Shown here: piece by piece, positions 1-64,000 of the stretch | Layout of the letters: each line of letters begins with the position of its first letter | Numbering within the stretch: the first letter of the stretch is position 1 | Source of the DNA: an uncultured delta proteobacterium | GTDB lineage: Bacteria; Myxococcota_A; Polyangia; Polyangiales; Polyangiaceae | Assembly (NCBI GenBank): GCA_963763505.1 | Contig: CAVXOZ010000009.1 | Coordinates: 463,596 to 527,595, forward strand | DNA length: 64,000 nt | Reading direction: 5' to 3' | Notes under the pieces: model-generated | What the model saw: the letters and a program-made list of their open reading frames with translations, nothing else | Database searches by the model: none | Told to the model about the DNA's origin: nothing | Program-made: the position numbers and the translations under genes

Positions 1-551
1 GGCTCGAGGTCCTGGCGTACGACGGGAACGGTAAGCTTCTCGACCAAGTCAGTAGCGGCAACATCGCGGACGGCGAGATCGAGGACAAACCGCCGGGCGA
101 TCCGAGGCGCGACCCGCACCTGCTCATGCTGCGCGACCGCATCTACGACGCGCAGGGCAAACCGGTGCACATGTTCTGGCAAGCCGCGATGTCCAGCGCC
201 CACCCCGACGGCTACGAGTCGAACGTACTTCCGTCGGCAACGACGACGTACATCGAGGGCAAGCACGCCGTGATGAAGCAGTACCGGGTGCCCGGCCCGA
301 GTGGCCTTCCGGCCCGCGTGACCGCGCGCCTGAGAGTGCGGCCGATCGGATTGGACGTTCTCCAGGATCTGGTCGACTCCGGCGACCTCGACCCGGCGAT
401 TGTGGCAGAGATGTCGACGCTCACCTTTGGCGCGCAGATCGAGTGGACGCCAGAGAAGGGGTTGATGAAGACCGTCTCCTCCGCCAAATCGAAGACGGAT
501 TGCAACACGTATCGCTGCCTACTCGACCCGAGCTCGCAGGTTTGCCACTGA
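1..551 (+). CDS. 3' end of a protein-coding gene that begins upstream of the window; hypothetical protein
   Basis: The reading frame is open from the window edge (frame of the 126..551 ORF continues to base 3 with no stop). GC-rich third codon positions. No recognisable motif. Confidence 0.4.
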   Translation, partial: LEVLAYDGNGKLLDQVSSGNIADGEIEDKPPGDPRRDPHLLMLRDRIYDAQGKPVHMFWQAAMSSAHPDGYESNVLPSATTTYIEGKHAVMKQYRVPGPSGLPARVTARLRVRPIGLDVLQDLVDSGDLDPAIVAEMSTLTFGAQIEWTPEKGLMKTVSSAKSKTDCNTYRCLLDPSSQVCH

Positions 552-607
552 GCGACGCCGCGGCGGCTCCCATTTCTCTTCTGGTGCAACGAGGCCCAGC
601 TCCCTCC

Positions 608-2122
608 ATGATCCACAGGAATCTGTCGCGACCGCGAAGTCCCGTGCTCGCCGCCTTCGCGGCGCTCCTCGCCCTGTCGTGCCATCCGTCGAGATCGGAC
701 TTGATCAAGGGCGGCCCTCCAGCGGCCTCGCCGCGCGAGGTCATCGTCCGCGAAAGAGAAGCACCTGCTCGACCCGGGCGTGCTCCAGGTCCCGACCCGT
801 GCCGCGGCCTCGCGCTGCCGCCGGAGCAGCACTACGTCGCTGCGGGGCTCTGCGCGCGGGCCGTCGCCCTCAGACAGGGGCCACTCCGCGAACTGACGTT
901 CACCTCGAACGGCGACCTCATTGCGGTAACGCGGCACGGATTGGTCCGGCGCTACCGCGATCTGAACGGCAACGGCACCTTCGACCCGGACACCCCCGAG
1001 GTCGTCGACTGGGCCGAGACCGGGGGAGACAACGGCCAGAACTGTCACCTCGACGGCGAATGGCTGTACTGCGGCTCGCAGGACGGGGTGAAGCGCTGGA
1101 GATACAGCGCCGAGATCGAGCACGGTGGCGACGGTGAGACCGTGATGGTGGGGCAGCCGGGCGGCGGCAACCATCCGTTTCACCCGGTGCACGTCTACGA
1201 CGGCTGGATGTACGTCGACTCGGGCTCGGAGCGGAACACGCTGTCGCCGATGCCCGCCGACTACTCGACCGAGCGCGCGGTCATCAAACGCTTCGACCTG
1301 ATGCGGTTTGCGCCCGGCGCTCCCTTTCAGTGGAATGACGGCGACGTGTTCGTGCGCGGGGCGCGCAACGTCACAGGCTTCACGCGCGATTCGAAGGGCC
1401 GCATGTACGGCGTGGTCAACGGGGTCGACGACCTGCGCCACGATGGGCAAGACGTGCACGCCGACAACCCTGGCGAATACGTGGTCCGGCTCGAGGCGGG
1501 GCAAGCGTACGGATGGCCCTTCTGCTTTGCGGCCGAGCGCGTCGTCGTGGCGGGCGTCCTCGTCCCCCCGGGGACTCCGCTTCGCGCCGACGCTTATCGC
1601 AATGTCGCCCCGCAAGGCGTCGTGGCGAGCAACAAGGACGACGCCTGGTGCGCGGCACACATGACACGGCCGATGACCTTCATCGAGGCGCACAGCGCGC
1701 CCCTCGACATCGTCGTCTTCGAGGGCCCCTACGGCGCCCTTCCAGCGCGCTGGAAGGGGGGGGCGTTCATCTCGACGCACGGCTCCTGGGACCGGATGCC
1801 CTCGACCGGATCGAAGGTCGTCTGGCTTCCGCTCGATGAGAGCGGGAGAGCGCCGACGCCGACGTCGACGCCAACCGAGACGGACTTTCCGTACGAAGTC
1901 GTCTTCGGTGGAGGCGATGCGTCGGGCCCCCGCGACGGCCAGTGGGGGTGGCAGTCGAGCGGCGCCGGCGAGCCCGTGGTGCGACCCGTGGGCATCGCGA
2001 TATCCCCCGTCGATGGCGCCCTTTACGTCGCGAGCGACGACCAGGCTGTGGCCGACCAGCCGGGGAAGCTGGGCGCCGGCGTGGGCGAGGGCGCGATTCA
2101 TCGGATCGGCCTCGAGCGCTGA
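608..2122 (+). CDS. Secreted PQQ-dependent sugar dehydrogenase-like beta-propeller (soluble glucose/sorbosone dehydrogenase, GSDH family)
   Basis: The internal ATG at 608 gives MIHRNLSRPRSPVLAAFAALLALSC, a signal peptide; the 443 start would add a non-signal extension. Motifs DGWMYVDSGSERN, YGWPFC (YliI-type 'YGWP') and repeated DGxLYV blades match the GSDH family. The opposite-strand ORF 212..2221 is low-complexity Arg/Ala-rich and is rejected. Confidence 0.65.
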   Translation: MIHRNLSRPRSPVLAAFAALLALSCHPSRSDLIKGGPPAASPREVIVREREAPARPGRAPGPDPCRGLALPPEQHYVAAGLCARAVALRQGPLRELTFTSNGDLIAVTRHGLVRRYRDLNGNGTFDPDTPEVVDWAETGGDNGQNCHLDGEWLYCGSQDGVKRWRYSAEIEHGGDGETVMVGQPGGGNHPFHPVHVYDGWMYVDSGSERNTLSPMPADYSTERAVIKRFDLMRFAPGAPFQWNDGDVFVRGARNVTGFTRDSKGRMYGVVNGVDDLRHDGQDVHADNPGEYVVRLEAGQAYGWPFCFAAERVVVAGVLVPPGTPLRADAYRNVAPQGVVASNKDDAWCAAHMTRPMTFIEAHSAPLDIVVFEGPYGALPARWKGGAFISTHGSWDRMPSTGSKVVWLPLDESGRAPTPTSTPTETDFPYEVVFGGGDASGPRDGQWGWQSSGAGEPVVRPVGIAISPVDGALYVASDDQAVADQPGKLGAGVGEGAIHRIGLER

Positions 2123-2147
2123 GGTGCGCCGGCGGCAAGCACCTGGC

Positions 2148-3785
2148 TCACTCGAGGGGTGGCGCATCGCGAGAGAGCACGCGCTCTGCGTCGGCCGAGA
2201 TCTCGAAGCACCCGCTCGCACGAAGCAGCGGCGCGGCTTCGCCCGTGCTCACGATACGAGGCGGAAATCGCCAGCCGGCCACCTTCTTCGGATCGCCCAC
2301 CACCAGGTGCCCGGGCAGCTCCGACCAGAGCGTGCCCATGATGTCGAAGTTCCAGCTCCCTTCCAGCACCTCCTCGAGGGCGAATACGTGACGGCACCCC
2401 GAGGGGGCGCGCTCACGCAACCCTCGAAAGTAGCCGTACCAGGGCTGGCCCTCTCGGCCGAACCAGGCGGAAGCCGGGTGAGGCAGAACGAGCCAGGTTT
2501 GCAGGGTGGCGTAGCTCGCTCGACGCTTCCGATCCCAGCGCAAGCCGAGACCCAGTTGGACGGCGACCAGCGCGGTCAGACCCAGAGCGAGCGCGTGGAG
2601 ATAGCGGCGTTTCGGATGACGCCCTAGAGCGCCCGCCGCGCAGGCGACGAGGAGCGCCGCGAGGAGCGGTACGAAGTCGTAACGAATGAGGTAGCGATAC
2701 TCAGCGTCCACATAGAGCGGCGTCACCGCCGTGAACAGGAGCAGAGTGGCACCGAGCAGGTGGGCTCGTCGATCGCCGGCCCACTCCGAGCACCACAAGC
2801 GCCAGGTGAGCCAACCCAGGAGCGCGATCTGGCCGACCATCACCTGCCTGCCGATGAACTCGGGAGAAACGGCGGTATGCGGGAGATCGAAGGCGGTGTG
2901 CTCGGCAAAGTAGATGGTGGCCACTCCGAGGGCCCGCAACTGTCCTTGAACGTCGAAGACGCTGCGCATCCCGAAGCTACCCGTCGGGCGCGAGAAGAGC
3001 TGCGCGACGAGAGCCCGCACGTGCAGGGGCGAAGCGGAGGCGAGCACGAGGCAAAACGCGACGAGAGTTGCGACGAAAGCCGGCACCACGGCAAGGGCGC
3101 GTCCGAGGCGGCGGCGGAGGGACCCACCCCCGGGCGAGATGAGCGCGGCCCAGAACCCCGGCCCCAGATACAGGATCGCCTGCCACGACATGAGGAAGGC
3201 GAGGCCCCCCGCCACGCCAGCGGCCACGCTCTCCGCCAGCCGCCAGCGCTCGAGCCGCACGACGCAAAGCCACATGACCGCGGCGGCCGGCGCGAGAAAC
3301 AGGATGTTGTCCTCGAGGGTGAGCAGCAGAAAGACCATCACCCAGGAGGTCATCCAGAATCCGGTGATGAGAGCGGCGATGAGACGGCGACCGGCGAGAT
3401 GGAGCGCCGCCGAACCGACGAGCGCGCACGTGATCGCGAACGCCACCGCATCGGCCAGGCGAAAACCGTCCACGTCGCTGCCGCCCCAGAGTCGAGCCAC
3501 GCACGCCCCGAGCCAGTAGACGTGACCGATTCCGAAGTGAGCGTTCCACGGCATCGACTCCCAAGGACTCTTGCCGCTTGCCATCGAGGCCAGATAGGCC
3601 CCGTTGTCCCAGTTGATCTGCGCGAGCCACATAGGACCTGTCAGGATCCATGCGAGGAGGAAGCCCACCACGGCCAAAGCCACCGGCAGCGCGACCCGCC
3701 CCTTCGGGCGTGGGCTCGACTGCCCTGGCGAGAGCTCATCTCGCGGGTCCCCCGTCGAAGGGTGCTCGCTGGCCGGTGGGTCCAT
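2148..3785 (-). CDS. Polytopic integral membrane protein, putative GT-C-fold glycosyltransferase (ArnT/PMT/DUF2029-like)
   Basis: 545 aa with more than 10 predicted hydrophobic helices, a Pro-rich cytoplasmic N-terminus and a conserved-looking loop INWDNGAYL...HFGIGHVYWLG. The product assignment rests on architecture only. Confidence 0.4.
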   Translation of the reverse strand: MDPPASEHPSTGDPRDELSPGQSSPRPKGRVALPVALAVVGFLLAWILTGPMWLAQINWDNGAYLASMASGKSPWESMPWNAHFGIGHVYWLGACVARLWGGSDVDGFRLADAVAFAITCALVGSAALHLAGRRLIAALITGFWMTSWVMVFLLLTLEDNILFLAPAAAVMWLCVVRLERWRLAESVAAGVAGGLAFLMSWQAILYLGPGFWAALISPGGGSLRRRLGRALAVVPAFVATLVAFCLVLASASPLHVRALVAQLFSRPTGSFGMRSVFDVQGQLRALGVATIYFAEHTAFDLPHTAVSPEFIGRQVMVGQIALLGWLTWRLWCSEWAGDRRAHLLGATLLLFTAVTPLYVDAEYRYLIRYDFVPLLAALLVACAAGALGRHPKRRYLHALALGLTALVAVQLGLGLRWDRKRRASYATLQTWLVLPHPASAWFGREGQPWYGYFRGLRERAPSGCRHVFALEEVLEGSWNFDIMGTLWSELPGHLVVGDPKKVAGWRFPPRIVSTGEAAPLLRASGCFEISADAERVLSRDAPPLE

Positions 3786-3919
3786 GGGGGCTCGTCGGAC
3801 GATAGCCTCGTCACAGCGACTCGGCCCGTGAGAGCCCGCTTCCGAGCGTTACATGATCGAGCCTATGCAGCCCGAGCGCGCGGGCGCTTGCCCGGCGCTT
3901 GCACTATTCCTTCTGACCG

Positions 3920-5911
3920 ATGGGGGCCCCCTCGATTCGTCGGACCTTGCGCGGGCTTCGGCTGGCCTTCACGTTGCTTGCGCCAGCGGGCACGGCGCGA
4001 TGCTCCTCGTCGCCGAGCTCGCAAATACCGCCCGCGCCGCCGAGCGGCGCAGAGGCCGTCGGGGCTTTCCTCGTGGACCAGGATTTCAACGCCCTGCCGA
4101 CAGGGAGCCCGCCGGGTGGATGGACGATTCAGGGGTCCGCGGGAGCCGTCGGCGTTGCCGAGGTCCCTTTCGCGGCCAACAAGAGCCTGGCCATCTCGAG
4201 CACCACCGGGGCGGGCGGGGCGAGCGCCACCATCTCCTTCGCGCCATCGTCGGGCCGCGTCGTCGTCGAGGCGAAGGTGAAGACCATGACGACCACGACG
4301 CACGAGGACCTCCCGGTGGTCCTGGGCGCCGACGGCGCGACGCCGGTCGTCACCGTCGCGTTCGACGGCGGCAACATCACGAGCTCGTCGGGCAGCGTGC
4401 AGAAGACGATCCAGACCTTCGCAGCGGCCACCTGGTACATCGTCCGCGTCGTCATCGACACGACGGCGCAGGCTTACGACTTGTACGTTGACGGCATCCG
4501 AGTCCTCGCGGGCGCCGCGCTGCAGGCGAACTCCGCGAGCGTCGCGGGCGTGACGTTCGGCGTCTCCGGTGCGGCGACGGCAACGAGCTTCGTGGATGAC
4601 GTGCGCATCTACGAGCTGGGTGCCTTCATCGGTCCGCCCCCTCCTCCCGTGATCGACGTGAAAGCGCTGGGCGCGAAGGGCGACGGAACCACGAAGGACA
4701 CGGCGGCCCTTCAGGAAGCCGTCGACTCGGTCCCGGCCTCGGGCGGCACGGTGTATCTGCACGACGGAACGTTCATCACGGGGACGATCCGGCTGAAGAG
4801 CAACGTCACGCTCTTCATCGACCCCACGGCCGTTCTGGAAGGGAGCCCCGACGCCGCCGACTTTCCGGCGCAGAGCCCACCGACGCAAAACGTCAACCTC
4901 AAGGACTGCCGACGCGCGGTCGTTTACGCCGAGGGCGCGACGAACGTGACGATCGACGGCGGAGGCACGATCGACGGCAACGGGAGCCTTCCCCAGTACG
5001 GTCCCAGCGCGGAGAGCGCCCGGCCGATCATGTTCTGGCCGGTCCAGACGTCGAACCTCGTCGTTCGCAACGTGTACTTCCACGACGGAGCCGTCTGGGG
5101 CGTCGTGCCCACCGAGTGCTCGCACGTGACCGTCGACAACGTCTACATCGACACCAGCGGCGTCCCAAATCGGGACGGGATCGACGTCGTGGACAGCTCG
5201 GACGTGACGATCGAGCACACGGTGCTGCACACGGAGGACGACGCCATCTGTCCGAAGAGCGGTGTGGCGGCAGGCGTCAAGAATCTCGTCGTCCACGACA
5301 CGGCGATCACCGGCTCCAGTCACGCCAACGGCATAAAGTTCGGCACGGTCTCGTACGGGGCGTTCGAGGATTCGACGTTCACCGACATCCTCGTCAAGAA
5401 CGTCGAGATGGGCGGCATCTCGGTCGAGTCGGCGGACGGTGCCAACGTCGAGAACATCACCTTTCAGCGGATCGAGATCGATGGGTCGGGCGCGCCTCTC
5501 TTCGTCCTCATCGAGAACCGCGGCGAGACCCCGAGCGGCGGCTCGAGGAGGATTGGGACCATCGACGGTCTGCGCTACATCGATGTCCGGGCGAGCGGGA
5601 CGAGATCGGCCGATGGCTCGGCGGTCGTCGGGCTCTCGCTCAACGGCGTCCGCCATCCCTTGGAGAACCTGTCGTTCGAGAACGTCGACGTCGAATTCCC
5701 GGGCGGCTACAAGAAGGTGCCTGCCGCTCCCCGAGAACCGGGCGCCGCGTACCCCGAGTACAACATGTTCGGCCCCCTTCCATCGGCGGCGTACTACTTC
5801 CGGCATGTCGACGGTCTGAGCTTCACCAACTGCCATACGACGGTAGGGGCGGCAGACGCGCGTTCGGCGACCGCCTTCGTCGACGTGACGCAGGTGAGCG
5901 GCGCGCCGTAG
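3920..5911 (+). CDS. Secreted glycoside hydrolase family 28-like (polygalacturonase/pectin-lyase-fold beta-helix) with an N-terminal ConA/LamG-like domain
   Basis: Signal peptide MGAPSIRRTLRGLRLAFTLLAPAGTA. GH28-type motifs NRDGIDVVDSSDVTIEHTVLHTEDDAICPKSG and SHANGIKFGT are present. The antisense 793-aa ORF 3863..6244 is Arg-rich junk. Confidence 0.65.
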   Translation: MGAPSIRRTLRGLRLAFTLLAPAGTARCSSSPSSQIPPAPPSGAEAVGAFLVDQDFNALPTGSPPGGWTIQGSAGAVGVAEVPFAANKSLAISSTTGAGGASATISFAPSSGRVVVEAKVKTMTTTTHEDLPVVLGADGATPVVTVAFDGGNITSSSGSVQKTIQTFAAATWYIVRVVIDTTAQAYDLYVDGIRVLAGAALQANSASVAGVTFGVSGAATATSFVDDVRIYELGAFIGPPPPPVIDVKALGAKGDGTTKDTAALQEAVDSVPASGGTVYLHDGTFITGTIRLKSNVTLFIDPTAVLEGSPDAADFPAQSPPTQNVNLKDCRRAVVYAEGATNVTIDGGGTIDGNGSLPQYGPSAESARPIMFWPVQTSNLVVRNVYFHDGAVWGVVPTECSHVTVDNVYIDTSGVPNRDGIDVVDSSDVTIEHTVLHTEDDAICPKSGVAAGVKNLVVHDTAITGSSHANGIKFGTVSYGAFEDSTFTDILVKNVEMGGISVESADGANVENITFQRIEIDGSGAPLFVLIENRGETPSGGSRRIGTIDGLRYIDVRASGTRSADGSAVVGLSLNGVRHPLENLSFENVDVEFPGGYKKVPAAPREPGAAYPEYNMFGPLPSAAYYFRHVDGLSFTNCHTTVGAADARSATAFVDVTQVSGAP

Positions 5912-6116
5912 CTCGGTGTCGCCAACCCACGCGCGGCACTCGGCTGTCTGGCGAGGTACCAGGAGATGGTAACCGCGCCTACCAGGCGTGACTTCAATCG
6001 ACCAGGGCTGGGTGCAATGGGGGCATCGGAAGCACAACGATCGCACCCCCGCGACATCGTCGCGGGGCGCCGGAGCGAAAGTTGCAGCGGTCGTTCGATC
6101 CAGGGAGAGGACCTTC

Positions 6117-6959
6117 ATGAAGCGTTGGTTCGCAAGCGCGGTCGCGGTCGTCGCGGCTGTCGTCGTTGCTTGTGGAGGGAGCAGTGGCTCGCTGAGCGGA
6201 AGCACGGGTCTCTGCGGACCCAGTGCGTGCGGAGGGGGCCGCACCTGCGATCCGACTCTCGGTTGCGTTCAATGCACGGGAGACGAGCAGTGTGGAGGGG
6301 ATGACAGGTTCTGCGTCCTCGGAGACTGCGTCGCGTGCCGGACGAATGCCGATTGCGGCGCGTCGGCTCCCGCGTGCTGGACCGTCGATTACCAGTGCCA
6401 CCCGTCGTGCGCGGGGCCGAACGCGACGGCCTGCCCGCGGGATGCCCCGAAGTGCGACCCCACTACGGGGGCGTGCGCACAGTGTCTGCAAAACGGCGAT
6501 TGCGCCACGCCGACGCCGCTGTGCAACACGCAAGTCGGGATGTGTGTCGCCTGCCTTGCCAACGCCGACTGCGCGGCGAGCGCGCCCATTTGCCTCGCGA
6601 CCGGTGGGTGCGTCCAGTGCGTCACCAACGCGGACTGCGGAGGAGCGACGCCCATCTGCGATACCGGAAGCCGGCGCTGCCGCGGCGGCTGCGCGTCGAA
6701 CGTGGCCTGCTCGGGCGACAAGCCGATCTGCGACACGTCGAGTGCGGAGTGCGTCGCCTGTACGTCGAACCTCGACTGCTCGGCGCCGACCTCGTTCTGC
6801 ACCCAGGACGAGGAGTGCGCTAGCTGCCTGCAGAACAGCGACTGCGCGAGTACCCCGACCACCCCGTTCTGCAGCGACGATCAACTGCGATGCGCCCAGT
6901 GCCTCTCCAAGAACGACTGCCCCGGCGGCCAGCAGTGCAAGGACGGAGCCTGCCACTGA
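6117..6959 (+). CDS. Cysteine-rich repeat lipoprotein (myxobacterial Cys-rich repeat, C-x-x-C/N-x-D-C periodicity)
   Basis: Start MKRWFASAVAVVAAVVVACGG at 6117 (lipobox). Then about 9 repeats of Cx6-8C..N.DC...P.C spaced roughly 30 aa apart. Confidence 0.7.
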   Translation: MKRWFASAVAVVAAVVVACGGSSGSLSGSTGLCGPSACGGGRTCDPTLGCVQCTGDEQCGGDDRFCVLGDCVACRTNADCGASAPACWTVDYQCHPSCAGPNATACPRDAPKCDPTTGACAQCLQNGDCATPTPLCNTQVGMCVACLANADCAASAPICLATGGCVQCVTNADCGGATPICDTGSRRCRGGCASNVACSGDKPICDTSSAECVACTSNLDCSAPTSFCTQDEECASCLQNSDCASTPTTPFCSDDQLRCAQCLSKNDCPGGQQCKDGACH

Positions 6960-7019
6960 GCCAAGTCAGCCCACTCGTTGCTATCGCTATTCTGCCCTCC
7001 CTGGCTACCGAGCCTGGCG

Positions 7020-8099
7020 TCACATCGTCGTCGTCATGGAGTAGTTGGTAAAGGTCCACGTCGCGTTCTTCCCGTTCGTCGAGCAGACCTCGGTCCCGAA
7101 ATCGAACTGGTCCACCGTGGAGTCCGCAGGGAGCCACCCGTGCTGGGCCGCATACTGAAATAGCTGGAGGAGATCCAAGGTGCCGGTCTCGATATTGGTC
7201 GTCAATACGAAGTACACGGTGCCATCGGTACCGCCGTTGCTGGACCACCAGACGTCGTACGTCTTTCCTCCCAGCGATACGTTCGTCGCGACCTGTTTCC
7301 CGCCCGGCGTCTGCCCGTTGTTGTAGACCCAAACCATGAACTCGTTCGCGTTATTGGGGTTGAACCATAGGTCATAGGCGACTTCCCAGTCGTTCTTACT
7401 GCCCGTCGGGGGCTCCACCGTAAATGTGCTCGTGACGCTCTTGAGCGAGCTGAGCGTCGGAGGATGGTCGGAGGGAAAGTTAACCTGCATCGCCGGGTAT
7501 GTCAGAACCGCGGTGTTTCCGGTCGGCTGGTTCGAGTTGACGACAAAATCGACGGTACCGTCACTGTTGAGGCAACCGTACGCTGACTCCGGACCGCAGC
7601 TGTTTCCTCCACAGTTCCACTGGTTGTCGTACAGATCGTAAGTGCTGCCTACATTGCAGGCCTGATTGTCGGAGACGCATGTGGCGTTGGCCATGGTGCA
7701 GGAGGTCCCGGCTGCACCGCCGCTGCTGCCAGTTCCACCGTCACCGCCGGCGTCGCCGGAACCGCCTCCGCTGGCGGTTCCGCTACCGGACCCGCTTCCG
7801 CTGGCCGTTCCACCGCTGGAGCCGCTTCCGCTGCCCGTTCCACCACTGGAGCCGCTGCCGCTGGCCGTTCCACCGCTGGATCCACTTCCGCTGGCCGTTC
7901 CACCACTGGAGCCGCTTCCGCTGGCCGTTCCACCACTGGAGCCGCTGCCGCTGGCCGTTCCGCTGCCGGATCCACCTCCGCTGGCCGGTCCACTATCGGT
8001 TCCGCCCTCGTTTTCGGTGGAATTCGTGGCACTGGAGGAGCACCCGACGACCACGAGCAGGGTCGCGGGCAGAATGAGGGTCGCGGCTCGATGTCTCAT
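7020..8099 (-). CDS. Lipoprotein glycoside hydrolase family 12 (endoglucanase/xyloglucanase-like) with a long Gly/Ser-rich linker
   Basis: Start MRHRAATLILPATLLVVVGCSSS at 8099 (lipobox); the ORF-track start is 8129. GH12 catalytic motifs NEFMVWVY (nucleophile Glu) and FDFGTEV (acid/base Glu). The linker is (SGSGSSGGTA)n. Confidence 0.7.
   Translation of the reverse strand: MRHRAATLILPATLLVVVGCSSSATNSTENEGGTDSGPASGGGSGSGTASGSGSSGGTASGSGSSGGTASGSGSSGGTASGSGSSGGTGSGSGSSGGTASGSGSGSGTASGGGSGDAGGDGGTGSSGGAAGTSCTMANATCVSDNQACNVGSTYDLYDNQWNCGGNSCGPESAYGCLNSDGTVDFVVNSNQPTGNTAVLTYPAMQVNFPSDHPPTLSSLKSVTSTFTVEPPTGSKNDWEVAYDLWFNPNNANEFMVWVYNNGQTPGGKQVATNVSLGGKTYDVWWSSNGGTDGTVYFVLTTNIETGTLDLLQLFQYAAQHGWLPADSTVDQFDFGTEVCSTNGKNATWTFTNYSMTTTM
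7775..8010. repeat. 36-bp tandem repeat (about 6-7 copies) encoding the Gly/Ser linker of the GH12 lipoprotein
   Basis: Direct repeats of ccgctggccgttccaccactggagccgcttccgctg and variants. It gives mirror-image repetitive ORFs on the other strand (7666..8109, 7679..8077), which are artefacts. Confidence 0.8.
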
Positions 8100-8317
8100 C
8101 GTGGGGTAGGCGCCGGCTTGCCTGGTCATGGGTCAAAAATTTTCATGGGGGCAAGCGGGTGATCCAGGTGGCCAGCCGCGGTCCGGAGCTCACCCGGGTG
8201 TACGCGCCGGAGGAGCCCCCGTGAGAGCGGCTCCTACCTCGAGCGCCGCGCGTCTCGCGTGCCCGAAGGTCACGCGAAGTGATGAAGGACCGCCGTCGAG
8301 ATCTCGGGCCGCGAACC

Positions 8318-8686
8318 CTAGGAGCGTTCCATGTGCAGCCCCACGTGATTGCCCTCGGTATCGGCGACGATCGCGATGTGGCCCGGCTCGCCGATCCCGG
8401 TCTTTGGCACGACGACCTGTCCGCCCGCGCGCGTGGCCCTCTCGATGCAGCCGTCGATGCCGCCTTTCGCTCTCAGGTAGACGATCGCGCCGTCGGCCGT
8501 CGGCCGACGCCGCGGGTCCTGGATGAGCGCACCCTCGGGCCCACCCCCGTCGCCGAGCAGCAGGGCCTGCGGCACGCCGTCGCCAGGCGCCCGGCGTGTG
8601 CGCGTGCCGAGCATCGCTTCGTAGAACTTCACGGCGCGGTCGAGGTCGAGGGTGGGGATTTCGAACCAGTCGATGACGTTGGACAT
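8318..8686 (-). CDS. VOC family protein (glyoxalase/bleomycin-resistance/dioxygenase fold)
   Basis: MSNVIDWFEIPTLDLDRAVKFYEAMLG...GHIAIVADTEGNHVGLH. The RBS ggaggtga lies upstream of ATG 8686. Confidence 0.75.
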   Translation of the reverse strand: MSNVIDWFEIPTLDLDRAVKFYEAMLGTRTRRAPGDGVPQALLLGDGGGPEGALIQDPRRRPTADGAIVYLRAKGGIDGCIERATRAGGQVVVPKTGIGEPGHIAIVADTEGNHVGLHMERS

Positions 8687-8740
8687 TGAGCTATCACCTC
8701 CGTGAAGAGCACCATGACGCAAGGCGGTGACAGCCTTCTG

Positions 8741-9406
8741 TCAGGTTTCTTCGGGTCGCGGCCGATCGCCCACCCCGACGAGAACGACGGCGCGCTCGAT
8801 GTGATCGAGGCGGACGTGGCGGCGCTGACCGCCATCGAGGTCATCGCACTCGAGCAGGATCATGCTCCGCTCCATGATCACGCCGTGCACCATGACCTCG
8901 CGCGACCAGCGCTCGAAGTTCTTGCGGCGGTAATCGATGCGCAGCGGGAGGTGCTCGAACCACGCCTCTTCGACGGCCCGGCGGACCTTCGCGTCCGCCG
9001 GCGGGGCGGGCACGCCGACGAAGCGCAGCGCGGCCATGTGCTGCGTGAGCTCGCGCTGCGTCGACGCGGTCAGCGCGCCGCGGACCTTGTCGAGCGCCGC
9101 GCCCAGCGTCTCCGTGAAGGGGACGAGGCGCATCGAAGACGTCCAGCTACCGACGGCGAGGAGCAGAGCCGCCTCGCGCGCCGTGAAGTTCACGGGCGGG
9201 AGCGTGTAGTTGCGGTCGAGTGCGTACCCTCCGCCGCGGCCCCGATCCGCCTGGACGGGCAAGGACGCGTCGCGAAGCGTGTCGAGATCGCGGTAAATGG
9301 TGCGTACGGTGACGCCAAACCGATCGGCGAGGGTCTCGGCAGTGACCCCCGTGCGACGGCCGCGCAGGTACTCGGCAATGGCGAAGAGGCGCGCTTGGCG
9401 TCGCAT
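8741..9406 (-). CDS. YafY family transcriptional regulator (HTH + WYL domain)
   Basis: Internal start MRRQARLFAIAEYLRGRRTGVTAETLADRFGVTVRTIYRDLDTL (DeoR-type HTH), then a WYL-like C-terminus. The upstream 98 codons of the ORF overlap the AlkA-like gene and look non-coding. Confidence 0.7.
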   Translation of the reverse strand: MRRQARLFAIAEYLRGRRTGVTAETLADRFGVTVRTIYRDLDTLRDASLPVQADRGRGGGYALDRNYTLPPVNFTAREAALLLAVGSWTSSMRLVPFTETLGAALDKVRGALTASTQRELTQHMAALRFVGVPAPPADAKVRRAVEEAWFEHLPLRIDYRRKNFERWSREVMVHGVIMERSMILLECDDLDGGQRRHVRLDHIERAVVLVGVGDRPRPEET

Positions 9407-9455
9407 GAGGTCGAACTGACACGACGCGCGCGCCGGCGTCCAGCGCCGGTGTCCC

Positions 9456-10397
9456 TCAAACGAGCCGGGCCAGCCTCCGTCCCGCGGCAGCCCGCTCCTT
9501 CCCGAGGCTGGGTGCGTTCCACTCACCGGCTCGCGCGAGATGCCGCGACAAGAGGACGCATACCCACATTCGAAACGGCCTCCACGCCTCGGCCAACCGC
9601 TCGAATATCTCCGGAGACGGTGAATCGAGGCCGTAGGCGTGGGCCAGCCCGTGAAGCACTCGTGGCTCGGCCATCGGGAGGCCGTCGTGCGGCGCTGCAC
9701 CTCGATAGAAGATGTGGCTCGCGGTCCAGGGGCCCAGGCCCGGGAGCGACTGGAGCTCGGCGAGCGCGTCCATCTCGGTCATCGCTCGCAGGCGTTCCGC
9801 ATCGAGTTTGCCTTCGAGCGCCGCGCGCGCGACGCCCTTAAGTCGCGCGAGCTTTTGGTCCATGAGCCCCGCCACGCGGTCGATGCTGACGACCGCGCGC
9901 GGCGAGGGAAAGACGTGATGGATGACGCCGCGCAGCTCGACGGCGTCGCCGTAGTCCCGCGCGATCGCCATCTTGAGCTTCGCGGCCGCTCCGATGTGCA
10001 TGCGCGGCGCGATGACCCCCCAGACGGCCGCCTCGTACGGGGAGGGCTTCGCTGCCGTGAAGAAGCCGGGGAACTCGGCTTGCAAGCGGCCCACGACCGG
10101 GTCGCGTCGGCCCAGGGAAGTCCACGCCGCGGCGTCCGCGTCGAGCCCCAGGATTCGCGCGACCTGGCGCGTCATCGCCAGCGTGTCGGTCGTCCCGGAG
10201 CATTCGCCGACGAGAGTGTCGCCCTCTTCTCGAAGGGCGACGGCTACCGGGTCGAAGGCGCCGTCAAGGCCGAATGCGAGCGTGAGGCCGTCCAAGGCGG
10301 CGGCGGCCATGCCGGTCCCCGGCACGAAGTCCGCGTAGAAGACGGACGCGGCGTTCAGCGAGAAGGCGCTGGGCCTGGGGATGCGAATGGTGGTCAT
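9456..10397 (-). CDS. DNA-3-methyladenine glycosylase II / AlkA-like HhH-GPD base-excision repair protein
   Basis: HhH-GPD motif ELQSLPGLGPWTASHIFYRG with a conserved Asp in the downstream loop (AlkA-like). Tightly linked to the YafY gene. Confidence 0.7.
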   Translation of the reverse strand: MTTIRIPRPSAFSLNAASVFYADFVPGTGMAAAALDGLTLAFGLDGAFDPVAVALREEGDTLVGECSGTTDTLAMTRQVARILGLDADAAAWTSLGRRDPVVGRLQAEFPGFFTAAKPSPYEAAVWGVIAPRMHIGAAAKLKMAIARDYGDAVELRGVIHHVFPSPRAVVSIDRVAGLMDQKLARLKGVARAALEGKLDAERLRAMTEMDALAELQSLPGLGPWTASHIFYRGAAPHDGLPMAEPRVLHGLAHAYGLDSPSPEIFERLAEAWRPFRMWVCVLLSRHLARAGEWNAPSLGKERAAAGRRLARLV

Positions 10398-10527
10398 CGG
10401 GTTCCTCTGAGGCAAAGGAGTACGGCCCGGCTCTGTCAGCCGTGTGTCAGGTTTCTTCGCCGGCCGTCGTCCTGGCGAAGCCGGAGCTCCCTTGCGCCGA
10501 TGGGCATGACATGGCCATTATTCAGCC

Positions 10528-10827
10528 ATGGGCATCGAGCGCAACAACAGCTTCCACCTGCTCCTCTCCGACGACGAACTGAAGCTCCTCAAGCTCCTCG
10601 CCGAACGCGATGGGCTGAACGCCTCGGACTACTTGCGGATGCTGATCCGAATGATGCCGAGCACCAACGCGCCCAACATCGGGCAGGCGATGCGGCTCGG
10701 AGCGACGCTCGGCCACCTCGGTCGTACCGGCCAGGTCGATCTGGCCAAGGTCTTCGAGGCCCACACGGATTCCGTCAAGCTGGCCAAGGCGGACCTTCAG
10801 GAGACCAGGAAGAAGAAGGCGAAGTGA
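10528..10827 (+). CDS. Small ribbon-helix-helix (CopG/antitoxin-like) protein, hypothetical
   Basis: 99 aa. The ASDYLRMLI motif is typical of RHH DNA-binding proteins. No partner toxin lies adjacent. Confidence 0.5.
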   Translation: MGIERNNSFHLLLSDDELKLLKLLAERDGLNASDYLRMLIRMMPSTNAPNIGQAMRLGATLGHLGRTGQVDLAKVFEAHTDSVKLAKADLQETRKKKAK

Positions 10828-10911
10828 CTTCCCGCCGCGTGCTGAGACCGATTCGGGCACGCTTGGTTCGTGATGGAGAAGCGACTCGGCCCCGCTCCCC
10901 GTACCGCGTGA

Positions 10912-12009
10912 CTACTGCAGCGCCGCCCGCACCGTCGCGCACGTCGCGCCGGCCGGGAGACGCACGGACGTGAAGGTCGTCGTCCCGGACGGGGCGAAGA
11001 CGGGCTGCGTGTTGTCGACGAAGCTCGCCTGCGCGTCGTCGCAATCCCCGCCGTCCACGAGCTCGCATCCGATGACGTGGGAGTTGATCGCGTACTGTCC
11101 CGCAATCTGCGGTATCGATATCGTACCCGTGACGTCGTCGCAGTCCGTGACCGTCCCCGTGACCTCCGTGACCTGCCGGATCGCGACGTAGAGTTTGTCG
11201 GCCAAGACCACTGGTTGAAACGGCACCGGGATGCCGACCGGGATGTACGAGTACGAGCCCGCGTCGCTCGGCGGCGGAACAGCGCCCTGCGCCGCGTTGA
11301 CGGTGACCCCCGGCTTGCCATCGTGGTCGGGGTCCGTCGCGGTCGTGACGGTCGCCGGCCAGGGGTCGGTTGCGGGGTTGGCCATCGTGAGTCCGAGCAA
11401 CGCGGCGCTCGCGGCTGCCCGGTAGGTCGCGCCTGGGGCGGAGCTCGTCACGGTCGCGTCGACCTGGAAGGTCGGGAGGAGGTTGCCGGCGAAGAGCGCG
11501 TCCGGAAAGAGCACCCCGTACGCCTGACCGGCGACCACCGCCGTCCCCTGGAAGCCTGGCAGATCGATGCCGCACACCACCGTCGTGTCTTCCAGGCTGG
11601 TTGCATGCTGCACCCGAACGCCCTTGATCCATTGCCTGATCGTTCCGGAGCCCGGCGCTAGAAGGAACGTCTGCAGGTTCAATCCCGCCGGGGCCCAGCT
11701 GACGTCGATGGTGACCAGGCTCCCCCACGTACCCGTGAAGTCGCACGCGACCGCCGCAGCTTCGGAGGGGGTCGAGCCACCGTCACGTCCGCGATCGCCG
11801 CCGCTGCCGGGTCTGAACATACCATCGGGTAGGTCGACGGGAGCTGCATCGGTGACGGCGGCGCCTCCGTCGTCGCTGCCGCTCCCCTTGAAGCCGTCGC
11901 CCGCATCGTCGACGAATTCCTCACCTGCGAGGTCCAGGCCGCAGGCCGTCGCGAGACCCGCGGACCCTATGGCCACCGAAACGAAGCCCGCACCAACCCA
12001 CCGTGTCAT
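10912..12009 (-). CDS. Hypothetical lipoprotein
   Basis: Start MTRWVGAGFVSVAIGSAGLATACG (lipobox) at 12009. Gly/Asp-rich linker and then a Thr/Val-rich beta-type domain. No motif recognised. Confidence 0.55.
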   Translation of the reverse strand: MTRWVGAGFVSVAIGSAGLATACGLDLAGEEFVDDAGDGFKGSGSDDGGAAVTDAAPVDLPDGMFRPGSGGDRGRDGGSTPSEAAAVACDFTGTWGSLVTIDVSWAPAGLNLQTFLLAPGSGTIRQWIKGVRVQHATSLEDTTVVCGIDLPGFQGTAVVAGQAYGVLFPDALFAGNLLPTFQVDATVTSSAPGATYRAAASAALLGLTMANPATDPWPATVTTATDPDHDGKPGVTVNAAQGAVPPPSDAGSYSYIPVGIPVPFQPVVLADKLYVAIRQVTEVTGTVTDCDDVTGTISIPQIAGQYAINSHVIGCELVDGGDCDDAQASFVDNTQPVFAPSGTTTFTSVRLPAGATCATVRAALQ

Positions 12010-12419
12010 GCCCTTCGAGATGGCGATCCCCCGATCCGGAGAAGGTGCAGCGCATGCGTCTCCGGGCAAGGGTGCGCCTTTCGCCCGCAGAATTGAACGG
12101 AGTCCCTTCACCTCCCTTACTGTGTCGACCCGTCATGAAAGCGATCAAACGGGGCGAACGTGCGTTCCGCGGCGCTCTCATGGGTCTTCATCGAACAACT
12201 CTACGGGCCCCTACTCCGCAGATCATCGTCCGAATCGGGCATTCGCTGTCCTTTTCGGCCAACCCGGCGATCCACGCGAAGCGCGCCGTCGGCGCACGAC
12301 GAGTTCGCTCCGACATCCGCGGCGCCCCCGTCTGTCTCATTCCCGTCCCTGGGGCTTGCCTGGGACACGCGGACCTCAACGCCGGCGTCTGGTGGGGCAC
12401 TTAGCTTGAGCGAGTTCGG

Positions 12420-13475
12420 ATGAGCGTTTCTATCTTCCTGGTGCGCGCAGTGTGCGAAGCAGCGGAGCGATCCGCCGCCGCGCGCGCGGACTTGCGCGCT
12501 CGGATCCCTTTCGACTGGCGCCGCCTCGAAGACCCGGAGACCCGGCTCGAGTTCGAGCAGTTCGAGCAGGTGCTGTCGGCCGCCGTGGCCGTGACGGGCG
12601 ACGACGCGCTCGGCCTTCACGTCGCGGAGCAGATGCCAGAAGGCGCCGTCGATCTGCTCGGCCATCTGGCGGCGCACGCGCCCACCATGAGGGAAGCGAT
12701 CGTGATCGCATCGCAATTCGTGAGTCTCGCGATGGACGGCGTGCTGCTCGCCGTCCGTGACGAGGAGGACACGTTCGTCGTCCGTTACGCATTCCCGCGC
12801 TCGACGCCGTTGTCCGATCGCGTGCTCGCCGAGCTTCTGATGGGAGGGGTGGTCCGATTGGCCCGGTCCTTCACCGGCCCGCGCGCCATCCCGCGGCTCG
12901 CATGCTTCGAGCACGAGCGACCGGACCATCACCGCGAGTACACACGCATCTTTGGCGGCAACCAGCGATTCGGCCAAGGTGTGACGTCGATCACCTTCGA
13001 TCGCGAGATCGCGGATCGGCCGCAAATGCACCAGCATCCCGAGCTCTACGATCTGTTGCGAGCGGAGGCCCAGCGCAGGCTCGACCGGAGGACCACGGGC
13101 GTGCGCCCGGCCACTCGCCTGCGTCAATACTTGCTGGCCATGGCGCCTTCGCGCATTCCTGAGATATCGGCGGCGGCGCGCGATCTCGGAATGAGCGAAC
13201 GATCGCTGCGGCGGCGTCTCACCGCGGACGGTACGTCGTACCGCGACGTCGTCCAGTCGGCGCTCGAAGCCTCGGCGGGTCGCATGCTCCGGGATTCGGC
13301 CCACTCGATCAAAGAGACCGCCGTTGCCCTTGGCTTTGCGGACGCAGCGGCGTTTCACCGCGCCTTCAAGCGCTGGACCGGTATGACGCCCGGCGAGTAC
13401 CGACGGATTCGCGGAGGCCCAGTTCAACCTGTGATCGCTGCCCGGTCAGGTCCAGGCGGTAGACGCGGCGCGTAG
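12420..13475 (+). CDS. AraC family transcriptional regulator (AraC-binding-like N-domain + HTH_18)
   Basis: C-terminal IKETAVALGFADAAAFHRAFKRWTGMTPGEYRR is the canonical AraC HTH signature. The antisense ORF 12201..13427 is Arg-rich junk. Confidence 0.8.
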   Translation: MSVSIFLVRAVCEAAERSAAARADLRARIPFDWRRLEDPETRLEFEQFEQVLSAAVAVTGDDALGLHVAEQMPEGAVDLLGHLAAHAPTMREAIVIASQFVSLAMDGVLLAVRDEEDTFVVRYAFPRSTPLSDRVLAELLMGGVVRLARSFTGPRAIPRLACFEHERPDHHREYTRIFGGNQRFGQGVTSITFDREIADRPQMHQHPELYDLLRAEAQRRLDRRTTGVRPATRLRQYLLAMAPSRIPEISAAARDLGMSERSLRRRLTADGTSYRDVVQSALEASAGRMLRDSAHSIKETAVALGFADAAAFHRAFKRWTGMTPGEYRRIRGGPVQPVIAARSGPGGRRGA

Positions 13476-13563
13476 CTACGGGACCTGCGTCGGATACGCG
13501 AGGACCGTCGTGACCGTCCCTGCGCGGACGGCGGCGTCGACCTGGAGGATAGCGGGCGCGAAA

Positions 13564-13575
13564 CGAACGCGTTCG
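13564..13575. promoter_or_regulatory. Perfect 12-bp palindrome cgaacgcgttcg about 90 bp upstream of the 13666 start
   Basis: Seen directly in the intergenic region between the AraC-family gene and the large secreted protein. A candidate operator; function unknown. Confidence 0.25.
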
Positions 13576-13665
13576 CGGGCCAGGCCGCTGGACTTCGCAC
13601 TAGCCATTTCGAACAAATGACTATAGCTGCCGCGAGACCTCCGTGAAAGGGAGAGGGCGGGCGAC

Positions 13666-16600
13666 ATGTCACCGAGCCAACCGCGTCATCTCTACGGGCT
13701 TGCCGTACTTTCGGCGGCGATCCTCCTCGATTGCACGAAGGCCGACGTTCCCCCGTCGAACGGGGGCCTGGAAATCGTCCTCGAGAGCGACATGTCGATC
13801 CCGAAGGACATCGACCACGTGCGCCTGACGGTCCGCCAGCAAGGGCAGTCGCTCTTGCAAGTGGACCGGGACGTGGGTCCGAAGGCCCTCCTGATGCCGG
13901 CCTCGTTCGACGTGAAGTCGAACGGCGATGGCGCTCCGGTCGCGGTCCAGGCCGTCGCCTACAAGAACGGTCAGGCCCGCGTAGAGCGCGACGCAGTCAC
14001 GCCGATTCCGCCGGACCACGTCGGCGAACTGCGCCTTCCGCTGAACTATCTCTGCGTCGGCACCGCGCAGTCGGATGCCGACGGCGGCGTGAGCTCGACG
14101 TGCCCGGACGGGCAGACGTGCTCGCAAGGGGCGTGCGTGACGGCGGTCGTTCCGCCGTCGGCCGTGCCCGCGGTCAGCGCGGGAACCGGAGATACCGGCG
14201 CGGGTGCAGACAGCGGACCTCCGGCGACGGCGGGCGCCGACGCGGGAGCGGGTGCCGATTGCTTCGACGTGTCGACGTGCTTGATGGCGGCCGCGCCAGC
14301 CACGGTCGACGCGGCACACTGCACCGTGACGCTGCCGCCTGGCGCGCACTCGGCCAGCGTGAACGTCGCGCTGCAGTTCCCCATCGGGGGCCCCGGGGTG
14401 TGCGGGGTCGATGCGTGCTGGGTGGTGCTCACGGACTGGACGCTGAAGGGCACGCAGATCCAGCTGCCGCAGGCCGCATGCACAATGGCGGCCGCGCAAG
14501 GGGCGAGCCTGGTGATCAGCACGACTTGCGCGACGCAGACCGACTCGGTGCCTGTCTGCGGGCCGTGGTCCTCCGCGACGACGCCAATCACGGAGCCCGC
14601 GACGGGGGGGCCGATCGGGCAGGCTTGCACGACGGCCTTGAGCCAGTCGTGCGGTCTGTGTGGCACTCAGACGCGTACGTGCGTCGAAGGAAACCCGTCG
14701 GCCTGGTCGGCGTGCATGGGCGAGGGCGTGTGCGCGGCGGGCGCGACGCAGGCCTGCGGCACGGGCGGCACCCAGACCTGCGATGCCACCTGCCAATGGG
14801 GAGACTGCGGCTGTCCGAACGGCCTCATCGCGTGTGGGGCGCCCGGCACGTGCGTATCGCCGGACGACGTTCACACGTGCGGCTCGTGCAGCAACGACTG
14901 CTCGGCGCTGCCTCACGTGACCGGCTCCACGACGTGCGCGGCCGGGGCATGCGCCTTCGCGTCGTCGTGCGCCGCCGGCTACGCGGACTGCGACGGCGAC
15001 CCGACGAACGGCTGCGAGACCGACATCACGCAAGCGAGCCACTGCGGCGGCTGCAACACCAGCGCCAAACCCACGGCCTGCTCCGGAGCGACCCCGCTCT
15101 GCTCGCCCTCGGCCGCGACGTACGAGTGCGTCTCCGGTTGCTCTTCGAGCATGCCGACGCTGTGCAGCGGCACGTGCGTCAACACGACCAGCGACCCGAA
15201 AAACTGCGGGACCTGCGGCAACACCTGCAACCTGGCGCACGCGACCGCGTCGTGCGGTAACGGCAGCTGCGTCGTCGCCGCGTGCGCCGCCGGCTACGCC
15301 GATTGCGACGGCGATCCGACGAACGGTTGCGAGACCGACATCACCCAGGCGGCCCACTGCGGCGGGTGCAGCACGACGGCGAAGCCCACCCTGTGCTCCG
15401 GAGGGACCCCCGTCTGTTCGCTCTCGGGGACCACGTACCAGTGCATTTCCGGTTGCCCTTCGAGCACGCCGGCGCTGTGCAGCGGCGCGTGCGTCGACAC
15501 GACGAGCGACGCAAACAACTGCGGGGGCTGCGGAAGCGCCTGCAACCTGGCGCACGCCACCGCCGCGTGCCGTTCCAGCAGCTGCGCGGTCGCGTCGTGC
15601 AGCGCCGGCTACGCCGATTGCGACGGCAGCCCGACGAACGGCTGCGAGACGGACATCACCCAGGCGGCCAATTGCGGCGGCTGCAACACCACCGCGAAGC
15701 CGACGGCCTGCTCCGGTGGGACCCCCCTCTGCTCGCTCTCGGGAACGACGTACGAGTGCGTCTCCGGCTGCTCCTCGAGCATGCCGACGCTGTGCAGCGG
15801 CACCTGCGTCAACACGACGACCGACGCGAACAACTGCGGGGCCTGCGCCAGCGCGTGCAGCCTGGCGCACGCCACCGCCGCGTGCCGTTCCAGTAGCTGC
15901 GCCGTCGCGTCGTGCACCACCGGCTTCGCCGATTGCGACGGTAGCCCGACGAACGGCTGCGAGACGGACATCACCCAGGCAGCCAATTGCGGCGGCTGCA
16001 ACACGACCGCGAAGCCCACCGCGTGCTCCGGCGGCATGACCTGTCAGAGCGGCGCATGCGCGTGCCCCAGCACCTTCCACTCGTGCAGCGGGACGTGCAT
16101 GAGCAACACGTCGGTCGCCAGCTGCGGCTCGTCGTGCGTCGCGTGCACGGCGCCGACCGGAGGGAGCGCGACGTGCAACGGCACTTCGTGCGGGACCAGC
16201 TGTCCGAGCGGCGAGACCGTGTGCAGCGGGGCGTGCGTCAACCTGAACACCAGCACGAGCAACTGCGGATCCTGCGGCAAGGCCTGCGCGGGGACGTGCT
16301 CGGGAGGGACTTGCACACTCCCGACCGCCACGGCCATTGCCGCCGGTAGCCAGGATTCGTGCGCGCTCATGTCCGACGGGACGGTCCGATGTTGGGGCGC
16401 CAACAGCCAGGGCCAGCTCGGCAACGACACGACGACCGATTCGTCGAAGCCCGTCACGGTCTCCGGCCTGAGCGGCGCGACGGCAATCGCGGCGGGCTAC
16501 CAGATGGCGTGCGCGCTGCTCTCGGGCGGAACCGTCGAGTGCTGGGGCGGTAACGACCAAGGCCAGCTCGGCAATGGCACGATGACGGCTTCCTCGACGC

Positions 16601-17376
16601 CCGTCGCCGTCTCCGGCCTGACGGGCGTCACGGCGATCGCGACCACCGCGGAGGCCGAGCACGTCTGCGCGCTGCTCTCGGGCGGTACGGTCAAATGCTG
16701 GGGGTTGAACGCCCACGGCGAACTTGGCAACAACAGCACGAGCAGCTCCCCGACCCCGGTCACGGCCTCCGGGGTGACGGGCGCCACGGCGATCGCCGTG
16801 GGCGCGGACCATACATGCGCGCTGATCTCCGGCGGAACGGCGAAGTGCTGGGGGTTCAACACGTTCGGTCAGCTCGAAAACGGGTCGACGGCAACGACGT
16901 CGACGCCCGGGGCGGCCTCGGAGCTGAATGGTGCCACGGCCATTGTCGCCGGCGGCAACCACACGTGCGCTTTGATGTCCAACGCCACGGAAGTGTGTCG
17001 CGGAGACGATACCGACGGGGAGCTCGGCGACGGACAGATGACCAACTCGTCGGGAGGGATTGCGGTGAGCGGCCTGAGCGGCATCACGGCCTTTTCCGCA
17101 GGGAACATCCACGGCTGCGCCGTGATCGCGGGCGGCGCCGTCGACTGCTGGGGGGAAGACAACTTCGGGGAACTCGGCAACGGAAACACGGCGCCTTCCG
17201 CGACCCCCGTGGCCGTGTCGAACTTGAGCGGCGCCACCGCCGTCGCGGCGGGGGACGATCACACGTGCGCCCTGCTCCCCGCCGGTGTCATCGACTGCTG
17301 GGGGGACAATGGCAACGGGGAACTCGGCAACGGGACGACGACCCAATCGTCCGTCCCCGTGACCGTGAGCTTCTGA
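13666..17376 (+). CDS. Large secreted modular protein: N-terminal domain, 3.4 tandem Cys-rich modules and about 8 RCC1 (regulator of chromosome condensation)-type blades
   Basis: RBS gggaga precedes ATG 13666; signal peptide MSPSQPRHLYGLAVLSAAILLDC. Cys-rich modules CAAGYADCDGDPTNGCETDITQA.HCGGC... repeat every 106 aa. The C-terminal repeats CWG.N..GQLGNG....S..PV.VSGL.G.TAIA.G..H.CAL are RCC1-like. The antisense 1225-aa ORF is an artefact. Confidence 0.85.
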   Translation: MSPSQPRHLYGLAVLSAAILLDCTKADVPPSNGGLEIVLESDMSIPKDIDHVRLTVRQQGQSLLQVDRDVGPKALLMPASFDVKSNGDGAPVAVQAVAYKNGQARVERDAVTPIPPDHVGELRLPLNYLCVGTAQSDADGGVSSTCPDGQTCSQGACVTAVVPPSAVPAVSAGTGDTGAGADSGPPATAGADAGAGADCFDVSTCLMAAAPATVDAAHCTVTLPPGAHSASVNVALQFPIGGPGVCGVDACWVVLTDWTLKGTQIQLPQAACTMAAAQGASLVISTTCATQTDSVPVCGPWSSATTPITEPATGGPIGQACTTALSQSCGLCGTQTRTCVEGNPSAWSACMGEGVCAAGATQACGTGGTQTCDATCQWGDCGCPNGLIACGAPGTCVSPDDVHTCGSCSNDCSALPHVTGSTTCAAGACAFASSCAAGYADCDGDPTNGCETDITQASHCGGCNTSAKPTACSGATPLCSPSAATYECVSGCSSSMPTLCSGTCVNTTSDPKNCGTCGNTCNLAHATASCGNGSCVVAACAAGYADCDGDPTNGCETDITQAAHCGGCSTTAKPTLCSGGTPVCSLSGTTYQCISGCPSSTPALCSGACVDTTSDANNCGGCGSACNLAHATAACRSSSCAVASCSAGYADCDGSPTNGCETDITQAANCGGCNTTAKPTACSGGTPLCSLSGTTYECVSGCSSSMPTLCSGTCVNTTTDANNCGACASACSLAHATAACRSSSCAVASCTTGFADCDGSPTNGCETDITQAANCGGCNTTAKPTACSGGMTCQSGACACPSTFHSCSGTCMSNTSVASCGSSCVACTAPTGGSATCNGTSCGTSCPSGETVCSGACVNLNTSTSNCGSCGKACAGTCSGGTCTLPTATAIAAGSQDSCALMSDGTVRCWGANSQGQLGNDTTTDSSKPVTVSGLSGATAIAAGYQMACALLSGGTVECWGGNDQGQLGNGTMTASSTPVAVSGLTGVTAIATTAEAEHVCALLSGGTVKCWGLNAHGELGNNSTSSSPTPVTASGVTGATAIAVGADHTCALISGGTAKCWGFNTFGQLENGSTATTSTPGAASELNGATAIVAGGNHTCALMSNATEVCRGDDTDGELGDGQMTNSSGGIAVSGLSGITAFSAGNIHGCAVIAGGAVDCWGEDNFGELGNGNTAPSATPVAVSNLSGATAVAAGDDHTCALLPAGVIDCWGDNGNGELGNGTTTQSSVPVTVSF
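14950..16020. repeat. 318-bp tandem repeat, about 3.4 near-identical copies, inside the 13666..17376 CDS
   Basis: Repeat starts at about 14977, 15295, 15607 and 15919, each with gccggctacgc[gc]ga[ct]tgcgacgg.... The encoded 106-aa modules are more than 85% identical. RCC1 units of 156 bp follow from about 16320 to 17370. Confidence 0.85.
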
Positions 17377-17476
17377 CCCCCCGCTCGCTACGCTTCGCGC
17401 CGGCCCGGTGACTCGCAGTCACTGCAAGCGGATGCGCCTGCGCTCGCGCGGCGCCAGAGTCCGTTCCAATTCCTAG

Positions 17477-18871
17477 TTAGGCGGCCGCCACGGAACGGAG
17501 CTCGCCCGCCAGCTCCGTCATCGACTGGTACCGCTCCTCTCGCGGCCGACGCAGGCACTTGAGGATGACGGCTTCGACTCCCGGCGGGACTTCCTCCTTG
17601 AGGCGCGCCCGGAGCGGCAGCGGAGGCTTGGTCATGACGTTGGCGAAGAGAGCCAGGTGACCATTGCCCCCAAACGGGGTGTCGCCCGCGAGGATTTCGT
17701 AGAGCAGAACCCCCATCGACCAGATGTCGGCGCGCAGGTCCACGTCGGTCGCGGCCATCATCTGCTCAGGGGACATGTACGCCGGCGAGCCGACGACCTT
17801 TCCCATGCTCGTGATCCTCGATCCGCCCGCCTCGTCGCCCACGGCGATCCCGAAATCGATCACCTTCACGAGGGGGCCCGCGCCCTGGCCAGCGTCGGCG
17901 AGAAACACGTTGGATGGCTTGACGTCGCGGTGGACCACGCCGAGGGCGTGGGCCTCGGCGATGCCCTCGCACGCGTCGGCGCACCAGGCGAGCGCCTGCC
18001 GGTAGGGTACGCGACCCTGTGTCTCGACGAGGCGGCCTAGGTCGGTGCCTTCGAGGTACTCGAGAGCGAGGTACGGCAGGGCGCCCTGCGTGGCGTCGAG
18101 ATTGCCGACATCGAGGAGCCGGCCGACGTGGGGACTGTGCAGCCGCATGAGGACGCGCGCCTCGCGCACGAACCGCTCGAGAACCTCCTCGTGATTCCGC
18201 CACTCGGGCAAGAGCACCTTGAGGGCGGCGCGGATCCCCCCGCGGTCCCGCGCCTCGAACACGGCACCCGACGCGCCGCGGCCCAGCTCACGGATCACCT
18301 GCCACCGGCCGGCGATCGTCGCTCCCGGCCCGACCGGGAAAGGCGAGGCGGCAGGACCGGAACCACCACCATCGAGTTCGCGACGCAGGCGCAGCTCGCG
18401 CGCGACCTGCCGGGCGAGGCGCTCGAGCGCCGCGAGCTGCCGCGTGGTGAGCGTGCGCGGACGCGTGTCGGCGACAGAGAGCGCCCCGATTGCCGAGCCC
18501 TCCTCGACGAGCAAGGGGACGCCCGCGTAGAAGCGGATGTGCGGATTCCCCATGACGAGCGGGTTGTCCGAGAACCGCGCATCGAGGTGCGTGTCTTCGA
18601 TGACGAGCGGGTGCCGATGGTTGATGCAGTGACCGCAGAACGACAGGTCGCGCGCCGTTCCCTCCTGCTCGACGCCCACGCGTGCCTTGAACCATTGGTA
18701 GTCGGAGTCGACGAGCGTGATGAGGGCAATCTCGGTTCCGCAGAGGTCCGCCGCGAGACGCGCTACTTCGTCGAAGGCTTCCTCGGCCGGCGTGTAGATG
18801 ATGTTGCACGCCCTGAGGAGCGCAAGGCGTCTCTCCTCGTCGTCCGGAATCGGCGGCTCGATCATGGCCAT
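17477..18871 (-). CDS. GAF domain-containing Ser/Thr protein kinase
   Basis: N-terminal GAF (ALITLVDSDYQWFKARVG...FCGHCI). The kinase carries GRGASGAVFEA (Gly loop), ALK (VAIK-like), HRDVKPSNVFL, DFG and SPAYMSPE. Start is probably MAMIEPP at 18871 rather than 18910. Confidence 0.85.
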   Translation of the reverse strand: MAMIEPPIPDDEERRLALLRACNIIYTPAEEAFDEVARLAADLCGTEIALITLVDSDYQWFKARVGVEQEGTARDLSFCGHCINHRHPLVIEDTHLDARFSDNPLVMGNPHIRFYAGVPLLVEEGSAIGALSVADTRPRTLTTRQLAALERLARQVARELRLRRELDGGGSGPAASPFPVGPGATIAGRWQVIRELGRGASGAVFEARDRGGIRAALKVLLPEWRNHEEVLERFVREARVLMRLHSPHVGRLLDVGNLDATQGALPYLALEYLEGTDLGRLVETQGRVPYRQALAWCADACEGIAEAHALGVVHRDVKPSNVFLADAGQGAGPLVKVIDFGIAVGDEAGGSRITSMGKVVGSPAYMSPEQMMAATDVDLRADIWSMGVLLYEILAGDTPFGGNGHLALFANVMTKPPLPLRARLKEEVPPGVEAVILKCLRRPREERYQSMTELAGELRSVAAA

Positions 18872-18968
18872 CCTCGGGTACCACTTCCCGCGATGGCGCG
18901 CGAGAGCCATCCCGACACACTAAAGCCACCACTTGACAGTTTGGAAGGGGCGCCCAATACTCAAGCCG

Positions 18969-19331
18969 ATGCTGAACAATGCCGCGGTCGATCGCGTTTT
19001 CCACGCCCTGGCAGAGCCCACTCGTCGAGCCTTGGTAGAGCGTCTGAGCGCCGGACCCATGTCGGTCAGCGCCTTGGCGCAGCCGTTCGACCTCACCTTG
19101 GCGGCGATTGTGCAGCACCTTCAGGTCCTCGAAGAGAGCGGCGTCGTGCGAACCGAGAAAGTCGGTCGCGTGAGAACGTGCCGCATCGATTCGCGCGGCC
19201 TGAGCCTCGCCGAGCGCTGGCTCTCCGAACGCCGCGCCCTTTGGGAGCGCCGGCTCGATCGCCTGGGCGAACTGCTCGCCGAAGACGACGGGCAGCAGAA
19301 ACCACCGAGCAAGACAAAGAGGAGACCCTGA
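18969..19331 (+). CDS. ArsR/SmtB family transcriptional regulator
   Basis: VFHALAEPTRRALVERLSAGPMSVSALAQPFDLTLAAIVQHLQVLEESGVV is a winged HTH of ArsR type. Divergent from the kinase gene. Confidence 0.75.
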   Translation: MLNNAAVDRVFHALAEPTRRALVERLSAGPMSVSALAQPFDLTLAAIVQHLQVLEESGVVRTEKVGRVRTCRIDSRGLSLAERWLSERRALWERRLDRLGELLAEDDGQQKPPSKTKRRP

Positions 19332-19404
19332 CCGAAACCGCGGTCCCGAGGGCGCGCCGCCGAGGGGGACCGAGATTCGGAACGACACGACCTACCAGGA
19401 CATC

Positions 19405-19629
19405 GTGCCCGAGCGACGCATCGTGTTCGCATACACGATGACCCTCGGTGACAAGCGCATCTCTGCCTCGCTGGCGACGATAGAATTGCGCACTTCAGAC
19501 AAGGGCACGCACTTGGTCTTCACCGAGCAGGGCGCCTTCTTCGAGGGCGCGGATCGCCCCCAGACGCGCGAAGGTGGCTGGCGCGACCTGCTGTCGAAAC
19601 TGGATCAGGAACTACGCCGATCGGCGTGA
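19405..19629 (+). pseudogene. C-terminal fragment of an SRPBCC/AHSA1 (activator of Hsp90 ATPase homologue)-family gene; the N-terminus is missing
   Basis: IVFAYTMTLGDKRISASLATIELRTSDKGTHLVFTEQGAFFEG...GGWRDLLSKLDQEL resembles the C-half of AHSA1-like proteins that usually follow ArsR genes. The frame is open back to 19204 with no ATG. The expected roughly 70 N-terminal residues are absent. Confidence 0.4.
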
Positions 19630-19977
19630 TCACTGCCATTTGTTGCGTCACGGCGTGATGACGAGTCGGCCGTCCGGGCCGGTGCAGAGGCGGAAACGGG
19701 CAGGTGCAACATGAAGTACCTGTACATGGGGCGAGATCCGAGCTCCGGGGGCAACTACAACACGCTTCCCTGGCGCCTGGGACTCCTGACGAAGACCAAC
19801 TGAGTCGGCAGCGGCTCGTTTCGTGACGTCTGGGTGATGTCTTCGGGTACGGGCGGCGACAAGTTGAAGAGGACTTCACTTGCGACTGGTAGATGCGGTC
19901 GCGGGCGGTACCCTGCGGCGCGCGTGCCCGTCGCCACACATCGGCTCCCCGGGCGCCGGTTCGCGGAGCGATGAGAA

Positions 19978-21147
19978 ATGCCCAAATTGCGACCCGTCAA
20001 CCGTTACTCGTCGTGGTTCGTGCCGGCGTTTGCGATCTTCGCGGTGGCCTGCTCGGCGCACGACCAAGGCGGCGTCGGTTGCGACGTCGGGGGGCTCAAT
20101 GAATGTGGCGTCTGCTGGCCGGCACTGGGCGACCTGGGCGCATCGTGCGTCGCATCGGACGGCTGTTCTGGCACGAAGGTTTGCTCGGCGGATGGCAAGA
20201 CCTCGACCTGCGCGACGTCGAAAGTCGCGAACGCATGCGGCGTGTGCGGGGGAGCGCCGGTCTCAAGCGTCAACACCACGTGCACCACGACGGCGGGCGT
20301 GGCCGGCTTCTCCGTTTGCGACGACATGGGCGACGGAACGGTATGCGCCAGGACCGTCATCACGATGACGTTCGACGACACGTTCTCCGACACACTACAG
20401 GCGCCACCCCTGCTCGAAGCGCATGGATTTCGTGGCACGTTCTTCGTCAACAGCCCGCGCTTCGATCGCGGCACGCACTACATGACCCTTGGTCAGGTGC
20501 TCGACTTGCAGAGTCGGGGGCACGAGATCGGCGGCCATACGCTCGACCACCCTCACCTTCCGACGCTCCTTCCGAATGCGCAGCGGATCGAGATCTGCAA
20601 CGACCGGGCGAGCCTCCTCGCGCAAGGCCTCGACGTGCGGCACTTCGCGTACCCCTTCGGCGAGGCCAATGACGACACCGAGGCCGCGGCGCAGTTCTGC
20701 AATTACGATTCGGCGCGCGGAGTCGGCGACCTGACCGACGCAGACGGAGGGCGCATCGGCGCCGAGAACTACATCCCTCCCGATCCGTTCAAGATCCGCG
20801 CCGACTCGTCGATCATCGACACGAACACCCTCGCGGACCTGCAGGCGCGGGTGCTCACGGGAGAGCAGACCGGAGGCTGGGTCATCATCAACATGCACCA
20901 CATCTGCGCCACGTGCGGTCAGAATGAGGTGACCGTCGAGATCTTCACGGCGTTTCTCGACTGGCTCGAGGAGCACATCCGAGGAACGACCACGTACGTC
21001 CGGAAGGTCCGGCAAATGCTCCCCGGAAGTACGAAGCCGCCCGTGCTCGTGAGCGGCGCCGTGATCCCCGGCGACGCCAGCGATACGACCACGGAGAGCT
21101 TCTCGCTGCACGGCCCGTTCGAAGTCGATACGGATTCGGAGGAGTGA
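19978..21147 (+). CDS. Lipoprotein polysaccharide deacetylase (carbohydrate esterase family 4, NodB homology) with a Cys-rich N-terminal module
   Basis: Signal/lipobox FAIFAVACSA. NodB motifs TFDDTFSDT and HEIGGHTLDHPHL are present. The stop overlaps the start of the next gene (GTGA). Confidence 0.75.
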   Translation: MPKLRPVNRYSSWFVPAFAIFAVACSAHDQGGVGCDVGGLNECGVCWPALGDLGASCVASDGCSGTKVCSADGKTSTCATSKVANACGVCGGAPVSSVNTTCTTTAGVAGFSVCDDMGDGTVCARTVITMTFDDTFSDTLQAPPLLEAHGFRGTFFVNSPRFDRGTHYMTLGQVLDLQSRGHEIGGHTLDHPHLPTLLPNAQRIEICNDRASLLAQGLDVRHFAYPFGEANDDTEAAAQFCNYDSARGVGDLTDADGGRIGAENYIPPDPFKIRADSSIIDTNTLADLQARVLTGEQTGGWVIINMHHICATCGQNEVTVEIFTAFLDWLEEHIRGTTTYVRKVRQMLPGSTKPPVLVSGAVIPGDASDTTTESFSLHGPFEVDTDSEE

Positions 21148-23120
21148 GCGCCGTGTTCCCCACGAACCCTCACGCGCCGCCCGCCCATGGATCGCTGCTG
21201 CACGCGATCGTGCGCGCCGGGTGTCTTTGTGCGGTCGTCTTGGTCGTTTCGCTGTCGGCGTGTGGCCACTTCCCGGTACGCGAGACACCGCAGGTCCCGT
21301 CGGGCAAGGAATCCCTCTACGCATCGCTCAGCAGCGGCACCATCAAGATTGCCGACGAGCTGCTCGCGAACGACTGGGACATCGGCCCGCGCTCGCCCGT
21401 GGCGCACCTGCCCACCCCTCTCTCGTGGACCGAGGATCCGTTCCAGGACCACTACTGGCGGTTCATCTTCTACAGCCTTCGGCCGCTCAGCAATTTGATC
21501 TTTGCGTATTACACGACCCAGAGGACCGAATATCGCGACAAATTGATCCAAATTCTCGAGAGCTATACGGACATCGATTCGGTTCGCGCGCCCGATGCCG
21601 ACACGTTCGACTATAGGCACGCGGCCGCGTTTCGCGCGCTCATGCTCGTCAACTGCTACGGCAAGCTCGTTCGATCGGGCGACATGCCCGCCGACCTCGA
21701 GCCGAAGCTTCGCGTTTCGATCGCGAAGATAGCTGACTTTCTGCTGGCACCCTACAACTTCGAAGCATCCGACAACCACGCTTTCAACGAGGCGGCCGGA
21801 CTGCTCGCCGTCGGGGCCAACTTCCCCGACCTTCCGAACGCACCGGTGTACCTGCAGTCCGCGATAGACCGGCTCGCGTCCGAGATGCAGACGACGGTTG
21901 GTCCTGACGGGGTGGAGATCGAGAATTCGCCGTTTTATCATTTCTACGTACTGTCGGCCGTCATGCAAGACTACGAATGGGCCAGTACGTACCACGAGGC
22001 GCTGCCCGCCGAGTTCGGCGCTCGAGTGAAGGCGATGCTCGAGTACGCGACGCTCATTCCTTTGCCGGACGGGACCTTGCCGCTCCTCGGCTCGACCGTG
22101 ACGTTCGATCTTCGGCAGCTCGACCCGAGAGTCTACACGGAAGACGACATCGACAGCCTCCCGGATGGTCTCACGAGCGATCAGCACTTCGAGTACATTC
22201 GCACCGCGGGCAAGAGCGGCACGGAGCCTACCGAGCGCAACGTCTCGTTCGCGAGCTCCGGACAAGGCATTCTGCGTTCGGCATTCGGGACGCCGGACGT
22301 GTTCGACGCCCAGACACACGTGACGTTCTCCACGAGCCCGTGGCGCAACAACCATACGCACTACGACACTCTCGGAATCAACCTCTACTCCTCGGGTAAC
22401 GTTCTTCTGTCCGATTCCGGCCTCGGTACGTACGTCGCCGGCGCCGAGCACGATTACTTCTGGTCGACGCGCGCGCACAACACCGTCGTCGTGGACGGAC
22501 AGGATCAGGGATCCGATCCTGCCGCGATCGTGACGACCGGGCTCGTTGCGACCGGCGCCGCACCGTACACCTGGGCTTATCAGTCGGGCGCGCACGGCCT
22601 TTACCCTGGGGTCACCCACAAGCGATCGGTCGTTCTTCTCCAGAAGGACCTGGTCCTCGTGGTCGACGCTCTCACGAGCGTTGCGACCCACGACTACGTG
22701 CAGACGTGGCATCTCGGTGCCGGCTTGCGAGCGGATGTCGAGGGCCTGGACGTCGTCGGTCGAACGGCGAGCGGCGAACCGCTCATCCTGGTACATCAGG
22801 CCCTCACGAACGGCCTCGCACTGATGACCAGCTACGGGCAGGACAGCCCGATGCAGGGGTACCTCTCGCTCACGTACGAGAACAAAGTGCCCAACTGGGT
22901 CCTGGAATACAAGGCGACGGCCCAGACCTCCCGTGCCTTCGTGACGCTCCTCGCCTCCGGGCCCTATGCCGCCTCGACCCCGACCGTCACCGGCCTGGCC
23001 GACGGGACCAGCGCAGATGTCACGGTCTGCGCGGGGGACGCCAAGTACGATGTGTCGATCTCGCAGCAGGCGGCCGCCGGTGAAGCGGTCAGCGTCGTGC
23101 CCTCGGCAAGCTGTCCATGA
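21144..23120 (+). CDS. Heparinase II/III-like polysaccharide lyase (alginate-lyase-like N-domain + Hepar_II_III C-domain), lipoprotein
   Basis: GTG start overlaps the CE4 stop. Signal CAVVLVVSLSACG. DHAFNEAAGLLAVGANFPD...IENSPFYHFYVLSAVMQDY and NNHTHYDTLGINLYSSG are typical of the heparinase II/III family. The antisense 625-aa ORF is an artefact. Confidence 0.6.
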   Translation: MSAVFPTNPHAPPAHGSLLHAIVRAGCLCAVVLVVSLSACGHFPVRETPQVPSGKESLYASLSSGTIKIADELLANDWDIGPRSPVAHLPTPLSWTEDPFQDHYWRFIFYSLRPLSNLIFAYYTTQRTEYRDKLIQILESYTDIDSVRAPDADTFDYRHAAAFRALMLVNCYGKLVRSGDMPADLEPKLRVSIAKIADFLLAPYNFEASDNHAFNEAAGLLAVGANFPDLPNAPVYLQSAIDRLASEMQTTVGPDGVEIENSPFYHFYVLSAVMQDYEWASTYHEALPAEFGARVKAMLEYATLIPLPDGTLPLLGSTVTFDLRQLDPRVYTEDDIDSLPDGLTSDQHFEYIRTAGKSGTEPTERNVSFASSGQGILRSAFGTPDVFDAQTHVTFSTSPWRNNHTHYDTLGINLYSSGNVLLSDSGLGTYVAGAEHDYFWSTRAHNTVVVDGQDQGSDPAAIVTTGLVATGAAPYTWAYQSGAHGLYPGVTHKRSVVLLQKDLVLVVDALTSVATHDYVQTWHLGAGLRADVEGLDVVGRTASGEPLILVHQALTNGLALMTSYGQDSPMQGYLSLTYENKVPNWVLEYKATAQTSRAFVTLLASGPYAASTPTVTGLADGTSADVTVCAGDAKYDVSISQQAAAGEAVSVVPSASCP

Positions 23121-23132
23121 CGCGAACCCCGG

Positions 23133-24428
23133 TCAATCCATCGGGCAGACGTCGGCGCTTCCGATGCGCGTGGGGGGTCTCGGGCCGCATTGCACGACAA
23201 CGAGCGGGTGCGGGTGGGGGTGCGCCCGGTACCCAGGCGGCGGCCCGAGCGAGAACTCCGGCGCAACGCCCCTCAGCCCGCGACGCGCATCGACCATTTG
23301 TCCGGGTGGTTCGAGCTGGTTTCCCCAGATCGAGACGGGGCCGCACCGCTGCGTCGTCTCCTCGGTGAGCTCGACCCCGAGGCGATAACCCCGAAGCGTG
23401 TTGTTCCACACCACGCCCGCGCCGCCCCGAATGCGGATGGCCCAGCCGTCGTAAAACGGCAGGCCGTGGTCTGGCTGCTCGATGAGATTGTCGTGCACGT
23501 CGATCCACTCGCCTCCGACCGCCGATCCGAACTCCGCTCCGTGCGCGTCGATGGCGTGTGCCACGACTCCGCTGGTGACGTAGTTGTTGCGGAAAACGTA
23601 GCGACCGCCCTTGTTCGACGCGATGGCATGACGGCAGAGGGAGAACCGTGAGTCCTCGACGACGGTCGCTTCCGGGATCCCACCGGGCGACTGCTGCCCC
23701 AGGGCGACGCCCGTGAGGGCGTTCGTGCCGTAGACGGCCACGCCGTAGCCGTCGGTCCCAATGGCCGGCTTGTACTCCGCGTAGAAGGAGCAATGATCGA
23801 CGACGCCCCGGCTCGTCCCGTTGGTGCGCACCCCGGCGAATCCCATATGAGCGAAGTAGGAATGGTCGACGCGAAAGTCCTGCGCGTCGTCGAGCAGAAC
23901 GCCGACGTCCTTTCCCCTGGAACCTTCGTCGGCGACGCCCTCGAAGCGCAATCCGGAGATCTCGAAACGGCGCGCTCCAATGACACGCACCAGCGGGCGA
24001 TCGCTTGCGCTGGCCGGAGCCGACACGAGGGTGGCGGCCGAGCCGTCTGCCGTCGATCCCAAGTCCATCGAGCCCGCGCCCGCGCCAAGAAGAAGGACAT
24101 CGTCGCTGCGGACGATGATGGGAGCGTCGACCTCGTAGCGGCCGGCCGGCATGACCACGATCGATGCGGGCCCGGCTCGATCGACGGCCTCCTGGATGGC
24201 GCGCGCGGTAGGCTCACGCACCGTCACGACCGCGCGCCAGCGCCGCGGCCCGACGAGGTAGACGGAGCTCGTGGAGGCAGCCGGCCCCGGGATGCCTTCC
24301 GCCGGTGACATCGGCGGGGGAGCCGCGAACGCACTGCGTTCGGTGCCGGTCGCCGGGCGAGTGCAACTCGACATCAGCACGGCTGCGCCCAGCATGCGCG
24401 GCGCGGGGAACGAGCAGGGCACCTTCAC
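23133..24428 (-). CDS. Secreted right-handed parallel beta-helix repeat protein (pectate-lyase fold; candidate polysaccharide lyase or C5-epimerase)
   Basis: Signal MLGAAVLMSSC. Repetitive xGxxVxxNxF/VxxS beta-helix rungs (VDHCSFYAEY, FRNNYVTSGVVAHAIDAHG, DVHDNLIEQ). Its start overlaps the stop of the upstream OMF-like gene (same operon). Confidence 0.55.
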   Translation of the reverse strand: MKVPCSFPAPRMLGAAVLMSSCTRPATGTERSAFAAPPPMSPAEGIPGPAASTSSVYLVGPRRWRAVVTVREPTARAIQEAVDRAGPASIVVMPAGRYEVDAPIIVRSDDVLLLGAGAGSMDLGSTADGSAATLVSAPASASDRPLVRVIGARRFEISGLRFEGVADEGSRGKDVGVLLDDAQDFRVDHSYFAHMGFAGVRTNGTSRGVVDHCSFYAEYKPAIGTDGYGVAVYGTNALTGVALGQQSPGGIPEATVVEDSRFSLCRHAIASNKGGRYVFRNNYVTSGVVAHAIDAHGAEFGSAVGGEWIDVHDNLIEQPDHGLPFYDGWAIRIRGGAGVVWNNTLRGYRLGVELTEETTQRCGPVSIWGNQLEPPGQMVDARRGLRGVAPEFSLGPPPGYRAHPHPHPLVVVQCGPRPPTRIGSADVCPMD

Positions 24429-25675
24429 GGGGACCCTATCGCCGCCGTCAACGCGCGCACATGCGCGGTCAGATAGGCCTCTTCCGAGCGCATCCGGACG
24501 ACATCGAACCAGACGTAGTCGGCATAGTCCGCGGCCCGGGGAGCGTTCAGGTCCAGCATCGTCTTGGTGCGCTGTTCCAGGTCCGAGCGCAGAGCCACGA
24601 CTTGCCGCAAGCGCTCCGCATCGGCGTCGAGCAGAGATCTGAGCTTTTCGATCGCAACGCGCGCCTGGTCGGCCTCACGCTCGGTCTGGGCCGCCGACCA
24701 TTGCGCGCGCGCGGCCGCGGCACGAGCCTCTGGCGGGCCTTGCGCGAGCCAACCGGTGCTCATGGTGATCCCCACCACGCCGAAGAACGGAAACGGCTGG
24801 TCCGTCCCCAGAAAGCGATCGTACCCGCCCTGGATCGTCAACTCGAAAGCGGACAGGCGGCGCAGCTGCGATTCGACCCGTTCGATCTGCGCCTCGGCTC
24901 CGGCTCGAGTGGCTACGAGGCGATCGACATCGGTCAGGGGCAGGGTCGGCAGATGAAGGCCGGCGAGGTGCTCGCGAGCGTCGGCTTGGAGCTCCCGCAG
25001 AGCGTCCATGCGTATCGTCGCCGCGTCGAGATCCTGCATCGTGGCCTGTCCGATCGCCACGTGTTGCTGGATCTTGTCGACGATCGCTTGCGCTTGGGGC
25101 ATTGCTTGCTGGAGTACGTTCAGTTTCGCGGACCACCCCGACGCCGCGAACGAGTCGGCGTCGAGAGTCGCCAGGGCGCGAATCTGCAGGGCCACCCGGT
25201 ACCGCTGGCACTCTGCGCTGGCGTAGCTCGAGGCGAGCGCACCGCGGTAGAAATTGGTGGGACTGAAGCCAGCGCCCGCGAGCACGCGAGGGTAGGCGGT
25301 CGGCGTTGCGATGTCGGCCGCCGATACACCACCCAGCGTATGGACCGGAATGACGCCTGCCTCGGCGAAGAGCCATGGCGACTTGTCGATCGCGCTCTCC
25401 GACGCCGCGGCCGCGCCGATGAACTCACAATACGCTCGCGACTCGGCTTCCAGCTGCTTCGGCGTCGAGGCTCCCGCCTCCGGTGTGTCGATCGGTCCGA
25501 TCGCCGCGGACGTCCCGAACGAAGACGATCCGGCCCGTGGCGTGGGCTGCGCTGCAGCCGTCGTCGCGACCGCAACCAGGGTCGCGCCGCTGGCCGCAGC
25601 CACCGCGCGCGCGACGACGGCGCGCACGACCCGAAGGCGGCTCCCTCGCAAGCATCCCGGCAGTGACGTCTGCAT
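24425..25675 (-). CDS. Outer-membrane factor-like protein (TolC/OEP family candidate) of a tripartite exporter
   Basis: 416 aa with a signal peptide. Ala/Leu/Gln-rich heptad segments in two halves. The position directly downstream of the HlyD-like gene fits an OMF. No strict motif verified. Confidence 0.4.
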   Translation of the reverse strand: MQTSLPGCLRGSRLRVVRAVVARAVAAASGATLVAVATTAAAQPTPRAGSSSFGTSAAIGPIDTPEAGASTPKQLEAESRAYCEFIGAAAASESAIDKSPWLFAEAGVIPVHTLGGVSAADIATPTAYPRVLAGAGFSPTNFYRGALASSYASAECQRYRVALQIRALATLDADSFAASGWSAKLNVLQQAMPQAQAIVDKIQQHVAIGQATMQDLDAATIRMDALRELQADAREHLAGLHLPTLPLTDVDRLVATRAGAEAQIERVESQLRRLSAFELTIQGGYDRFLGTDQPFPFFGVVGITMSTGWLAQGPPEARAAAARAQWSAAQTEREADQARVAIEKLRSLLDADAERLRQVVALRSDLEQRTKTMLDLNAPRAADYADYVWFDVVRMRSEEAYLTAHVRALTAAIGSP

Positions 25676-25685
25676 TCGGCTCGTC

Positions 25686-26816
25686 CTACAAGAGCAGGGG
25701 TTTTCGTTTCACATGCAGAACGGGTTGCTGCGCCCAGCTCACTTCGCCGAGCTGGAGTTGAACGAGCTCTCCACGCAGCTCGCGCTCGAAGACCGGGTGC
25801 TTTTGCAGAATTTCGCCGTCGAGGAGGGCGACCACCACACCGATTCGAGAGCATCCAAGAACGCCGAGCAGGCGGCACCCATACACCGGGGTTCCAGGGT
25901 GGACTCCGTCGAGGTTCTCGTACGGCGCAAACGCGACCGTCAGGTTCTCCGTGGCTGCCTTGAGAAGCGGCTGGTTTTCGATGGCCGTCAGCATCCGGTC
26001 GTACTGCGCGACCACGGCTTGGTTCGATCGAATGCTCTCCGCGAGCGCGCCTTTCAAGTCGGTGGCGCGCGCCTCGGACACGACGGATTGCAGGTAGTCC
26101 TCCTGCAAGCGAACCAGTTCGGGGCTACCGGCCGTCGCCCCGCCCTTGCCCCCGAGCATCGCCTCGACTCCGGACAGGCTCACGAGCTGGTGCCGTAGCG
26201 CGGCCACGTGCGTCTGAAGCTCGACGCCCTTTTCCTCGAAGCCGTAGTTGTTGCTGGCCATCTCGGCGAACAGATGCTTCGTCGTGAGCATGGTGTCGTT
26301 GTCGATCATGTGCGCGTCGAACAGCTGCTGCACACGTTCGAGCGACAGCTGGGCGAAGGCTTCGTTGGCGGGGCGAATCTGGTCGCTCGCTCGGTCGCGC
26401 TCGCCGTTCAGCGAGTCGAGCGCGTGCAGCTGGTCGCGTACGGCGCCCATCTCGGAGCCAAGGGCCTTCTTCAGCGCAATCTGAAAGGCCCTCTCGCCGT
26501 CGATGGTGCGCTCGGCATCTGCGAGGCGGGCCTTGAGCTCCGCGGCCTGTCCAGCCACGACTTCGCGCCGCGACGATTCCTCCGCGTGACGAGAGCTCAG
26601 GTCCTGCACACGCGGGTCCGCCGCCGTGATGATCATCGGCGCGACCCAGGCTCGGTGTACGAAGTAAAATGCGCACTGCCCGAGGTAGAGCCCCAGGCCG
26701 AGGAGAATCGCGAACAGAATCGCCAAGCCCAGGAATTTGTACGCCGACACGATGACCCGGTTCAGCGGGATCGCGGAGAACGGCGACGGACGGAAGGGCG
26801 TGGTGCGAGCCGTCAT
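25686..26816 (-). CDS. HlyD-family membrane-fusion (periplasmic adaptor) protein
   Basis: Start MTARTTPFRP at 26816 overlaps the GT2 stop (ATGA). One N-terminal TM helix (VIVSAYKFLGLAILFAILLGLGLYL), a long coiled coil and a C-terminal beta domain. The upstream 138 codons of the ORF-track entry are non-coding overlap. Confidence 0.55.
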   Translation of the reverse strand: MTARTTPFRPSPFSAIPLNRVIVSAYKFLGLAILFAILLGLGLYLGQCAFYFVHRAWVAPMIITAADPRVQDLSSRHAEESSRREVVAGQAAELKARLADAERTIDGERAFQIALKKALGSEMGAVRDQLHALDSLNGERDRASDQIRPANEAFAQLSLERVQQLFDAHMIDNDTMLTTKHLFAEMASNNYGFEEKGVELQTHVAALRHQLVSLSGVEAMLGGKGGATAGSPELVRLQEDYLQSVVSEARATDLKGALAESIRSNQAVVAQYDRMLTAIENQPLLKAATENLTVAFAPYENLDGVHPGTPVYGCRLLGVLGCSRIGVVVALLDGEILQKHPVFERELRGELVQLQLGEVSWAQQPVLHVKRKPLLL

Positions 26817-28045
26817 GGGGAGGTTGATCCTGCGAGAACACCGGCGGACGCGGCGTCGGGCCCCGACGGGGGCGTGTGCCCCCGAGTTTCCCAGCTCGAC
26901 GAGTCGAGCGTGAAGAGCGCGAGCGGCGTGTAGAGCACGTAGGTCACCGGCATGATGATGCCGAGCGAGAGAAACCATAGAGGGTGGACGCGCTGCGATT
27001 CGGGCTGATCCCGGACATCGAAGTGATACAGGGTGCCGAGCAGCGCCAGCGTGGCGAAGTGAAAAATGGCGAGTTCGAAGAACGTCCCGCGGACGAGATT
27101 GCTGAACACGACGACTGGATACGACAGGAGCATCGCGAACATCGAGACGTAGTGCAACGTGATGAGTGGATGCCGCTTCCAGATGTGGGTGGCACCGACC
27201 AGGAAGTCGACGATGTTCGACCGACGCCACCGGAGCTGCTGGGAAAAGTACTTGGCGATCGTGTCGGGGGCCTTCGTCCAGCAGATCGCGGCGAGCGTGC
27301 TGCCGGTCCTGTAGCCGGCCTTCACGATCTGATTGGTCAAAAAGCGGTCCTCGCCGTACTTGATGGGCACCCCGAACATCTCGCGTTTCTCGAGAATCGG
27401 CTCGAGCTCGACGAGCACGGAGCGCCTATACGCGGTGAGGCAGCCCGATAGACACATGACCGTGCCGAACGCGCGCTCGATGTTCTTGAGATACTCGTAC
27501 CCGAAGTGGTACTTGATCGCCTGCATCCGGGTGAGCCAGTTCTGGTTGGCGTTCGACACGTTGACGCGACCGCCCACGGCGGCGATCGCGGGCTCCACGA
27601 AGCGTGCGACGAGCTGGCGAATGGCGTCGGAGTTCACGACGGTGTCCGAGTCGACCGAAACGATCAGCTCGGACGTCGCGAGCCTCACCGCGTGGTTGAT
27701 CCCGCGGCGCTTCCCCATGTTGTACGGGTTGCGAAGAACGGTCACCTGCTCCGGCCACCGTTTGGCCGCTCCGAGCGCCCACGTGTAGCTGTCGTCCTTC
27801 GAGCAGTCGTCGACGACGGTGACCTTCAGCTTGTCGAGGGGATATTCTTGCGTGAGCAAGCTCTCGATGGTGTCGACGATCGAGCGGCCCTCGTTGTACA
27901 TCGGGATGACGACCGTCACGGTGGGCTCGTAGCCGGCCACCGTCCTGTCCCAGCGCGATCCGCTGGCTCGCCGGAGGAACATCCCGAGGAAGTACCGATT
28001 GATGAAGACCAGAAGAACGATCAGCGCAATCGGAAAGAGCAGCAT
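26813..28045 (-). CDS. Processive family-2 glycosyltransferase, NodC/hyaluronan-synthase/chitin-synthase-like (QxxRW)
   Basis: Start MLLFPIALIVLLVFINRYF at 28045. Motifs VVIPMYNE, DDCSKDDS, VDSDT, GCLTAYRR and QQLRWRRS with flanking TM helices. This is the hallmark of processive beta-glycosyl polymerases. Confidence 0.8.
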   Translation of the reverse strand: MLLFPIALIVLLVFINRYFLGMFLRRASGSRWDRTVAGYEPTVTVVIPMYNEGRSIVDTIESLLTQEYPLDKLKVTVVDDCSKDDSYTWALGAAKRWPEQVTVLRNPYNMGKRRGINHAVRLATSELIVSVDSDTVVNSDAIRQLVARFVEPAIAAVGGRVNVSNANQNWLTRMQAIKYHFGYEYLKNIERAFGTVMCLSGCLTAYRRSVLVELEPILEKREMFGVPIKYGEDRFLTNQIVKAGYRTGSTLAAICWTKAPDTIAKYFSQQLRWRRSNIVDFLVGATHIWKRHPLITLHYVSMFAMLLSYPVVVFSNLVRGTFFELAIFHFATLALLGTLYHFDVRDQPESQRVHPLWFLSLGIIMPVTYVLYTPLALFTLDSSSWETRGHTPPSGPDAASAGVLAGSTSP

Positions 28046-28367
28046 ATCAAAAACGCCTCGGCAAACTGCGTAACATCCCTCGGGGAACCCCGTACGTGTG
28101 AAGACTGAGGAGGCTCCTCCCAAATGGGTGCGCGAAGGCCGCGCAGCGCCGCGAGGTGCATAAGCGAACTTGACGGGCGGCAAGCTAGCGGGGAGAGCGG
28201 TCCGAACAAGCAAAGTTACTGTGTCGTCTGTGCTACTGGGGGAAGTCGGCGCGGCAGGGCCGTGCGGATCCGGTGCCGCGCGCCGACCCAAATGACCCGC
28301 ACAAGTTGCACGGTCGACAAGACGAGCGGCGCGCAGGTGGTAAGGAGCGGGGCTGGAGCGCATCCCC
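28046..28367. promoter_or_regulatory. Divergent promoter region between the GT2 synthase operon (-) and the UDP-sugar dehydrogenase (+)
   Basis: 322-bp non-coding gap between two divergently oriented starts. Inference only; no consensus promoter identified. Confidence 0.4.
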
Positions 28368-29651
28368 ATGAGCAGCGAACGAATCGGCGTGTTGGGTCTG
28401 GGCTACGTAGGGCTTCCCGTCGCGCTTGCGTTCGCGCGCAAGTTCGAGGGGACGATCGGCTACGACGTGAATCCCGATCGCATCGAGGAGCTGCGCCGCG
28501 GTCAGGACAGAAATCAGGAAGAACCGAGCGCAAAGCTGCTCTCCAGCCGCCTGGGCCTCACCAGCGACCTGGCGGAGCTCCGGGGCTGCACCTTCTTCAT
28601 CGTCGCCGTTCCGACGCCCGTGGATGGGAACAACGTGCCCGATCTGACGCCCGTCGAGCGCGCCAGCGAAGCCGTGGGTCGGGTGCTCTCCCGCGGCGGC
28701 GTCGTGGTGTACGAATCCACCGTCTATCCCGGCGTCACGGAGGACGTCTGCGGTCCGATCCTGGAGCGCGTCAGTGGCCTCAAGCGAGGCGTGGAATTCA
28801 CGGTGGGGTACTCGCCGGAGCGGATCAATCCGGGGGACCCCGATCACAGCTTCGAGAAGATCACGAAAATCGTGAGCGCGGAGGACCCCGAGACGCTCGA
28901 GCGCGTCGCGGCGACGTATGGAGCCGTCGTGGACGCGGGGCTACACCGCGCACCGAGCATCCGGGTCGCCGAGGCGGCCAAGGTCATCGAAAACACGCAG
29001 CGCGATCTGAACATCGCGCTGATGAACGAGCTCGCGCTCGTCTTCGATCGAATGAACATCCGAACCGCGGACGTCCTCGCGGCGGCAGAAACGAAGTGGA
29101 ACTTCCTCCGATTCCGCCCCGGTCTGGTCGGAGGCCATTGCATCGGCGTCGATCCCTACTACCTGACCACCAAGGCGCAGCAGCTCGGGTACCAGCCGGA
29201 AGTCATCCTGGCCGGGCGACGGATCAACAACAACACGGGGCCGTTCATCGCCCAGCGGCTCATCAAGCTCTTCGTTCACGCGAACCTGCCGATCAAGGGC
29301 GCCCGCGTGGGGGTGCTCGGCTTGACGTTCAAAGAGAACTGCAGCGACATCCGCAACAGTCGGGTGCCGGACATCGTTCGGGAGCTCCGGCAGTTCGGGA
29401 TCGAGGCCATGGTGCACGACCCCCTGGTCAAGCCGGCAGACGCGATCCGCGAGCACGGTGTGAAGCCCGTCGCCTTCGAGGAGCTGGAAGGGCTCGACGG
29501 GCTCGTACTGGCGGTCAGTCACAAGTGGTATCTCGGACTTGGGCAGCCGCGCCTTCTGTCGATGCTTCGCGACGGCGGCACGCTCGTCGACGTGAAGAGC
29601 GCGCTGGACCCGGCGAAGCTCGAACGGGGCATCCAGTACTGGAGTCTTTGA
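28368..29651 (+). CDS. Nucleotide-sugar 6-dehydrogenase (UDP-glucose/GDP-mannose dehydrogenase family; TviB/WbpA/WecC-like UDP-N-acetylhexosamine dehydrogenase)
   Basis: N-terminal GVLGLGYVGLPVALAFA Rossmann motif and catalytic GGHCIGVDP (GGxCxxxD). The C-terminal UDP-binding domain is present. Confidence 0.85.
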   Translation: MSSERIGVLGLGYVGLPVALAFARKFEGTIGYDVNPDRIEELRRGQDRNQEEPSAKLLSSRLGLTSDLAELRGCTFFIVAVPTPVDGNNVPDLTPVERASEAVGRVLSRGGVVVYESTVYPGVTEDVCGPILERVSGLKRGVEFTVGYSPERINPGDPDHSFEKITKIVSAEDPETLERVAATYGAVVDAGLHRAPSIRVAEAAKVIENTQRDLNIALMNELALVFDRMNIRTADVLAAAETKWNFLRFRPGLVGGHCIGVDPYYLTTKAQQLGYQPEVILAGRRINNNTGPFIAQRLIKLFVHANLPIKGARVGVLGLTFKENCSDIRNSRVPDIVRELRQFGIEAMVHDPLVKPADAIREHGVKPVAFEELEGLDGLVLAVSHKWYLGLGQPRLLSMLRDGGTLVDVKSALDPAKLERGIQYWSL

Positions 29652-29751
29652 TTTGCACGCGCCGTCCGTTCGGCCGGCGCAGACGAGTCCATAGGTCCAC
29701 AGACCGCCAGCGCAGTCCGAGCCGCCGTCCGCACGACACGACGGCCCGGTC

Positions 29752-30460
29752 TTGGCTCACTTTGGCTCGCCTTCGCTCCATGGTTCCGCAGCGATGAGGC
29801 AGGCATGGTTCCTGCTGGCGTTGACGTCCATGTCTCCGTCGTCTCTCACCCTCCTCGGCACCTACGGCGTGACGCCCTTGGCGGCGCTCGCTCTGATGTT
29901 GGCCGGGTGCAGTGGCGCCAAGATGAGCGACAGCGGTCCTGACGCGACCCCTTCGGACATGTCAGCCAGCGACTCCTCGGACGTCGCCTCGCGGACGTGA
30001 GCTCGTCGGTCGCCGATTCATCGGTCGATGCGTCGGAGGCGAGTCCGCCCGTCTGCACTCAGACCATCGCGGAGGGATGCACCCCGAATCCGCCCTTCTT
30101 GTGGGCCAATGGGAGCAGCGTGGACTTCAACGATTGTCCGCCGACGTGGAACGACGCCATCGCCGTGTGCATCACGTATGCTGGCGACTTCGGCTACCAG
30201 CAGACCGAATGCGGAACCTACCGCAGATGGCACGTGGAGAACGGCGACGTCGGGTGCTCGTACTACTACGACGCCACCACCGGCGATTCTCGTTTCCGTG
30301 TTCTGCGCGGGCTTCATGGGCAACGCGGCCTGTCTCGGAGGTCCCCCGGGCTCCACCGAGCCCCCATGTGCGCCGCTCCAGCTCCAAGACTACCGACCCT
30401 GCGCCGCCGGCGACGAAATGGGAGACGGCGGCGATGAGGGCGACGCGGCGAACACGGACT
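29752..30460 (+). pseudogene. Small Cys/Asp-rich lipoprotein gene interrupted by two apparent frameshifts (near 30000 and near 30290)
   Basis: Lipobox LALMLAGCSGA in frame 1. The protein continues plausibly in frame 3 (SSVADSSVDASEA...CSYYYDATTGD) and then frame 1 again (VFCAGFMGNAACLGGPPG...). Confidence 0.35.
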
Positions 30461-30621
30461 GATCGCCCACGGCCTCGGGCTGCGGCGGCGCGGGTCGGGG
30501 CTCATCCGAGCCCGCTGATGAATCAGCTCTCGCCGCAAAGGCGACCTCCCGGCGGAGCAGGCCGAGCGATGACACGGCGGGGTGCTAGAGTCCGTGCTCG
30601 GAACCTGCGCGTTTCGCCAGG

Positions 30622-31320
30622 ATGGTGGATGAGTTGTTCCTGACTCTGATGGTCGTGGGCTTGGTGGGCCTCTTCATGATGGCATTGCCCGCCTTCAAGC
30701 ATCACGGTCATGTGCACCCCGGCCACGCTGGTCGCGCCGCTCTCATCCGCGGGTCGCCGAGATCGGCCGGACACGCGGGCGGGGACCGGACGGCCGTCAT
30801 GGCCGACGCCGGTGGCGCGGTGAGCGCCGCCAGCGCGGGCCGTGAGATCGCCCCCTCGGACACGAGGCTGGCGTGGCTCCTTCGCTTCGTCCCCTCCCCG
30901 CGCGCTCTCTGCAGCGTGCTGGCCCTTTACGGGGCCTTCGGCAACGCGCTCGTTCATGCCTTCCACATGCCCGTCGGCCCCGCCGTGCTCGTGGCCGCGC
31001 TCCTCGCGCTGCTGGTCGAGCGCCTGATCGTGCGGCCCGTCTGGAATCTGCTGTTCCACTTCCAGGGGCAGCCGAGCTCTCCGCTCGGGGTCCTCGTCCT
31101 GTCCGAAGCCCAGGCGGTGGTGCCTTTCCGTAACGGGCGCGGCATGGTCTCCGTGGTGCGCGACGGTCGCGTCGTGCAGCTCGCGGCGACCCTGCGCGAG
31201 GACCACGCAGGACTCTCCGTGCGTGTCGGCGATCGCCTACGCATCGACGACGTCGACGCGCGGCGCGAGCGCGTCGTCGTCTCGGTCATCGATCACGTCA
31301 TGTTTGCGCAGAAGCCTTGA
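30622..31320 (+). CDS. NfeD-like membrane protein (OB-fold C-terminus), partner of flotillin
   Basis: N-terminal TM helices. C-terminal GMVSVVRDGRVVQLAATLREDHAGLSVRVGDRLRIDDVD is the NfeD OB-domain signature. Confidence 0.65.
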   Translation: MVDELFLTLMVVGLVGLFMMALPAFKHHGHVHPGHAGRAALIRGSPRSAGHAGGDRTAVMADAGGAVSAASAGREIAPSDTRLAWLLRFVPSPRALCSVLALYGAFGNALVHAFHMPVGPAVLVAALLALLVERLIVRPVWNLLFHFQGQPSSPLGVLVLSEAQAVVPFRNGRGMVSVVRDGRVVQLAATLREDHAGLSVRVGDRLRIDDVDARRERVVVSVIDHVMFAQKP

Positions 31321-31333
31321 GTCAGGAGCCCCC

Positions 31334-32668
31334 ATGCCCGAGCCGTCGCTGATCGTTGCCGGTGTCGTCGTCGTCCTCGTCGTGCTCCTGACGATGGGCA
31401 TGATCGCCACGTTCTTGCGCAGCGTGGACGCGGGCGAGATTCTGCTCGCCAGCCGGGGCAGGAACCTGCGCATCTACCGCGGCCCGTGCAAGGCGCTCAT
31501 CGTGCCGGTGATCACGCAGATTCGCATCATTCCCGCGCAGGCCATCAACGTCGACATCGAGATCACCGACCAGACGGCCGACGTGGACCCTTCCGGGCGT
31601 TCGGCGCCCGTGAAGGTCACGGTGAGGGCCTCGGCCATCGTGAGCGTCGGCGAGGACGAGTCGATGGTGAGCACCGCGGCCAACAAGTTCTTCTCGAAGT
31701 CCGGCGGCGAGCAGCTCTCGACGCTCACCGACGTGCTCTCGTCGGCGGGTCGGCGGGCGATCAACCTGCTCAAGCACGATCAGCTCTTCAGTATCCGGTC
31801 GTACACGACGGCGCCGGCGCCCAGCACCGCGCTGACGGTGCCGGGCTCGAGCGACCTGGCGGTGGTGCAGGCGCGCGGCGAGGACGACGAGCTGGCGGTC
31901 ATCATCAAGGACGCATGCTCGCGCGAGCTCATGGATCTGGGCCTCTCGTTCAACAGCTTGAACATCAAGGCGGTGCTCAGCGAGGTGGCCGAGGCGCGGC
32001 GGCGCGAGTCGGCGGCTCGAGCGAAGGCCGACGCCGACGTCGTGCAGGCCCAGGAGGAGCAGCGTGCGCGCATCGCGCAGCTCGAGGCAGCGCAGAAGGT
32101 CAACGATCAGGAGCGCGCGCTCAACATGCAGATCGCCGCCAACGGCGCCGCGGTCGCGAAGGCCGAGGCCGAGAAGCAGGCCGCCGTGCGCGGACAGCGC
32201 GAGGCCACGCTGGGCGCCCAGCAGATCACTCAGGCTCGCGCCGACGCCGAGCAGAACGTCATCCAGCAGGAGGCCGAAGGCCGCGCGCAGGCGGCCCGCA
32301 TCCGGTCCGTCGCCGAAGCCGAGGCCGAGGCGATTCGCATGAAGGCCGTGGCCCTGATGGAGGCGGGCGGGGTCTATCTCGATCTGCGACGGCTCGAGCT
32401 GGCCCCCGAGCTCACCCGGCAGGTGGCCGCGGCCCTGGCCAGCAGCCAGTTCGTCAACTTCGGCACCAGCGGTGGAGCGGGCGGCGATCACGGCGCCGTG
32501 ACCACGGGCTCCGACGACATCCTGCGCGTGGTCCAGACGCTCATGGCGGCGCAGGTCATCACCGGCGGCGGCCTTCGCGCCAATGGCGAGGTGAGCGCGG
32601 TCGCCGCGCCTCCTCCGGTGCCCTCTTCCCCGCCCCTTGCGCCACCCGCGCGGCCGCGCGGGACGTGA
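31334..32668 (+). CDS. Flotillin / SPFH-domain protein (FloT/YqiK-like)
   Basis: ATG at 31334 gives MPEPSLIVAGVVVVLVVLL (TM). SPFH domain followed by an Ala/Glu-rich flotillin repeat region (AEAEKQAAVRGQREATLGAQQITQARADAEQ...EAEAIRMKAVAL). The antisense 539-aa ORF is an artefact. Confidence 0.85.
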   Translation: MPEPSLIVAGVVVVLVVLLTMGMIATFLRSVDAGEILLASRGRNLRIYRGPCKALIVPVITQIRIIPAQAINVDIEITDQTADVDPSGRSAPVKVTVRASAIVSVGEDESMVSTAANKFFSKSGGEQLSTLTDVLSSAGRRAINLLKHDQLFSIRSYTTAPAPSTALTVPGSSDLAVVQARGEDDELAVIIKDACSRELMDLGLSFNSLNIKAVLSEVAEARRRESAARAKADADVVQAQEEQRARIAQLEAAQKVNDQERALNMQIAANGAAVAKAEAEKQAAVRGQREATLGAQQITQARADAEQNVIQQEAEGRAQAARIRSVAEAEAEAIRMKAVALMEAGGVYLDLRRLELAPELTRQVAAALASSQFVNFGTSGGAGGDHGAVTTGSDDILRVVQTLMAAQVITGGGLRANGEVSAVAAPPPVPSSPPLAPPARPRGT

Positions 32669-32673
32669 GTCGC

Positions 32674-33014
32674 ATGTTCCGAATGCTCGTTCTGGGCGGC
32701 ATCGCTCTCGTCGGGGGCACAGCGTGTGGCAGCACCCCGGTCCAGGTCGAGGCGGGCGCTCAGGACGGATCTCCGAGCCGTCCGTGCAGCCGGATGCCAG
32801 CGTCTTGACGACGCGGCGCGAGGGAGGACAGGCCGCAAGCGACGGGGCCTCGGAGGCAGGGTCGGACGCGGCCGCCCATGCGCCGTCACCGCCGAATGCC
32901 CGCCTGCAAGAACCTCGAAAAATCGGTGACTGTTTGGCCAAGGGAGAGTGCCTACCACTCGGCCCATGTGCAACATCGCCGTCGGCTGTTACCGGCGTTC
33001 TGACGGCATGCTGA
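32674..33014 (+). CDS. Possible small lipoprotein (apparent frameshift near 32780)
   Basis: MFRMLVLGGIALVGGTACGS lipobox immediately after the flotillin stop. The downstream frame continues as ...GECLPLGPCATSPSAVTGVLTAC only after a +1 shift. Confidence 0.25.
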
Positions 33015-33120
33015 GGCAGGACCAGCGGCCGGCCGTAGTACGCCGACGGTCCCGCGCTGACTTGCGGCCAATGACGTCGAGGCCGAGCGAGTCAGGCAGG
33101 ACTCGCTATAGTGCCGGCCC

Positions 33121-34149
33121 GTGCTCCGGTTGCTTCCGTTCGCCGCGATCGCCGGCGTGCTCCTCCTCTCCGCCGGCCATGCGGCCGCCGCGCCCACGGG
33201 CCGCCTCGTGTATTCACGGGCACCCGGCGCCGAGTCGTGCGCTGACGAGGCCACGCTGCGTCGGTCCGTCGCGGCCCGTGTGGGCTACGACCCGTTCTTT
33301 CCCTGGGCGAAACGAACCGTCGTCGCGAACCTGGCCCGCCAGAGTCGGGACTTCGTCGCGGTGGTTAGCCTCGTCGACGAGGAAGGTGTCGCGCACGGCG
33401 GCCGCGAGCTGCGCACGAGCGGCGATTGTGCGGAGCTCCTCGACGCGACGGCCCTCGCGATCGCGATCGCGATCGATCCCGAGATCCTCACCCACCCCGC
33501 GCCGCCCTCCACTCTCGCGGGCGGGAGCGGACCGGGCGGGGTCGCGCCCGGCGTGGTGGGCGAACCCGCCGCTCCGCCTGCCGCGACGCCACCGGTCTTC
33601 ACCGCGCCGGCCCCGCCGGATGTACCCACCTCGCTGCAACCACCTCCGGCGACGCGTCCCGCGGACTTCGAGGCGACCCTCGGTGCGGTCGCATCGAGCG
33701 GCAGCGCGCCCGACCTCGCAGTCGGCCTGAGCGCGGGAGCGCAGGTCCGGTGGCGCCACGTGTCGGTCGGTGTCGAAGGGCAGGTCGATGCGCCCGCCTC
33801 GCGGTCCGTGCAGGGCGGCGACGTGTCCGCCTGGGCGGTGCTCGGCGCCGTCGTGCCTTGCGCGTATTTCGGGCCGTTCCTCGCGTGCGCGGTCGCGCAA
33901 GGGGGCGCCCTGAGAGTGTCGAGCGGCGGCGTCCCGGAGACGCACGCGACCTGGACGGGCTCCTGGCAAGCGGGCGCGCGCGCGGGCGTCCTCATTCCGG
34001 TCGGGGAGAGTCTCTTTCTGCGCGTCCACTCGGATCTGCTCGTCAACCTCGACCGCGCACGCCTTGAACTCCGAGTTGGTCAAGTGGTGTGGACCGCCCC
34101 GCTGTTCGACAGTTCGCTCGGAATCGACGCGGTCGTGCGTTTTCGATGA
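33121..34149 (+). CDS. Hypothetical secreted protein (first gene of the ECF sigma operon)
   Basis: GTG start with signal MLRLLPFAAIAGVLLLSAGHAAA. Pro-rich central linker. The stop overlaps the ECF sigma start (ATGA). Confidence 0.55.
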   Translation: MLRLLPFAAIAGVLLLSAGHAAAAPTGRLVYSRAPGAESCADEATLRRSVAARVGYDPFFPWAKRTVVANLARQSRDFVAVVSLVDEEGVAHGGRELRTSGDCAELLDATALAIAIAIDPEILTHPAPPSTLAGGSGPGGVAPGVVGEPAAPPAATPPVFTAPAPPDVPTSLQPPPATRPADFEATLGAVASSGSAPDLAVGLSAGAQVRWRHVSVGVEGQVDAPASRSVQGGDVSAWAVLGAVVPCAYFGPFLACAVAQGGALRVSSGGVPETHATWTGSWQAGARAGVLIPVGESLFLRVHSDLLVNLDRARLELRVGQVVWTAPLFDSSLGIDAVVRFR

Positions 34150-34727
34150 CGAACCGGAGCGCCCCCGGCCAAATCCCTGGAGTGGTGGTTCGCGTCGCCT
34201 CCTCCGCGGTCGCCCTCGAGGCCGGGGTCGCGATGCGCGACGTGTACAGCGCGTACGCGGCTTACGTCTGGAATACCCTCCGCCGGCTCGGTGCACCGGC
34301 GTCGGAGCTCGAGGACCTGACGCACGACGTCTTCGTGCAGGTGCAGCGCCACCTGGACGACTACGACCCGACGAGGCCGATGAAGCCCTGGCTCTTCGGC
34401 TTCGCGCTCCGCGTCGTCTCACAGCACCGGCGGCGCGGGAGGCGTCACAAGGAAGGGCCGGGCGAAACGGGCGACGCCGTCGATCCGGCCCCGCTGGCCG
34501 ATGAGCGACTGGCGCTCGAGGACGACCAGCGTCTCGTCCTCGCCGCGCTCGGGGCGATCGAGTCCGAGCGGCGCGCGGTCTTCGTTCTCTACGAGCTCGA
34601 TGGCGTGACCATCGACGAGATTGCGCGCACGATGAGCATCCCCGTCAACACGACGTACTCGCGGCTGCGCGTCGCGCGAGCAGAGTTCAGGGCCGCGGTC
34701 ACGCGGCTCCGACGAGGTGGGCGATGA
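34146..34727 (+). CDS. RNA polymerase sigma-70 factor, ECF subfamily
   Basis: Region 2 is YAAYVWNTLRRLGAPASELEDLTHDVFVQVQRHL. Region 4 is VFVLYELDGVTIDEIARTMSIPVNTTYSRLRVAR. Confidence 0.8.
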   Translation: MTNRSAPGQIPGVVVRVASSAVALEAGVAMRDVYSAYAAYVWNTLRRLGAPASELEDLTHDVFVQVQRHLDDYDPTRPMKPWLFGFALRVVSQHRRRGRRHKEGPGETGDAVDPAPLADERLALEDDQRLVLAALGAIESERRAVFVLYELDGVTIDEIARTMSIPVNTTYSRLRVARAEFRAAVTRLRRGGR

Positions 34728-35434
34728 GCGAGGACATGCTGGAGCCGATCGATGAAGATCTCGACGCGCTCCTCGAGAGAGAGCGCGCCGCGCAGCCTCC
34801 GCCGGGTGCGCTCGAGCGCATCTGGGAGCGCGCCGCGGCGGCCCCCTTTGTGCGGGAGGCGCGTCCGTCGCGCACCGGCAGCTGGATCGCGTCCCACGCG
34901 GTGCCCGTGACCGTCGCGGCGTTCGTGCTCGGCACCGCCACGGGCGCGGGAGTGAACGCGAGCCTTCGAGCGCCGCGCCCGGAGCGCATCGTGCCCGTCT
35001 CCCTGACCGCGCCGTCGGCGCCGGTGGCCACGGCGCCGCCCACGGCGGCCCTTGCCGCACCCGGAGCGGTGGCTTCCTCGGCCACTCCCAGCGTACCCGT
35101 GGCTCCCGACATGACCAGCACCGAAGCGCCGCATCCGGGAACTCCGCCTCCGGTCGCGTCGTCGTCCCTTTCCGTCGAGCAACTTCTGCTCGACCAGGCG
35201 CGCGCGGCCCTCACGGCCCACGAGCCCGAGCGCACCCTCGCCCTTCTCTCCGAGCACGCGCGTCGCTTCTCCCGGCCGCAGCTCGGCGAGGAGCGCGAGG
35301 CGCTTGCGATCCAGGCGCTCGCCGTCGAGGGCCGCTTCGACGAAGCGCGCGCACGCGGCGCCCGCTTCCGCGCGTCGGCGCCGAACAGCCTCTTCCTCCC
35401 CGCAGTCGACGCGACCCTCGCGTCGATTCCATGA
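34724..35434 (+). CDS. Anti-sigma factor (single-pass membrane protein)
   Basis: Start overlaps the sigma stop (ATGA). Short cytoplasmic N-domain, TM helix HAVPVTVAAFVLGTATGAG and a Pro/Ala-rich periplasmic tail. Confidence 0.6.
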   Translation: MSEDMLEPIDEDLDALLERERAAQPPPGALERIWERAAAAPFVREARPSRTGSWIASHAVPVTVAAFVLGTATGAGVNASLRAPRPERIVPVSLTAPSAPVATAPPTAALAAPGAVASSATPSVPVAPDMTSTEAPHPGTPPPVASSSLSVEQLLLDQARAALTAHEPERTLALLSEHARRFSRPQLGEEREALAIQALAVEGRFDEARARGARFRASAPNSLFLPAVDATLASIP

Positions 35435-35475
35435 TGAAACGCGGCGGAGCGGCCAAACAAAGAGTGGAGGCCGTC

Positions 35476-36576
35476 ATGCGAACCGTCCTGGGGGTCTTTC
35501 TCGCCGTCACGTCCACCGCGTGCGTCGCCCCCGCAATCGACCTCGGGGACGGGGACGCGTCCCCTCCAGAAGGCGTCGAAGCGGGAACGCAGGTCAGTGC
35601 GCTGACGACCCTCGCGACCTGCACGAGCGCGGCCGAGAGGTCCGCCACTCTAGGGAATGGTTTCAGCGACGAGATGCCCGCCGCCTGCGACGCGGCGCAG
35701 GGTCCGACGCAAGCCGTCACTTCGGCCGCGGACGTGGCGTCCCGGATCGTCGGCCTCTGGTCCGACTGCGCGCACCAGTCGTTCGGTATCAATGTGGGAA
35801 TTTCGGACGAATTGGCGGTCCAGCTCACCAGCGACGGGCACTACGTCCTCTACGGCGGCGATTTTGACATCGGGACGCTCGTGCCGCTGTTCGCACCCGG
35901 CAATCCGGAGCCCGACGATGGAGGGCCCCCCGTGACGGCTTCGGCGACGGGCACCTTCACCGTCGTCGACGGCTCGGCGACCTACGGAGCCGGGACGTAC
36001 GAGCTGCAGCTCCATCCGGCGAACGGCGGCCTGTTCAAGGGCCAGGTGCTGATCACGACCGCGCCCGTGCAGCTGCTCTTCTTCCCGACGAACGGGGCCG
36101 AGCAGGTCTACACGCCACCGCTGCCGTTGAGCCCTCGGGCGGGCGTGTGCTCGTGCGTGAATACGACAGCGACCCCCGAGTTCGAGGACGACGCCGTCGG
36201 CCTCGCGAATGCCATCGTCGGGCGATGGATGTGGTGCGCAAGCGACGCGCCCCCGTTCGGCAATATCGGGATCGAGTTCGCCGCGGGCAACACATGGTAC
36301 GAGCTCAACGAAGACCAAAGCGGCCAGGTCACACGCGGGACGGGAATCCTGGAGCACGGGACGTTCTCGATCAAGCCCACCAAATCGACGGGGTTCCAGG
36401 AAGGCCCGGAACCGCTCACCGTCAACCTGGAGCAGGGCTCGCAGCAATCGATCGACACCCAGCTCCTCTACTTCGCGAACCCCCGCATCCTGCTCGTCGC
36501 CACAGGAACCACCGGAAGCGCTGGTCAGTCGTCCGTGCTTACGAACGAGTACACGACCTGCTTCCCGATGCCATGA
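35476..36576 (+). CDS. Hypothetical lipoprotein co-transcribed with the ECF sigma/anti-sigma pair
   Basis: MRTVLGVFLAVTSTACVAP lipobox. Two tandem homologous halves, each with the motif IVG.W..C. Confidence 0.55.
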   Translation: MRTVLGVFLAVTSTACVAPAIDLGDGDASPPEGVEAGTQVSALTTLATCTSAAERSATLGNGFSDEMPAACDAAQGPTQAVTSAADVASRIVGLWSDCAHQSFGINVGISDELAVQLTSDGHYVLYGGDFDIGTLVPLFAPGNPEPDDGGPPVTASATGTFTVVDGSATYGAGTYELQLHPANGGLFKGQVLITTAPVQLLFFPTNGAEQVYTPPLPLSPRAGVCSCVNTTATPEFEDDAVGLANAIVGRWMWCASDAPPFGNIGIEFAAGNTWYELNEDQSGQVTRGTGILEHGTFSIKPTKSTGFQEGPEPLTVNLEQGSQQSIDTQLLYFANPRILLVATGTTGSAGQSSVLTNEYTTCFPMP

Positions 36577-36625
36577 GGCGCCCGTCGCCGGCTTCGTCTC
36601 GGACGGGAACGTCGTGGGCCTGACG

Positions 36626-39450
36626 TCAATCGCCGGCGATGCCTGGCGCGGCCGACGGATTGGCGCGCGCCGATCGCACCGAATCGACGTAATCGATGAC
36701 GCCGAGAAGCTTCTTTGCCGTGCCCGCATAGCGAGACCTCGAGAGCGCGTTCAGCGCATCGGCGGCAGCCGAGAAATCGCGCTCCGCGAGCAGTCCAATC
36801 GCCCGGTGACGCAGAACGTCGGGGTCGGATCCCCCGGGGCCCGCAAAGCTCGCGAGACCGGCGTCGGCGCCCTGTCCGAGCGTGACCGACGCCGCGAGCG
36901 CGCGCTGCAGGTCTGGATCACTGCCGAGCAGCAGCAGCACCGGCAGCCGAAGGTCTGTCTCGGCGAGCACGCCCCCTAGCGTCCCGAGGTCCTTCGAGAA
37001 GCCGGGGCCCGGCCGCTCGAACAGCAAGTCGTTGTCGAGTTGTTGCCAGTGGAAATAGGAAAGTGTGCGTTTGCGAAGCTCGCTCGGCCAGAGCTTGGCG
37101 ACCCATGAGCTCTCTTGAAATCGGAGGCGGGCCGCGTCCTCGTCACGCCAAGCCTCTACGAGCGCATCGGCCGGCGGGTCGTCGGCCGAGAGCCGCAGGC
37201 GCGCCGGCTGGTCGTCGACGACGGGCGGCGCGGCGCGCGTCAGATCATCGAGATAGCGCGCATCGCCCACGAACAGCGCGCCGAGCTGCTCCGGCTCCTC
37301 GATGCCGAGCGCCCGCAGCTCCTGGGCGGCCTTCGGGTCGCGCCACTGGCGAGCGAAGACCTCCTCGCCGACCGGGCCGGCCGCGCCGTTGGTTCCGACC
37401 ATCATGAAGTCGCCGCCGCTGCCGTGCCAGAGCGAGCAGTCGTCGAACGCGTCGCAAAACGCTCTGAGGATCGACTTGGCGTTTGGCTCGCTCATGAGCG
37501 GCGTATGCAGCCAATAGGTCACCACGCCCCCTTCGGTGAGCCGGCTGCGCAGGAGCTGGAAGTATTCGCGGCTATATAGGTTCACCACACCGGCGAGGTG
37601 ATGCGGAGGGGGCTCGCCCGTGATGAGGTCGAAGCGCCGATCGGTGGCTTGAAGGAAGTAGCGGCCGTCCTCGACGTGCACGCGGACCCTGGGGTCGGCG
37701 AGCGGCTGCTCGCGCGGGTCCGGGAAGACGACGGGCGCCATGGCGAGGATGTCCGGCGACACGTCGACGACGTCAATCGTCTCGGGATCGCTGGAATCGG
37801 TGAGCGCCTTGGCGGTGTTTCCCAGCCCATAGCCGATGACGAGCGCGCTGCGCACCCGCGGGAGCACGGCCAGGGGCCAGTACGCGAAGAGCTTCATATA
37901 GCGGCGCCCAGTGAAGGCGCTATTCGACATCGAGTAGGCGTTCGTGCAGAGCTGGTAGTGATGAGTCATGCCGAGCGTGCGGTGTTCGATGTAGATCAGC
38001 GTGGCATCGAGCCCTTCGCGCACCGCGGCGATCCGGTCGTCAGGCGACGAGCGCCATTTGCCGGCCGAAACCGCGACGAACTGCGTTTGGACGGACCCGA
38101 ACGGAAACGCGGCAAGGGCGGCGAGGTAGATCGCCGCGCCCGCAGCGAGAATCCGCGCCGGAGGGCGGGCTTCCGCGAAGCAGACCGCGGCGGCCACGCC
38201 ATAGCAAAGTAGCATCCCGAAGAGCGCCTTTTCCATGCCGACCGTCGGCAGCAAGACGAACCCGGCCAAAAAAGCGCCGAGCGCCGCGCCGACCGTGTTC
38301 AGCGAAAGGAGCAAGCCGGCCGCCCCCGCATCCGAGGGGAGCCGCTCGCGCAACGCGGCGCCAAGGAACGTGAACAGGGCGCCGGACGCGAACGAAGTAC
38401 CGAGGACGAGCGGCGCGGCGAGCGCGACGACCATCGCGGCCCCCTGGACCCCACCCCCGAGGAAGGCCGCCGCGAAGTGCGGGAAGAGCCGCAAGCCGAG
38501 CACGCCGAGCACTGCTGCGGCGAACGAAACGAGCCCCGCGTACGCCGGCGCCGAGGCGATGAGGACCCGGGCCCGCGCGGCGACGAGACTCCCGAGCGCG
38601 ATACCGGACAGCACGATCGCCAGGACCATGGAGAACACGAGACTCGTGCCGTTCAGGAAGAGCAGAAGTACGCGCAGCCAGACGACCTCGAGCGCGAGCA
38701 GCGCGAACCCGGCGACGAATGCGGCCAAGAGCCATGGCCACGCTCGCCCCGATGGGCCAACCCGCTCGGGTCGGTCCGCCGTCGGCGCGACGGCCGTCGC
38801 GGCGCGCGAGGACTTGCCGCTCGAGTCTCGACGCAAGCGCGAGGGCGGCTAGCGCTGCCGTGCCGCTCGCGAGCGCGGCGACGAGGGCGCTCGAGCGGAT
38901 GCCGAGCGTGGGGACGAGCACGACCTCGGCCGTGACGACGCCAAGCACGGCGCCGAGCGTGTTGGCCGCGTACAGGCGACCGAGCACACGGCCGAACGAC
39001 CAATCGCTGGCCGAAAGCGCGCTCGTGAGCAGTGGCAGGGTCGCCCCCATGGCAGTCGACGGCAAGAGCAACAGGAGCAGCGAGAGCGCGAGCCGGAGCG
39101 CGCCTGCCACGAAGGGGTACGCGGCGAGAGCGGTGAGCCGGGGCGCAAGCACGGAGCCGAGCGCGGGCAGCACGTGGACGAGGGCCAGGCCGGCGATGGC
39201 CACGATCGCTTCGAGCGCGGCGTACAGTCCGCATCGGGGACGCGGGGCGCTCAATCCTCTTCGCGAGGAGACCTCCGAGCGATAGCCCCGCCATGAAGCC
39301 CGAGAGCACGAGGCTCGACGTCGTGACGCCGTTGCCGAGCGCGAGCCCCGCCTGGTGAAACCATAGCGCCTCGAAAACGAGCGACGCGGCGCCCGAGCCG
39401 AACGCGATCGCGCACACCGGCAGGACGACCGAACCCCGCGCGACGGACAT
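36626..39450 (-). CDS. Fused polytopic membrane domain + spermidine/spermine synthase-like (polyamine aminopropyltransferase fold) protein; the N-terminal membrane part is split over three frames by two apparent frameshifts
   Basis: The C-domain carries the PABS signatures LVIGYGLGNTAKAL, DVVDVSPDILAMA, VHVEDGRYFL and DLITGEPPP. The membrane helices continue upstream in frame 2 (38804..39254) and frame 3 (39250..39450, starting MSVARGSVVLPVCAIAFGSGAASLVFEALWF). Frameshifts lie near 38810 and near 39250. Confidence 0.6.
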
Positions 39451-39745
39451 GGTCCACTTTATCTCGCCTTGCCTTCAGGGCCGGGAGAAATGGTCCCGAC
39501 GACCGGGCCCAGAAGCTGCTGCTCGACGCCCGCGGCTCGTAGCGGAATTGTGACGTCGAGCGGCCGGCTCAGTTGCACCACGTCGGCGAGGGTGGTACGC
39601 GCGTTCTGGTCGTGGGATCGGCGACGGGCAGAATGCGCAGGGGATCAGCCAGGATCGTCGAGAGTCGAGAGTCGACGGTCGGCCACCGCTTGGCTTCATA
39701 GGACGAGGTTTCGCGCTGGTCTACGTCGCGCTCGCCGCGTCGTTC

Positions 39746-41233
39746 GTGCTCGAGGTTGGGCGATTCCATGACGCCCAGACCGGTTTCACGCCGCTGGTGC
39801 TGTTCGGCGATCGCTTTGCCCCCCAACGTCTCACGCAGCTCCGCGATCTGCCGCTCTACACCTATCGAAACTCGGACGGCTACGACGGCCAGTTCTACGC
39901 GCAGATCGCCGTGGCGGGAAATCCCTTCGATCCCGAGCTGCGTACGGCGCTCGACTCGCCGGCTTACCGCACCCGCCGCATCCTCTTGCCGGCCCTGGCG
40001 CATCTCGTCGGCCTGGGCCGCCCCGCCTGGATCCTCTCGGCCTATGCCCTTTCGAACGTCCTCTGCTGGCTGATCCTCGCGTGGACGACGGCGCGGTGGT
40101 GGTTTCGCCCCACGAGCTTCGACAATCTCGTTCGCTGGATCGGCACCATGTTTGGTGCGGGCATGCTCGTGAGCGTCACGCGCAGCCTGACGGACGGCCC
40201 CTCGCTGCTCTTGATCGCCGCGGGCGTGCGCTGCGTGGAGCTCAATCGTCGCTGGCTCGCCGCCGGCCTCCTCGGGGCCGCCGGCCTCGTGCGCGAGACG
40301 AGCATTCTGGCCGGGACGGCGTTTGTCTCGACGATCAAATCCGCGAGGACAGTGTGGCGCCAAGAGCTGCTGGCCGCCTCGGCGTGCGTTCTCCCGGCGG
40401 TCCTCTGGGGCGGTGTCCTCTTCATTCACTACGGCACGGTGTCGACGGGCGCTCTCGGGGCGCCCCTCCTGGGGCTGCTCGGCGAATGCAAGACGATCGC
40501 CTCGATGCTCCGGACGAGGGGCTTGCTCGTTGCGAAAGACGACATCTACGTGGTCGTCGCGCTGCTGGTCCAGGTCGGCTTCCTGCTCGGGCGCCCGCGA
40601 CCGGCGCTCGCGTGGTGGCGGGTCGGTGCCGCGTTCGCCGTCCTCGCGCTCTTCCTCGGTCCGGGGTTCTGGGACGATGCGCCCACGGGCGTGCCCCGAA
40701 CCTTGCTGCCGCTCACGCTCGCCTTCAACGCGCTCGCGCCGCGCACGCGCGGAGGGCTCGCCCTCCTCGTGGCTGGAAACCTCACGGTGCTCTCGGCCGA
40801 GAGAGCGTTCAACGTCTTGCCCACGGAGCAGACCACCTTCGCCTTTGGCGTCACTTGCGACTACGCGTCAGGCTGGCACGAGGCGGAGCACCTGGGGATG
40901 CGGACCTGGCGGTGGGCGTCCGGCTCGGCGGTCCTCCAGCTCCGCAATCCGACGGCGAAGAGCCTCCGTGTCGACCTCGACTTCGAGATGCTCTCGCAGA
41001 CCGCTCGGACCGTGACGCTCGATGCGCCTGACGCGCACCAAGCGTTTCCCCTGCTGCCGCGGCATCGGCTTCGGGGCCACTTCGGCCCGTTCGAGCTCTT
41101 GCCCGGTGACACGTCGCTCGCATTCGACACCGTCGAGACGCCCTGGACCGAGCCCGGTCCCCACGGCCGACCGCTGAGCTTTTCGCTCCAAAACATGAGG
41201 CTCACGGTCTCGCCGACGATCGAGCCTCCGTAG
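39746..41233 (+). CDS. Polytopic membrane protein, hypothetical (possible GT-C-like glycosyltransferase)
   Basis: GTG start. 10 or more TM helices. Conserved-looking loop YRNSDGYDGQFYAQIAVAGNPFDPE. The C-terminal 100 aa are soluble. Confidence 0.5.
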   Translation: MLEVGRFHDAQTGFTPLVLFGDRFAPQRLTQLRDLPLYTYRNSDGYDGQFYAQIAVAGNPFDPELRTALDSPAYRTRRILLPALAHLVGLGRPAWILSAYALSNVLCWLILAWTTARWWFRPTSFDNLVRWIGTMFGAGMLVSVTRSLTDGPSLLLIAAGVRCVELNRRWLAAGLLGAAGLVRETSILAGTAFVSTIKSARTVWRQELLAASACVLPAVLWGGVLFIHYGTVSTGALGAPLLGLLGECKTIASMLRTRGLLVAKDDIYVVVALLVQVGFLLGRPRPALAWWRVGAAFAVLALFLGPGFWDDAPTGVPRTLLPLTLAFNALAPRTRGGLALLVAGNLTVLSAERAFNVLPTEQTTFAFGVTCDYASGWHEAEHLGMRTWRWASGSAVLQLRNPTAKSLRVDLDFEMLSQTARTVTLDAPDAHQAFPLLPRHRLRGHFGPFELLPGDTSLAFDTVETPWTEPGPHGRPLSFSLQNMRLTVSPTIEPP

Positions 41234-41491
41234 GACCGGCTGATCTGCGCCTCTTGGCCCCGGCCAGCCTCCGGGGTATGGGGCGCAGCCTTGGAGGCTC
41301 TCGCAACCGCGCGAGGAACGACATGAAACTCCCGGACGCGCCGAGCACATCGAGGTCCTTTCCCAGCGATACACCGGTGGCCCGTACGCCTGGTATTGCG
41401 GCCGCAATCAGGTGCGCGTGATCCCGACCATCGTGGCGGACAAGGTCCACGACATGGGCCGGTGATCTCGAAATGGCGCGCCACCCGAGCG

Positions 41492-41875
41492 TCAGCGCTT
41501 CGGGGAGCGCGTCGCCGCCAGACGCCGCTCGACTTCGTGCGCGACCACGACGGCGTTGTTGCGTTCCGTGTCCTTCGCCGCGTAGACGACCGTCACTTCG
41601 TTCGATTGGGCCAGCATGACGAGCGCGTCGACCGCCGCACGGGCCACGGAGCCGCGAGCTCGGAGGGACGCGACATAGTCCTTCTTGAAGGCTGGCCAGC
41701 GCTCGGGATCGTGGGCGAACGACTTTCTCAGCTCGTCGGTCGGTGCGATGTCCTTGAGCCATTCGTCGACGCGAGCCTTCCCTCGCGTGAGCCCGCGCGG
41801 CCACAAGCGGTCGACCAGGACGCGTACGCCATCGGCGCTCGCCGGCGGTTCGTAGACTCGTTTGATGCGGAGCAT
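41492..41875 (-). CDS. DUF488 (YeaO-like) family protein
   Basis: MLRIKRVYEPPASADGVRVLVDRLWPRGL is the canonical DUF488 N-terminus. Confidence 0.8.
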   Translation of the reverse strand: MLRIKRVYEPPASADGVRVLVDRLWPRGLTRGKARVDEWLKDIAPTDELRKSFAHDPERWPAFKKDYVASLRARGSVARAAVDALVMLAQSNEVTVVYAAKDTERNNAVVVAHEVERRLAATRSPKR

Positions 41876-41911
41876 CGAGACCCCAGTATGGCATCGTCGC
41901 GAAGGGTTCGC

Positions 41912-42316
41912 CTATGTCTGAAAATTCTGAATCACGCCGAGCACGCGCCCGTCCATCGCGTCGACGACGATCGTCCACGAGAGGCTCATGCCGACCGTGA
42001 TCCGATACACCAGGCGGTATTCGCGAAACCGGTCATTGTCCTGCCACTGGACGCCCAGCTTCACGTCACGGATGTCCTTCGGTTGAACGGCACCCGCGTC
42101 GACGGGGCCATGATTACCGAAGAAGCCGAGCTTGCGGCCGACGACGCCGGGCAGCCCTCGCGCTTGGTCGGGGGTTAGCCGCGGCTTGACGCAGATGGAC
42201 TCGCGCGGCGACACCCGGGTTTGAAGCCAGCCGATGGCACCGTCGACACCGAACATGACGCTGATCGAAACGCTCGGCTCGAGCTCCGGGAAGGAGGCGC
42301 CGGTCCCCGCGGACAA
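41912..42316 (-). CDS. Hypothetical protein (PepSY-like C-terminus?)
   Basis: 134 aa, good codon bias. C-terminal YRLVYRITVGMSLSWTIVVDAMDGRVLGV resembles PepSY-type beta hairpins. Confidence 0.35.
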   Translation of the reverse strand: MSAGTGASFPELEPSVSISVMFGVDGAIGWLQTRVSPRESICVKPRLTPDQARGLPGVVGRKLGFFGNHGPVDAGAVQPKDIRDVKLGVQWQDNDRFREYRLVYRITVGMSLSWTIVVDAMDGRVLGVIQNFQT

Positions 42317-42406
42317 GTCGTCGAGGTCGGCGCTGACGATGGAGACCGGTGAGCCGGGCAGAGCCTGACGTGCGTTCTCCTCCCGCGTCGTACGCCTCGC
42401 GATCCG

Positions 42407-42871
42407 CTACGGGCCAAAGGCGTCCGGCGGCGTCGAAGCGGGGGAGGCCCGGCGCCTTTGGAGGAGCCGCAAGACCTCGCCGACAACCGTAGCGCCGATG
42501 ATCGGTTTGCGAAGGACGACGTCGCACCCGGCGTCGAGGGCCTGGAATCGGAACGTGTCGGACGTCAACGCGGTTACCGCCACGATCACCGCATCGCGGG
42601 TCCGCACGTCGGCCCGCAAGACGCGCGAGACGTTGAAGCCGCTGACCACCGGCAGCATCAGGTCCAGGACGATCGCCTGAGGACTCGACGCGAGGGCCCT
42701 GTCAATCGCGGCCTCGCCGTTCGGGGCTTCGAGCACCGCGAAGCCAGCGCAACGCAATTCGGCCACGAATAGGTCACGCTGATCGGGGATGTCCTCGACG
42801 ACGAGGACCAGGGGGCCCCCTCCCCGATGTCCCGAGGCATCTGATTCGGAAAGAGGCGCGGCGGGAGCCAC
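42407..42871 (-). CDS. Single-domain response regulator (CheY-like receiver)
   Basis: LVLVVEDIPDQRDLFVAELRCAGFAVLEAPNGEAAIDRA...IVLDLMLP...VTAL with conserved Asp and Lys positions. Confidence 0.8.
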   Translation of the reverse strand: MAPAAPLSESDASGHRGGGPLVLVVEDIPDQRDLFVAELRCAGFAVLEAPNGEAAIDRALASSPQAIVLDLMLPVVSGFNVSRVLRADVRTRDAVIVAVTALTSDTFRFQALDAGCDVVLRKPIIGATVVGEVLRLLQRRRASPASTPPDAFGP

Positions 42872-42958
42872 GGTGGGTATTTATCAGGCGCGCTCCGCCA
42901 CGCCACCGAATAGGTAGCGACCGCAGCCGTAGCCGGCCGAGGTTTCGCGCGGAGCCAT

Positions 42959-44897
42959 TCAGCTCGACGCGCGCCTGCCGGCCAGCACCGCCACCGAGGA
43001 CAGCAGGACCGCGGCGTTCACGGGCTTCGCCGCGTGAAGCTGATACCCGGCGGCGATCGCTCGCACCGCGTCCTCCTCCCGGGAGTACGCGGTCAGAGCG
43101 ATCGCCGGGGTATGGCCGCCCTCGTCGTGAGGCAAACGACGGATCTGCTGCATGAGCGCGAAGCCGTCGATCTCGGGCATGCCGATGTCGGAGATCATGA
43201 CGTCCGAACGGCCACGTCGGACCTCGGCCAGCGCCTCCCGGGCGCTCGAGACGCAGGTGACGACGGCCCCGCAATCCGCGAACATGTCGCTCAGGAGATG
43301 CCTCGTGTCTTCATCGTCGTCGACGACGAGAAGATGCAGGTCATCGAGACGGACATCGGTCGCGCTGTCGCCGGCGGTGAGCACTGGCCGACGCGGAGCG
43401 CGCCGACTTGCTGCCCCATCCGCGTGGATCGGTAGCTCGATGGCGATCGACGTTCCGCACCCCTTGCCTTCGCTGGAGGCGCGGATGGTCCCGCCGTGCG
43501 CGTGAACGATCTGGCTCGCGATGGCCAGACCGAGCCCCAGGCCGCCGTGGCGCCGCGTGGTCGTGGCGTCCCCCTGCCAGAAGGGCTCGAACAGATGCGG
43601 AAGAAACGACGGATCGAGGCCCTCTCCGCTGTCGGTGACCTCAACGACGACTCGATCGTAGGACCGCGTACCCGAGATCTCGACCCGACCCCCCGCGCTC
43701 GTGAACTTGATGGCGTTGGACAGCACGTTCCAGATCACCTGCTGGATGCGCTCCGGATCGACGTCGATGGCGCCAAGGTCGCCGATTCTCGATGCGAGCG
43801 TGATCCCCTTTTCTTCGGTGGCAGGTCGAAGCGAGTCGACGGCCACTCCGATGGTCGCCGCGAGCTCCGTCGACGCGATCTCCAGCCGCAGCTGGCCGAC
43901 GACGATGCGCGAGACGTCGAGAATGTCGTCGATGAGACGCGCCTGCGCGCGCGCGCTGCGCTCGATGATGACGAGCGCGCGATCCAGCTCGGACGAGGAG
44001 TTCCTCCGACGCGCGTTGGCCGCCCAGCCCAGAGATCGAGCTGAGGGGCGTACGGAGCTCGTGCGACACGACCGCGAGAAACTCGTCTTTCACCCGACTG
44101 GCCTGTTCGGCCCGCGCTTGCGCCTGTTCAAGGGTGCGCCGGGCGCGGACCGATTCCGTCACGTCGATGGCAAAGGAGACGACCGCGTCCACCTGGCCCT
44201 GGTCGTCGCGAAGGGGCTGGAGCGTCATGTCGAATACGCCATCGACCGCCCCGACCGTCAAGACATGCTCCATGAGCGAGAGGGGCTCGCCCGTCGCCGC
44301 TACGCGATCGAACAAGGCCATCATTTCGGGCGTCGCTCCGAGCTCCTCGGCGCTCGACCCGACGACCTCGCGCGGACCCAGCAACCCACGAGCCGCGACG
44401 TTGGCAAACTCGCACGCGTGGTCGGAGACGCGAAAGATGCACACGAGCGCGGGGGCGAAGTTCAGCGCGGTCTCGAGCCGAGCACGCCGCTGGCGTTCGC
44501 GTTGCCGGAACAGCTCGACGAACGCCTTCACACGGGCTCGTACGACGGCCACGTCGAAGGGCTTCGTGATGTAGTCGGCTGCTCCCACGCCATAGCCGCG
44601 GTTGGCGTAGGTCTCGTCGCGATGGATCGCCGTGAGGAAGAGGATGGGAACCTCGCGGCCCCTCTCGGTGGCGCGGATGCGAGCTGCGGTCTCGAAGCCA
44701 TCCATCGCGGGCATCTGCACGTCAATCAGGATGGCCGCAAACCAGTTCTGCGCGATGAGATCCAGGGCCTCCTGACCGGAGCCGGCTTCCACGAGCTCGG
44801 CGCCGATCGGCTGCAGCACCGCGACGAGTGCCACCAGGTTCGATGGGGTGTCGTCGACCAGGAGGACGCGCGGCGCCTTGGACTCGAGAGCGTCCAT
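42959..44897 (-). CDS. Hybrid sensor histidine kinase (REC-PAS-HisKA-HATPase_c-REC) with one apparent frameshift near 43965
   Basis: The upstream part (43641..44897) has REC, PAS and the H-box EFLAVVSHELRTPLSSISG. The downstream part (42959..43846 plus open frame up to about 43990) has WAANARRR...ERSARAQARLIDDILDVSRI, the N/G1/G2 boxes and a C-terminal receiver. The two parts join by a 1-nt shift in the G-run ctgggctgggcgg. Confidence 0.75.
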
Positions 44898-45009
44898 GGT
44901 AGTAAGGAGCGTGTCTCATCCGGTGAGCGGGCGCAACCGCGCGACCGGGGCGCAACGCCGACATGTCGTGCAGCGCGCGTCCACGACTCACCGCTTCAGC
45001 GTCACGGGA

Positions 45010-46356
45010 TCACAAGCACGCCCGTTTCCAGCGCTTGATGCCTTCGCGATCGTACTCGTAAGGAACCGCACAGTTGGGCCGGGCGCGCAGGACCGCCGAA
45101 CCCTCGGGCGCGACGACCTCGTGCCGAGGACCCCTTGCGGCAGCGCTCACTGCGTTCGAGTCTTCGCGTTCGCCCTCGTCGATGGGAGCGGCGGCGAGCG
45201 GGACATAGGGCATCTCGATACGGGGAGGTTGAATGGGGCTCGCAGGGACCGCGATGGGCGACGGGGGACCTAGGCGTCGCGGCAGGACAGCGGCGATGGA
45301 GATGACCGTGCCGATCGCGCATGTTCCCGCCAGGACGACCGCACACCTTGGCATCGTTCGCTGCGAAGGCCCGCCTGGCGACGCGCTCCACGTGGATGGA
45401 CGTGCCGCCGCCACGGTGCTCGCGGAGTGGGTGCCCTCGCCGACCGCACGCTCGAACTCGCGGACGAGCTCGGAGGCTCCCTGGTAGCGGTCTTCCGGCC
45501 GGGCCGCGAAGGCGCGCTCGAAGAACGCGGTAAGAGAAACCGGGAGGTTCGGCACCCGCTCGTTGATGTCTACGAAGCGGCGCGCGTGCAGGTTCGCGAG
45601 GAGCTCGGCGGGCTGGACCCCGGGCACTGGCAGCTCGTTGGTCAGCGCTTCGTAGGTCACCGTCGCCAGGGCCCACAGATCGCAATGACGATCGGGAACC
45701 GCGGCACCCCTGGCGTGCTCGGGGCTCATGTAACCGGGGGTTCCCAGGATCACGTTGGCGGCCGTGGAGAACGCCGACGCCTCGGGAACGACGCGGACCG
45801 AGCGCGCGATCCCAAAGTCGAGGATCTTGACCAGTGGAGCCCCGTCTTCGTCGCATGCAAGGAAGATGTTGGCGGGCTTGAGATCGCGGTGCACAACGCC
45901 TTCCGCGTGCGCGTGCTCCAGCGCACGCGCAACTTGGCAGAGGATCTCCGCAAGTCGTGCCGTGGGCAGGGGACCCCGCCGCAGCAGCGTCGTCTCGAGC
46001 GTTTGTCCCGCGAGCAGTTCCATGACGAGGTAGGCAAGAGCGCCTTCTTCGCCGTGATCCGTGACGCGAACGATGTGCTTGCTACCCCGAGAGAGACGGG
46101 CAGCTACCTGGGCCTCGAACCGGAACCGGGCGGCCGCCGTCGCGGCATCCTCGAGGCTGTTGAACTCCGAGCCTCGTGAGAGCACCTTGACGGCCACGCG
46201 TTCGCGCAATGTCCGGTGGTGGGCAACCCACACTTCGCCCATCGAACCGACCCCAAGCTGGTGCACGAGCTCGTACCTGCCGCCGACGATCCGCCCAGGC
46301 GCCATCGGGACGACGGCCGTAGGCCCCTCGGCCAACGCGACGACGGCAGATCGCAT
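45010..46356 (-). CDS. Ser/Thr protein kinase with a C-terminal TM segment
   Basis: GVGSMGEVWVA, VAVK, HRDLKPANIFL, DFG and TPGYMSPE. A TM helix CAIGTVISIAAVL follows the kinase domain. Start is likely MRSAVV at 46356. Confidence 0.8.
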   Translation of the reverse strand: MRSAVVALAEGPTAVVPMAPGRIVGGRYELVHQLGVGSMGEVWVAHHRTLRERVAVKVLSRGSEFNSLEDAATAAARFRFEAQVAARLSRGSKHIVRVTDHGEEGALAYLVMELLAGQTLETTLLRRGPLPTARLAEILCQVARALEHAHAEGVVHRDLKPANIFLACDEDGAPLVKILDFGIARSVRVVPEASAFSTAANVILGTPGYMSPEHARGAAVPDRHCDLWALATVTYEALTNELPVPGVQPAELLANLHARRFVDINERVPNLPVSLTAFFERAFAARPEDRYQGASELVREFERAVGEGTHSASTVAAARPSTWSASPGGPSQRTMPRCAVVLAGTCAIGTVISIAAVLPRRLGPPSPIAVPASPIQPPRIEMPYVPLAAAPIDEGEREDSNAVSAAARGPRHEVVAPEGSAVLRARPNCAVPYEYDREGIKRWKRACL

Positions 46357-47406
46357 TTCCAAAGCCTCCGCCACGGCACGCGCTGACGCAAGACCCATGC
46401 CCCTAAGCCCGGGTCCGCACCCCAAATCGACGACCCGCGGAGCTCCCGGAGCGCTGGAGTGAGGTGGGGGCCCGTCTCTCGCTGACGCCGGGCGGCGACG
46501 CTCCCCCGACTCCCCCGCTTGCGTGAGGGAGCCGGGGACGCGTGTTCTGCTGCATGACGGTACTCGCTACTCGGTTGCGTGGCGATGGGTGCGGGCCCCG
46601 GAGGCGCAGGCCCGTCGACCCGCCAGTCACCGACGGCACGTCACCAGGCCGTGCTCCATGCGGCGGCGCGATCGCGTCGAACGTCAGACTCGGGTGCCCG
46701 AAGTGCCGGGATCGCTGCGAGGCTCGCTACCGACCTGGCTGGCCTCGGCCGTGGTCGGATGGGGATTCGCACCCGCAGGACGACCTCTCAGAATTTCACG
46801 AGGTCATCGGTCCTTCCTGACCAGCAGGGCCTGCTCGCAACCCTCAACTTCTACGAACGAAAGCCGCCTAGGACCGGCGGCTCAACCATGGGGCAGTGCA
46901 GTACGGGGTCCCCTCGGAACCGTGGGGCACCGCCGCCGAAGGAGCTCCGGCGAGTGCAGCCAAGCGCTCCAAATGGCATGGTGCGTGCTCCGTTGACCTC
47001 CGAGTAGAAGGTGCGATCTCGCTTCGCAGAGGACGTATGACCTGGTCTTGGATCGCGGCGGCTTTGCTCTCGGGTATGGTTGCGTGTAGCGGCGGGCGTG
47101 ACGGCGCTGCGCTTGGCAGCCCCGGCATCGGTGGCGGGAGCGTCGACCCAGGCTCAGACAGTGGACGATTCGGCAGCGCCGATGGCGGAGGCGGTGTGTC
47201 GGAGGACGGCGGGGTCGACATCCGAGAGCAGTAGCGACGTCTGCCACCCGCACGGCAGGCGCGTTCGCGGGACTTGTCGAGTCCGCGAATGCTTTCATGC
47301 AAGCTGATCGAGAAATACCATTCGGTCCCCATGTCGCTCGCCGATGCGTGCCTCGTCCGGATGACCGAGACCGAGCCTGTAGACGGGCGTCCACGGCGCT
47401 TTCGCT

Positions 47407-47817
47407 TCACTCGCAGAAGCCCGCGGACGTGTACGTGCACGTGACCGTCACCGAGGCTGCGTCCGGGCACGCGCTGCCGCCCTCGGCTCCCGCACCGAGG
47501 GCGGCGCCCGCGTCCGTCTCGGCCTTGGCATACGCCTCCACGTAGGCGGTCGGCAGAAAGCACTCGTTGTAGTTGAAGCTGCAGGCCGCGGTGCATTCCG
47601 TGTTCGCCGAGTACCCGTTCTGGGAGACCGCGCCCGAGGCGGTCCTGGTCAACCCTCCCGCGAGCTCTTTCTGCACGGCAATGGCGCACGCGAGGGCCGG
47701 CGCAACATCCACCGGCGTCGACATGTCGGGCGGGGGCACGGCGCCGTCGCACGGACCCCGGCCGCATCCGGCCACGCAAGCCGCGAACACGACGATTCGA
47801 GCCGAGGCCGCTCTCAT
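47407..47817 (-). CDS. Small Cys-containing lipoprotein, hypothetical
   Basis: MRAASARIVVFAACVAGCG lipobox. 136 aa. GC3-rich. Confidence 0.45.
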   Translation of the reverse strand: MRAASARIVVFAACVAGCGRGPCDGAVPPPDMSTPVDVAPALACAIAVQKELAGGLTRTASGAVSQNGYSANTECTAACSFNYNECFLPTAYVEAYAKAETDAGAALGAGAEGGSACPDAASVTVTCTYTSAGFCE

Positions 47818-48019
47818 AGAGACTTCGGAAGTGGACGCACCGATCGACCACTTCGAAGCCGAGCGCCTGGTATGCCCGTTGCGAGGGCTCCTCGTCGATC
47901 CAGGGCTCTACGCTGATATTCGGGTTGCGCGTACCACCCTTTGATGAACCCCACCGGGTAGCGAGTGTCGCATCCGTCGGCGTGGGGTGCGCGGAGCCGC
48001 AGGCAGGTCCGGCGACGCG

Positions 48020-49204
48020 TCACTTCGCGGCCACGGTGATCTTCCCGTCGGTCGCATTGACGCCATAGGTCGCCCAATACACGTGCATCGCGTCGACCGC
48101 GATTCCGGTCGGGCCATCCTGATTGGACGCGATCACCGTCGGGTTGTCGTTGCAGCCGCCGATAGCGCACTTCGCCACCCTCCCGCCGCCAGTGGCCGTC
48201 TGTCCGGCAACGACGCCGTCACCGGCCTCGGTCCAGTACACGTTGTCGGCATCCACCGCGATTCCAACGGCTCCGCTCAGACCCGATGCCAGCGTGGTCG
48301 GGCTGTTGTTGCACCCGTTCTTCGCGCACTTCAGGATTCGCCCGAGTCCAGATCCGTACGTATCGACAATGTAAACGCTCGTGCTGTCGAGCGCGATCTG
48401 CCCGAGCTCCGAGACGGCGCTGGACGGGCCTCCGCCCGGAGGTGTGACGCCCGGCGTGGGGTCTCTTAGCCCCGTCACGAGCGACGTCAGGCTGCTATTG
48501 CAACCGTTGATGGCGCACTTCATGACGCCCCCCAGCTGGACGGCCCAGTAGATGCTCGTGGCGTCCACTGCGATGCCGGTGGGCGGGAGCGCCGGTGAGG
48601 TCAACACTCTGGGGCTTGCGCAACCGCCGATGGGGCATGTCGCGATTTGCGAACTGTAGTACGTCGTCCAATAGGCGCTGGACCGGTCCACGGAGAGCGC
48701 GTAGGCGAACCCGGGTGCGAGCACCGCCGGGGCGTTGTTGCAGCCGCCGATGGAGCATTTGAGGAAGTGCGCGCCGCCCGTGGGATCGCCGGACAGCGGC
48801 GTCATGTCGTCCCAGTAGACGCTGGTCGCGTCCAACGCCAAGGGCAGCGGTACTCCCTGCGTCACGCCCTGCTGTCGCCCGGACGCGAGGACCGTCGGAC
48901 TGTTGCCGCAGCCCGCAATGGCGCATTTCATCACTTGCCCATCGGTGTAAGGGCCGCTCGACTTTCCGCCCGTGGCCGGGGGAGTCCCCGCGTTGATCCA
49001 ATAGACGTTGGCGCAGTCCACTGCGATCCCAGACGGAATGTGCTGCCCCGTCGCAAGGACGCCCGCCGGCACAGGGTCGCCAGCGGCGCACGCGGTGGAG
49101 GGATCCGGGGGAGGGCCGCTTCCGACACCGCTTCCGCCACAACCCGGTCCCCCGGTCAAGCTGGCTGCCATGGCGAGCGTGAAGAGGCGAGAGTTCATGC
49201 TCAT
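48020..49204 (-). CDS. Lipoprotein with a YWTD/LDL-receptor-class-B-like beta-propeller (7-8 blades) punctuated by KCAIxGCN motifs
   Basis: Lipobox LTGGPGCGG. Repeats of IAVD..(S/N)VYW......G.(I/V)(M/L)KCAI.GCN..PTVLAS occur eight times at about 45-aa spacing. Confidence 0.7.
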   Translation of the reverse strand: MSMNSRLFTLAMAASLTGGPGCGGSGVGSGPPPDPSTACAAGDPVPAGVLATGQHIPSGIAVDCANVYWINAGTPPATGGKSSGPYTDGQVMKCAIAGCGNSPTVLASGRQQGVTQGVPLPLALDATSVYWDDMTPLSGDPTGGAHFLKCSIGGCNNAPAVLAPGFAYALSVDRSSAYWTTYYSSQIATCPIGGCASPRVLTSPALPPTGIAVDATSIYWAVQLGGVMKCAINGCNSSLTSLVTGLRDPTPGVTPPGGGPSSAVSELGQIALDSTSVYIVDTYGSGLGRILKCAKNGCNNSPTTLASGLSGAVGIAVDADNVYWTEAGDGVVAGQTATGGGRVAKCAIGGCNDNPTVIASNQDGPTGIAVDAMHVYWATYGVNATDGKITVAAK

Positions 49205-49443
49205 CGGCCAGGCTCCCCCGCGAGGGAGCGCGAGCACGTCGATGACCTCATGGCGCGTGCACCCTGAGGCGTGCTGGCAGGGGCCGCAAGGGGAGGAGGC
49301 TCGCTTCGCGTGTTTGCCGCGGCGTTCGGGCTCAATCGACGGCGAATCGCTTGACCTCCGGCGGGATACCTGCGATGCCGCACCGAGAAGGCGCCGCTGC
49401 GCTCGTTCTTCCCTCCGGCTCGCCGGCGCCGAGCTTTTCTCCC

Positions 49444-50476
49444 ATGCGTTTCAAGCGTATTTGCGTTGCAGCCATATGCCTCGCCGCGGGGTTGATGATG
49501 ACCGCACCCGCTCGGATCGCGTTCGCGCAGGAGGCGTCGGCTGTCGACATCGCGCAGGCGCGCGAGCTCCTGAATCGCGGTCTGGCCCTGCGAAGCAAGG
49601 GAGACTCGCGCGCCGCCCTCAGCGACCTCAAAGCAGCCTACGGGCTGGCCCGTACGCCCATCCCGGGCCTCGAGCTTGGTCGTACGTACATGGACCTCGG
49701 GCAGCTGGTCGAGGCACGTGAGACGCTTCTATCAATCGCGCGCCTCGCCACGAGACCCGAAGAGACGGCCCGCTCGAAGGCGGCTCGCACCGAGAGCGCG
49801 TCGCTTGCGGACCAGCTGCGGACTCGCATCCCGAGCCTCATCGTGAAGGTCACCGGCGTCGCCATCGACTCGGTGGCCGTGACCATCGACGGGGCCGCCG
49901 TGCCGGGCGAAGCGCTCGCCGCGCCGCGACTCGTCGATCCGGGCGTTCACACGGTCGCGGCTCGAATCGACGACCGGCGGCGCCGCCGATACCACGGTGG
50001 ACTTGAAAGAGGGCGAGTCCCGCGAAGTGGAGCTCAAGATCGTATTCACGGGCGGGACGCCGCCGTCCCCCGAGGCCGCGCGGCCCGATCGCGCGGAGCC
50101 ACTCGCCACGCAGCCGCCGCTCGCCACGCAGCCGCTCGACAGCGCGACTCCAACCCCGACTCCGAGGTCGAATGTTGGCGGCTGGCTGCTGGTCGGAGGC
50201 GGGGCGGTCGTCGGTGTCGCTGGCCTCACGCTGATGGCGGTCGAGATCGGAAGCGCCAAGGACGCGGTCACGGCAAACGACAGGAGCCGCTACGATTCGG
50301 CCAAGACCGGCTGGACCGTCGGGCTCATTGGCACGATCGCGGGCGCGGTCGGCCTTGCAGCGGGCGGGGTCGTCGTCATTGCGGGCCGGCGAGCGCCCGA
50401 GTCCGCACAATCCGGACAAGCGCACGTCTGGCTGAGCGCCGGCCTCGACGACGTTCGCGTAGAAGGGACGTGGTAG
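49444..50476 (+). CDS. PEGA domain-containing protein with an N-terminal TPR-like region and a C-terminal TM anchor; one apparent frameshift near 49965
   Basis: ATG 49444 gives MRFKRICVAAICLAAGLMMTAPARIAFA (signal). The PEGA strand SLIVKVTGVAIDSVAVTIDGAAVP...VHTVAARIDD continues after a +1 shift as ...TTVDLKEGESREVELKIVF (frame of 49997..50476). C-terminal TM GGWLLVGGGAVVGVAGLTLMAV. Confidence 0.6.
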
Positions 50477-53206
50477 ATGAAGTGGTTCCGGGGGGAACGC
50501 CGTTCCTTCGTCGCGCACATCGGCCAGCTCGCGCTTCTGGCAGGCGTGCTCCTCGCGGGCGTGGCCGGCTGCCTCCCGTCGTTCCCGTCCGAGACGTCCA
50601 CCGACGGCGGCGTCGCGCGCGACGCAACGACGCCTGCGACGATGGGCCACCCGGATGCTGCGCCGAACGAGGAGGCGAGCGGAATCACGCCGGGAGCCGA
50701 TGCGGCGACGCCGCCGATAAGCCTCGGGATCGGCGCAAGCTGCACGAGCGGCGCGTCGTGCGCGTCGACCTTCTGCGCGGACGGCGTCTGCTGCGATGAG
50801 GCGTGCACGGATAGCTGCATGCAGTGCAACTTGCCGGGGCTCGTCGGCGCGTGCTCGCCGGTGACGCGCGGGCAGGACCCCTCCCCGACCCATACGGCTT
50901 GCCAGGTCGCCGCCGCGTCGACCTGCCAGCAAGACGGCCACTGCGATGGGAGTGGCCACTGCGAGTTGTGGCCCAACGCCACGAGCTGCGGCGGTGGGTC
51001 GTGCAACTCCTCGGGCAACGCCGCCGTCAGCGGGTCGTCTTGCGACGGAGCCGGCACCTGCAAGCCGGCGCCGACAGTGACGTGCGCGCCATTCAAGTGC
51101 AACGCCGGGGGCACGGCCTGCTCGACGACCTGCGCGAGCGACGGCGACTGCGTGGGACAGCCCTGCGTCAACGGCTCTTGCGGCGTCGTCGCCAACGGGT
51201 CCCCGTGCACCTCCGGGTCACGATGCGCTTCCGGCAACTGCATCGACGGCTACTGCTGCGGAGCGTGCGGCGACTCTTGCCAGGCGTGCGACATCTCCGG
51301 GCAGCAGGGCACCTGCCAGACCGTGGCGGCGGGCCAGCCGCATGGCTCGCGGGCCGCGTGCTCCGGGACGGGGGCGTGCCAGGGAAGCTGTGACGGGGTG
51401 GATCCGATGTGCACGTATTCGGGCACGCTCACGTGCGCGTCGCAGACCTGCTCGAACGGGGTCGTCTCGCTCGCCTCCACGTGCAACGGAACCGGCGCGT
51501 GCAGCTCCCAGTCGATGTCGCCGTGCAATGGCTTCGCATGCAACGGGGCGATGTGCTTCACGAGCTGCTCGGGTGACGGGCAGTGCGCGGCGGCGACACC
51601 CTATTGCAACGCGAGCTCGAGCAGTTGCCAGGCGACGGCTCCGCTGGGGCATGCGTGCACGGCGGGGACGACGACGTGCGCCGCCGGCGCGTACTGCGTG
51701 AACGGCGTGTGCTGCGGAACGTCGTCGTGCACGGCGCTCGACTCGTGCCACATGCCGGGCACGTGCGCCGCTGGAACCGGCGTGTGCTCGAACCCGACGG
51801 TCCCGGACGCCACGGTGTGCGGCACGAACATGACCTGCGCGGCCGGAAACTGCGGTTGCGCCAGCGGGTATACGTCGTGCACGGGCGTTTGCGTCGCCAC
51901 GGGCACAGACGTCAACAACTGCGGGTCCTGCGGCAACGTGTGCACGAGCGTGCAGCAATGCAGCAGCGGCATGTGCAAGGCCATTCCGGAAGTCCTGACG
52001 GTCAACTTCCGCGGTCTGGGCGGGCAGACGGCATCCATCGCCTCGAGCCCCTCTGGCATCTCGTGCTCGGGGACGACGTGCTCGACGACGGCCTCGTACC
52101 CCCTGGGGTCGAGCGTGACGTTGACCGTCACGCAAGCGGCGGGCGCCCTCATCGCCTGGTCGAACGGCTGCACGGGGACGACCTGCAATGTGCCCATCAA
52201 CGGGGCAGTGACGGTCAACGTCACGACGACGACCAAGAACATCGTCTTTATCTCGAGCGCCTCACACAGCGGAAACTTCGGCGGCATCTCGGGCGGGCCG
52301 CCGTTCTGCAACTCGCTGGCCGCAGCGGCGGGAATCCCGGGCCACTTCGTCGCCTTTCTCGCCACATCCACGGCGACGACGTTTTCGACTCTGGGGTCTG
52401 CGCGCGGGTGGATTCGTCCCGACGGCTTGCCCGTCACCGACACCGTCTCGGGGTTCCAGAATAACCAGACGATGTTCTACCCGCCCGCTCTGAACGAGCT
52501 CGGGCAGATAGAGGACCAGACGTTCTTCACGGGCACCGGCGGTCAATCGACGTGCGGGGACTGGACGGTGACGACGGGGATCGCGGAAGGCGGCGAGAGC
52601 CCCCTGGACGAGGCCGGCCGATTCTTCGGGATCGACGGCGTCTCCTGCGGTGGAGCCCCGGTGATCTGCTTCGGAACCGACCTCACTTCGCAGGTCTCGG
52701 TGACCCCGGTGGCCGGCCGGCACGTCTTCGCCTCGAGCTCCGTGTTCACCACCACGTCGGGCGTCGCGGGGGGGGACTCGACTTGCCAGAGCGCGGCGAG
52801 CGCCGCGGGGCTCGCGAATCCGACGCACTTTCTCGCGCTCCTCTCGACGACCACGGCGAGCGCCGCCTCCCGGTTCAACCTCAACGGCACGCCGTGGGTC
52901 CGGCCCGACGGGGTGCAGGTCGCTTCGACGCCCGCCAATTTCATGGCCGGAACGTTGATGGCTCCGGTCTCGCTCAACGAGAGCGGGGCCGTAGCCGGCA
53001 ACTACGTGTGGATCGGGACCTCGGCAAGTCCGAACCAGACCGCGGCAAGCTCGAACGAGAGCTGCAACGACTGGTCGACCGCGTCGAGCGCGGTAAACGG
53101 TGCGATCAACGACCCACACCGCGGAGACGCCAACGCCCTCGGCGGTCTCAATGTCGCCGCCTGCAACAACAACTACGGCACAGCGCTGATTTGCGTCGAA
53201 AATTGA
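50477..53206 (+). CDS. Large cysteine-rich repeat lipoprotein with two tandem about 150-aa C-terminal domains
   Basis: Signal/lipobox LLAGVLLAGVAGC. Residues 90-480 are CxxC/Cys-rich repeats (GxCxxGxCC, C.NG.C). The C-terminus has duplicated domains containing FCNSLAAAAG...STCGDWT and CQSAASAAGL...SCNDWST. Confidence 0.8.
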   Translation: MKWFRGERRSFVAHIGQLALLAGVLLAGVAGCLPSFPSETSTDGGVARDATTPATMGHPDAAPNEEASGITPGADAATPPISLGIGASCTSGASCASTFCADGVCCDEACTDSCMQCNLPGLVGACSPVTRGQDPSPTHTACQVAAASTCQQDGHCDGSGHCELWPNATSCGGGSCNSSGNAAVSGSSCDGAGTCKPAPTVTCAPFKCNAGGTACSTTCASDGDCVGQPCVNGSCGVVANGSPCTSGSRCASGNCIDGYCCGACGDSCQACDISGQQGTCQTVAAGQPHGSRAACSGTGACQGSCDGVDPMCTYSGTLTCASQTCSNGVVSLASTCNGTGACSSQSMSPCNGFACNGAMCFTSCSGDGQCAAATPYCNASSSSCQATAPLGHACTAGTTTCAAGAYCVNGVCCGTSSCTALDSCHMPGTCAAGTGVCSNPTVPDATVCGTNMTCAAGNCGCASGYTSCTGVCVATGTDVNNCGSCGNVCTSVQQCSSGMCKAIPEVLTVNFRGLGGQTASIASSPSGISCSGTTCSTTASYPLGSSVTLTVTQAAGALIAWSNGCTGTTCNVPINGAVTVNVTTTTKNIVFISSASHSGNFGGISGGPPFCNSLAAAAGIPGHFVAFLATSTATTFSTLGSARGWIRPDGLPVTDTVSGFQNNQTMFYPPALNELGQIEDQTFFTGTGGQSTCGDWTVTTGIAEGGESPLDEAGRFFGIDGVSCGGAPVICFGTDLTSQVSVTPVAGRHVFASSSVFTTTSGVAGGDSTCQSAASAAGLANPTHFLALLSTTTASAASRFNLNGTPWVRPDGVQVASTPANFMAGTLMAPVSLNESGAVAGNYVWIGTSASPNQTAASSNESCNDWSTASSAVNGAINDPHRGDANALGGLNVAACNNNYGTALICVEN

Positions 53207-53261
53207 GGCGCTCGCCACGTTCGCGGCCCCTGGTAACGTAGGGCTTCGAGGCGCAGCGCTC

Positions 53262-54830
53262 ATGTCGAACCGGGGTGACGGCCAGGACTCGCCACGACGA
53301 GCCGGAATCGGCTCGTCCCCCGGCTCGGGCCACCCGGACTCGGGGCGCGTGCCGGCGCAGGGCGAGGTGATCGACGGCAAGTACCGCGTCGACGGCATGC
53401 TCGGGATGGGCGGCATGGGGGTCGTCGTATCGGCGCGCCATATTCAGCTCGGCCAGCGCGTCGCCATCAAGTTCATGCGCTCCGCGGCGGGCGACGCATC
53501 CTCCGTGGAGCGATTCTTCCGGGAGGCGCGCGCGGTCGTGTCCCTGTCGAGCGAGCACGTCGCCAAGGTCCTCGACATGGGCACCCTCGAAGACGGATCG
53601 CCCTACATCGTGATGGAGTTTCTCGCTGGAATCGACCTCGGCGAGTCACTCAAGCGCCGCGGTCCCATGCCGATCGCGACGGCGGTCGAGAGCGTCCTGC
53701 AAGCGTGCGAGGCCATCGCCGAAGCGCATTCGGTCGGGATCGTCCACCGCGATCTGAAGCCGTCGAACCTGTTCGTGACCACACAGCTCGACGGCGCGTC
53801 GTTCGTGAAGGTGCTCGACTTCGGCATTTCGAAGATGGCCCCGGCAGCTGGGCTCGCCAACGATCTGACGGCGAGCGGCGCGATCATGGGGTCGCCTGCG
53901 TACATGTCGCCCGAGCAAGTGCGCAATTCGAAGAACATCGACGCGCGCAGCGACATCTGGGCGATCGGCGTCATTCTCTACGAGCTTCTCTCGGGAGTGA
54001 GCCCCTTCCGCGGCGACACGCTCGGCGAAGTCTTCTCGCGGATCGTGTCGGATTCGCCGGTTCCCATCGACCACCTGCGGCCGGAAGTGCCGGCGGGCCT
54101 CGCCGGAGCGATAAGCAAGTGCCTCGAGCGCGACCCGGCGCTGCGCTTCTCGAACCTCGGCGAGCTCGCGTCCGTGCTGCTCCCGCTCGCGCCGGCCGAA
54201 GCGGTCATCTCGGTGAGGCGGATCCTGCGGGTCTGTGCCGGAGTCGCAGGGCCAGTTCCCGCGAGCAGCGGGACGCTCGCGGCGCCCGGGCCGTCTTGGG
54301 CGGAGCACGCCTCGCTCGATCGCGTCGAGACGGGGCCCGCGTGGCTCCGATCGAACGCGATCCCGGAGCGGGCCGTTCGTCGGTCGCGCGGTCTCGTGGC
54401 GATCGTGGCCGTCGGAGTGGTCGCGTCGATCGGCGCGGGGCTCTACGTGGCGCAGCGGAGCCAGGGCGGAGCCGCGGCGAGCGACGTCGGGAGTCAGGCG
54501 ACCACGCGGGCGATTGCGGCGTCTGCGGCGCCCCTCCCACCGTCGGCCCCGGCTGCCTCTTCGTCCTCGGGGTCGCTCACCCCGGGGCCGGCACCGGTTG
54601 CAGCGGCTGCTCGCGACACCGAGCCTCGCGAGGTCGCGACCGAGCAGGCGCCGCCGCCCATACCGGTCCCGAGCGGCGCATCGAGCGGGCTCCTCACCCG
54701 GCATCCGCGCCCCGTCCACGTCGCGCCGATCGTGCCGCCGGCGCCTCGCCCGCCGACCCCCGCGGCCCCCCCCCGCGCGCAGACCCCCGCAGCCGCATCC
54801 ACCGCTCCACCGGAGACCGACGTCTTCTAG
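53262..54830 (+). CDS. Ser/Thr protein kinase with a TM segment and a Pro-rich C-terminal tail
   Basis: GMGGMGVVVSA, VAIK, HRDLKPSNLFV, DFG and SPAYMSPE. TM LVAIVAVGVVASIGAGLYV. The tail is Pro/Ala-rich. Confidence 0.85.
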   Translation: MSNRGDGQDSPRRAGIGSSPGSGHPDSGRVPAQGEVIDGKYRVDGMLGMGGMGVVVSARHIQLGQRVAIKFMRSAAGDASSVERFFREARAVVSLSSEHVAKVLDMGTLEDGSPYIVMEFLAGIDLGESLKRRGPMPIATAVESVLQACEAIAEAHSVGIVHRDLKPSNLFVTTQLDGASFVKVLDFGISKMAPAAGLANDLTASGAIMGSPAYMSPEQVRNSKNIDARSDIWAIGVILYELLSGVSPFRGDTLGEVFSRIVSDSPVPIDHLRPEVPAGLAGAISKCLERDPALRFSNLGELASVLLPLAPAEAVISVRRILRVCAGVAGPVPASSGTLAAPGPSWAEHASLDRVETGPAWLRSNAIPERAVRRSRGLVAIVAVGVVASIGAGLYVAQRSQGGAAASDVGSQATTRAIAASAAPLPPSAPAASSSSGSLTPGPAPVAAAARDTEPREVATEQAPPPIPVPSGASSGLLTRHPRPVHVAPIVPPAPRPPTPAAPPRAQTPAAASTAPPETDVF

Positions 54831-55094
54831 CGATTCTGCCTTGGCTAGGCGGGAGTCCCCGAGCACGGCCGCCGTGCAATCGAGGGCGTACGCGCGAGCT
54901 CGTCGGGACGCCTCTTCCTTGGCGCGACCTGCGTGAAGTCGATCGCGCCACCCTTGTTACTCCCAGCCTGCGGCGGGGCGGCGCTAGATCATGATCGGTC
55001 GGCTCAACGAGGAAGGAAGAAGACGATGACCACACAGAGAATCGAAGGATCGGTCGCGCTGGTGCAAGTGTGATGAAGGAAAAGGAGAAGAGCG

Positions 55095-55859
55095 ATGACC
55101 AAGCACATGACAGGGACACGTGAAGAGTGGCTGGCCGCGCGGCTCGAGCTGCTCAAGGAAGAGAAGGAGCTGACGCGACGCAGCGACGAGACGGCGCGGC
55201 GGCGGCGGGAGTTGCCGTGGGTTCAGATCGACAAGCAGTATCGATTCGACACCGACGAAGGGAGCGCCTCGCTGAAGGACCTCTTCCGGGGCCGCTCGCA
55301 GCTACTCGTCTACCACTTCATGTTCGGGCCCGATTACAAAGCGGGGTGTCCGTCCTGCTCGGCGATCGCGGACGGGTTCGACGGCTCCGTCGTCCACCTG
55401 GCCAACCACGACGTCACGCTGTCGGCGGTGTCGCGGGCGCCTCTCGCCAAGCTGCAGGCGTACAAGCAGCGGCTAGGGTGGACGTTTCCCTGGGCGTCCT
55501 CGTTCGGCGGCGATTTCAACGCCGACTTCAGCGTCGGGTTCACCGAGGAGCAACAGAGCAAGGGGGCCATCGAATACAACTACCGGCGCGAGGCGCCGCG
55601 GCGGGTCCCGGCCGGAAAAGGCGGGCCGGCGGCGGAGCACGCGGCCATGGCTGGAACCGACCCGGCCACGTTCCTGCGCGAGAGGCCGGGCATCAGTGCG
55701 TTCGCGCTCGACGACGGCGTCGTCTATCACGCCTATTCCGCCTATGCGCGCGGACTCGACGGCCTCTGGGGCATGTACCAATGGCTCGACCGCGCACCCA
55801 GGGGGCGCAACGAGACGGGCGCCTGGTGGCGCCGCCACGACGAGTACAAGAAGGGCTGA
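55095..55859 (+). CDS. DUF899 thioredoxin-like family protein
   Basis: RBS aaggagaag precedes ATG 55095. Motifs LLVYHFMFGPDYKAGCPSCS and HDVTLSAVSRAPL are characteristic of DUF899. Confidence 0.8.
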   Translation: MTKHMTGTREEWLAARLELLKEEKELTRRSDETARRRRELPWVQIDKQYRFDTDEGSASLKDLFRGRSQLLVYHFMFGPDYKAGCPSCSAIADGFDGSVVHLANHDVTLSAVSRAPLAKLQAYKQRLGWTFPWASSFGGDFNADFSVGFTEEQQSKGAIEYNYRREAPRRVPAGKGGPAAEHAAMAGTDPATFLRERPGISAFALDDGVVYHAYSAYARGLDGLWGMYQWLDRAPRGRNETGAWWRRHDEYKKG

Positions 55860-55959
55860 GCAGTGAGCTGGCCGCCGTCACCACCTGAGGAGCTCGGCTC
55901 GCCCGTGTGGGCGGAGTCTTGCGGGAATAGCGGTGACGCTCCACCGATCGCGGCTGACT

Positions 55960-56030
55960 TTCGCAGGGCGCCGCAATAATCCGATTAGCTGATAGTTATC
56001 ATTACGAATCTTCTGTGCATTCCGTCGAGC
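55960..56030. promoter_or_regulatory. AT-rich island (caataatccgattagctgatagttatcattacgaatcttctgtgcattc) in an otherwise ~70% GC background; candidate promoter/UP element for the 56123 lipoprotein
   Basis: A local GC drop is seen directly. It lies about 100 bp upstream of the RBS gggagg and ATG 56123. Confidence 0.35.
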
Positions 56031-56122
56031 GCTCGGTGCGTTCGGTGCTATGGGCTCTGTGGGTCGAGAGCGGTCGCGTCGGTGCGGCGACACGACACGC
56101 ATCCCGTCCAGGGAGGCTCGCG

Positions 56123-57619
56123 ATGAAGCGCACGAGAAACCCCCTCGTTGCGGGGGTCGCGCTGACTGTGGCCGTGCTGCTGGCAACGTCCGGCGGCTGC
56201 GGAAGCCAGAAGAACGGTGAGGACTTCGCCGGGGCGGACGACGCGTCCTCCGACGCCCAGGACGACGGGGCCAGCGTCGGCTTCGGCCAGGGCAGCGCGA
56301 CGACCGGCGGTTTCTCTGCGGGCACGTGCTCGCCCGCAGACGGGCTGGGCTGCAAGGTGGACAACAACTGCCCGGGTGGAAAGCAGACGACGATCACGGG
56401 CAAGGTCTACGACCCGGCGGGAAAGAATCCGCTCTACAATATCTCCGTCTACGTCCCGAACGATCCGAGCAAGCTGGCGGCGATCACCCCGGGGACGAAC
56501 ACCTGCGTCCCGTGCATGCCGATCAGCGACTACGTTGCGCTCACGCAGACGGCCCCCGATGGCTCCTTCACGCTGGCGGGCGTGCCCTCGGGCAAGAACA
56601 TTCCGCTCGTGGTCCAGGTCGGCAAGTGGCGGCGCGTGATCCCGGTCGCCAATGTCGCCGACTGCGCAACGACCGCCGTCCCCGATAGCGGCAGCGGCCA
56701 GGCACGCCTCCCGCGAGACCAGAAGGAGGGGGACATGCCGGAGATGGCCCTGCTCACGGGAGGGCTCGACGACCTCGGATGTTTCATGAACCGGATGGGC
56801 ATCGACGCCAGCGAGTACTCCGCGCCCCAGCACGGAGGCCGGCTCGACATCTACCAGGGGCTTGGAAACGCGGCGGGCGGTGGGCAGGCGAACGGGCCGG
56901 CCCTCTCGACCGGCAAGGCCGGCGACTGTACGAACACGAGCTGCCCGCTGTGGGCGAGCAAGAAGAGCTTCGAGTCGTACGACATCGTGCTCCTCGCCTG
57001 CGAGGGCGACACCTACGACGCGGACGCGCGCGTCGACGGAGGCATCAACTTCGGCGGAACGGCCACCAACGTCACGCCGGTGGGCAAGCAGGCGATGCAC
57101 GACTGGCTGAACGAGGGCGGCAAGGTCTTCGCGACGCACTTTCACTACACGTGGTTCGCGAACGGACCCACCGACTTCCGGACCGTCGCCACGTGGCTGG
57201 GCCCCTCGGTCGGCAACCAGCAGATCCAGGGTGCGATCGACACGAGCTTCGCCAAGGGGCAAGCGTTCCACACCTGGCTCGAGGACGTCGGCGCGCTTGG
57301 CACCGGCGGGCTGCTCTCGATGACGGGGGTGGCCACGAGCGTCCTCGGGGTCAACGCCCAGACGACCCTCCGCTGGATCTACGACAACGCCACCAATCTT
57401 CCGAAGTACCTGTCGTTCGAAACGCCGATCGGCGGGACGGGCGGCGCGGACTCCTATTACTGCGGCAAGGCGGTCTTCACGGACCTGCACGCGGGCGGCG
57501 CTCCGATGGGCGACGTGCCCGGGAGCTGCAAGGCGAGCGCCCTCTCGGAGCAAGAGAAGGCGCTCGAGTTTCTCTTCTTCGACCTCGCCTCCTGCGTGAA
57601 TGACACCGTTACGAAGTAG
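56123..57619 (+). CDS. Hypothetical lipoprotein
   Basis: MKRTRNPLVAGVALTVAVLLATSGGCGS lipobox. About 500 aa with no motif I can assign. The antisense 501-aa ORF is an artefact. Confidence 0.6.
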   Translation: MKRTRNPLVAGVALTVAVLLATSGGCGSQKNGEDFAGADDASSDAQDDGASVGFGQGSATTGGFSAGTCSPADGLGCKVDNNCPGGKQTTITGKVYDPAGKNPLYNISVYVPNDPSKLAAITPGTNTCVPCMPISDYVALTQTAPDGSFTLAGVPSGKNIPLVVQVGKWRRVIPVANVADCATTAVPDSGSGQARLPRDQKEGDMPEMALLTGGLDDLGCFMNRMGIDASEYSAPQHGGRLDIYQGLGNAAGGGQANGPALSTGKAGDCTNTSCPLWASKKSFESYDIVLLACEGDTYDADARVDGGINFGGTATNVTPVGKQAMHDWLNEGGKVFATHFHYTWFANGPTDFRTVATWLGPSVGNQQIQGAIDTSFAKGQAFHTWLEDVGALGTGGLLSMTGVATSVLGVNAQTTLRWIYDNATNLPKYLSFETPIGGTGGADSYYCGKAVFTDLHAGGAPMGDVPGSCKASALSEQEKALEFLFFDLASCVNDTVTK

Positions 57620-57806
57620 CTATCGTTCACGGACCGGGCGGTGACGCCACGCTTCCCATCGGGCGCGTGGTCGGCCCCACTGACGTCGCCGCGCTCGCTG
57701 TCCACATATGACCAACACGGCGCTCACGGGTGCGACCTATGACGTCGACGGCGGGCAGCAGTTCGTCGCCGGCTTAGCGTCGTCTTCGTGCTCGAATAAG
57801 GGCCGA

Positions 57807-58289
57807 TCACTGGCACGTGCCCGTCATGTTGCCGAAGTTCGCGACCGTCGACAGGCTGACGTTGCAGACGGACACCGAGAACGGCCCGCTCACCTCGCCG
57901 CTCGAAAAGACGGCATCCACCGTCCCTTCGATAAGGGTCGAGCTTACGGTGGTGTACGTGACGGTGCCGCTCGTGGCCATGAGTTGTGCGGTCGTCTGGC
58001 AAGCGGGACCGTCGGTCATGTATTGCACCTGAGTCGCTCCCGCGCCGACGTCGAACGTCCCCGGTTGCACCGGTTCCGGCGCGGCGACGCCGATGAGGAT
58101 CACGGCGCCATTTGGCTGCAGCGAGTCGGACATGACCGACGAACACGCGCCCTTCCACGAAGTGAGCGCCACGTCCGCCTCGTAACCCGACGCACCATTG
58201 ACCGTGACTTGACCCGCAAGGCCCGCGATCGAGGTCGCCACCTGCAGCGCCAGCACCGGGCCGACGGAGACGTGCCCCAGCGGCGACAC
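57807..58289 (-). CDS. Possible small secreted Thr/Ser/Val-rich protein; start uncertain
   Basis: Frame 57807..58634 has coding-like GC3 over its last about 160 codons (...VTVNGASGYEADVALTSWKGACSS...NFGNMTGTCQ*) but no convincing start or signal peptide. Divergent from the htrA-like gene. Confidence 0.3.
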   Translation of the reverse strand: MSPLGHVSVGPVLALQVATSIAGLAGQVTVNGASGYEADVALTSWKGACSSVMSDSLQPNGAVILIGVAAPEPVQPGTFDVGAGATQVQYMTDGPACQTTAQLMATSGTVTYTTVSSTLIEGTVDAVFSSGEVSGPFSVSVCNVSLSTVANFGNMTGTCQ

Positions 58290-58334
58290 GTGCGTGAGCG
58301 GCTGCTGCCAGGCACCGGCAGGTCCTCCCCCGAA

Positions 58335-59342
58335 GTGAGGCCGCGGCGAGACGCCGTCGCAAGAACGAGCATAGGCTCCGTGGGGTTGCTGGCGCTGGGG
58401 TTGGCGGCGTGTCATGCGCCGTCCGACGGCCCCGGCGCCGGCGGCCCGCCGGGCGCCGCCGAGGCTCTGCGCGCGGGAACCGCGGCCGCAGTGCGGGTCC
58501 TGCCCTCCGGGGGGATGGCGCAGGCCTCGGGCTCGGGCTTCGTGCTCCGCGCCGATACGGGCGAACAAGTCATCGTGACGAATGCCCATGTCGTGTGGGG
58601 AGCGAGCGAGATCGCGATTGAGACGAACGACCATGCCACCGAGCGAGCCACGGTCGCGGGGGTCGACCCCGCGGTCGACCTCGCGGTCCTGCTGCCGCGT
58701 ACCAAGCTGTCGGTGGTTCCGCTCCGCTTCGAGTCGGACGAAGCGCTGCGGCTGGGGGACTGGCTCGGATCGGTGGGGAGTCCGGCCGGGGTTCTGAACG
58801 CGGTGAGCGTGGGTATCCTGTCAGCCCGGTCCACGGTCCCGGACGCAACGGTTCAGGCACAATCGTCGATCGATCATCTGTTCACGGACGCGGTTCTGAG
58901 TCCCGGGAGCAGCGGCGGGCCGCTGCTCGACGCGCGGGGCCGCGTCGTCGGGGTCAACGTCGCGATGCTCGGCACGTCGCGTGGGCTCGGAATCGCCATC
59001 CCGAGTCACCTCGCGGCGCCGGTGGTGGCCCGGCTCCTTCGCGACGGCGCCTATCCGCACGGGCGCTCGGGCATCCGCGTCGCGGACGCGAGCCCCGGAG
59101 GGCACGTGCGCGTCGTCTCCGTGGCGCCCGCCGACGCAGGCGACGAACTGGCCATCCGGAGCGGCGACCTCATCCTCGCCGTCGGCGGCCAAAGCGTGCA
59201 GAACGCCAGCGATTTCCGTATGCGCGAATTCATGGACGTACCTGGGACGAGGTGGCAGATTGAGATCGAACGTGATAAGCAAAGGATCACAACATCATGG
59301 GTATTGCGCGAATGGCCCACAGCGGCGCTCTCGCCGCGTTGA
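58335..59342 (+). CDS. HtrA/DegP-like trypsin-fold serine protease (S1C) with a C-terminal PDZ domain, lipoprotein
   Basis: GTG 58335 gives MRPRRDAVARTSIGSVGLLALGLAACHAP (lipobox). Catalytic triad context TNAHVV, DLAVL and GSSGGPLLD. PDZ region GIRVADASPGGHVRVVSVAPADAGDELAIRSGDLILAVGG. Confidence 0.8.
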   Translation: MRPRRDAVARTSIGSVGLLALGLAACHAPSDGPGAGGPPGAAEALRAGTAAAVRVLPSGGMAQASGSGFVLRADTGEQVIVTNAHVVWGASEIAIETNDHATERATVAGVDPAVDLAVLLPRTKLSVVPLRFESDEALRLGDWLGSVGSPAGVLNAVSVGILSARSTVPDATVQAQSSIDHLFTDAVLSPGSSGGPLLDARGRVVGVNVAMLGTSRGLGIAIPSHLAAPVVARLLRDGAYPHGRSGIRVADASPGGHVRVVSVAPADAGDELAIRSGDLILAVGGQSVQNASDFRMREFMDVPGTRWQIEIERDKQRITTSWVLREWPTAALSPR

Positions 59343-59740
59343 TGTGGGTGGCTTCCGGCTGTGCCGGCGAACGGCAAGACGTCCTCGACGCGCACGACGC
59401 GCGCGCAGGAGTGGTGCGCGTCTTCGACGTCCCCGCGGACGTCGCCTGGGCGGCAGCGCGGGCCGCGATGCGCTGGAATCACGCCGACGCCATCGAAGAA
59501 CATCGGAGCCAGGGATACATGCTCGCCACAGCTGGCGCGCAAGGCTGGAGCTGGGGTGCGACGATGGGAGTCTGGCTCGAGGGCTCGGGTCCGGGGGGCA
59601 CCCAGGTGCGTGCCATCGTGAGCCGCAAGTTGGCCGCGAATGTCACGGCCCAGAGCGAGGGGGCGCTGCTCGACGACATGCAAAAGGCCGTCGAACTCGA
59701 AAAGCGAGGAGAGGCCCTTCCCGACGCCGCGCCGGAGTGA
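59297..59740 (+). CDS. Small hypothetical lipoprotein
   Basis: RBS aaagga precedes ATG 59297. MGIARMAHSGALAALMWVASGCAG lipobox. It overlaps the htrA-like 3' end by 46 nt. Confidence 0.5.
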   Translation: MGIARMAHSGALAALMWVASGCAGERQDVLDAHDARAGVVRVFDVPADVAWAAARAAMRWNHADAIEEHRSQGYMLATAGAQGWSWGATMGVWLEGSGPGGTQVRAIVSRKLAANVTAQSEGALLDDMQKAVELEKRGEALPDAAPE

Positions 59741-59842
59741 GCGACCTAGCGCCTCGCCGTTTCCGTCCTGCGGGTGACGAGAGGGCAACGCCGCCGTGCG
59801 CGATGTCGGACCGAAATATTTGAAAAAAGTGACCCTCACGTA

Positions 59843-60172
59843 CGAGGGACGCGTCCCTCGCAGCGAGTAGCGGGCCCGCGGGGACGAGCAACGCGTCCCT
59901 CCTACATGAGGAGCGCGTCCCTCCTACATGAGGAGCGCGTCCCTCGTACTCGAGCAACGCGCTGCTCGAAGGCGCGGGCCCGCCCGCGGGGACGAGCAAC
60001 GCGTCCCTCCTACATGAGGAGCGCGTCCCTCGTACTCGAGCAACGCGCTGCTCGAAGGCGCGGGCCCGCCCGCGGGGACGAGCAACGCGTCCCTCCTACA
60101 TGAGGAGCGCGTCCCTCGTACTCGAGCAACGCGCTGCTCGAAGGCGCGGGCCCGCCCGCAGGGGCAAGCAGC
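59843..60172. repeat. Intergenic tandem repeat array of period about 86 bp (3.5 copies; the first copy carries an extra 22-bp internal duplication), with nested palindromes
   Basis: The unit cgcggggacgagcaacgcgtccctcctacatgaggagcgcgtccctcgtactcgagcaacgcgctgctcgaaggcgcgggcccgcc recurs at about 59877, 59985 and 60071. It contains gagggacgcgtccctc (a perfect 16-bp palindrome at 59843), stems gggacg/cgtccc and a hairpin tcgagca-acgcgc-tgctcga. Confidence 0.85.
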
Positions 60173-60251
60173 GCGCTGCAGCGGGCCTGGGCGCGGCGCG
60201 GGCCGAGCTGCGACTTCTTGGTGCCAGCAAGCCGATGCTACGGTTGCGTCC

Positions 60252-60575
60252 ATGAACCGGACGACGATCGCAATCGCGTGGACCGCGGCGGCCGTGCTCA
60301 CGACGGCGGCCGGATGCAGCAGCTCTAGTTCGGGCCCGGGCCCCGCGGACGCCGCGGCGATGAAAGAGTCGGGCCAGAGCGACGCGGTCGCTGCCTCGGA
60401 CGCCTCCCCCTGCTGCGACGACGACGGCAGCTGCAGCCCGTGCGTCGCCCCGGAGGCCGGCACGTGCGCGGCGGCGGGCGGGCAGTGCTTCTCCGGTCAA
60501 ATCACCTGTCCGGATCTGGGCGCTCTGGATTGCGCGTCCGGAACCACCTGTTGCCGCACGTCGGCGAGTCCCTGA
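60252..60575 (+). CDS. Small Cys-rich lipoprotein, hypothetical
   Basis: MNRTTIAIAWTAAAVLTTAAGCSS lipobox. 107 aa with 12 Cys. Directly downstream of the repeat array. Confidence 0.5.
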   Translation: MNRTTIAIAWTAAAVLTTAAGCSSSSSGPGPADAAAMKESGQSDAVAASDASPCCDDDGSCSPCVAPEAGTCAAAGGQCFSGQITCPDLGALDCASGTTCCRTSASP

Positions 60576-60678
60576 CACGGCGGCTCCCTGACCACCTGGT
60601 TCGGACGCTGGCCAGCCAGCGGATCGAAGCGCGGTCGCGTGCGGGTCTCACGCAAGCCGAGGTCGCCCGGCGCGAGGT

Positions 60679-61662
60679 CTACTGCCGCCGATCGATCGAT
60701 CGTGCCTCGTTCTTGCGCGAGAACCACGTGCTGGAGAGGTGCCTCGGCAGCGCCGACGCGTACAGGCAATCGCGCAGCGCGTTGGTCTCCCACGTCACGT
60801 TGGAATGATAGAGGCTCGTGCGCACGAAGACGGCCTCGGCGTGCGACAGCTCTTTGCGCGACAGCTCGCCCTCCTGGAGCTCGGACGCCGTGAGGACGCC
60901 CGCGCGGTCGAGCTGCGCGCGCAGGGCACTGTTGTTCGTGTCGGTCGAGGTCCCGTCGACGAAGAAGCTCACGAGCTTGTGTCGGCGGTGCAAAGACGCC
61001 CCCTTGCGCGAGGTGACCCAGTCGCGGAACGTCTCGACCTCCGAATAGAGCGCGTCGAAGAGGTACGTCTCGCGCACGTCCAGCCCACCACCCCGCAGGC
61101 AACACGCGGCTGCGTGGAAGCCGCCCGAGTGCGCGCTCACGCACACGGTGCCGCGACGTGCATGAATCGGGAAGCGGGCATCGCCCAGCGTCGAACGCCC
61201 CTCGTGCGCCGTCGTGACGATCGCCTCGGCGACGAGCCGCGCGAGCCCGCCGGAGGTCTCGAGCTTCCCGCACGACGAGTCCGTGGCCATGACCGCGAGC
61301 TGAGGGACGACGAGGATCGCGTTTTGCCGGCTGTCCGCCAGCTGCTCGCGCAGCTCATGCGCGGTCATGGCGCGCTCCGCGGTCGTGCTGTGACCGTGAA
61401 GGTGCACGAGCACGCCGACGCCTTCGTCATCGTCGTCGTAGTCGTAGCGGTAATGAGAGGGCACGAAGACGATGACCGTGTCGTCGCGGTACCCGGCGCC
61501 AGGGGCAGGGAACGGCGCGTTCTCGAGCGACAGCCAAAACGTGGTGCCGCGCGAGTCGTGAGTGGTCGACTTGAGCTTCGTCGGCACCTGGGCGCCGGCC
61601 CGACGGGTCAGGGAAACGAGGGGCGCCGCTGCGAGAGCGGCCAGGAAAGTGCGCCGGTGCAT
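60679..61662 (-). CDS. Tat-signal secreted hypothetical protein
   Basis: Internal start MHRRTFLAALAAAPLVSLTRRAGAQ has a twin-arginine motif RRTFLAA. A VHLHGHS motif is present. The upstream 54 codons of the ORF are probably non-coding. Confidence 0.55.
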   Translation of the reverse strand: MHRRTFLAALAAAPLVSLTRRAGAQVPTKLKSTTHDSRGTTFWLSLENAPFPAPGAGYRDDTVIVFVPSHYRYDYDDDDEGVGVLVHLHGHSTTAERAMTAHELREQLADSRQNAILVVPQLAVMATDSSCGKLETSGGLARLVAEAIVTTAHEGRSTLGDARFPIHARRGTVCVSAHSGGFHAAACCLRGGGLDVRETYLFDALYSEVETFRDWVTSRKGASLHRRHKLVSFFVDGTSTDTNNSALRAQLDRAGVLTASELQEGELSRKELSHAEAVFVRTSLYHSNVTWETNALRDCLYASALPRHLSSTWFSRKNEARSIDRRQ

Positions 61663-61711
61663 GGCCAACTCTACAGATCGCCGCGCCGGGGACAAGACGT
61701 CAAGTCCTCTG

Positions 61712-64000
61712 TCATCGCCCGCCAGCGCAGAGGCGCTCGATGCACTCGATGACGCGATCAAGCCGGAGCGGTTTGGCAAAGTGTTCGGTGAACCCGCTCG
61801 CGAGCGCGCGCTGGCGATCTGCATCCTGCGCGTAGCCGGTGACGGCCACGATAGGCGTATCCGCGAAGCCCGGCACGCCCCGCAACTGCTGCGCCAGCTC
61901 GTAGCCGTCCATCACGGGCAGCCCGATATCGAGGAAGGCAATCTCGGGCGTAAACGTCCGGACCACCTGCAGCGCGCTCGGCCCGTCGTCCGCTGTCCGC
62001 ACCTCGTGCCCGGCCCGGGTGAGCCCCTCCTGCAGGAGCTCGGCGGCGTCCGGGTTGTCGTCCACGACGAGCACGCGGCGCGGCGCACCGGGCGACTCGC
62101 AGGACGCCGAGATCGTCCGCGTGGCCCGATGCCGGCAAGGGCGCGTCCGCGCGCGGCAGGCGCACGACCATCGTCGTGCCCCGGCCCGGACCCGCGCTCC
62201 GTGCCTCGATCGTGCCGCCGTGAGCGACGACGAGCTGGCGCGCGATGGACAGCCCTAGACCGAGCCCGCCCTGCCTGCGATCGAGCCCTTGCCGCCCCTG
62301 GGTGAAGGGGTCGAAGACTCGTTGCAGGAGCTCCGGCTCGATGCCCGCTCCGTCGTCGGCTACCTCGAGCGCGACCTGCCCCGCGTCAGCGCGGGCGAGC
62401 ACCGTGATGTGCCCGCCAGGCAGCGTGTACTTTGCCGCATTCGTGAGCAGGTTCGTGATCACCTGCGCGAGGCGCTCGCTGTCCGCCTCGACGAAGAGCC
62501 GCGCGTGCGGCACCGACACCGTGAGCTGGTGCCTTCGCTCTTTGACGAGGGGTCCGGCCATCTCGATCGCCCCGGCGACGATCGCAGCCACGTCGACGGG
62601 CGCGCGCTCGAGGCTCAGTTCGCCGCGCACCCCGCGCGACACGTCGAGCAGGTCGTCGACCAAGCGCGTGAGGTGCCTGACCTGCCGCTCGATGACGGCC
62701 CGCTCGCGCTCGAGCACTCCGCCACCCCGCAAGCGCATCAGGTGCAGCGCGGTGACGATCGGCGCCAGCGGGTTCCGCAGCTCGTGCCCGAGCATCGCCA
62801 GGAATTCGTCCTTGGCCCGACTCGCCTCGTCGGCAGAGGCATGCGCCGCCTTCTCGGCGGTCACGTCGATGGCGGTGGCCACCGCGGCCTCGATGGTCCC
62901 GTCGTCGCCGCGGATCGGCGCGGCCCGGACGTGGATCCAGCCCTCCGCCCCGTTCAGGCGCGTGATGCGCAGCTCCTGGCCTTCCACGACCTCGCCGCGC
63001 AGAGCGCGCACGATGGGCCAGTCCTCCTTGGCGAGAGGGCGCCCGTCGGGGAAGCTGGCGCGCAGAATCTGGCCCCGATCCTCGCCACGCGGCGGAAAGC
63101 CCTTTGCTCTCCAGAGGTGCGCCATCGCATCGTTCGTGAAGACGAGCTCGCCGTCCGGCGCTCCCGCCACGATCGCCCCCACCGGCAACCGTTCGAGCAC
63201 GCATTGAAGACGCCGCTCCGCGCGACGCGCGTCGCCGTACAGGCGCGCCCGCGCGAGGGCATCCGCGCAGTGCTCCGCGATGGTCGCCGCGAAGCTGCGT
63301 TCCTCGGGCGAGAAGCGCCGCGGTCGTCCGGCACTCAACGCGAGCACACCGAGTACGCTATCGTCACGCACCAGCGGGAAGGCCCCGTACGCGCGGAACG
63401 CCTGCCCTCGTCCAAGCGCCTCCGCGACGGCGGGGTGCTCGTCGCCGAGGTCCGCCTCGCTCTCGTACCAGACGGCACGCCGCTCGCGCGCGACGCGCGC
63501 CCCCGGCAGGCTCGAATCGCCCCGCATGTGCCGGAACGGCCCCAGGATGGCCTCCGTCGTTTGGTGCGCGCCAAGCAACCGGAGGTCGCCCCGCTCGTCG
63601 ATCGCCCACATGGCCGACGCCGAGAGCCCGAGCGCCTCGGTGCTGATCCGCGTGGCCAGCTGTGCAATCTCCTCGACCGTTGCGGCCGATGAGAGCGCCG
63701 CTGTGAGCTGCTGCAGGCGCTGCAGCCGCTCCCGAGTCGCCTTCTCGCGCTCGACGAAGTTCGCGCGCTCCAAGGCCTGCGCCGCATGGTGCGCGAGCAC
63801 AGCGAGGAAAACGCGCTCGTCCTCGCCGAAGGCGCGGACGCCCGGGAAGACGAGCGACACGCCGCCGATGGCGCGCCCGTGGACGACGAACGGCAGGCAC
63901 GCATACGAGAGCTCGCGGAATGCCTCGAGCTCGGGGCCGCCCTTCTCGGCAACCGGGTAGCGTTCGCGGAAGTCGGCCCGCGACTCGAAGAAGAGCACTT
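61712..64000 (-). CDS. Hybrid sensor histidine kinase (GAF-GAF-PAS-HisKA-HATPase_c-REC), 5' end beyond the window; apparent frameshift near 62100 between the kinase and the receiver
   Basis: H-box FLAMLGHELRNPLAPI and the N/G boxes (NLLTNAAKYT, DDGAGI, GGLGLGLSI) sit in frame 61758..63998. The receiver MLVVDDNPDAAELL...FLDIGLP continues in frame 61712..62074 after a 1-nt shift inside gcccggtgcgccgcgccgcg. The antisense 467-aa ORF is an artefact. Confidence 0.75.

Follow-up and report, generated by a model that had tools for sequence, protein, structure and literature searches.

A 10-kb locus in a Polyangiaceae genome that most likely produces, trims and secretes an N-acetylhexosamine-based, probably acidic slime polymer

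A 10-kb locus in the window, that is, the whole stretch of 64,000 nucleotides analysed here, most likely serves to build, trim and secrete an N-acetylhexosamine-based slime polymer, which is probably acidic. We built the gene map from GC3 frame analysis, open reading frames and inspection of start codons. On the plus strand, the gene of a CE4 polysaccharide de-N-acetylase (19978-21147) is followed by that of a heparinase II/III-like lyase (21144-23120), whose GTG start shares 4 nt with the CE4 stop. This pair converges on a minus-strand operon, the stops of the lyase gene and of the beta-helix gene, which is the last of that operon, being 12 bp apart. The operon comprises the genes of a GT2 synthase (26813-28045), an adaptor-like protein (25686-26816), an OMF-like protein (24425-25675) and the beta-helix protein (23133-24428); the adaptor-like ATG overlaps the GT2 stop in an ATGA, and the beta-helix gene starts either at GTG 24428, overlapping the stop of the preceding gene, or at ATG 24395. 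Divergent to the operon, on the plus strand, lies the gene of a TviB/WbpA/WbpO-like UDP-N-acetylhexosamine 6-dehydrogenase (28368-29651). The intervening 322 bp (28046-28367) are bordered by start codons at 28045 (minus) and 28368 (plus), the coding-frame signal drops out there, and the promoters of the synthase operon and of the dehydrogenase gene are presumed to lie within it. An Rfam search of 17000 to 33000 gave no family match. Beyond one end of the locus stand a GAF-kinase gene and an ArsR/AHSA1-like pair, beyond the other an NfeD/flotillin pair; these genes are unrelated to it, and therefore the boundaries of 19978 and 29651 drawn in the earlier note hold. All six elements which that note had recognised are present, and they are linked in other genomes as well. 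Its reading of a compact locus for synthesis, modification and export of an N-acetylhexosamine polysaccharide agrees with both the profile matches and the conserved synteny. Gene order and translational coupling are read directly from the map, and synteny and the family or fold of each protein from the comparisons that follow.

Every one of the 80 loci taken from GTDB species representatives keeps the order GT2, adaptor-like, OMF-like, with contiguous and mostly overlapping genes; the complete cassette was present in 71 of them, namely those whose contigs extend far enough. These loci span Myxococcota, Acidobacteriota, Burkholderiales and Spirochaetales MAGs, at least four phyla. The three-gene core, which seems not to have been studied biochemically, is widely found in Myxococcaceae, Archangiaceae and Sorangium. 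The pathway is not of the Wzx/Wzy kind, as the earlier note had said; the gene arrangement, which that note had set apart from the textbook myxobacterial EPS pathway, is not exotic for myxobacteria. A JGI 160-kb contig and the loci L089, L090 and L091 show the fuller arrangement of six or seven genes between other flanks, which bears out the expected co-localisation in related genomes. Around the core the accessory genes differ: several lineages have a HexNAc dehydrogenase gene, others a galactose-oxidase-like one, and only the closest relatives of the window combine lyase, beta-helix and CE4 genes. Within 10 kb of most cassettes (Myxococcaceae, Acidobacteriota), dehydrogenase, lyase and CE4 genes are all lacking. 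In Archangium, Hyalangium, Pyxidicoccus and one Myxococcus locus, the core is preceded by a divergent galactose-oxidase-like gene, and the GT2 proteins of these cassettes are 57-59% identical to that of the window.

By its sequence, the GT2 was confirmed as a member of the NodC/hyaluronan synthase/chitin synthase clade of processive GT2 enzymes, as had been proposed, and not as a BcsA or curdlan-type synthase. It scored 116.6 bits with Glyco_tranf_2_3 and 83.7 bits with Chitin_synth_2; its top NCBIfam model was NodC (TIGR04242 equivalog; 191.6 bits, below the cut-off of 550), and the PgaC/IcaA PNAG synthase model TIGR03937 gave 121.9 bits, under its cut-off of 422.3. The best PDB matches were Xenopus HAS1 (8smm, E 7e-24) and Chlorella-virus HAS. 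The motifs DDCS, DSD, GEDR, QQLRWRRS and SWETR are invariant across 11 cassettes of four phyla, and the protein, which has one TM segment at the N-terminus and three at the C-terminus, shares the size and topology of NodC and streptococcal HAS. We propose that it serves as both polymerase and inner-membrane translocase. NodC makes short oligomers rather than polymers, and that the top-scoring curated family is an oligomer maker counts against a polymer reading. The enzyme might then make short chito-oligosaccharide-type signals for developmental or intercellular signalling, with the adaptor-like and OMF-like proteins as a small-molecule efflux route; TolC-type ducts mostly pass small molecules or unfolded proteins. 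Such a role is suspected for FbfA of Stigmatella aurantiaca, whose fbfA/fbfB locus was reportedly described by Silakowski et al. in 1996 and 1998. According to PMC3543389, fbfA is a NodC/chitin-synthase homologue and fbfB a divergent galactose-oxidase-like gene, a layout matched by the Archangiaceae cassettes, and fruiting-body morphogenesis is reported to be blocked in fbfA and fbfB mutants. We nevertheless consider a signal quite unlikely, as the NodC score lies far under the equivalog cut-off, an acyltransferase or NodB/NodA-type tailoring set is absent, and an endolytic lyase and a beta-helix enzyme are typical of polymer pathways. Moreover, streptococcal HAS is a processive enzyme of equal size, and the closest solved structures are processive hyaluronan synthases.

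The two proteins encoded next to the synthase are assigned from matches of their homologues and from models, not from sequence matches of their own. The adaptor-like protein itself gave no match in Pfam, NCBIfam or PDB sequence searches, and none of 28 family members matched the HlyD, HlyD_3, HlyD_D23 or Biotin_lipoyl_2 Pfam models at E up to 1. The family profile found only coiled-coil proteins in the PDB; hhalign against EmrA gave an E of 0.18, and in tblastn against plasmids (E up to 1e-3) BgsB and other MFPs encoded there did not match. HlyD-family membership, which the earlier note had implied, thus fails every sequence test, and any likeness would be one of architecture only. In the AF2 model a TM segment (18-54) is followed by helices 68-169, 173-221 and 232-280 and by a beta domain (294-369); the hairpin on the helix of about 100 residues forms an antiparallel coiled coil, and the beta domain is C-terminal and membrane-proximal, while a lipoyl/beta-barrel domain pair was not identifiable in this model. 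Foldseek against the PDB placed EmrA on top (E 1.3e-4), although the TM-score reached no more than 0.25-0.28; complexes of MacA and EmrA came further down. We propose from this model that the protein is a single-pass inner-membrane member of a new family with the role of a periplasmic adaptor. The OMF-like protein has a signal peptide and likewise showed no Pfam (including OEP), NCBIfam or PDB sequence match itself. However, Pfam OEP (PF02321) was matched by 5 of 26 aligned homologues, with a best E of 6.9e-7, and in the homologue of locus L015 it covered two stretches with 23.9 bits against a gathering score of 22. The strand-to-helix motif aligned with that of E. coli TolC in hhalign (E 0.09), and the predicted model resembles CusC/OprN. 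By these homologue matches it is probably a small, divergent member of the TolC superfamily; the earlier TolC-like label would hold for the superfamily but not as a family match of the protein itself. We propose it as the exit duct of the polymer. The two AF2 models were built from 5-6 sequences (pLDDT 73 and 65), and their fold-search lists consist mostly of generic coiled coils. The processive GT2 is genetically coupled with the coiled-coil protein and the OMF-like protein, as seen from the codon overlaps and the constant gene order; this linkage, together with EmrA at the top of the adaptor-like model's matches, supports a tripartite arrangement.

In the dehydrogenase all three UDPG_MGDP_dh domains (N-terminal, central and C-terminal) were matched, and the TviB/WbpA-like reading, as opposed to a plain UDP-glucose type, held. 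Its best NCBIfam model was TviB (NF011729 equivalog), with 443.4 bits over the full length where the cut-off is 592 and so not reached; the nucleotide-sugar 6-dehydrogenase model TIGR03026 was passed (349.2 bits, cut-off 189.8), ManNAc dehydrogenase models gave 203 bits and UDP-glucose dehydrogenase models up to 138 bits. UDP-ManNAcA dehydrogenase 4r16, Cap5O and NDP-GalNAcA dehydrogenase were the best PDB matches, with UDP-glucose dehydrogenases ranking below, and its cluster mates carry the names UDP-GlcNAc/GalNAc dehydrogenase. We therefore propose that it is of the N-acetylhexosamine type, a putative supplier of UDP-HexNAc-uronate. Acidovorax, Xylophilus and Paraburkholderia carry genes of this type inside the operon of the core, and in three MAG lineages such a gene adjoins the cassette, divergently in L013 and L037; two subtypes were recruited to the core independently. 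The enzyme is, by the same comparison, evidently not a constant part of the module: the claim that it is among the linked elements holds for the window, but in the closest relatives L089 and L090 (GT2 86% identical) no dehydrogenase gene adjoins the GT2 operon. Because of this, and because L087 has a 90%-identical copy in an unrelated neighbourhood, the adjacency could be partly fortuitous. These facts also suit an uncharged homopolymer of GlcNAc, similar to chitin, PNAG or chitosan, from which the CE4 enzyme would remove part of the acetyl groups, with the dehydrogenase serving another glycan (LPS or Wzy-type EPS) and the lyase-fold protein being a hydrolase, a binder or an enzyme for foreign substrates. 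The best curated matches of the GT2, NodC and PgaC, are GlcNAc-only enzymes, its orthologues in Myxococcus, Corallococcus and Sorangium (57-66% identical) have no dehydrogenase gene nearby, and GT2 plus CE4 follows the logic of PNAG and Nod factor. We judge a neutral polymer unlikely all the same, since the repeated occurrence of two dehydrogenase subtypes within or beside the cassette is unlikely to be chance. Polysaccharide lyases, furthermore, require a sugar with a C5 carboxylate, and the PL12-like protein, whose gene keeps its place in every close relative, retains the residues aligned with heparinase III.

The CE4 and heparinase II/III domains which had been assigned to the convergent pair are all above threshold. 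The CE4 enzyme scored 65.6 bits with Polysacc_deac_1 (cut-off 23.1) and contains TFDD (Asp-Asp) and HTLDH (His-x3-His) motifs and a Cys-rich N-terminal module; HfsH and NodB were weak best NCBIfam matches, and it is predicted to be secreted, probably as a lipoprotein. Its gene is syntenic on the JGI 160-kb contig and in L090, and CE4 genes flank the core cassette in five further loci, among them L002, L013, L017 and L037, which supports deacetylation. The lyase scored 77.2 bits with Hepar_II_III_N and 91.6 bits with Hepar_II_III_C, carries an LSAC lipobox and matched best the heparinase III structures 4mmi/4mmh (E 5e-18). Aligned with 4mmi, NH corresponds to NH, SPFYH to SPIYH and HTHYD to H..PD, positions which we take to be the catalytic Asn/His, Tyr-His and His. 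At 95.6 bits it stays below the cut-off of 700 for a HepC heparin-sulfate lyase equivalog (NF045573), and is assignable to the PL12-type heparinase-III-like fold family. Its orthologue in L090/L091 is 79% identical and in the same position; the conservation of this beta-elimination lyase in all three close relatives, its aligned active-site positions and the HexNAc-type dehydrogenase support a uronate. For the beta-helix protein, the expected fold was recovered with Beta_helix at 27.7 bits (marginal) and Pect-lyase_RHGA_epim at 21.6 bits, and in the 75%-identical L090 orthologue both models were above threshold (31.3 and 31.5 bits). Exopolygalacturonase and pectin lyase were weak PDB matches, the sequence holds the strings IDAHG and IDVHDN, and the family matches are generic only; the protein is a putative secreted polymer-modifying or -cleaving enzyme, its gene being restricted to close relatives of the window. 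The AlgG-type C5-epimerase of the earlier note, a right-handed beta-helix enzyme with a DPHD catalytic motif, is one candidate role. As the CE4 and lyase genes lie on the opposite strand, convergent to the operon, and most cassettes are without them, they could be a glycosaminoglycan-degrading pair that came by chance to stand beside an unrelated GT2 operon. This is highly improbable: both genes accompany the operon in all close relatives, the convergent layout is kept in three independent contig sets with other outer flanks and proteins 72-79% identical, and in distant lineages, too, the cassette has CE4 genes next to it.

Taken together, we regard as reasonably probable a synthase-dependent secretion system that spans the envelope and exports a beta-linked N-acetylhexosamine-based polysaccharide of partly de-N-acetylated HexNAc and HexNAc-uronate; the sugars used, their linkages, a physical complex of GT2, adaptor and OMF, and what the three accessory enzymes do are what we infer. 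The NodC/HAS-type GT2 would polymerise UDP-HexNAc and, in this lineage, UDP-HexNAc-uronate from the divergently transcribed TviB-like dehydrogenase, and would thread the chain through the inner membrane. The single-pass coiled-coil protein would act as periplasmic adaptor, its long hairpin contacting the small, dedicated TolC-superfamily channel, which would carry the chain across the outer membrane. The CE4 enzyme, the lyase and the beta-helix protein, probably lipoproteins, may modify the polymer either within the periplasm or once it has reached the surface: the first would strip part of the N-acetyl groups, the second would cut at 4-linked uronate to set the chain length or to clear stalled polymer, and the third may epimerise or cleave the chain. 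The expected product would be an acidic, partly de-N-acetylated, 'oxidised-chitin-like' polymer. Hyaluronan and heparosan synthesis requires UDP-GlcA, and these products, which the earlier note had named among its candidates, are unlikely because there is no UDP-glucose dehydrogenase at the locus; of that proposal the HexNAc-uronate polymer alone fits.

Among known systems, alginate synthesis (Alg8/Alg44/AlgK/AlgE with AlgG, AlgL and AlgD) has the functional cast of the window, namely a GT2, the MFP-like periplasmic partner Alg44, a dedicated outer-membrane exporter, the beta-helix AlgG, the periplasmic lyase AlgL and the nucleotide-sugar 6-dehydrogenase AlgD. However, its substrate is GDP-mannuronate, export runs through a porin of 18 strands together with a TPR lipoprotein and not through a TolC-type channel as proposed for the window, its lyase is PL5 and not PL12-like, it has no CE4 enzyme, and no proteins are orthologous. 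The PNAG system PgaABCD and NodC/NodB share with the window a CE4 enzyme and a GT2 that polymerises HexNAc and falls into the same wide clade, but lack a uronate supply or lyase; PNAG leaves via the PgaA porin and Nod factors via an ABC transporter. Class I has operons (hasA and hasB) resemble the window in linking a synthase to a nucleotide-sugar 6-dehydrogenase for an acidic HexNAc-containing polymer, whereas HasB is a UDP-glucose dehydrogenase and these Gram-positive operons have no outer-membrane apparatus, deacetylase or lyase.

For cyanobacterial cellulose, tripartite XcsA-XcsB-TolC secretion was proposed by Maeda et al. 2018, as cited in the review PMC12430437. As that review describes it, the system is like the one proposed for the window in coupling an inner-membrane processive GT2, a coiled-coil membrane-fusion-type protein and a TolC-type duct, with synthase and adaptor genes adjacent in many genomes. 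It differs in that XcsA is BcsA-like with PilZ and makes a beta-glucan while the window synthase is NodC/HAS-type without PilZ, in that XcsB is recognisably of the HlyD family and the window protein of a new one, and in that its TolC is a housekeeping protein in common use whose gene lies elsewhere, not a dedicated in-operon mini-OMF. In Sinorhizobium meliloti a tolC mutation abolishes production of mixed-linkage beta-glucan, and BgsA-BgsB, again a GT2 and MFP operon, is proposed to form a tripartite complex with TolC (PMC13438883). Unlike the window, that system makes a glucose polymer, is c-di-GMP activated, has an HlyD-family adaptor (BgsB) and an OMF encoded outside the operon, and is without deacetylase, lyase or dehydrogenase partners (PMC13438883).

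Finally, on gene arrangement only, we infer orthology to FbfA and that the Stigmatella fbfA/fbfB locus belongs to the cassette. It is conceivable, though doubtful, that the window is the best-equipped case of a widespread, biochemically unstudied class of synthase-dependent secretion systems, made up of a NodC/HAS-type synthase, a new adaptor family and a mini-TolC, whose product is a C6-oxidised, chitin-like poly-HexNAc-uronate, oxidised before polymerisation by a UDP-HexNAc dehydrogenase (the window and Burkholderiales) or afterwards by an FbfB-type copper-radical oxidase (Archangiaceae and Pyxidicoccus); partly de-N-acetylated, such a polymer would therefore carry acidic and basic groups together. 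If true, this would give a biochemical function to the long-unexplained fruiting-body genes fbfA and fbfB. Compared with the window, the fbf-type loci are without lyase, beta-helix and CE4 genes, and in them a copper-radical oxidase takes the place of the nucleotide-sugar dehydrogenase.

Since the window has a G+C content of about 68%, long open reading frames occur in all frames, and third-position GC and frame plots identified seven real genes within 19978-29651. On the forward strand lie the genes for a CE4 protein (389 aa; 19978-21147) and a heparinase-like lyase (658 aa; 21144-23120), the GTG start of the latter overlapping the stop of the former. The reverse strand carries a four-gene operon, which begins with a GT2 synthase (28045 to 26813), continues through an ATGA overlap with an adaptor-like coiled-coil inner-membrane protein (376 aa; 26816 to 25686) and, after a gap of 10 nt, with an OMF-like protein, a putative small TolC-superfamily outer-membrane protein (416 aa; 25675 to 24425), and ends with a beta-helix protein (431 aa; 24428 or 24395 to 23133). 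A dehydrogenase gene (427 aa; 28368-29651, forward strand) diverges from the synthase gene across a 322-bp spacer. The open reading frames 18128-19441, 20919-22796, 24305-25666 and 28124-29797 had the wrong GC3 pattern and were rejected as antisense or off-frame shadows, and no Rfam family, riboswitch or other, matched in or around the locus. One flank holds a GAF-domain Ser/Thr protein kinase (17477-18910, reverse strand) and an ArsR-type regulator accompanied by an AHSA1/SRPBCC-like fragment (18933-19629, forward strand), while the other holds a small Cys-rich secreted protein followed by an NfeD-like membrane protein whose gene overlaps one for a flotillin-like (SPFH) protein (30622-32668, forward strand). 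None of the kinase, ArsR/AHSA1 and NfeD/flotillin genes is kept beside the locus in related contigs. Because the flanking genes are unrelated and the outer flanks differ between related contigs, the boundaries which the earlier note had drawn around a presumed exopolysaccharide locus delimit the unit correctly, and the linked elements listed there are confirmed. Further out, 13666-17376 (forward strand) encodes a 1236-aa secreted protein in which a 315-nt unit, repeated 3.4 times in tandem, codes for Cys-rich 'GYADCDG.PTNGCETD' repeats, with RCC1-like repeats after them; its antisense frames contain long high-GC3 open reading frames which could be taken for genes, and the Cys-rich module at the N-terminus of the CE4 protein looks similar to its Cys-rich repeats.

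Among curated models the GT2 synthase scored highest with NodC (191.6 bits), followed by PgaC (121.9 bits), both under cut-off, and its closest solved structures were Xenopus HAS1 and Chlorella-virus HAS. In size and topology, with one hydrophobic segment at the N-terminus and three at the C-terminus, it corresponds to NodC and streptococcal HAS, and across cassettes of four phyla its motifs DDCS, DSD, GEDR, QQLRWRRS and SWETR do not vary. A BcsA- or curdlan-type synthase was rejected, as CelA models reached at most 35 bits and BcsA was absent among the PDB matches. The dehydrogenase matched TviB best and over its full length (443 bits), ahead of ManNAc dehydrogenase (203 bits) and UDP-glucose dehydrogenase (at most 138 bits); PDB matches ranked in the same order, and its 90% cluster has members from Polyangiaceae MAGs named UDP-GlcNAc/GalNAc dehydrogenase.

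The two proteins following the synthase had no match in Pfam, NCBIfam or PDB by phmmer. The AlphaFold2 model of the adaptor-like protein (pLDDT 73, built from five sequences only) has a transmembrane helix, a short strand, a helix of about 100 residues which returns as two helices of about 49 residues, and, adjoining the membrane, a beta domain formed by about 75 residues at the C-terminus. When this model was compared with the PDB by Foldseek, the periplasmic adaptor EmrA came top (E 1.3e-4, with a TM-score of just 0.25-0.28), and EmrA within the EmrAB-TolC pump and MacA lower. None of 28 family members matched HlyD models, the family profile found coiled-coil proteins only in the PDB, and hhalign against a single EmrA sequence was not significant; the HlyD-like label which the protein had been given was thus overstated. 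We therefore assign it to a new family outside HlyD, adaptor-like in appearance and probably in function. An exhaustive HMM search (E up to 1e-3) placed 742 clusters at 50% identity in this family, nearly all of 340-380 aa, with invariant positions including W57, P60, an AF.PY.N motif, two Cys, GE....HP.F and RG. Some homologues (P0205, P0226 and P0232) have 200-320 additional cytoplasmic residues, rich in Pro and Ala, at the N-terminus, and P0226 (889 aa) a long C-terminal helical-repeat extension as well; such additions may serve regulation or scaffolding, or the starts may have been called wrongly. Features of the OMF-like protein are a signal peptide, long helices, two segments resembling beta-hairpins and a pair of invariant Cys. 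Its profile gave coiled-coil noise only against the PDB and hhalign against a single TolC sequence was not significant; Pfam OEP was matched by 5 of 26 aligned homologues (best E 6.9e-7), and the Myxococcus qinghaiensis protein exceeded the OEP gathering score in two stretches. We conclude from these sequence matches that it is a putative short, divergent member of the TolC superfamily.

The synthase, adaptor-like and OMF-like genes together form a core cassette which is widespread, a point absent from the earlier note. A genome scan with a single protein query found no relative, and a word-indexed search gave just 5 and 8 matches to the adaptor-like and OMF-like proteins; that they are near-orphans was rejected as an artefact of low sensitivity, since a pattern scan with the adaptor-family alignment, covering one genome per GTDB species, confirmed 140 relatives, from which 80 loci were retrieved. 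The adaptor-like gene was present in all 80, a synthase gene (33-66% identical) directly preceded it in all 76 loci with upstream contig, and an OMF-like open reading frame came next wherever the contig reached. In most Acidobacteriota and Burkholderiales loci that reading frame still aligns, with its similarity to the window protein under detection. Carriers include Myxococcus, Corallococcus, Pyxidicoccus, Archangium, Hyalangium, Sorangium cellulosum So ceGT47, many Acidobacteriota of the Terracidiphilus/Sulfotelmatobacter type, Acidovorax, Xylophilus and two Spirochaetales MAGs. By tblastn against plasmids, the adaptor-like protein showed no similarity to BgsB on pSymB, and its sole match was a rearranged cassette copy on a chromid (plasmid PPGU19_p2, 1.44 Mb, an unannotated record; L092) of Paraburkholderia sp. 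PGU19, an insect-associated member of the Burkholderiaceae, in which the adaptor-like gene (6905-7945) is followed after a gap of about 1.1 kb by a TviB-like dehydrogenase gene (9086-10360) and a GT2 gene (11099-12286). That the genes form no functional unit at all we regard as highly improbable. In the So ceGT47 locus (L017:11083-12696) the adaptor-like and OMF-like genes, contiguous in all other loci, lie about 1.6 kb apart; genes for a WbqC-like protein and a methyltransferase come after the latter, and a CE4 gene stands divergently upstream. In Acidobacteriota loci and one myxobacterial MAG a large PAS/GAF hybrid histidine kinase gene follows the cassette (L049:13293-17784; L037:12598-16779), in L049 with a sigma-54-dependent response regulator next to it; these may constitute a dedicated regulatory module, which is absent from the window.

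The four accessory genes are more variable. The CE4 protein matched Polysacc_deac_1 (65.6 bits) and has the TFDD and HxxxH motifs. The lyase matched both heparinase II/III domains, its closest solved structures were those of heparinase III (4mmi/4mmh, E 5e-18), and its NH, SPxYH and H...D positions align with heparinase III and are conserved; as it fell far under the HepC equivalog threshold, we place it in this fold family only. The beta-helix family match was marginal for the window protein and clear for a 75%-identical orthologue, and the protein may act either as an epimerase or as a depolymerase. All three are probable lipoproteins, judging from signal peptides with lipobox-like sequences (AVAC, LSAC and MSSC). 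When related contigs were compared protein by protein (tblastn), the full set of these three occurred only in close relatives (a JGI 160-kb contig and L089/L090/L091), with proteins 72-86% identical; in L002, L013, L017 and L037, too, a CE4 gene lies beside the core. One further contig, L001 (ENA ERZ25039468 contig_16664), has dehydrogenase, synthase and adaptor-like genes identical to those in window 23100-29651, and its OMF-like and beta-helix counterparts (87% and 59% by tblastn) are called as fragments of 286, 109 and 241 aa, likely through assembly-error frameshifts or as a degraded copy. A HexNAc-type (N-acetylhexosamine-type) dehydrogenase stands at the cassette in the window, the JGI contig, Acidovorax and Xylophilus (in-operon and TviB-like, 387 bits), Paraburkholderia, and L013/L037/L035 (ManNAc-dehydrogenase-like).

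We propose UDP-HexNAc and the corresponding uronate, UDP-HexNAcA, as the substrates of the synthase, because of the kind of dehydrogenase encoded, because such enzymes have joined the cassette repeatedly and independently, and because a beta-elimination lyase is present. The interpretation in the earlier note is partly supported: its pathway logic and sugar class were right, and its named examples, hyaluronan and heparosan, wrong, as the dehydrogenase present is of the HexNAc type and no UDP-glucose dehydrogenase or other source of UDP-GlcA is linked. In Corallococcus and most Acidobacteriota loci the core stands alone, L089/L090 have no dehydrogenase beside the synthase gene, and in L087 a 90%-identical copy lies in an unrelated context. 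This variable linkage of the dehydrogenase and the shallowness of the structure models are the chief weak points of the preferred reading, and the former speaks for a neutral chitin- or chitosan-like polymer, to which the dehydrogenase would be incidental; given the repeated recruitment, we consider such a polymer unlikely. A NodC-like oligosaccharide signal leaving through an efflux-like conduit, for which the NodC match might speak and to which the HAS structures and the lyase are less suited, seems to us more doubtful still. The preferred reading is a probably acidic polymer of HexNAc and HexNAcA.

Divergently upstream of the synthase gene, Archangium, Hyalangium, two Pyxidicoccus and one Myxococcus loci carry a gene for a galactose-oxidase-like copper-radical oxidase (L005, L006, L007, L025, L027 and L030; for example L007:5440-8130, reverse strand, with GO-like_E_set, Kelch and Glyoxal_oxid_N domains). 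In Stigmatella aurantiaca, according to PMC3543389, the galactose-oxidase-like fbfB (STAUR_4011) is required for fruiting and adjoins a divergently transcribed glycosyltransferase gene, and a 1996 paper presents fbfA in its title as a homologue of chitin synthase without which fruiting fails. Since the Archangiaceae, Pyxidicoccus and Myxococcus arrangement matches the published one, the cassette, by gene arrangement alone, very probably includes the Stigmatella fbf locus. We infer that the divergent gene before the synthase encodes a C6-oxidising enzyme both times, a nucleotide-sugar 6-dehydrogenase in the window and a C6-alcohol oxidase in fbf-type loci. The locus offers a testable biochemical handle on fbfA and fbfB, which are needed for myxobacterial fruiting-body morphogenesis.

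In the mechanism we propose, the GT2 synthase would polymerise the chain and translocate it, the adaptor-like protein would bridge the periplasm with its helix of about 100 residues (about 150 angstroms, comparable to EmrA), the mini-OMF would serve as exit, and the three putative lipoproteins would tailor or trim the chain. There are few synthase-dependent exopolysaccharide systems, namely cellulose, alginate, PNAG, Pel and the emerging XcsAB/BgsAB-TolC type, all of which have been important for biofilm biology and biopolymer production. The locus would be a further tripartite system of this kind; the searchable literature yielded no account of its cassette as a means of secretion. Its family is common among soil bacteria, the adaptor clusters extending across Myxococcota, Acidobacteriota, Burkholderiales and Spirochaetales MAGs. 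In the window's lineage the predicted product is acidic and glycosaminoglycan-like, and such a polymer could be of interest as a material or in biomedicine. For the accessory cast the alginate system, with MFP-like Alg44, beta-helix AlgG, lyase AlgL and dehydrogenase AlgD, provides an analogy, as does the PNAG system for the combination of a GT2 with a CE4 protein. The two closest functional precedents are the tripartite models XcsA-XcsB-TolC for cyanobacterial cellulose and BgsA-BgsB-TolC for rhizobial mixed-linkage glucan. In the rhizobial case synthesis is lost when tolC is mutated, and a glycan chain could, in the authors' argument, be accommodated in the TolC lumen (PMC13438883). The present locus bears on the same question, whether TolC-type channels can conduct polysaccharides, and its family has a HexNAc synthase in place of a glucan synthase and, as predicted, its own minimal TolC-like duct.

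Follow-up and report, generated by a model that had tools for sequence, protein, structure and literature searches.

In the classical synthase-dependent systems (Alg8/Alg44/AlgK/AlgE, BcsABC, PgaABCD and Pel) a membrane GT2 glycosyltransferase couples polymerisation to export and genes of lyases, hydrolases and CE4 deacetylases stand alongside; the locus described here would resemble them in both respects. Alg44 has, in addition, a periplasmic domain similar to membrane fusion proteins (MFP). A second comparison is offered by the class I hyaluronan synthases and NodC, the nearest sequence relatives of the GT2 protein encoded here. Class I hyaluronan synthases thread their own chain across the membrane, in the case of streptococcal HasA in an envelope that has only one membrane; NodC makes short oligomers, not a polymer, and its products leave via the NodIJ ABC transporter. 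The has operons carry an adjoining nucleotide-sugar dehydrogenase gene (hasB-type) and the nod clusters an adjoining CE4 deacetylase gene (NodB), and in the window (the whole stretch of DNA analysed, 64,000 nt, to which all positions refer) the GT2 gene likewise stands near genes of both kinds. To our knowledge neither type of synthase is paired with an adaptor and an outer-membrane factor (OMF) in one operon, and no counter-example was met in the literature searched.

The route from a synthase through an adaptor to a TolC-type channel is not without precedent, having been suggested before for two glucan systems. For cyanobacterial cellulose (Xcs) a synthase, an HlyD-like protein and TolC were suggested (Maeda et al. 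2018, as cited in PMC12430437 and PMC8892547). As far as Xcs is outlined in these two articles, it shares with our locus a processive inner-membrane GT2, the gene of which often stands in the same operon as that of a membrane-fusion-type protein, a proposed TolC-type exit and the lack of an ABC or RND pump. According to the same outlines, XcsA is BcsA-type with PilZ and makes cellulose, whereas the GT2 here is of the hyaluronan synthase/NodC/chitin synthase type without PilZ; XcsB is recognisably HlyD-like, whereas the adaptor here is not; and the gene for the TolC partner of Xcs lies elsewhere, whereas here the gene of a dedicated, very divergent OMF begins 10 nt after the adaptor gene. The mixed-linkage beta-glucan system BgsAB of Sinorhizobium meliloti also combines a GT2 synthase and an MFP in one operon with TolC, the requirement for tolC having been shown genetically and a tripartite complex proposed (PMC13438883). 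It differs from our locus in that the glucan synthase BgsA is activated by c-di-GMP, BgsB is named HlyD, and TolC is a pleiotropic housekeeping protein for which the authors allow an indirect role (PMC13438883). The sequence-only reading of this DNA had equated synthase-dependent export with a TPR scaffold plus a beta-barrel porin; in view of these descriptions that premise is out of date, and the novelty it attached to a synthase-adaptor-TolC route was overstated.

The genes and the intergenic region considered are the following.

19978..21147, plus strand: CE4 polysaccharide deacetylase, 389 aa, with lipobox-like N-terminus and Cys-rich spacer (Pfam Polysacc_deac_1, 5.4e-18)
21144..23120, plus strand: heparinase II/III-like protein, 658 aa, with lipobox-like N-terminus (Pfam Hepar_II_III_C, 7.2e-26; Hepar_II_III_N, 1.9e-21)
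23133..24428, minus strand: right-handed beta-helix protein, 431 aa, with lipobox-like N-terminus, LMSSC (Pfam Beta_helix, 2.5e-6; Pect-lyase_RHGA_epim, 2.1e-4)
24425..25675, minus strand: predicted divergent TolC-like OMF, 416-aa precursor (AF2 model, Foldseek, Pfam OEP in orthologs)
25686..26816, minus strand: adaptor-like protein, 376 aa, of a family without Pfam model (AF2 model, Foldseek, conservation)
26813..28045, minus strand: GT2 membrane-embedded synthase, 410 aa (Pfam, NCBIfam, solved relatives, motifs)
28046..28367, no strand: divergent intergenic region, 322 bp, between the GT2 and dehydrogenase genes (sequence read)
28368..29651, plus strand: nucleotide-sugar 6-dehydrogenase of the TviB/WbpA/WecC branch, 427 aa, divergent from the operon (NCBIfam)

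The four minus-strand genes and their tight junctions, as proposed from the sequence alone, were all recovered as a close-packed run. At the first junction (ATGA, in cccATGAcgg) the TGA of the GT2 gene (26815-26813) shares bases with the ATG of the adaptor gene (26816-26814); the adaptor TAG (25688-25686) is followed by 10 nt (gacgagccga) and by the ATG of the 416-aa gene at 25675; the TGA of the latter (24427-24425) overlaps the GTG start of the beta-helix gene (24428-24426) in a GTGA (cGTGAagg). The chosen start codons are supported, since public assemblies already list called genes for the 410-, 376- and 416-aa products. No terminator-like site above chance was detected within the operon. 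The region 28046..28367 is presumed to be the shared promoter region of the GT2 and dehydrogenase genes; no sigma-70-like consensus was matched in it, and an Rfam search of it gave no match.

In the translation of the GT2 gene one TM helix is seen at the N-terminus and further ones at the C-terminus, together with the motifs DSD, GEDR and QQLRW. Its Pfam matches are Glyco_tranf_2_3 (1.3e-33), Glycos_transf_2 (1.9e-31) and Chitin_synth_2 (6.8e-24), its top NCBIfam match is NodC (192.7 bits against a cut-off of 550 bits, E 1e-56, profile positions 38-394 of 395), and its nearest solved relatives are hyaluronan synthases (8smm at 7.1e-24; 7sp7/7sp6), the alignment with 8smm spanning the C-terminal membrane region up to residue 390. 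By these matches the protein is assigned to the hyaluronan synthase/NodC/chitin synthase type. The GT2 and the adaptor carry neither PilZ nor any other c-di-GMP receptor domain that the searches could find, which is one of the differences from the classical synthase-dependent systems. The enzyme may make short or long chains; its best full-length profile match, NodC, is an oligomer-maker, which tells against the polymer export favoured below.

Around the operon, the dehydrogenase scores 443 bits with TviB (cut-off 592), passes the cut-off of an NDP-sugar dehydrogenase subfamily with 349 bits and reaches only 80 bits with the UDP-glucose dehydrogenase TuaD; it likely supplies a UDP-N-acetylhexosaminuronic acid precursor, and a nucleotide-sugar dehydrogenase gene also lies directly downstream of the triad (GT2, adaptor and OMF-like genes) in the Acidovorax and Xylophilus loci. 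The heparinase II/III-like protein, convergent with the operon and kept beside it in a 75%-identical relative and on an ENA contig bearing this same locus, is likely a lyase for a uronic-acid-containing polymer, and the beta-helix protein is probably a polymer-modifying or polymer-cleaving enzyme. The CE4 deacetylase has a weak NodB match, and CE4 genes recur near the triad in loci L081, L009, L013 and L033. All three are accessory. The NodB match, together with the nearly full-length NodC match, could mean that the GT2 is NodC-like and makes a short chitooligosaccharide-type or glycolipid product, a signal or surface glycolipid and not an exopolysaccharide, which the adaptor and the OMF export. 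NodT-type OMFs are thought to export Nod factors; OMFs of this family exist, and 6u94 is among the fold matches of the 416-aa protein. This explanation is nevertheless rather improbable: the NodC score is far under the cut-off, the conserved unit has no NodIJ-like ABC or acyltransferase genes, the lyase and the beta-helix enzyme encoded next to it suggest a long polymer with uronic acid, and the nearest solved relatives form polymers.

The 416-aa protein, which the sequence-only reading had called TolC-like, has a signal-peptide-like N-terminus (basic residues, then a hydrophobic run and AAA/QP, read from the translation), long helices and, at ~100-136 and 277-305, two segments of beta-hairpin; its cysteines C83 and C156 are invariant. 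The AF2 model is of moderate confidence (pLDDT 67), with the first beta-hairpin poorly predicted. Its top 39 Foldseek matches in the PDB are all OMFs (TolC, OprM, VceC, CusC, CmeC, MtrE, SilC), the best with E 1.7e-7 over ~330 aligned columns, and the modelled fold is that of a TolC-type protomer. At the sequence level Pfam OEP matches 14 of the 79 family members, one of which, the L011 ortholog, passes the gathering score (23.9 bits vs 22 bits; profile positions 14-172 of 187). The window's own protein gives no OEP match, the family profile found no OMF among the PDB sequences, and hhalign against TolC gives a weak probability of 11%, in OMF register. The earlier assignment is thus borne out by the fold matches and by this one ortholog. 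The mature protein would comprise ~350-370 residues and, because of this length and the model, appears to be without equatorial domain, by which it would differ from the OMFs of EmrAB-TolC and MacAB-TolC.

The adaptor consists of a short cytoplasmic tail, a conserved TM helix, a helical hairpin of ~100+100 residues and a C-terminal beta domain; in the AF2 model, which is of moderate confidence (pLDDT 73), helices 18-54, 68-169, 173-221 and 232-280, a strand at 57-60 and strands at 294-369 are predicted. Its family (742 representatives at E<=1e-3) has invariant W57/P60 and, in the C-terminal beta domain, C314, C322, E335, R348 and G349; the invariant Cys pair fits a periplasmic location. The conservation of the TM helix suggests that it has a specific membrane partner. 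The predicted tip of the hairpin bears a conserved A-x-L-I motif (168-171), for which a weak alignment with the tip region of EmrA was obtained. In Foldseek searches coiled coils dominate; the top PDB match is EmrA (4tko, E 1.3e-4), EmrAB-TolC and MacA being also listed, but the fold match is weak (TM-score 0.25). By the model the protein shares the outline of periplasmic adaptors (N-terminal TM helix, one short strand, ~100-residue hairpin, C-terminal beta domain). Its assignment as an HlyD-type adaptor held in the single TM helix, the long hairpin and the beta domain, but not in HlyD membership: none of 95 family members matches the HlyD-type Pfam models at E<=1, the family profile retrieves only generic coiled coils from the PDB sequences, hhalign against EmrA or a seven-member periplasmic adaptor protein alignment gives probabilities of at most 5%, and the C-terminal domain searched alone has no match. 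Like the adaptors of EmrAB-TolC and MacAB-TolC (4tko, 8zal, 3fpp), it would be a TM-anchored long-hairpin protein without large membrane-proximal domain that bridges a small inner-membrane partner to an OMF; here a glycosyltransferase takes the place of the transporter, the adaptor carries a single beta domain instead of lipoyl plus beta-barrel domains, and profile-level similarity is lacking.

Long periplasmic helices are found in polysaccharide co-polymerases (PCP) as well, so that the 376-aa protein could be conceived as Wzz/Wzc-like and the 416-aa protein as an OPX or other coiled-coil protein, together a Wzy- or ABC-type export pair; the sequence-only reading had itself named this alternative for testing. 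We reject this identity, the probability of which is close to nil: the 376-aa protein has one N-terminal TM helix and no C-terminal one, where two would be expected, Wzz, GNVR, Poly_export and SLBB were not matched by the window proteins or by the 95 adaptor and 79 OMF family members, the 416-aa fold matches are exclusively TolC-type, and the unit has no Wzx, Wzy or ABC genes.

Of the 80 retrieved loci, which come from Myxococcota, Acidobacteriota and Betaproteobacteria, 77 keep the order GT2-adaptor-OMF-like; the remaining three contigs break off at the adaptor gene, so that the GT2 position is not on them. The ORFs downstream of the adaptor gene are homologous to the 416-aa protein in 72 of 74 cases. 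Spacings, which are approximate (tblastn coordinates, first possible start codons), are <=20 nt between GT2 and adaptor genes in 59/77 loci and between adaptor and OMF-like genes in 46/74. The order and the tight spacing recur in about 75 genomes of at least three phyla. The coupling of all four genes noticed earlier is seen in the window, but the beta-helix gene is coupled only here and in close relatives and lies outside the conserved core. The flanks change completely from one lineage to another: Corallococcus has a PPTase and an allantoicase there, Acidobacteria have a histidine kinase and a sigma-54 regulator, and Acidovorax has TctC. No ABC, RND or MFS pump is encoded by the flanking ORFs that were scanned in the window and four representative loci, in agreement with the pump-less unit first proposed; the scanned flanking ORFs also contain no TPR porin, PCP or OPX, and no 16-18-stranded porin or TPR scaffold was matched among the ORFs scanned in the window and related loci, by which, as by its TolC-like exit, the unit departs from the classical systems. 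The three genes are a conserved stand-alone unit across phyla; no experimental work on any member of their protein families was found in the literature searched.

Housekeeping TolC often works with unlinked partners and no pump gene is local, hence the adaptor and the OMF could conceivably serve ordinary efflux or type I secretion with an inner-membrane transporter encoded elsewhere, the GT2 being an unrelated neighbour. Such incidental adjacency is very unlikely, as the same GT2 class stands immediately upstream in all 77 loci reaching that far, between unrelated flanks, stop/start overlaps join the genes, and neither the adaptor nor the OMF matches efflux or type I secretion models at the family level.

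We favour, with moderate confidence, the view that the triad is a self-contained machine which makes a polysaccharide and exports it across the cell envelope without ABC, RND or MFS pump. The inner-membrane GT2 would polymerise a beta-linked N-acetylhexosamine-type chain from UDP-sugars and thread it across the inner membrane. The adaptor, likely an oligomer, would be anchored beside the synthase via its conserved TM helix, with the small beta domain at the membrane surface and the ~150-Å helical hairpin reaching into the periplasm, where its tip may meet the periplasmic end of the dedicated minimal TolC-like channel, presumably a trimer, through which the chain would exit. The energy for export would come from polymerisation itself. 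In the window the TviB-like dehydrogenase may provide the uronic-acid precursor, and the three predicted lipoproteins (CE4 deacetylase, heparinase II/III-like lyase, beta-helix enzyme) could tailor or trim the polymer.

A sealed conduit is hard to square with the locus, because these three exported enzymes, which need access to the chain, would be kept from it. The coiled-coil protein might therefore act like Alg44, BcsB or PgaD, as a co-factor of the synthase or a scaffold in the periplasm. It would then activate or stabilise the GT2 and lead the chain across an open periplasm in which the enzymes work on it, and the TolC-like protein would be no more than the outer-membrane pore. The adaptor without detectable HlyD-family relation, with one small beta domain only, would suit such a role, and one family member (P0106, 889 aa) carries a TPR-like C-terminal extension, TPR being the classical synthase-dependent scaffold type. 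We regard this arrangement as unlikely, though worth serious consideration: a mere activator would hardly need a hairpin of ~100 residues whose tip carries a conserved motif, and in most lineages the triad has no adjoining tailoring enzymes. The periplasmic end of TolC-type channels, moreover, is shut, and in the tripartite pumps it normally takes the adaptor hairpins to open it.

In the self-contained machine that we prefer, the synthase class, the adaptor family and the dedicated OMF encoded in the operon are new, and their function in export is what we infer for them. Recurring in several groups of double-membraned bacteria, the triad offers a compact candidate for a route of polysaccharide export that until now had been proposed for two glucan systems only.

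Four consecutive ORFs occupy the minus strand of the window (G+C about 68%) between 23.1 and 28.0 kb, leaving no space for separate promoters between them, and they are flanked by three plus-strand genes with predicted roles in polysaccharide metabolism. The seven genes are the following.

26813-28045, minus strand: GT2 synthase, 410 aa, counted from the ATG chosen in the sequence-only reading
25686-26816, minus strand: adaptor-like protein, 376 aa
24425-25675, minus strand: protein resembling an outer-membrane factor (OMF) of the TolC type, 416 aa
23133-24428, minus strand: beta-helix protein, 431 aa, GTG start
28368-29651, plus strand: TviB/WbpA-type nucleotide-sugar 6-dehydrogenase, transcribed divergently from the operon, with a 322-bp spacer in between
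21144-23120, plus strand: heparinase II/III-like protein, convergent with the operon
19978-21147, plus strand: CE4 polysaccharide deacetylase, directly upstream of the heparinase-like gene

The sequence-only reading had described the first four as a translationally coupled unit, and this arrangement was confirmed at the coordinates listed. The ORFs and their three junctions were re-read in the sequence: the GT2 stop and the adaptor start overlap in ATGA, the adaptor stop TAG is followed after 10 nt by the ATG of the OMF-like gene, and the stop of the latter overlaps the GTG start of the beta-helix gene in GTGA. Moreover, identical products of 410, 376 and 416 aa are called genes in public assemblies. 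Rfam, promoter and terminator scans around the operon gave nothing of note. In the translations, lipobox-like N-termini were recognized in the beta-helix, heparinase-like and deacetylase proteins.

Some features of the surroundings deserve mention in their own right. In the deacetylase, a Cys-rich spacer (residues ~30-110) with repeated C-x-x-C and GVCGG-like segments, covered by no family match, separates the lipobox-like N-terminus from the catalytic domain. A GAF domain fused to a Ser/Thr protein kinase is encoded some 1 kb away from that gene (17477-18910, minus strand) and might regulate the polysaccharide locus. A 1249-aa protein (13627-17376, plus strand) carries multiple RCC1/RCC1-like repeats in its C-terminal third, its N-terminal ~900 residues having no match. 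An ECF sigma factor (34089-34727, plus strand) stands amid several high-GC3 ORFs with no Pfam match (30622-34149, 35431-36576, 39554-41233 and 10912-12132). Together with the relatives of the locus, this sigma factor, the Ser/Thr kinase and the RCC1-repeat protein point to a myxobacterium as the probable source. Altogether 6 of the 17 window ORFs scanned between 10.9 and 41.2 kb had no match to any family.

The extent of conservation was mapped in a scan of species-representative genomes, which gave 140 loci, 80 of them retrieved. The adaptor gene was directly preceded by the same class of GT2 in 77 of the 80, the contigs of the remaining three ending at the adaptor gene, and in 72 of 74 the ORF directly downstream of it encodes a homolog of the 416-aa protein; the spacing of the three genes was estimated at 20 nt or less in most loci. 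The hosts include Myxococcota (Myxococcus, Corallococcus, Pyxidicoccus, Archangium, Hyalangium, Sorangium), Acidobacteriota (Terracidiphilus, Sulfotelmatobacter and others) and Betaproteobacteria (Acidovorax, Xylophilus). Loci closely related to that of the window have all seven genes, a relative of 52% identity has the three genes together with a CE4 enzyme, and in Acidovorax the dehydrogenase comes directly after the third gene. In Corallococcus, Acidobacteria and Acidovorax the flanks depend on the lineage and are unrelated to polysaccharide export. Since the GT2, adaptor-like and OMF-like genes (hereafter the triad) remain constant while their neighbours vary by lineage, the triad is the conserved functional unit, and the genes for the dehydrogenase, deacetylase, lyase-like and beta-helix proteins are accessories particular to certain lineages. 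The same strict synteny opposes the idea that the adaptor and the OMF belong to an ordinary pump and stand next to the GT2 by chance, which we regard as very improbable. No ABC, RND or MFS pump, TPR porin, or member of a PCP/OPX pair (the Wzz/Wzc- and Wza-type export pair) was found in the flanks of the Corallococcus, Acidobacteria and Acidovorax loci or among the scanned window ORFs, and neither the 17 ORFs at 10.9-41.2 kb nor the flanks of the related loci gave a family match to TPR/porin genes of the AlgK/E, BcsC, PgaA or PelB type.

A few of the retrieved loci have unusual features. Three metagenome-assembled contigs, one labelled Fredinandcohnia (L028) and two labelled Spirochaetales (L036, L037), encode GT2s 55-61% identical to that of the window, as do the myxobacterial loci; L037, the sole one of these contigs with a computed G+C content, has 72%. 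Mis-binning is the probable explanation, rather than occurrence of the module in Firmicutes or Spirochaetes. In Sorangium cellulosum So ceGT47 (L013, 11080-12729) about 1.6 kb separates the adaptor and OMF-like genes and holds a 343-aa minus-strand ORF without Pfam match, a WbqC-like gene standing after the OMF-like gene. In Xylophilus sp. ASV27 (L056, 11025-13412) one frame of ~795 aa spans the OMF-like position and the dehydrogenase, possibly through fusion of the two genes or through a frameshift error in sequencing.

The GT2 matched the Pfam models Glyco_tranf_2_3, Glycos_transf_2 and Chitin_synth_2. Its translation contains VDDCS, DSD, GEDRF and QQLRW, corresponding to the catalytic signature D, DxD, G(E/D)DR, Q(Q/R)xRW of the hyaluronan synthase (HAS)/NodC/chitin synthase clade and aligned with the same motifs of the hyaluronan synthase 8smm. 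The closest solved relatives were hyaluronan synthases, 8smm first (7e-24) and the Chlorella virus enzyme next; the alignment with 8smm spans residues 123-390, including the C-terminal hydrophobic, membrane-helix region. On the grounds of these profile, structure-sequence and motif matches the protein is assigned to the membrane-embedded GT2s of the HAS/NodC/chitin synthase clade, of which the HAS and chitin synthase members are processive. It lacks PilZ and any other receptor domain and is not of the BcsA type. The best curated profile was NodC, matched from end to end (TIGR04242 equivalog); the score of 192.7 bits is below the cut-off of 550, therefore the protein is not NodC itself. A product of the NodC-like kind, an oligosaccharide and not a polymer, appears rather improbable to us.

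The 416-aa protein was recognized by no Pfam or NCBIfam model (OEP gave nothing at E<=0.1), and its N-terminus reads as signal-peptide-like. An AlphaFold2 model of moderate confidence, built on seven relatives (pLDDT 67), contains helices of up to 62 residues, strands at 277-284 and 298-305, and, at ~95-136, a segment that is a candidate for a further hairpin but is modelled poorly; this agrees with the two beta-hairpins and long antiparallel helices of an OMF protomer. In a Foldseek search of the PDB, ranks 1-39 were all OMFs (TolC, ST50, VceC, OprM, OprN, CmeC, CusC, SilC and MtrE among them), the best match having E 1.7e-7, probability 1.00 and ~330 aligned columns, with TM-scores of only 0.3-0.4. 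Sequence comparison gave weaker signals. In a family alignment of 79 members from syntenic loci, Pfam OEP (PF02321) weakly matched 14 at E<=1; one Myxococcus ortholog (L011) reached 23.9 bits, above the gathering score of 22, its match extending over almost the whole repeat (profile positions 14-172 of 187), and two other orthologs scored 19.2 (L023) and 17.2 bits (L001). The family profile found no OMF among PDB sequences. Profile-profile alignment (hhalign) to TolC was weak (probability 11% for repeat 2 and 0.3% for repeat 1), with the register correct: it paired the strand-to-helix segment and the G-x-x-T-x-x-D-(V/L) helix motif. When the N-terminal half was aligned with the C-terminal half, strand-to-helix segments fell at equal positions, again weakly (E 0.049, probability 1%). 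Members of the OMF/TolC family have a Sec signal peptide and reside in the outer membrane as homotrimers with a 12-stranded barrel. The TolC-like assignment made from the sequence alone is thus borne out by the predicted fold, which supports a very divergent, short TolC-type OMF, while family membership judged by sequence is borderline.

The AlphaFold2 model of the 376-aa protein, also of moderate confidence (pLDDT 73), consists of a TM helix (18-54), a strand (57-60), helices at 68-169, 173-221 and 232-280, and strands within 294-369. The helices form a hairpin of ~100 + 100 residues (68-169, then 173-280 with one break), followed by a single C-terminal beta domain of ~85 residues, with whose sheet the N-terminal strand presumably pairs, since the model has no other strands. 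Such an order corresponds to the HlyD/MFP topology, an N-terminal anchor and a beta domain interrupted by a long hairpin. Adaptors of that family have lipoyl and beta-barrel domain folds. EmrA was the top Foldseek match, with E 1.3e-4 but a TM-score of 0.25, and MacA and EmrAB-TolC were among the others (E 5e-3 to 2e-2).

A word-index homolog search returned just 5 and 8 relatives, and it took the genome scan and an exhaustive profile search to see the family, the latter giving 742 representatives at E<=1e-3 and 639 at <=1e-10. The family has ~740 clusters at 50% identity. Pfam and NCBIfam scans of the 376-aa protein gave no match of significance. None of the HlyD-type Pfam and NCBIfam models (HlyD_3, HlyD_D23, Biotin_lipoyl_2 and newer periplasmic adaptor protein (PAP) domain models) matched the window protein, and the HlyD-type Pfam models matched none of 95 family members at E<=1. 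Searched against PDB sequences, the family profile retrieved coiled-coil proteins only and no adaptor. By hhalign its probability was 0.2% with EmrA and 4.9% with a seven-member PAP alignment composed of E. coli genes and two ORFs from the fetched loci; the C-terminal domain alone gave no match. A homolog search with EmrA returned only near-identical EmrA orthologs, unsuited to a diverse PAP profile, and iterative HMM searches from EmrA and TolC through all ORFs of the fetched loci recovered no more than two genuine PAP/OMF pairs and at no point recruited the new families. Of the HlyD-type adaptor proposed earlier, the topology stood, and the relationship failed in every sequence and profile test against HlyD, EmrA and PAPs. 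On architectural grounds the protein is adaptor-like as modelled, not to be filed under the HlyD family.

Conserved positions are found in the TM helix (Y26, L34, G40), just outside the membrane (invariant W57 and P60) and in the C-terminal domain (an invariant Cys pair, E335, R348 and G349). HlyD-type adaptors form an oligomeric (hexameric) tube docking tip-to-tip on the OMF, and the conserved motif A168-x-L-I171, which sits exactly at the predicted hairpin turn, may be an indirect hint of such docking.

The sequence-only reading had also named a PCP/OPX pair as an alternative for the two proteins. Searching for Wzz, GNVR, Poly_export and SLBB (Pfam) gave nothing in the window proteins or in the family members. 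Furthermore, the 376-aa protein has a single N-terminal TM and not two flanking ones, and the modelled fold of the 416-aa protein is of the TolC type; this alternative was dropped, its probability being close to negligible.

Several members of the adaptor family depart from the common length. One of 889 aa (P0106) has a C-terminal extension of ~320 residues with weak TPR_19 matches, and it may be a fusion linking the two export styles, because TPR is the scaffold type of the classical synthase-dependent systems. About 40 representatives of 430-660 aa (P0014-P0133) carry 100-320 additional N-terminal residues ahead of the TM helix; no PilZ or other Pfam domain was present in the ten scanned, and the extensions could reflect wrongly called start codons in GC-rich DNA or else disordered tails on the cytoplasmic side. 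The sole adaptor match in the plasmid collection was at 1235143-1236087 of NZ_AP023182.1, a 1.44-Mb replicon of Paraburkholderia sp. PGU19 whose record is unannotated (27% identity over 87% of the query). Two relatives on one 45.5-kb ENA contig, of the adaptor and the OMF-like protein (P0004 and P0013), appear frameshifted and were excluded from the alignments; P0004 starts with GT2 C-terminal sequence and its adaptor match covers only 22% of the query.

Taken together, we slightly favour the view that the triad is a polymer export route composed of the GT2, a bridging adaptor and a dedicated TolC-like channel, with no pump. The GT2 would polymerise a beta-linked N-acetylhexosamine-type chain and move it over the inner membrane; the adaptor, held beside the GT2 by its conserved TM helix, would extend its hairpin to the periplasmic end of the TolC-like channel, through which the chain would leave, driven by polymerisation and not by a transporter. 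For the organism of the window, the presence of a TviB-like dehydrogenase and a heparinase-like lyase hints at an N-acetylhexosaminuronic acid in the polymer, and the CE4 enzyme hints at partial de-N-acetylation. The accessory genes also speak for another arrangement, in which the chain crosses an open periplasm, the coiled-coil protein being a co-factor or scaffold and the OMF merely a pore: three exported tailoring enzymes require access to the chain. We hold this arrangement to be unlikely, although it is the most serious competitor of the bridged route.

The premise of the sequence-only reading, that the known synthase-dependent systems export through a TPR scaffold and beta-barrel porins, calls for correction. 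A synthase, HlyD-like protein and TolC route (XcsA/XcsB/TolC) has been proposed for cyanobacterial cellulose (Maeda 2018, as relayed in PMC12430437 and PMC8892547), a tripartite model which "remains to be experimentally confirmed" (PMC12430437). In 2026 the mixed-linkage glucan of the S. meliloti BgsAB system was shown to require tolC, although the authors allow that TolC, a pleiotropic housekeeping protein, might act indirectly (PMC13438883). Given the Xcs and Bgs precedents, this kind of system is already known, and the triad differs from them in three respects: its GT2 is of the HAS/NodC/chitin synthase clade and not BcsA-like, its adaptor family has no detectable sequence relation to HlyD, and, in contrast to the known TolC routes, it encodes a private, minimal OMF inside the operon. 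Full-text literature searches found no description of this triad.

Polysaccharide export via TolC-type channels, proposed for two systems, is still unsettled, and the triad offers a cleaner test case, with its own OMF 10 nt after the adaptor gene and its three genes alone in many genomes. Loss of the dedicated OMF should leave drug efflux and type I secretion undisturbed, the three-gene module could be transferred to a heterologous host, and the size of the complex suits cryo-EM. The idea of such export is carried beyond the glucan synthases to the hyaluronan/chitin synthase clade, two unannotated protein families (adaptor-like and OMF-like) are defined, and the triad points to soil bacteria making an uncharacterised polymer of the GlcNAc type that is probably acidic. 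As a wider reading, put forward tentatively and with less assurance than the export route itself, the triad may be a widespread autonomous three-protein polysaccharide exporter, in which a HAS/chitin-synthase-type GT2 replaces the energised transporter of a tripartite pump and works with an HlyD-unrelated adaptor family and a private minimal TolC-like channel. The tripartite architecture would then have either branched off separately or been re-invented by convergence to export glycans, and Myxococcota, Acidobacteriota and Betaproteobacteria would probably use it to secrete an acidic N-acetylhexosamine polymer.

Follow-up and report, generated by a model that had tools for sequence, protein, structure and literature searches.

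The window, the whole 64,000-nucleotide stretch of DNA that we analysed (G+C ~68%), carries a locus in which a four-gene minus-strand operon is bordered by a pair of genes convergent with it and by a divergent dehydrogenase gene:

19978..21147 (+): CE4 polysaccharide deacetylase lipoprotein (Pfam PF01522; lipobox FAVAC), first gene of the convergent pair
21144..23120 (+): Heparinase II/III-like (HEP) lyase-type lipoprotein with an alpha/alpha toroid (Pfam PF16889 and PF07940)
23133..24428 (-): gene for a beta-helix protein, a probable lipoprotein, 431 aa, GTG start, fourth and last in the operon
24425..25675 (-): putative TolC-fold ('OMF-like') protein, 416 aa, third gene
25686..26816 (-): TM and coiled-coil ('MFP-like') protein, 376 aa, with an N-terminal TM helix, second gene
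26813..28045 (-): processive GT2 synthase, NodC/chitin synthase/hyaluronan synthase-like (Pfam, NCBIfam), first gene
28368..29651 (+): TviB-like NDP-N-acetylhexosamine 6-dehydrogenase, divergent from the operon (Pfam, NCBIfam NF011729)

The beta-helix ORF, 23133..24428 (-), is a real gene, identical in sequence and start to the public gene call P0134 (100% over 431 aa) and belonging to a family with more than 1,400 cluster representatives. The earlier note had placed it at the end of a GT2–MFP–OMF operon, and this arrangement holds, with GT2, MFP-like, OMF-like and beta-helix genes tightly packed in that order on the minus strand. The MFP-like gene begins at 26816, inside an ATGA overlap with the end of GT2, 10 bp separate the MFP-like from the OMF-like gene, and the beta-helix start codon overlaps the OMF-like stop (GTGA). 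The beta-helix gene is the translationally coupled fourth gene of this operon; the convergent Heparinase II/III-like gene stops 12 bp from it.

For the synthase, the true start is most likely 28045 rather than 28369, because the resulting 410 aa fits orthologues of 403–416 aa. Its best PDB matches are hyaluronan synthases (HAS; 8smm, E 4e-24; Chlorella virus HAS, E 7e-18). Searches of the 376-aa MFP-like protein against Pfam and NCBIfam gave no family match; its gene also adjoins GT2 in loci L004, L081 and L082. The pairing of a TM/coiled-coil protein with a putative TolC-fold protein for export is unusual, and we found no literature account of it for synthase-dependent secretion, in which a porin and a TPR scaffold usually stand where the TolC-fold protein stands here.

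The locus had been proposed to make a uronic-acid polymer, and both a sugar 6-dehydrogenase and a Heparinase II/III-like protein (lipobox LSAC; NH, Y and HTHYD motifs kept) are indeed encoded. The further proposal of a GlcA to IdoA conversion is unsupported: the dehydrogenase is nearest to the TviB (UDP-GlcNAc 6-dehydrogenase) model NF011729, at 443 bits (under the model's cut-off of 592), against 30–138 bits for UDP-glucose dehydrogenase models, which makes an N-acetylhexosaminuronate more likely than GlcA as the acid sugar of the locus.

Fold, export signal and conserved residues

Within the beta-helix gene, the following parts can be told apart:

24363..24428 (-): signal peptide with a lipobox-like ...VLMSSC22, residues 1–22 (sequence and aligned homologues)
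24264..24362 (-): Pro/Ala/Ser-rich tether, residues 23–55, predicted disordered (pLDDT)
23244..24263 (-): right-handed parallel beta-helix domain, residues ~56–395 (model DSSP, rung motifs)
23628..23633 (-): R266-H267 on PB1 of rung 5, 98–99% conserved, aligned with the RbmB K225/K227 strand
23538..23549 (-): D294-A-H296-G motif on PB1 of rung 6 (D 98%, H 97%), D294 aligned with RbmB E253
23136..23243 (-): C-terminal tail with a Y400...[Y/H]405-P-H407-P-L motif and a Cys414/Cys428 hairpin (alignment, conservation)

Secretion, which the earlier note had stated in general terms, takes the more specific form of a lipoprotein-type signal, with a hydrophobic stretch and Cys22. The lipobox itself (MLGAAVLMSSC22) is atypical, with Met at −3; aligned homologues carry LAGC, FASC, VVGC, LTAC or LVAC, canonical in many of them. 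The AF2 pLDDT is under 50–55 for residues 1–55, and the mature protein is exported and probably lipid-anchored via its Pro/Ala-rich tether.

The right-handed beta-helix previously read from periodic rungs is confirmed by Pfam Beta_helix (PF13229, above its gathering score), by an AF2 model (pLDDT 88.4, pTM 0.86; 57-sequence alignment) and by seven periodic turn motifs (VDHSYF, VDHCSF, VEDSRF, FRNNYV, VHDNLI, VWNNTL and IWGNQL). In the model, a cap helix (75–85) leads into ~9 three-stranded rungs; together they form a right-handed helix of three sheets that carries an Asn ladder. The chain closes with a small hairpin at the C-terminus, with tail strands at 420–422 and 425–429; the Cys414/Cys428 pair is limited to the closest homologues. 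Pfam PF12708 (rhamnogalacturonase A/epimerase-like) scores 21.6, below its cut-off of 27, NCBIfam returns sub-threshold NosD and beta_helix_1 matches only, and a single-sequence search against PDB sequences gave nothing significant. A NosD-like copper-maturation role is rejected, because the match scores 12.6 bits (cut-off 300) and nos genes are absent nearby.

Across 128 members, down to 25% identity, conservation is 95% or higher at Y228, E258, R266, H267, R280, D294, H296, R334, Y400 and H407, and K220 (64%) is the only partly conserved Lys in the family. Conservation of this polar set at such a level argues that the protein is an enzyme rather than an adhesin or passenger domain; the adhesin or passenger reading, which the earlier note had named as the case against its own proposal, is ruled out by the same constellation. 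An HMM alignment to RbmB (9ozd), of low confidence in the catalytic stretch, sets RbmB C-K225-L-K227-L-S-A-R231 against C265-R266-H267-A-I-A-S-N272 here, with K225 opposite R266, K227 opposite A268 and RbmB R167 opposite R201. Because the conserved residues align onto the RbmB catalytic strands, they would lie in the PB1 groove that serves RbmB as active site, with other residues in place, a placement taken from the rung register and from this low-confidence alignment. Rung periodicity suggests that D294, H296, N272, R332 and R334 face outward; Y228 and H267 may sit in an interior aromatic stack and hence be structural. As a set, the conserved residues do not correspond to any known family of beta-helix lyases, epimerases or hydrolases.

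Characterised relatives and gene context

A Foldseek search with the model ranks PL31 (6kfn) first, RbmB second and AlgE6 at 20; AlgG lies outside the top 50. A 57-member profile searched against PDB sequences has RbmB as its sole near-full-length match (E 2.6e-10, positions 41–329), giving detectable homology to an EPS lyase over the whole beta-helix; 6kfn is absent among the profile matches at E up to 10, and for PL31 the fold match alone is strong. These nearest characterised relatives (RbmB, PL31 and the AlgE epimerase/lyases) all abstract H5 from uronates. Membership of PL6, PL9 or PL1 is rejected, with no sequence signal and with the Lys, Arg and Ca residues of those families not conserved here.

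A depolymerase role for a beta-helix protein of an EPS locus is already known, with lyases or glycanases of this fold in the EPS or CPS loci of RbmB (PMC12993940), VexL (PMC6003464) and WceF (PMC7949094). The closest parallel is RbmB (9OZD/9OZL), likewise a single-domain right-handed beta-helix (~370 aa) encoded in its own EPS locus (PMC12993940). Its substrate, VPS, contains N-acetylhexosaminuronate, a sugar class similar to the one that we infer here, and the conserved residues of our protein appear to fall on the PB1 strands of RbmB K227, R231 and E253. RbmB nevertheless works in a Wzy-type pathway and carries no lipid anchor, identity is ~13–19%, and its catalytic pair, the base Lys227 with its partner Glu253 (PMC12993940), is not kept: in the low-confidence alignment K227 becomes A268 and E253 becomes D294. 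More generally, Lys227 is replaced by Ala or His and Lys225 by Arg, and a His/Asp/Tyr/Arg set stands here in place of the Lys/Glu/Ca of RbmB.

VexL (6FI2; a PL1 subfamily) is also an exported, metal-independent beta-helix endolyase of a polysaccharide locus, that of the Vi antigen, whose polymer is a TviB-dependent poly-N-acetylhexosaminuronate, and its termini are disulfide-stabilised (PMC6003464). It differs in its ABC-transporter pathway and its Arg232 base, and a sequence relation is undetectable. The PL31 enzyme PsAly (6KFN) shares the small beta-helix (10 coils), the N-terminal cap and the Asn ladder (PMC6796002), but serves catabolism in a Gram-positive bacterium; its Tyr184/Lys221 and its Glu/Asp cation sites (PMC6796002) are not recognisable in our protein.

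The family is large. A word-indexed search yielded 131 relatives, each either without a name or annotated 'right-handed parallel beta-helix'. Exhaustive searching with a profile brought this to 1,421 representatives of 50% clusters at E ≤1e-30 and 5,446 at E ≤1e-10, many of them multi-domain and some with several copies. The nearest named relatives come from Myxococcaceae or from 'Deltaproteobacteria' MAGs.

The seven-gene set (dehydrogenase, GT2, two export genes, beta-helix, HEP and CE4) recurs with relatives at 77% and 71% identity. At 54% identity, the beta-helix gene is divergent from, and beside, GT2 and MFP-like genes; at 62%, 52% and 45% it adjoins a Heparinase II/III-like gene. HEP accompanies it in L007, L012, L082 and L083, and L012 also has a deacetylase-like gene, with no GT2 within 10 kb. 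A distant version of the operon retains GT2 (59%), MFP-like (33%) and OMF-like (35%) genes, with an unrelated 240-aa protein in fourth place and the dehydrogenase, HEP, CE4 and beta-helix genes all absent. Because the distant export trio lacks these four together, the beta-helix gene is an accessory of the trio and travels with the uronate and acetyl genes. The OMF-like protein is found almost only with the clade of this beta-helix gene.

Most relatives at 36–50% identity stand alone, and polysaccharide genes are not nearby. At 27–33% identity (Glaciimonas, Pseudoduganella), relatives lie within Wzy-type EPS clusters that encode a sugar dehydrogenase, WecG, GT4s and either CE4 or an AT3-SGNH acetyltransferase. 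A CBM5/12 is fused to the Duganella member in L073 (Pfam, 26.5 bits); one in Pseudoduganella (L069) was not borne out by Pfam. Other fusions bring two discoidin domains and a T9SS tail, Ig domains, or a sialidase-like CBM. The CBM and T9SS fusions and the Wzy-type contexts are depolymerase-like and favour a depolymerase over an epimerase. Overall, the family shows the pattern of a secreted enzyme that cleaves glycans and was recruited by several lineages into loci for acidic N-acetylated EPS. In the literature that we searched, neither the family nor its catalytic constellation is described, nor are the lipoprotein trio and a HAS-like synthase with a TolC-fold partner, and nothing relevant turned up on a myxobacterial HAS/dehydrogenase/heparinase locus.

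Function of the beta-helix protein

Our preferred reading, at a probability of roughly 45%, is that the protein is a lipid-anchored beta-helix enzyme, periplasm-facing or surface-exposed, that cleaves the acidic polymer of its own locus, probably as a lyase. We infer the substrate, a lyase rather than a hydrolase chemistry and the catalytic residues as follows. The TviB-like dehydrogenase would supply N-acetylhexosaminuronate, the HAS/NodC-like GT2 would polymerise and translocate the chain, and the TM/coiled-coil and TolC-fold proteins would conduct it outward, where the three lipoproteins (CE4 deacetylase, Heparinase II/III-like lyase and beta-helix protein) would then process it. Cleavage would proceed by metal-independent beta-elimination in the PB1 groove, with H5 abstracted beside a carboxylate neutralised by Arg or Asn; candidate groove residues are D294/H296 with R266/H267, N272, R334 and Y228. 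The outcome would be control of chain length or release, as exerted by RbmB, VexL, WceF and AlgL on their polymers.

To our knowledge, every synthase-dependent EPS operon includes a glycanase or lyase (AlgL, BcsZ, PslG, PelA or the PgaB C-terminal domain). Ours may resemble these in role, each of them cleaving a polymer and being encoded alongside a processive synthase and the export components, although none of them is a beta-helix. Several points count against a lyase. The RbmB Lys, the PL31 Tyr/Lys, the VexL Arg and the PL1/6/9 Ca sites are all unconserved, leaving the mechanism without a direct template; HEP is already a plausible lyase in the locus, and a second is not required; and most relatives at 36–50% identity have the stand-alone setting described above.

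Enzymes of EPS loci that cleave or edit the polymer govern how long its chains are, their release and the dispersal of biofilms, and there is a search for such enzymes as tools against biofilms. The present locus is a defined substrate source, with its HAS/NodC-like synthase and TviB-like dehydrogenase. With one member characterised, thousands of proteins would gain an annotation, a new CAZy family might emerge, and the existence of epimerase chemistry outside alginate would be put to the test.

Hydrolysis in place of elimination is unlikely, but it is the first alternative to weigh: the protein would then be a beta-helix endoglycanase using D294, E258 and D/E310, like WceF, GH28, GH87 or the tailspike depolymerases. 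The weak PF12708 match points this way, as do the CBM5/12 and discoidin fusions of remote members, which bind neutral or GlcNAc-type glycans, and the majority of family members, which are without a uronate context. In GH28 polygalacturonases, consecutive PB1 strands bear the motifs NTD, DD, G/SHG and RIK, and a GH28-like series 'TD / .. / AHG / RIR' is readable here as TD226, AH296G and R332-I-R334; the full motif set is nevertheless absent, the DD rung being R266-H267, and D226 is only 27% conserved. Three conserved Arg, two His and a single groove-facing invariant carboxylate make an atypical hydrolase set, the best relatives in both sequence and Foldseek searches are lyases, and the gene's presence follows that of the dehydrogenase and HEP genes.

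Distinctly improbable is a polymer-level C5-epimerase, in which the groove would abstract H5 of a hexuronate or N-acetylhexosaminuronate and re-protonate the opposite face during export. The earlier note had called the protein a candidate epimerase or lyase; an exported beta-helix enzyme is supported, an AlgG-type epimerase is not: the motif and the homology beyond the cap are missing, and the TviB-like dehydrogenase, with its likely HexNAc-uronate product, also speaks against it. The defining motif of AlgG/AlgE is DPH(D/E) on a PB1 rung, with a catalytic His and a preceding Tyr (PMC4444821). No DPH[DE] occurs anywhere in the protein, including the canonical rung, where by N-cap register the AlgE4 segment Y149-G-F-D-P-H-E155 corresponds to GFAGVRTNG (196–204), variable in the family; the preceding Tyr is missing from that rung as well. 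The sole D-x-H, D294-A-H296, lies three rungs beyond the canonical rung and is shifted along the strand.

The N-terminal cap does match AlgE4 and AlgE6 (E ~1e-7 to 1e-8) and is homologous to that of the AlgE enzymes. Profile search and hhalign, the latter with an AlgE4 A-module sequence checked against fragments from the PDB profile alignment, align only residues 72–170, with AlgE4 16–115 (probability 95.8%); beyond the cap, hmmsearch and hhalign detect no sequence similarity to AlgG/AlgE. Also shared with AlgG and the AlgE4/AlgE6/AlgE7-type enzymes is Tyr/His/Asp chemistry on PB1: the Tyr/His/Asp/Arg set comprises the residue kinds of AlgE4 and AlgG (PMC4444821), and the D-x-H motif belongs to a PB1 strand. 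AlgG, too, is encoded in a synthase-dependent export operon beside a separate lyase, so that a beta-helix epimerase with an alpha/alpha toroid lyase (HEP) would mirror AlgG with AlgL. AlgG and AlgE differ in having 12 or more rungs against ~9 here, in the lipid anchor predicted here and in the substrate, which here would not be mannuronan. Set against an epimerase, too, are the relatives in Wzy-type clusters or with CBMs or T9SS tails, settings in which we know of no polymer-level epimerase.

Because epimerases and lyases share their first mechanistic steps (PMC4444821), sequence does not separate the two. The bolder form, a C5-epimerase or epimerase/lyase acting on an N-acetylhexosaminuronate-rich, GAG-like chain, the first outside alginate, is decidedly doubtful, and no less doubtful is its corollary that Y228, H267, D294, H296 and R334 form a catalytic set unrelated to DPHD. 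If true, a HAS/chitin-synthase-like GT2 would make the chain, a TolC-type duct would export it, and the beta-helix, CE4 and HEP lipoproteins would edit it after polymerisation, as a bacterial parallel to what happens to heparan/dermatan-type chains.

Very unlikely is a catabolic enzyme that degrades a foreign polysaccharide with HEP and CE4, encoded beside the synthase operon but not acting on its product. Many family members are indeed stand-alone secreted proteins, and in L012, L007 and L083 beta-helix and HEP genes (with or without the deacetylase) occur together while the surrounding 10 kb hold no GT2. The GTGA overlap with the export gene and the gene order nevertheless recur at 71–77% identity, at 54% the gene is relocated yet still beside GT2, and a Pfam scan found no transporter or sugar-catabolism genes in the window locus.

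Least credible is a non-catalytic polymer-binding or scaffold lipoprotein guiding the chain to the outer-membrane channel, like PfbA, AlgK or AlgX: translational coupling to the TolC-fold gene, and the near restriction of that partner to this beta-helix clade, would suit it, but conservation of His, Asp, Tyr and Arg at ≥95% across phyla and very different gene contexts argues for chemistry rather than a lineage-specific protein contact, family members are fused to CBMs, and the export trio also exists without the beta-helix gene.

Export genes of the synthase operon and its likely polymer

Synthase-dependent secretion usually employs a porin and a TPR scaffold, whereas this operon has a TM/coiled-coil and a probable TolC-fold protein in their place, an export set that is unusual among such systems. 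The genes concerned are as follows.

24425-28045 (-): export part of the operon, with a HAS/NodC-like GT2, then the TM/coiled-coil protein, then the TolC-fold protein
26813-28369 (-): mechanical ORF of the GT2, 108 codons longer upstream and reaching 28369
28368-29651 (+): locus dehydrogenase, TviB-like, of the UDP-GlcNAc 6-dehydrogenase type (443 bits)

Only eight homologues of the TolC-fold protein are detectable, and it has no match in Pfam. The trio of GT2, MFP-like and OMF-like genes is also present in three loci from other genomes (L004, L081 and L082). L081 carries a distant version of the operon, whose fourth position (11140-11862) encodes an unrelated secreted protein of 240 aa that has no match in Pfam; the flanks of this gene, about 10 kb each way, yielded no dehydrogenase, Heparinase II/III-like or CE4 deacetylase gene.

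The dehydrogenase is TviB-like at the score listed, rather than a UDP-glucose dehydrogenase. Taken with the HAS/chitin-synthase-like GT2, this sequence assignment suggests that the polymer contains N-acetylhexosaminuronate and resembles chitin or hyaluronan. The mechanical GT2 ORF starts at 28369, abutting the start of the divergent dehydrogenase at 28368; because GT2 orthologues span 403-416 aa, the true start is probably the ATG at 28045, which would leave about 320 bp of intergenic regulatory sequence.

Putative polymer-modifying lipoproteins and remote beta-helix relatives

All three polymer-modifying proteins, namely the CE4 deacetylase and the Heparinase II/III-like protein (19978-23120, +) and the beta-helix protein (23133-24428, -), carry lipoprotein-type signals. 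The latter two genes are convergent, and the 12 bp that separate their stop codons contain no terminator hairpin. In the deacetylase (19978-21147, +), the catalytic domain is preceded at the N-terminus by about 100 aa of Cys-rich sequence with CGVC... repeats.

Remote members of the beta-helix family in five Oxalobacteraceae loci (L073, L069, L066, L068 and L079) have a CBM5/12-like N-terminal module and a Thr/Pro linker ahead of the beta-helix, the module having Pfam support in L073 only (26.5 bits). The Aquimarina member (L060) combines two F5/8 type C domains with a T9SS sorting tail, and an exhaustive profile search returned two giant proteins (P0135 and P0200), each about 5,100 aa long, with up to six stretches matching the family.

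Taxon labels and upstream neighbours

Three relatives' contigs (L012, L014 and L015) are labelled 'uncultured Rickettsiales', yet have a G+C content of 67-71% and myxobacteria-like genes; these bins are probably mis-assigned. Upstream of the locus, 13666-17376 (+) encodes an RCC1-repeat protein of 1,236 aa that also contains Cys-rich segments of Stig1/CPL1-like type; a 1,225-aa mirror ORF on the opposite strand is a high-GC artefact. Also upstream, 17477-18910 (-) encodes a GAF-Ser/Thr kinase.
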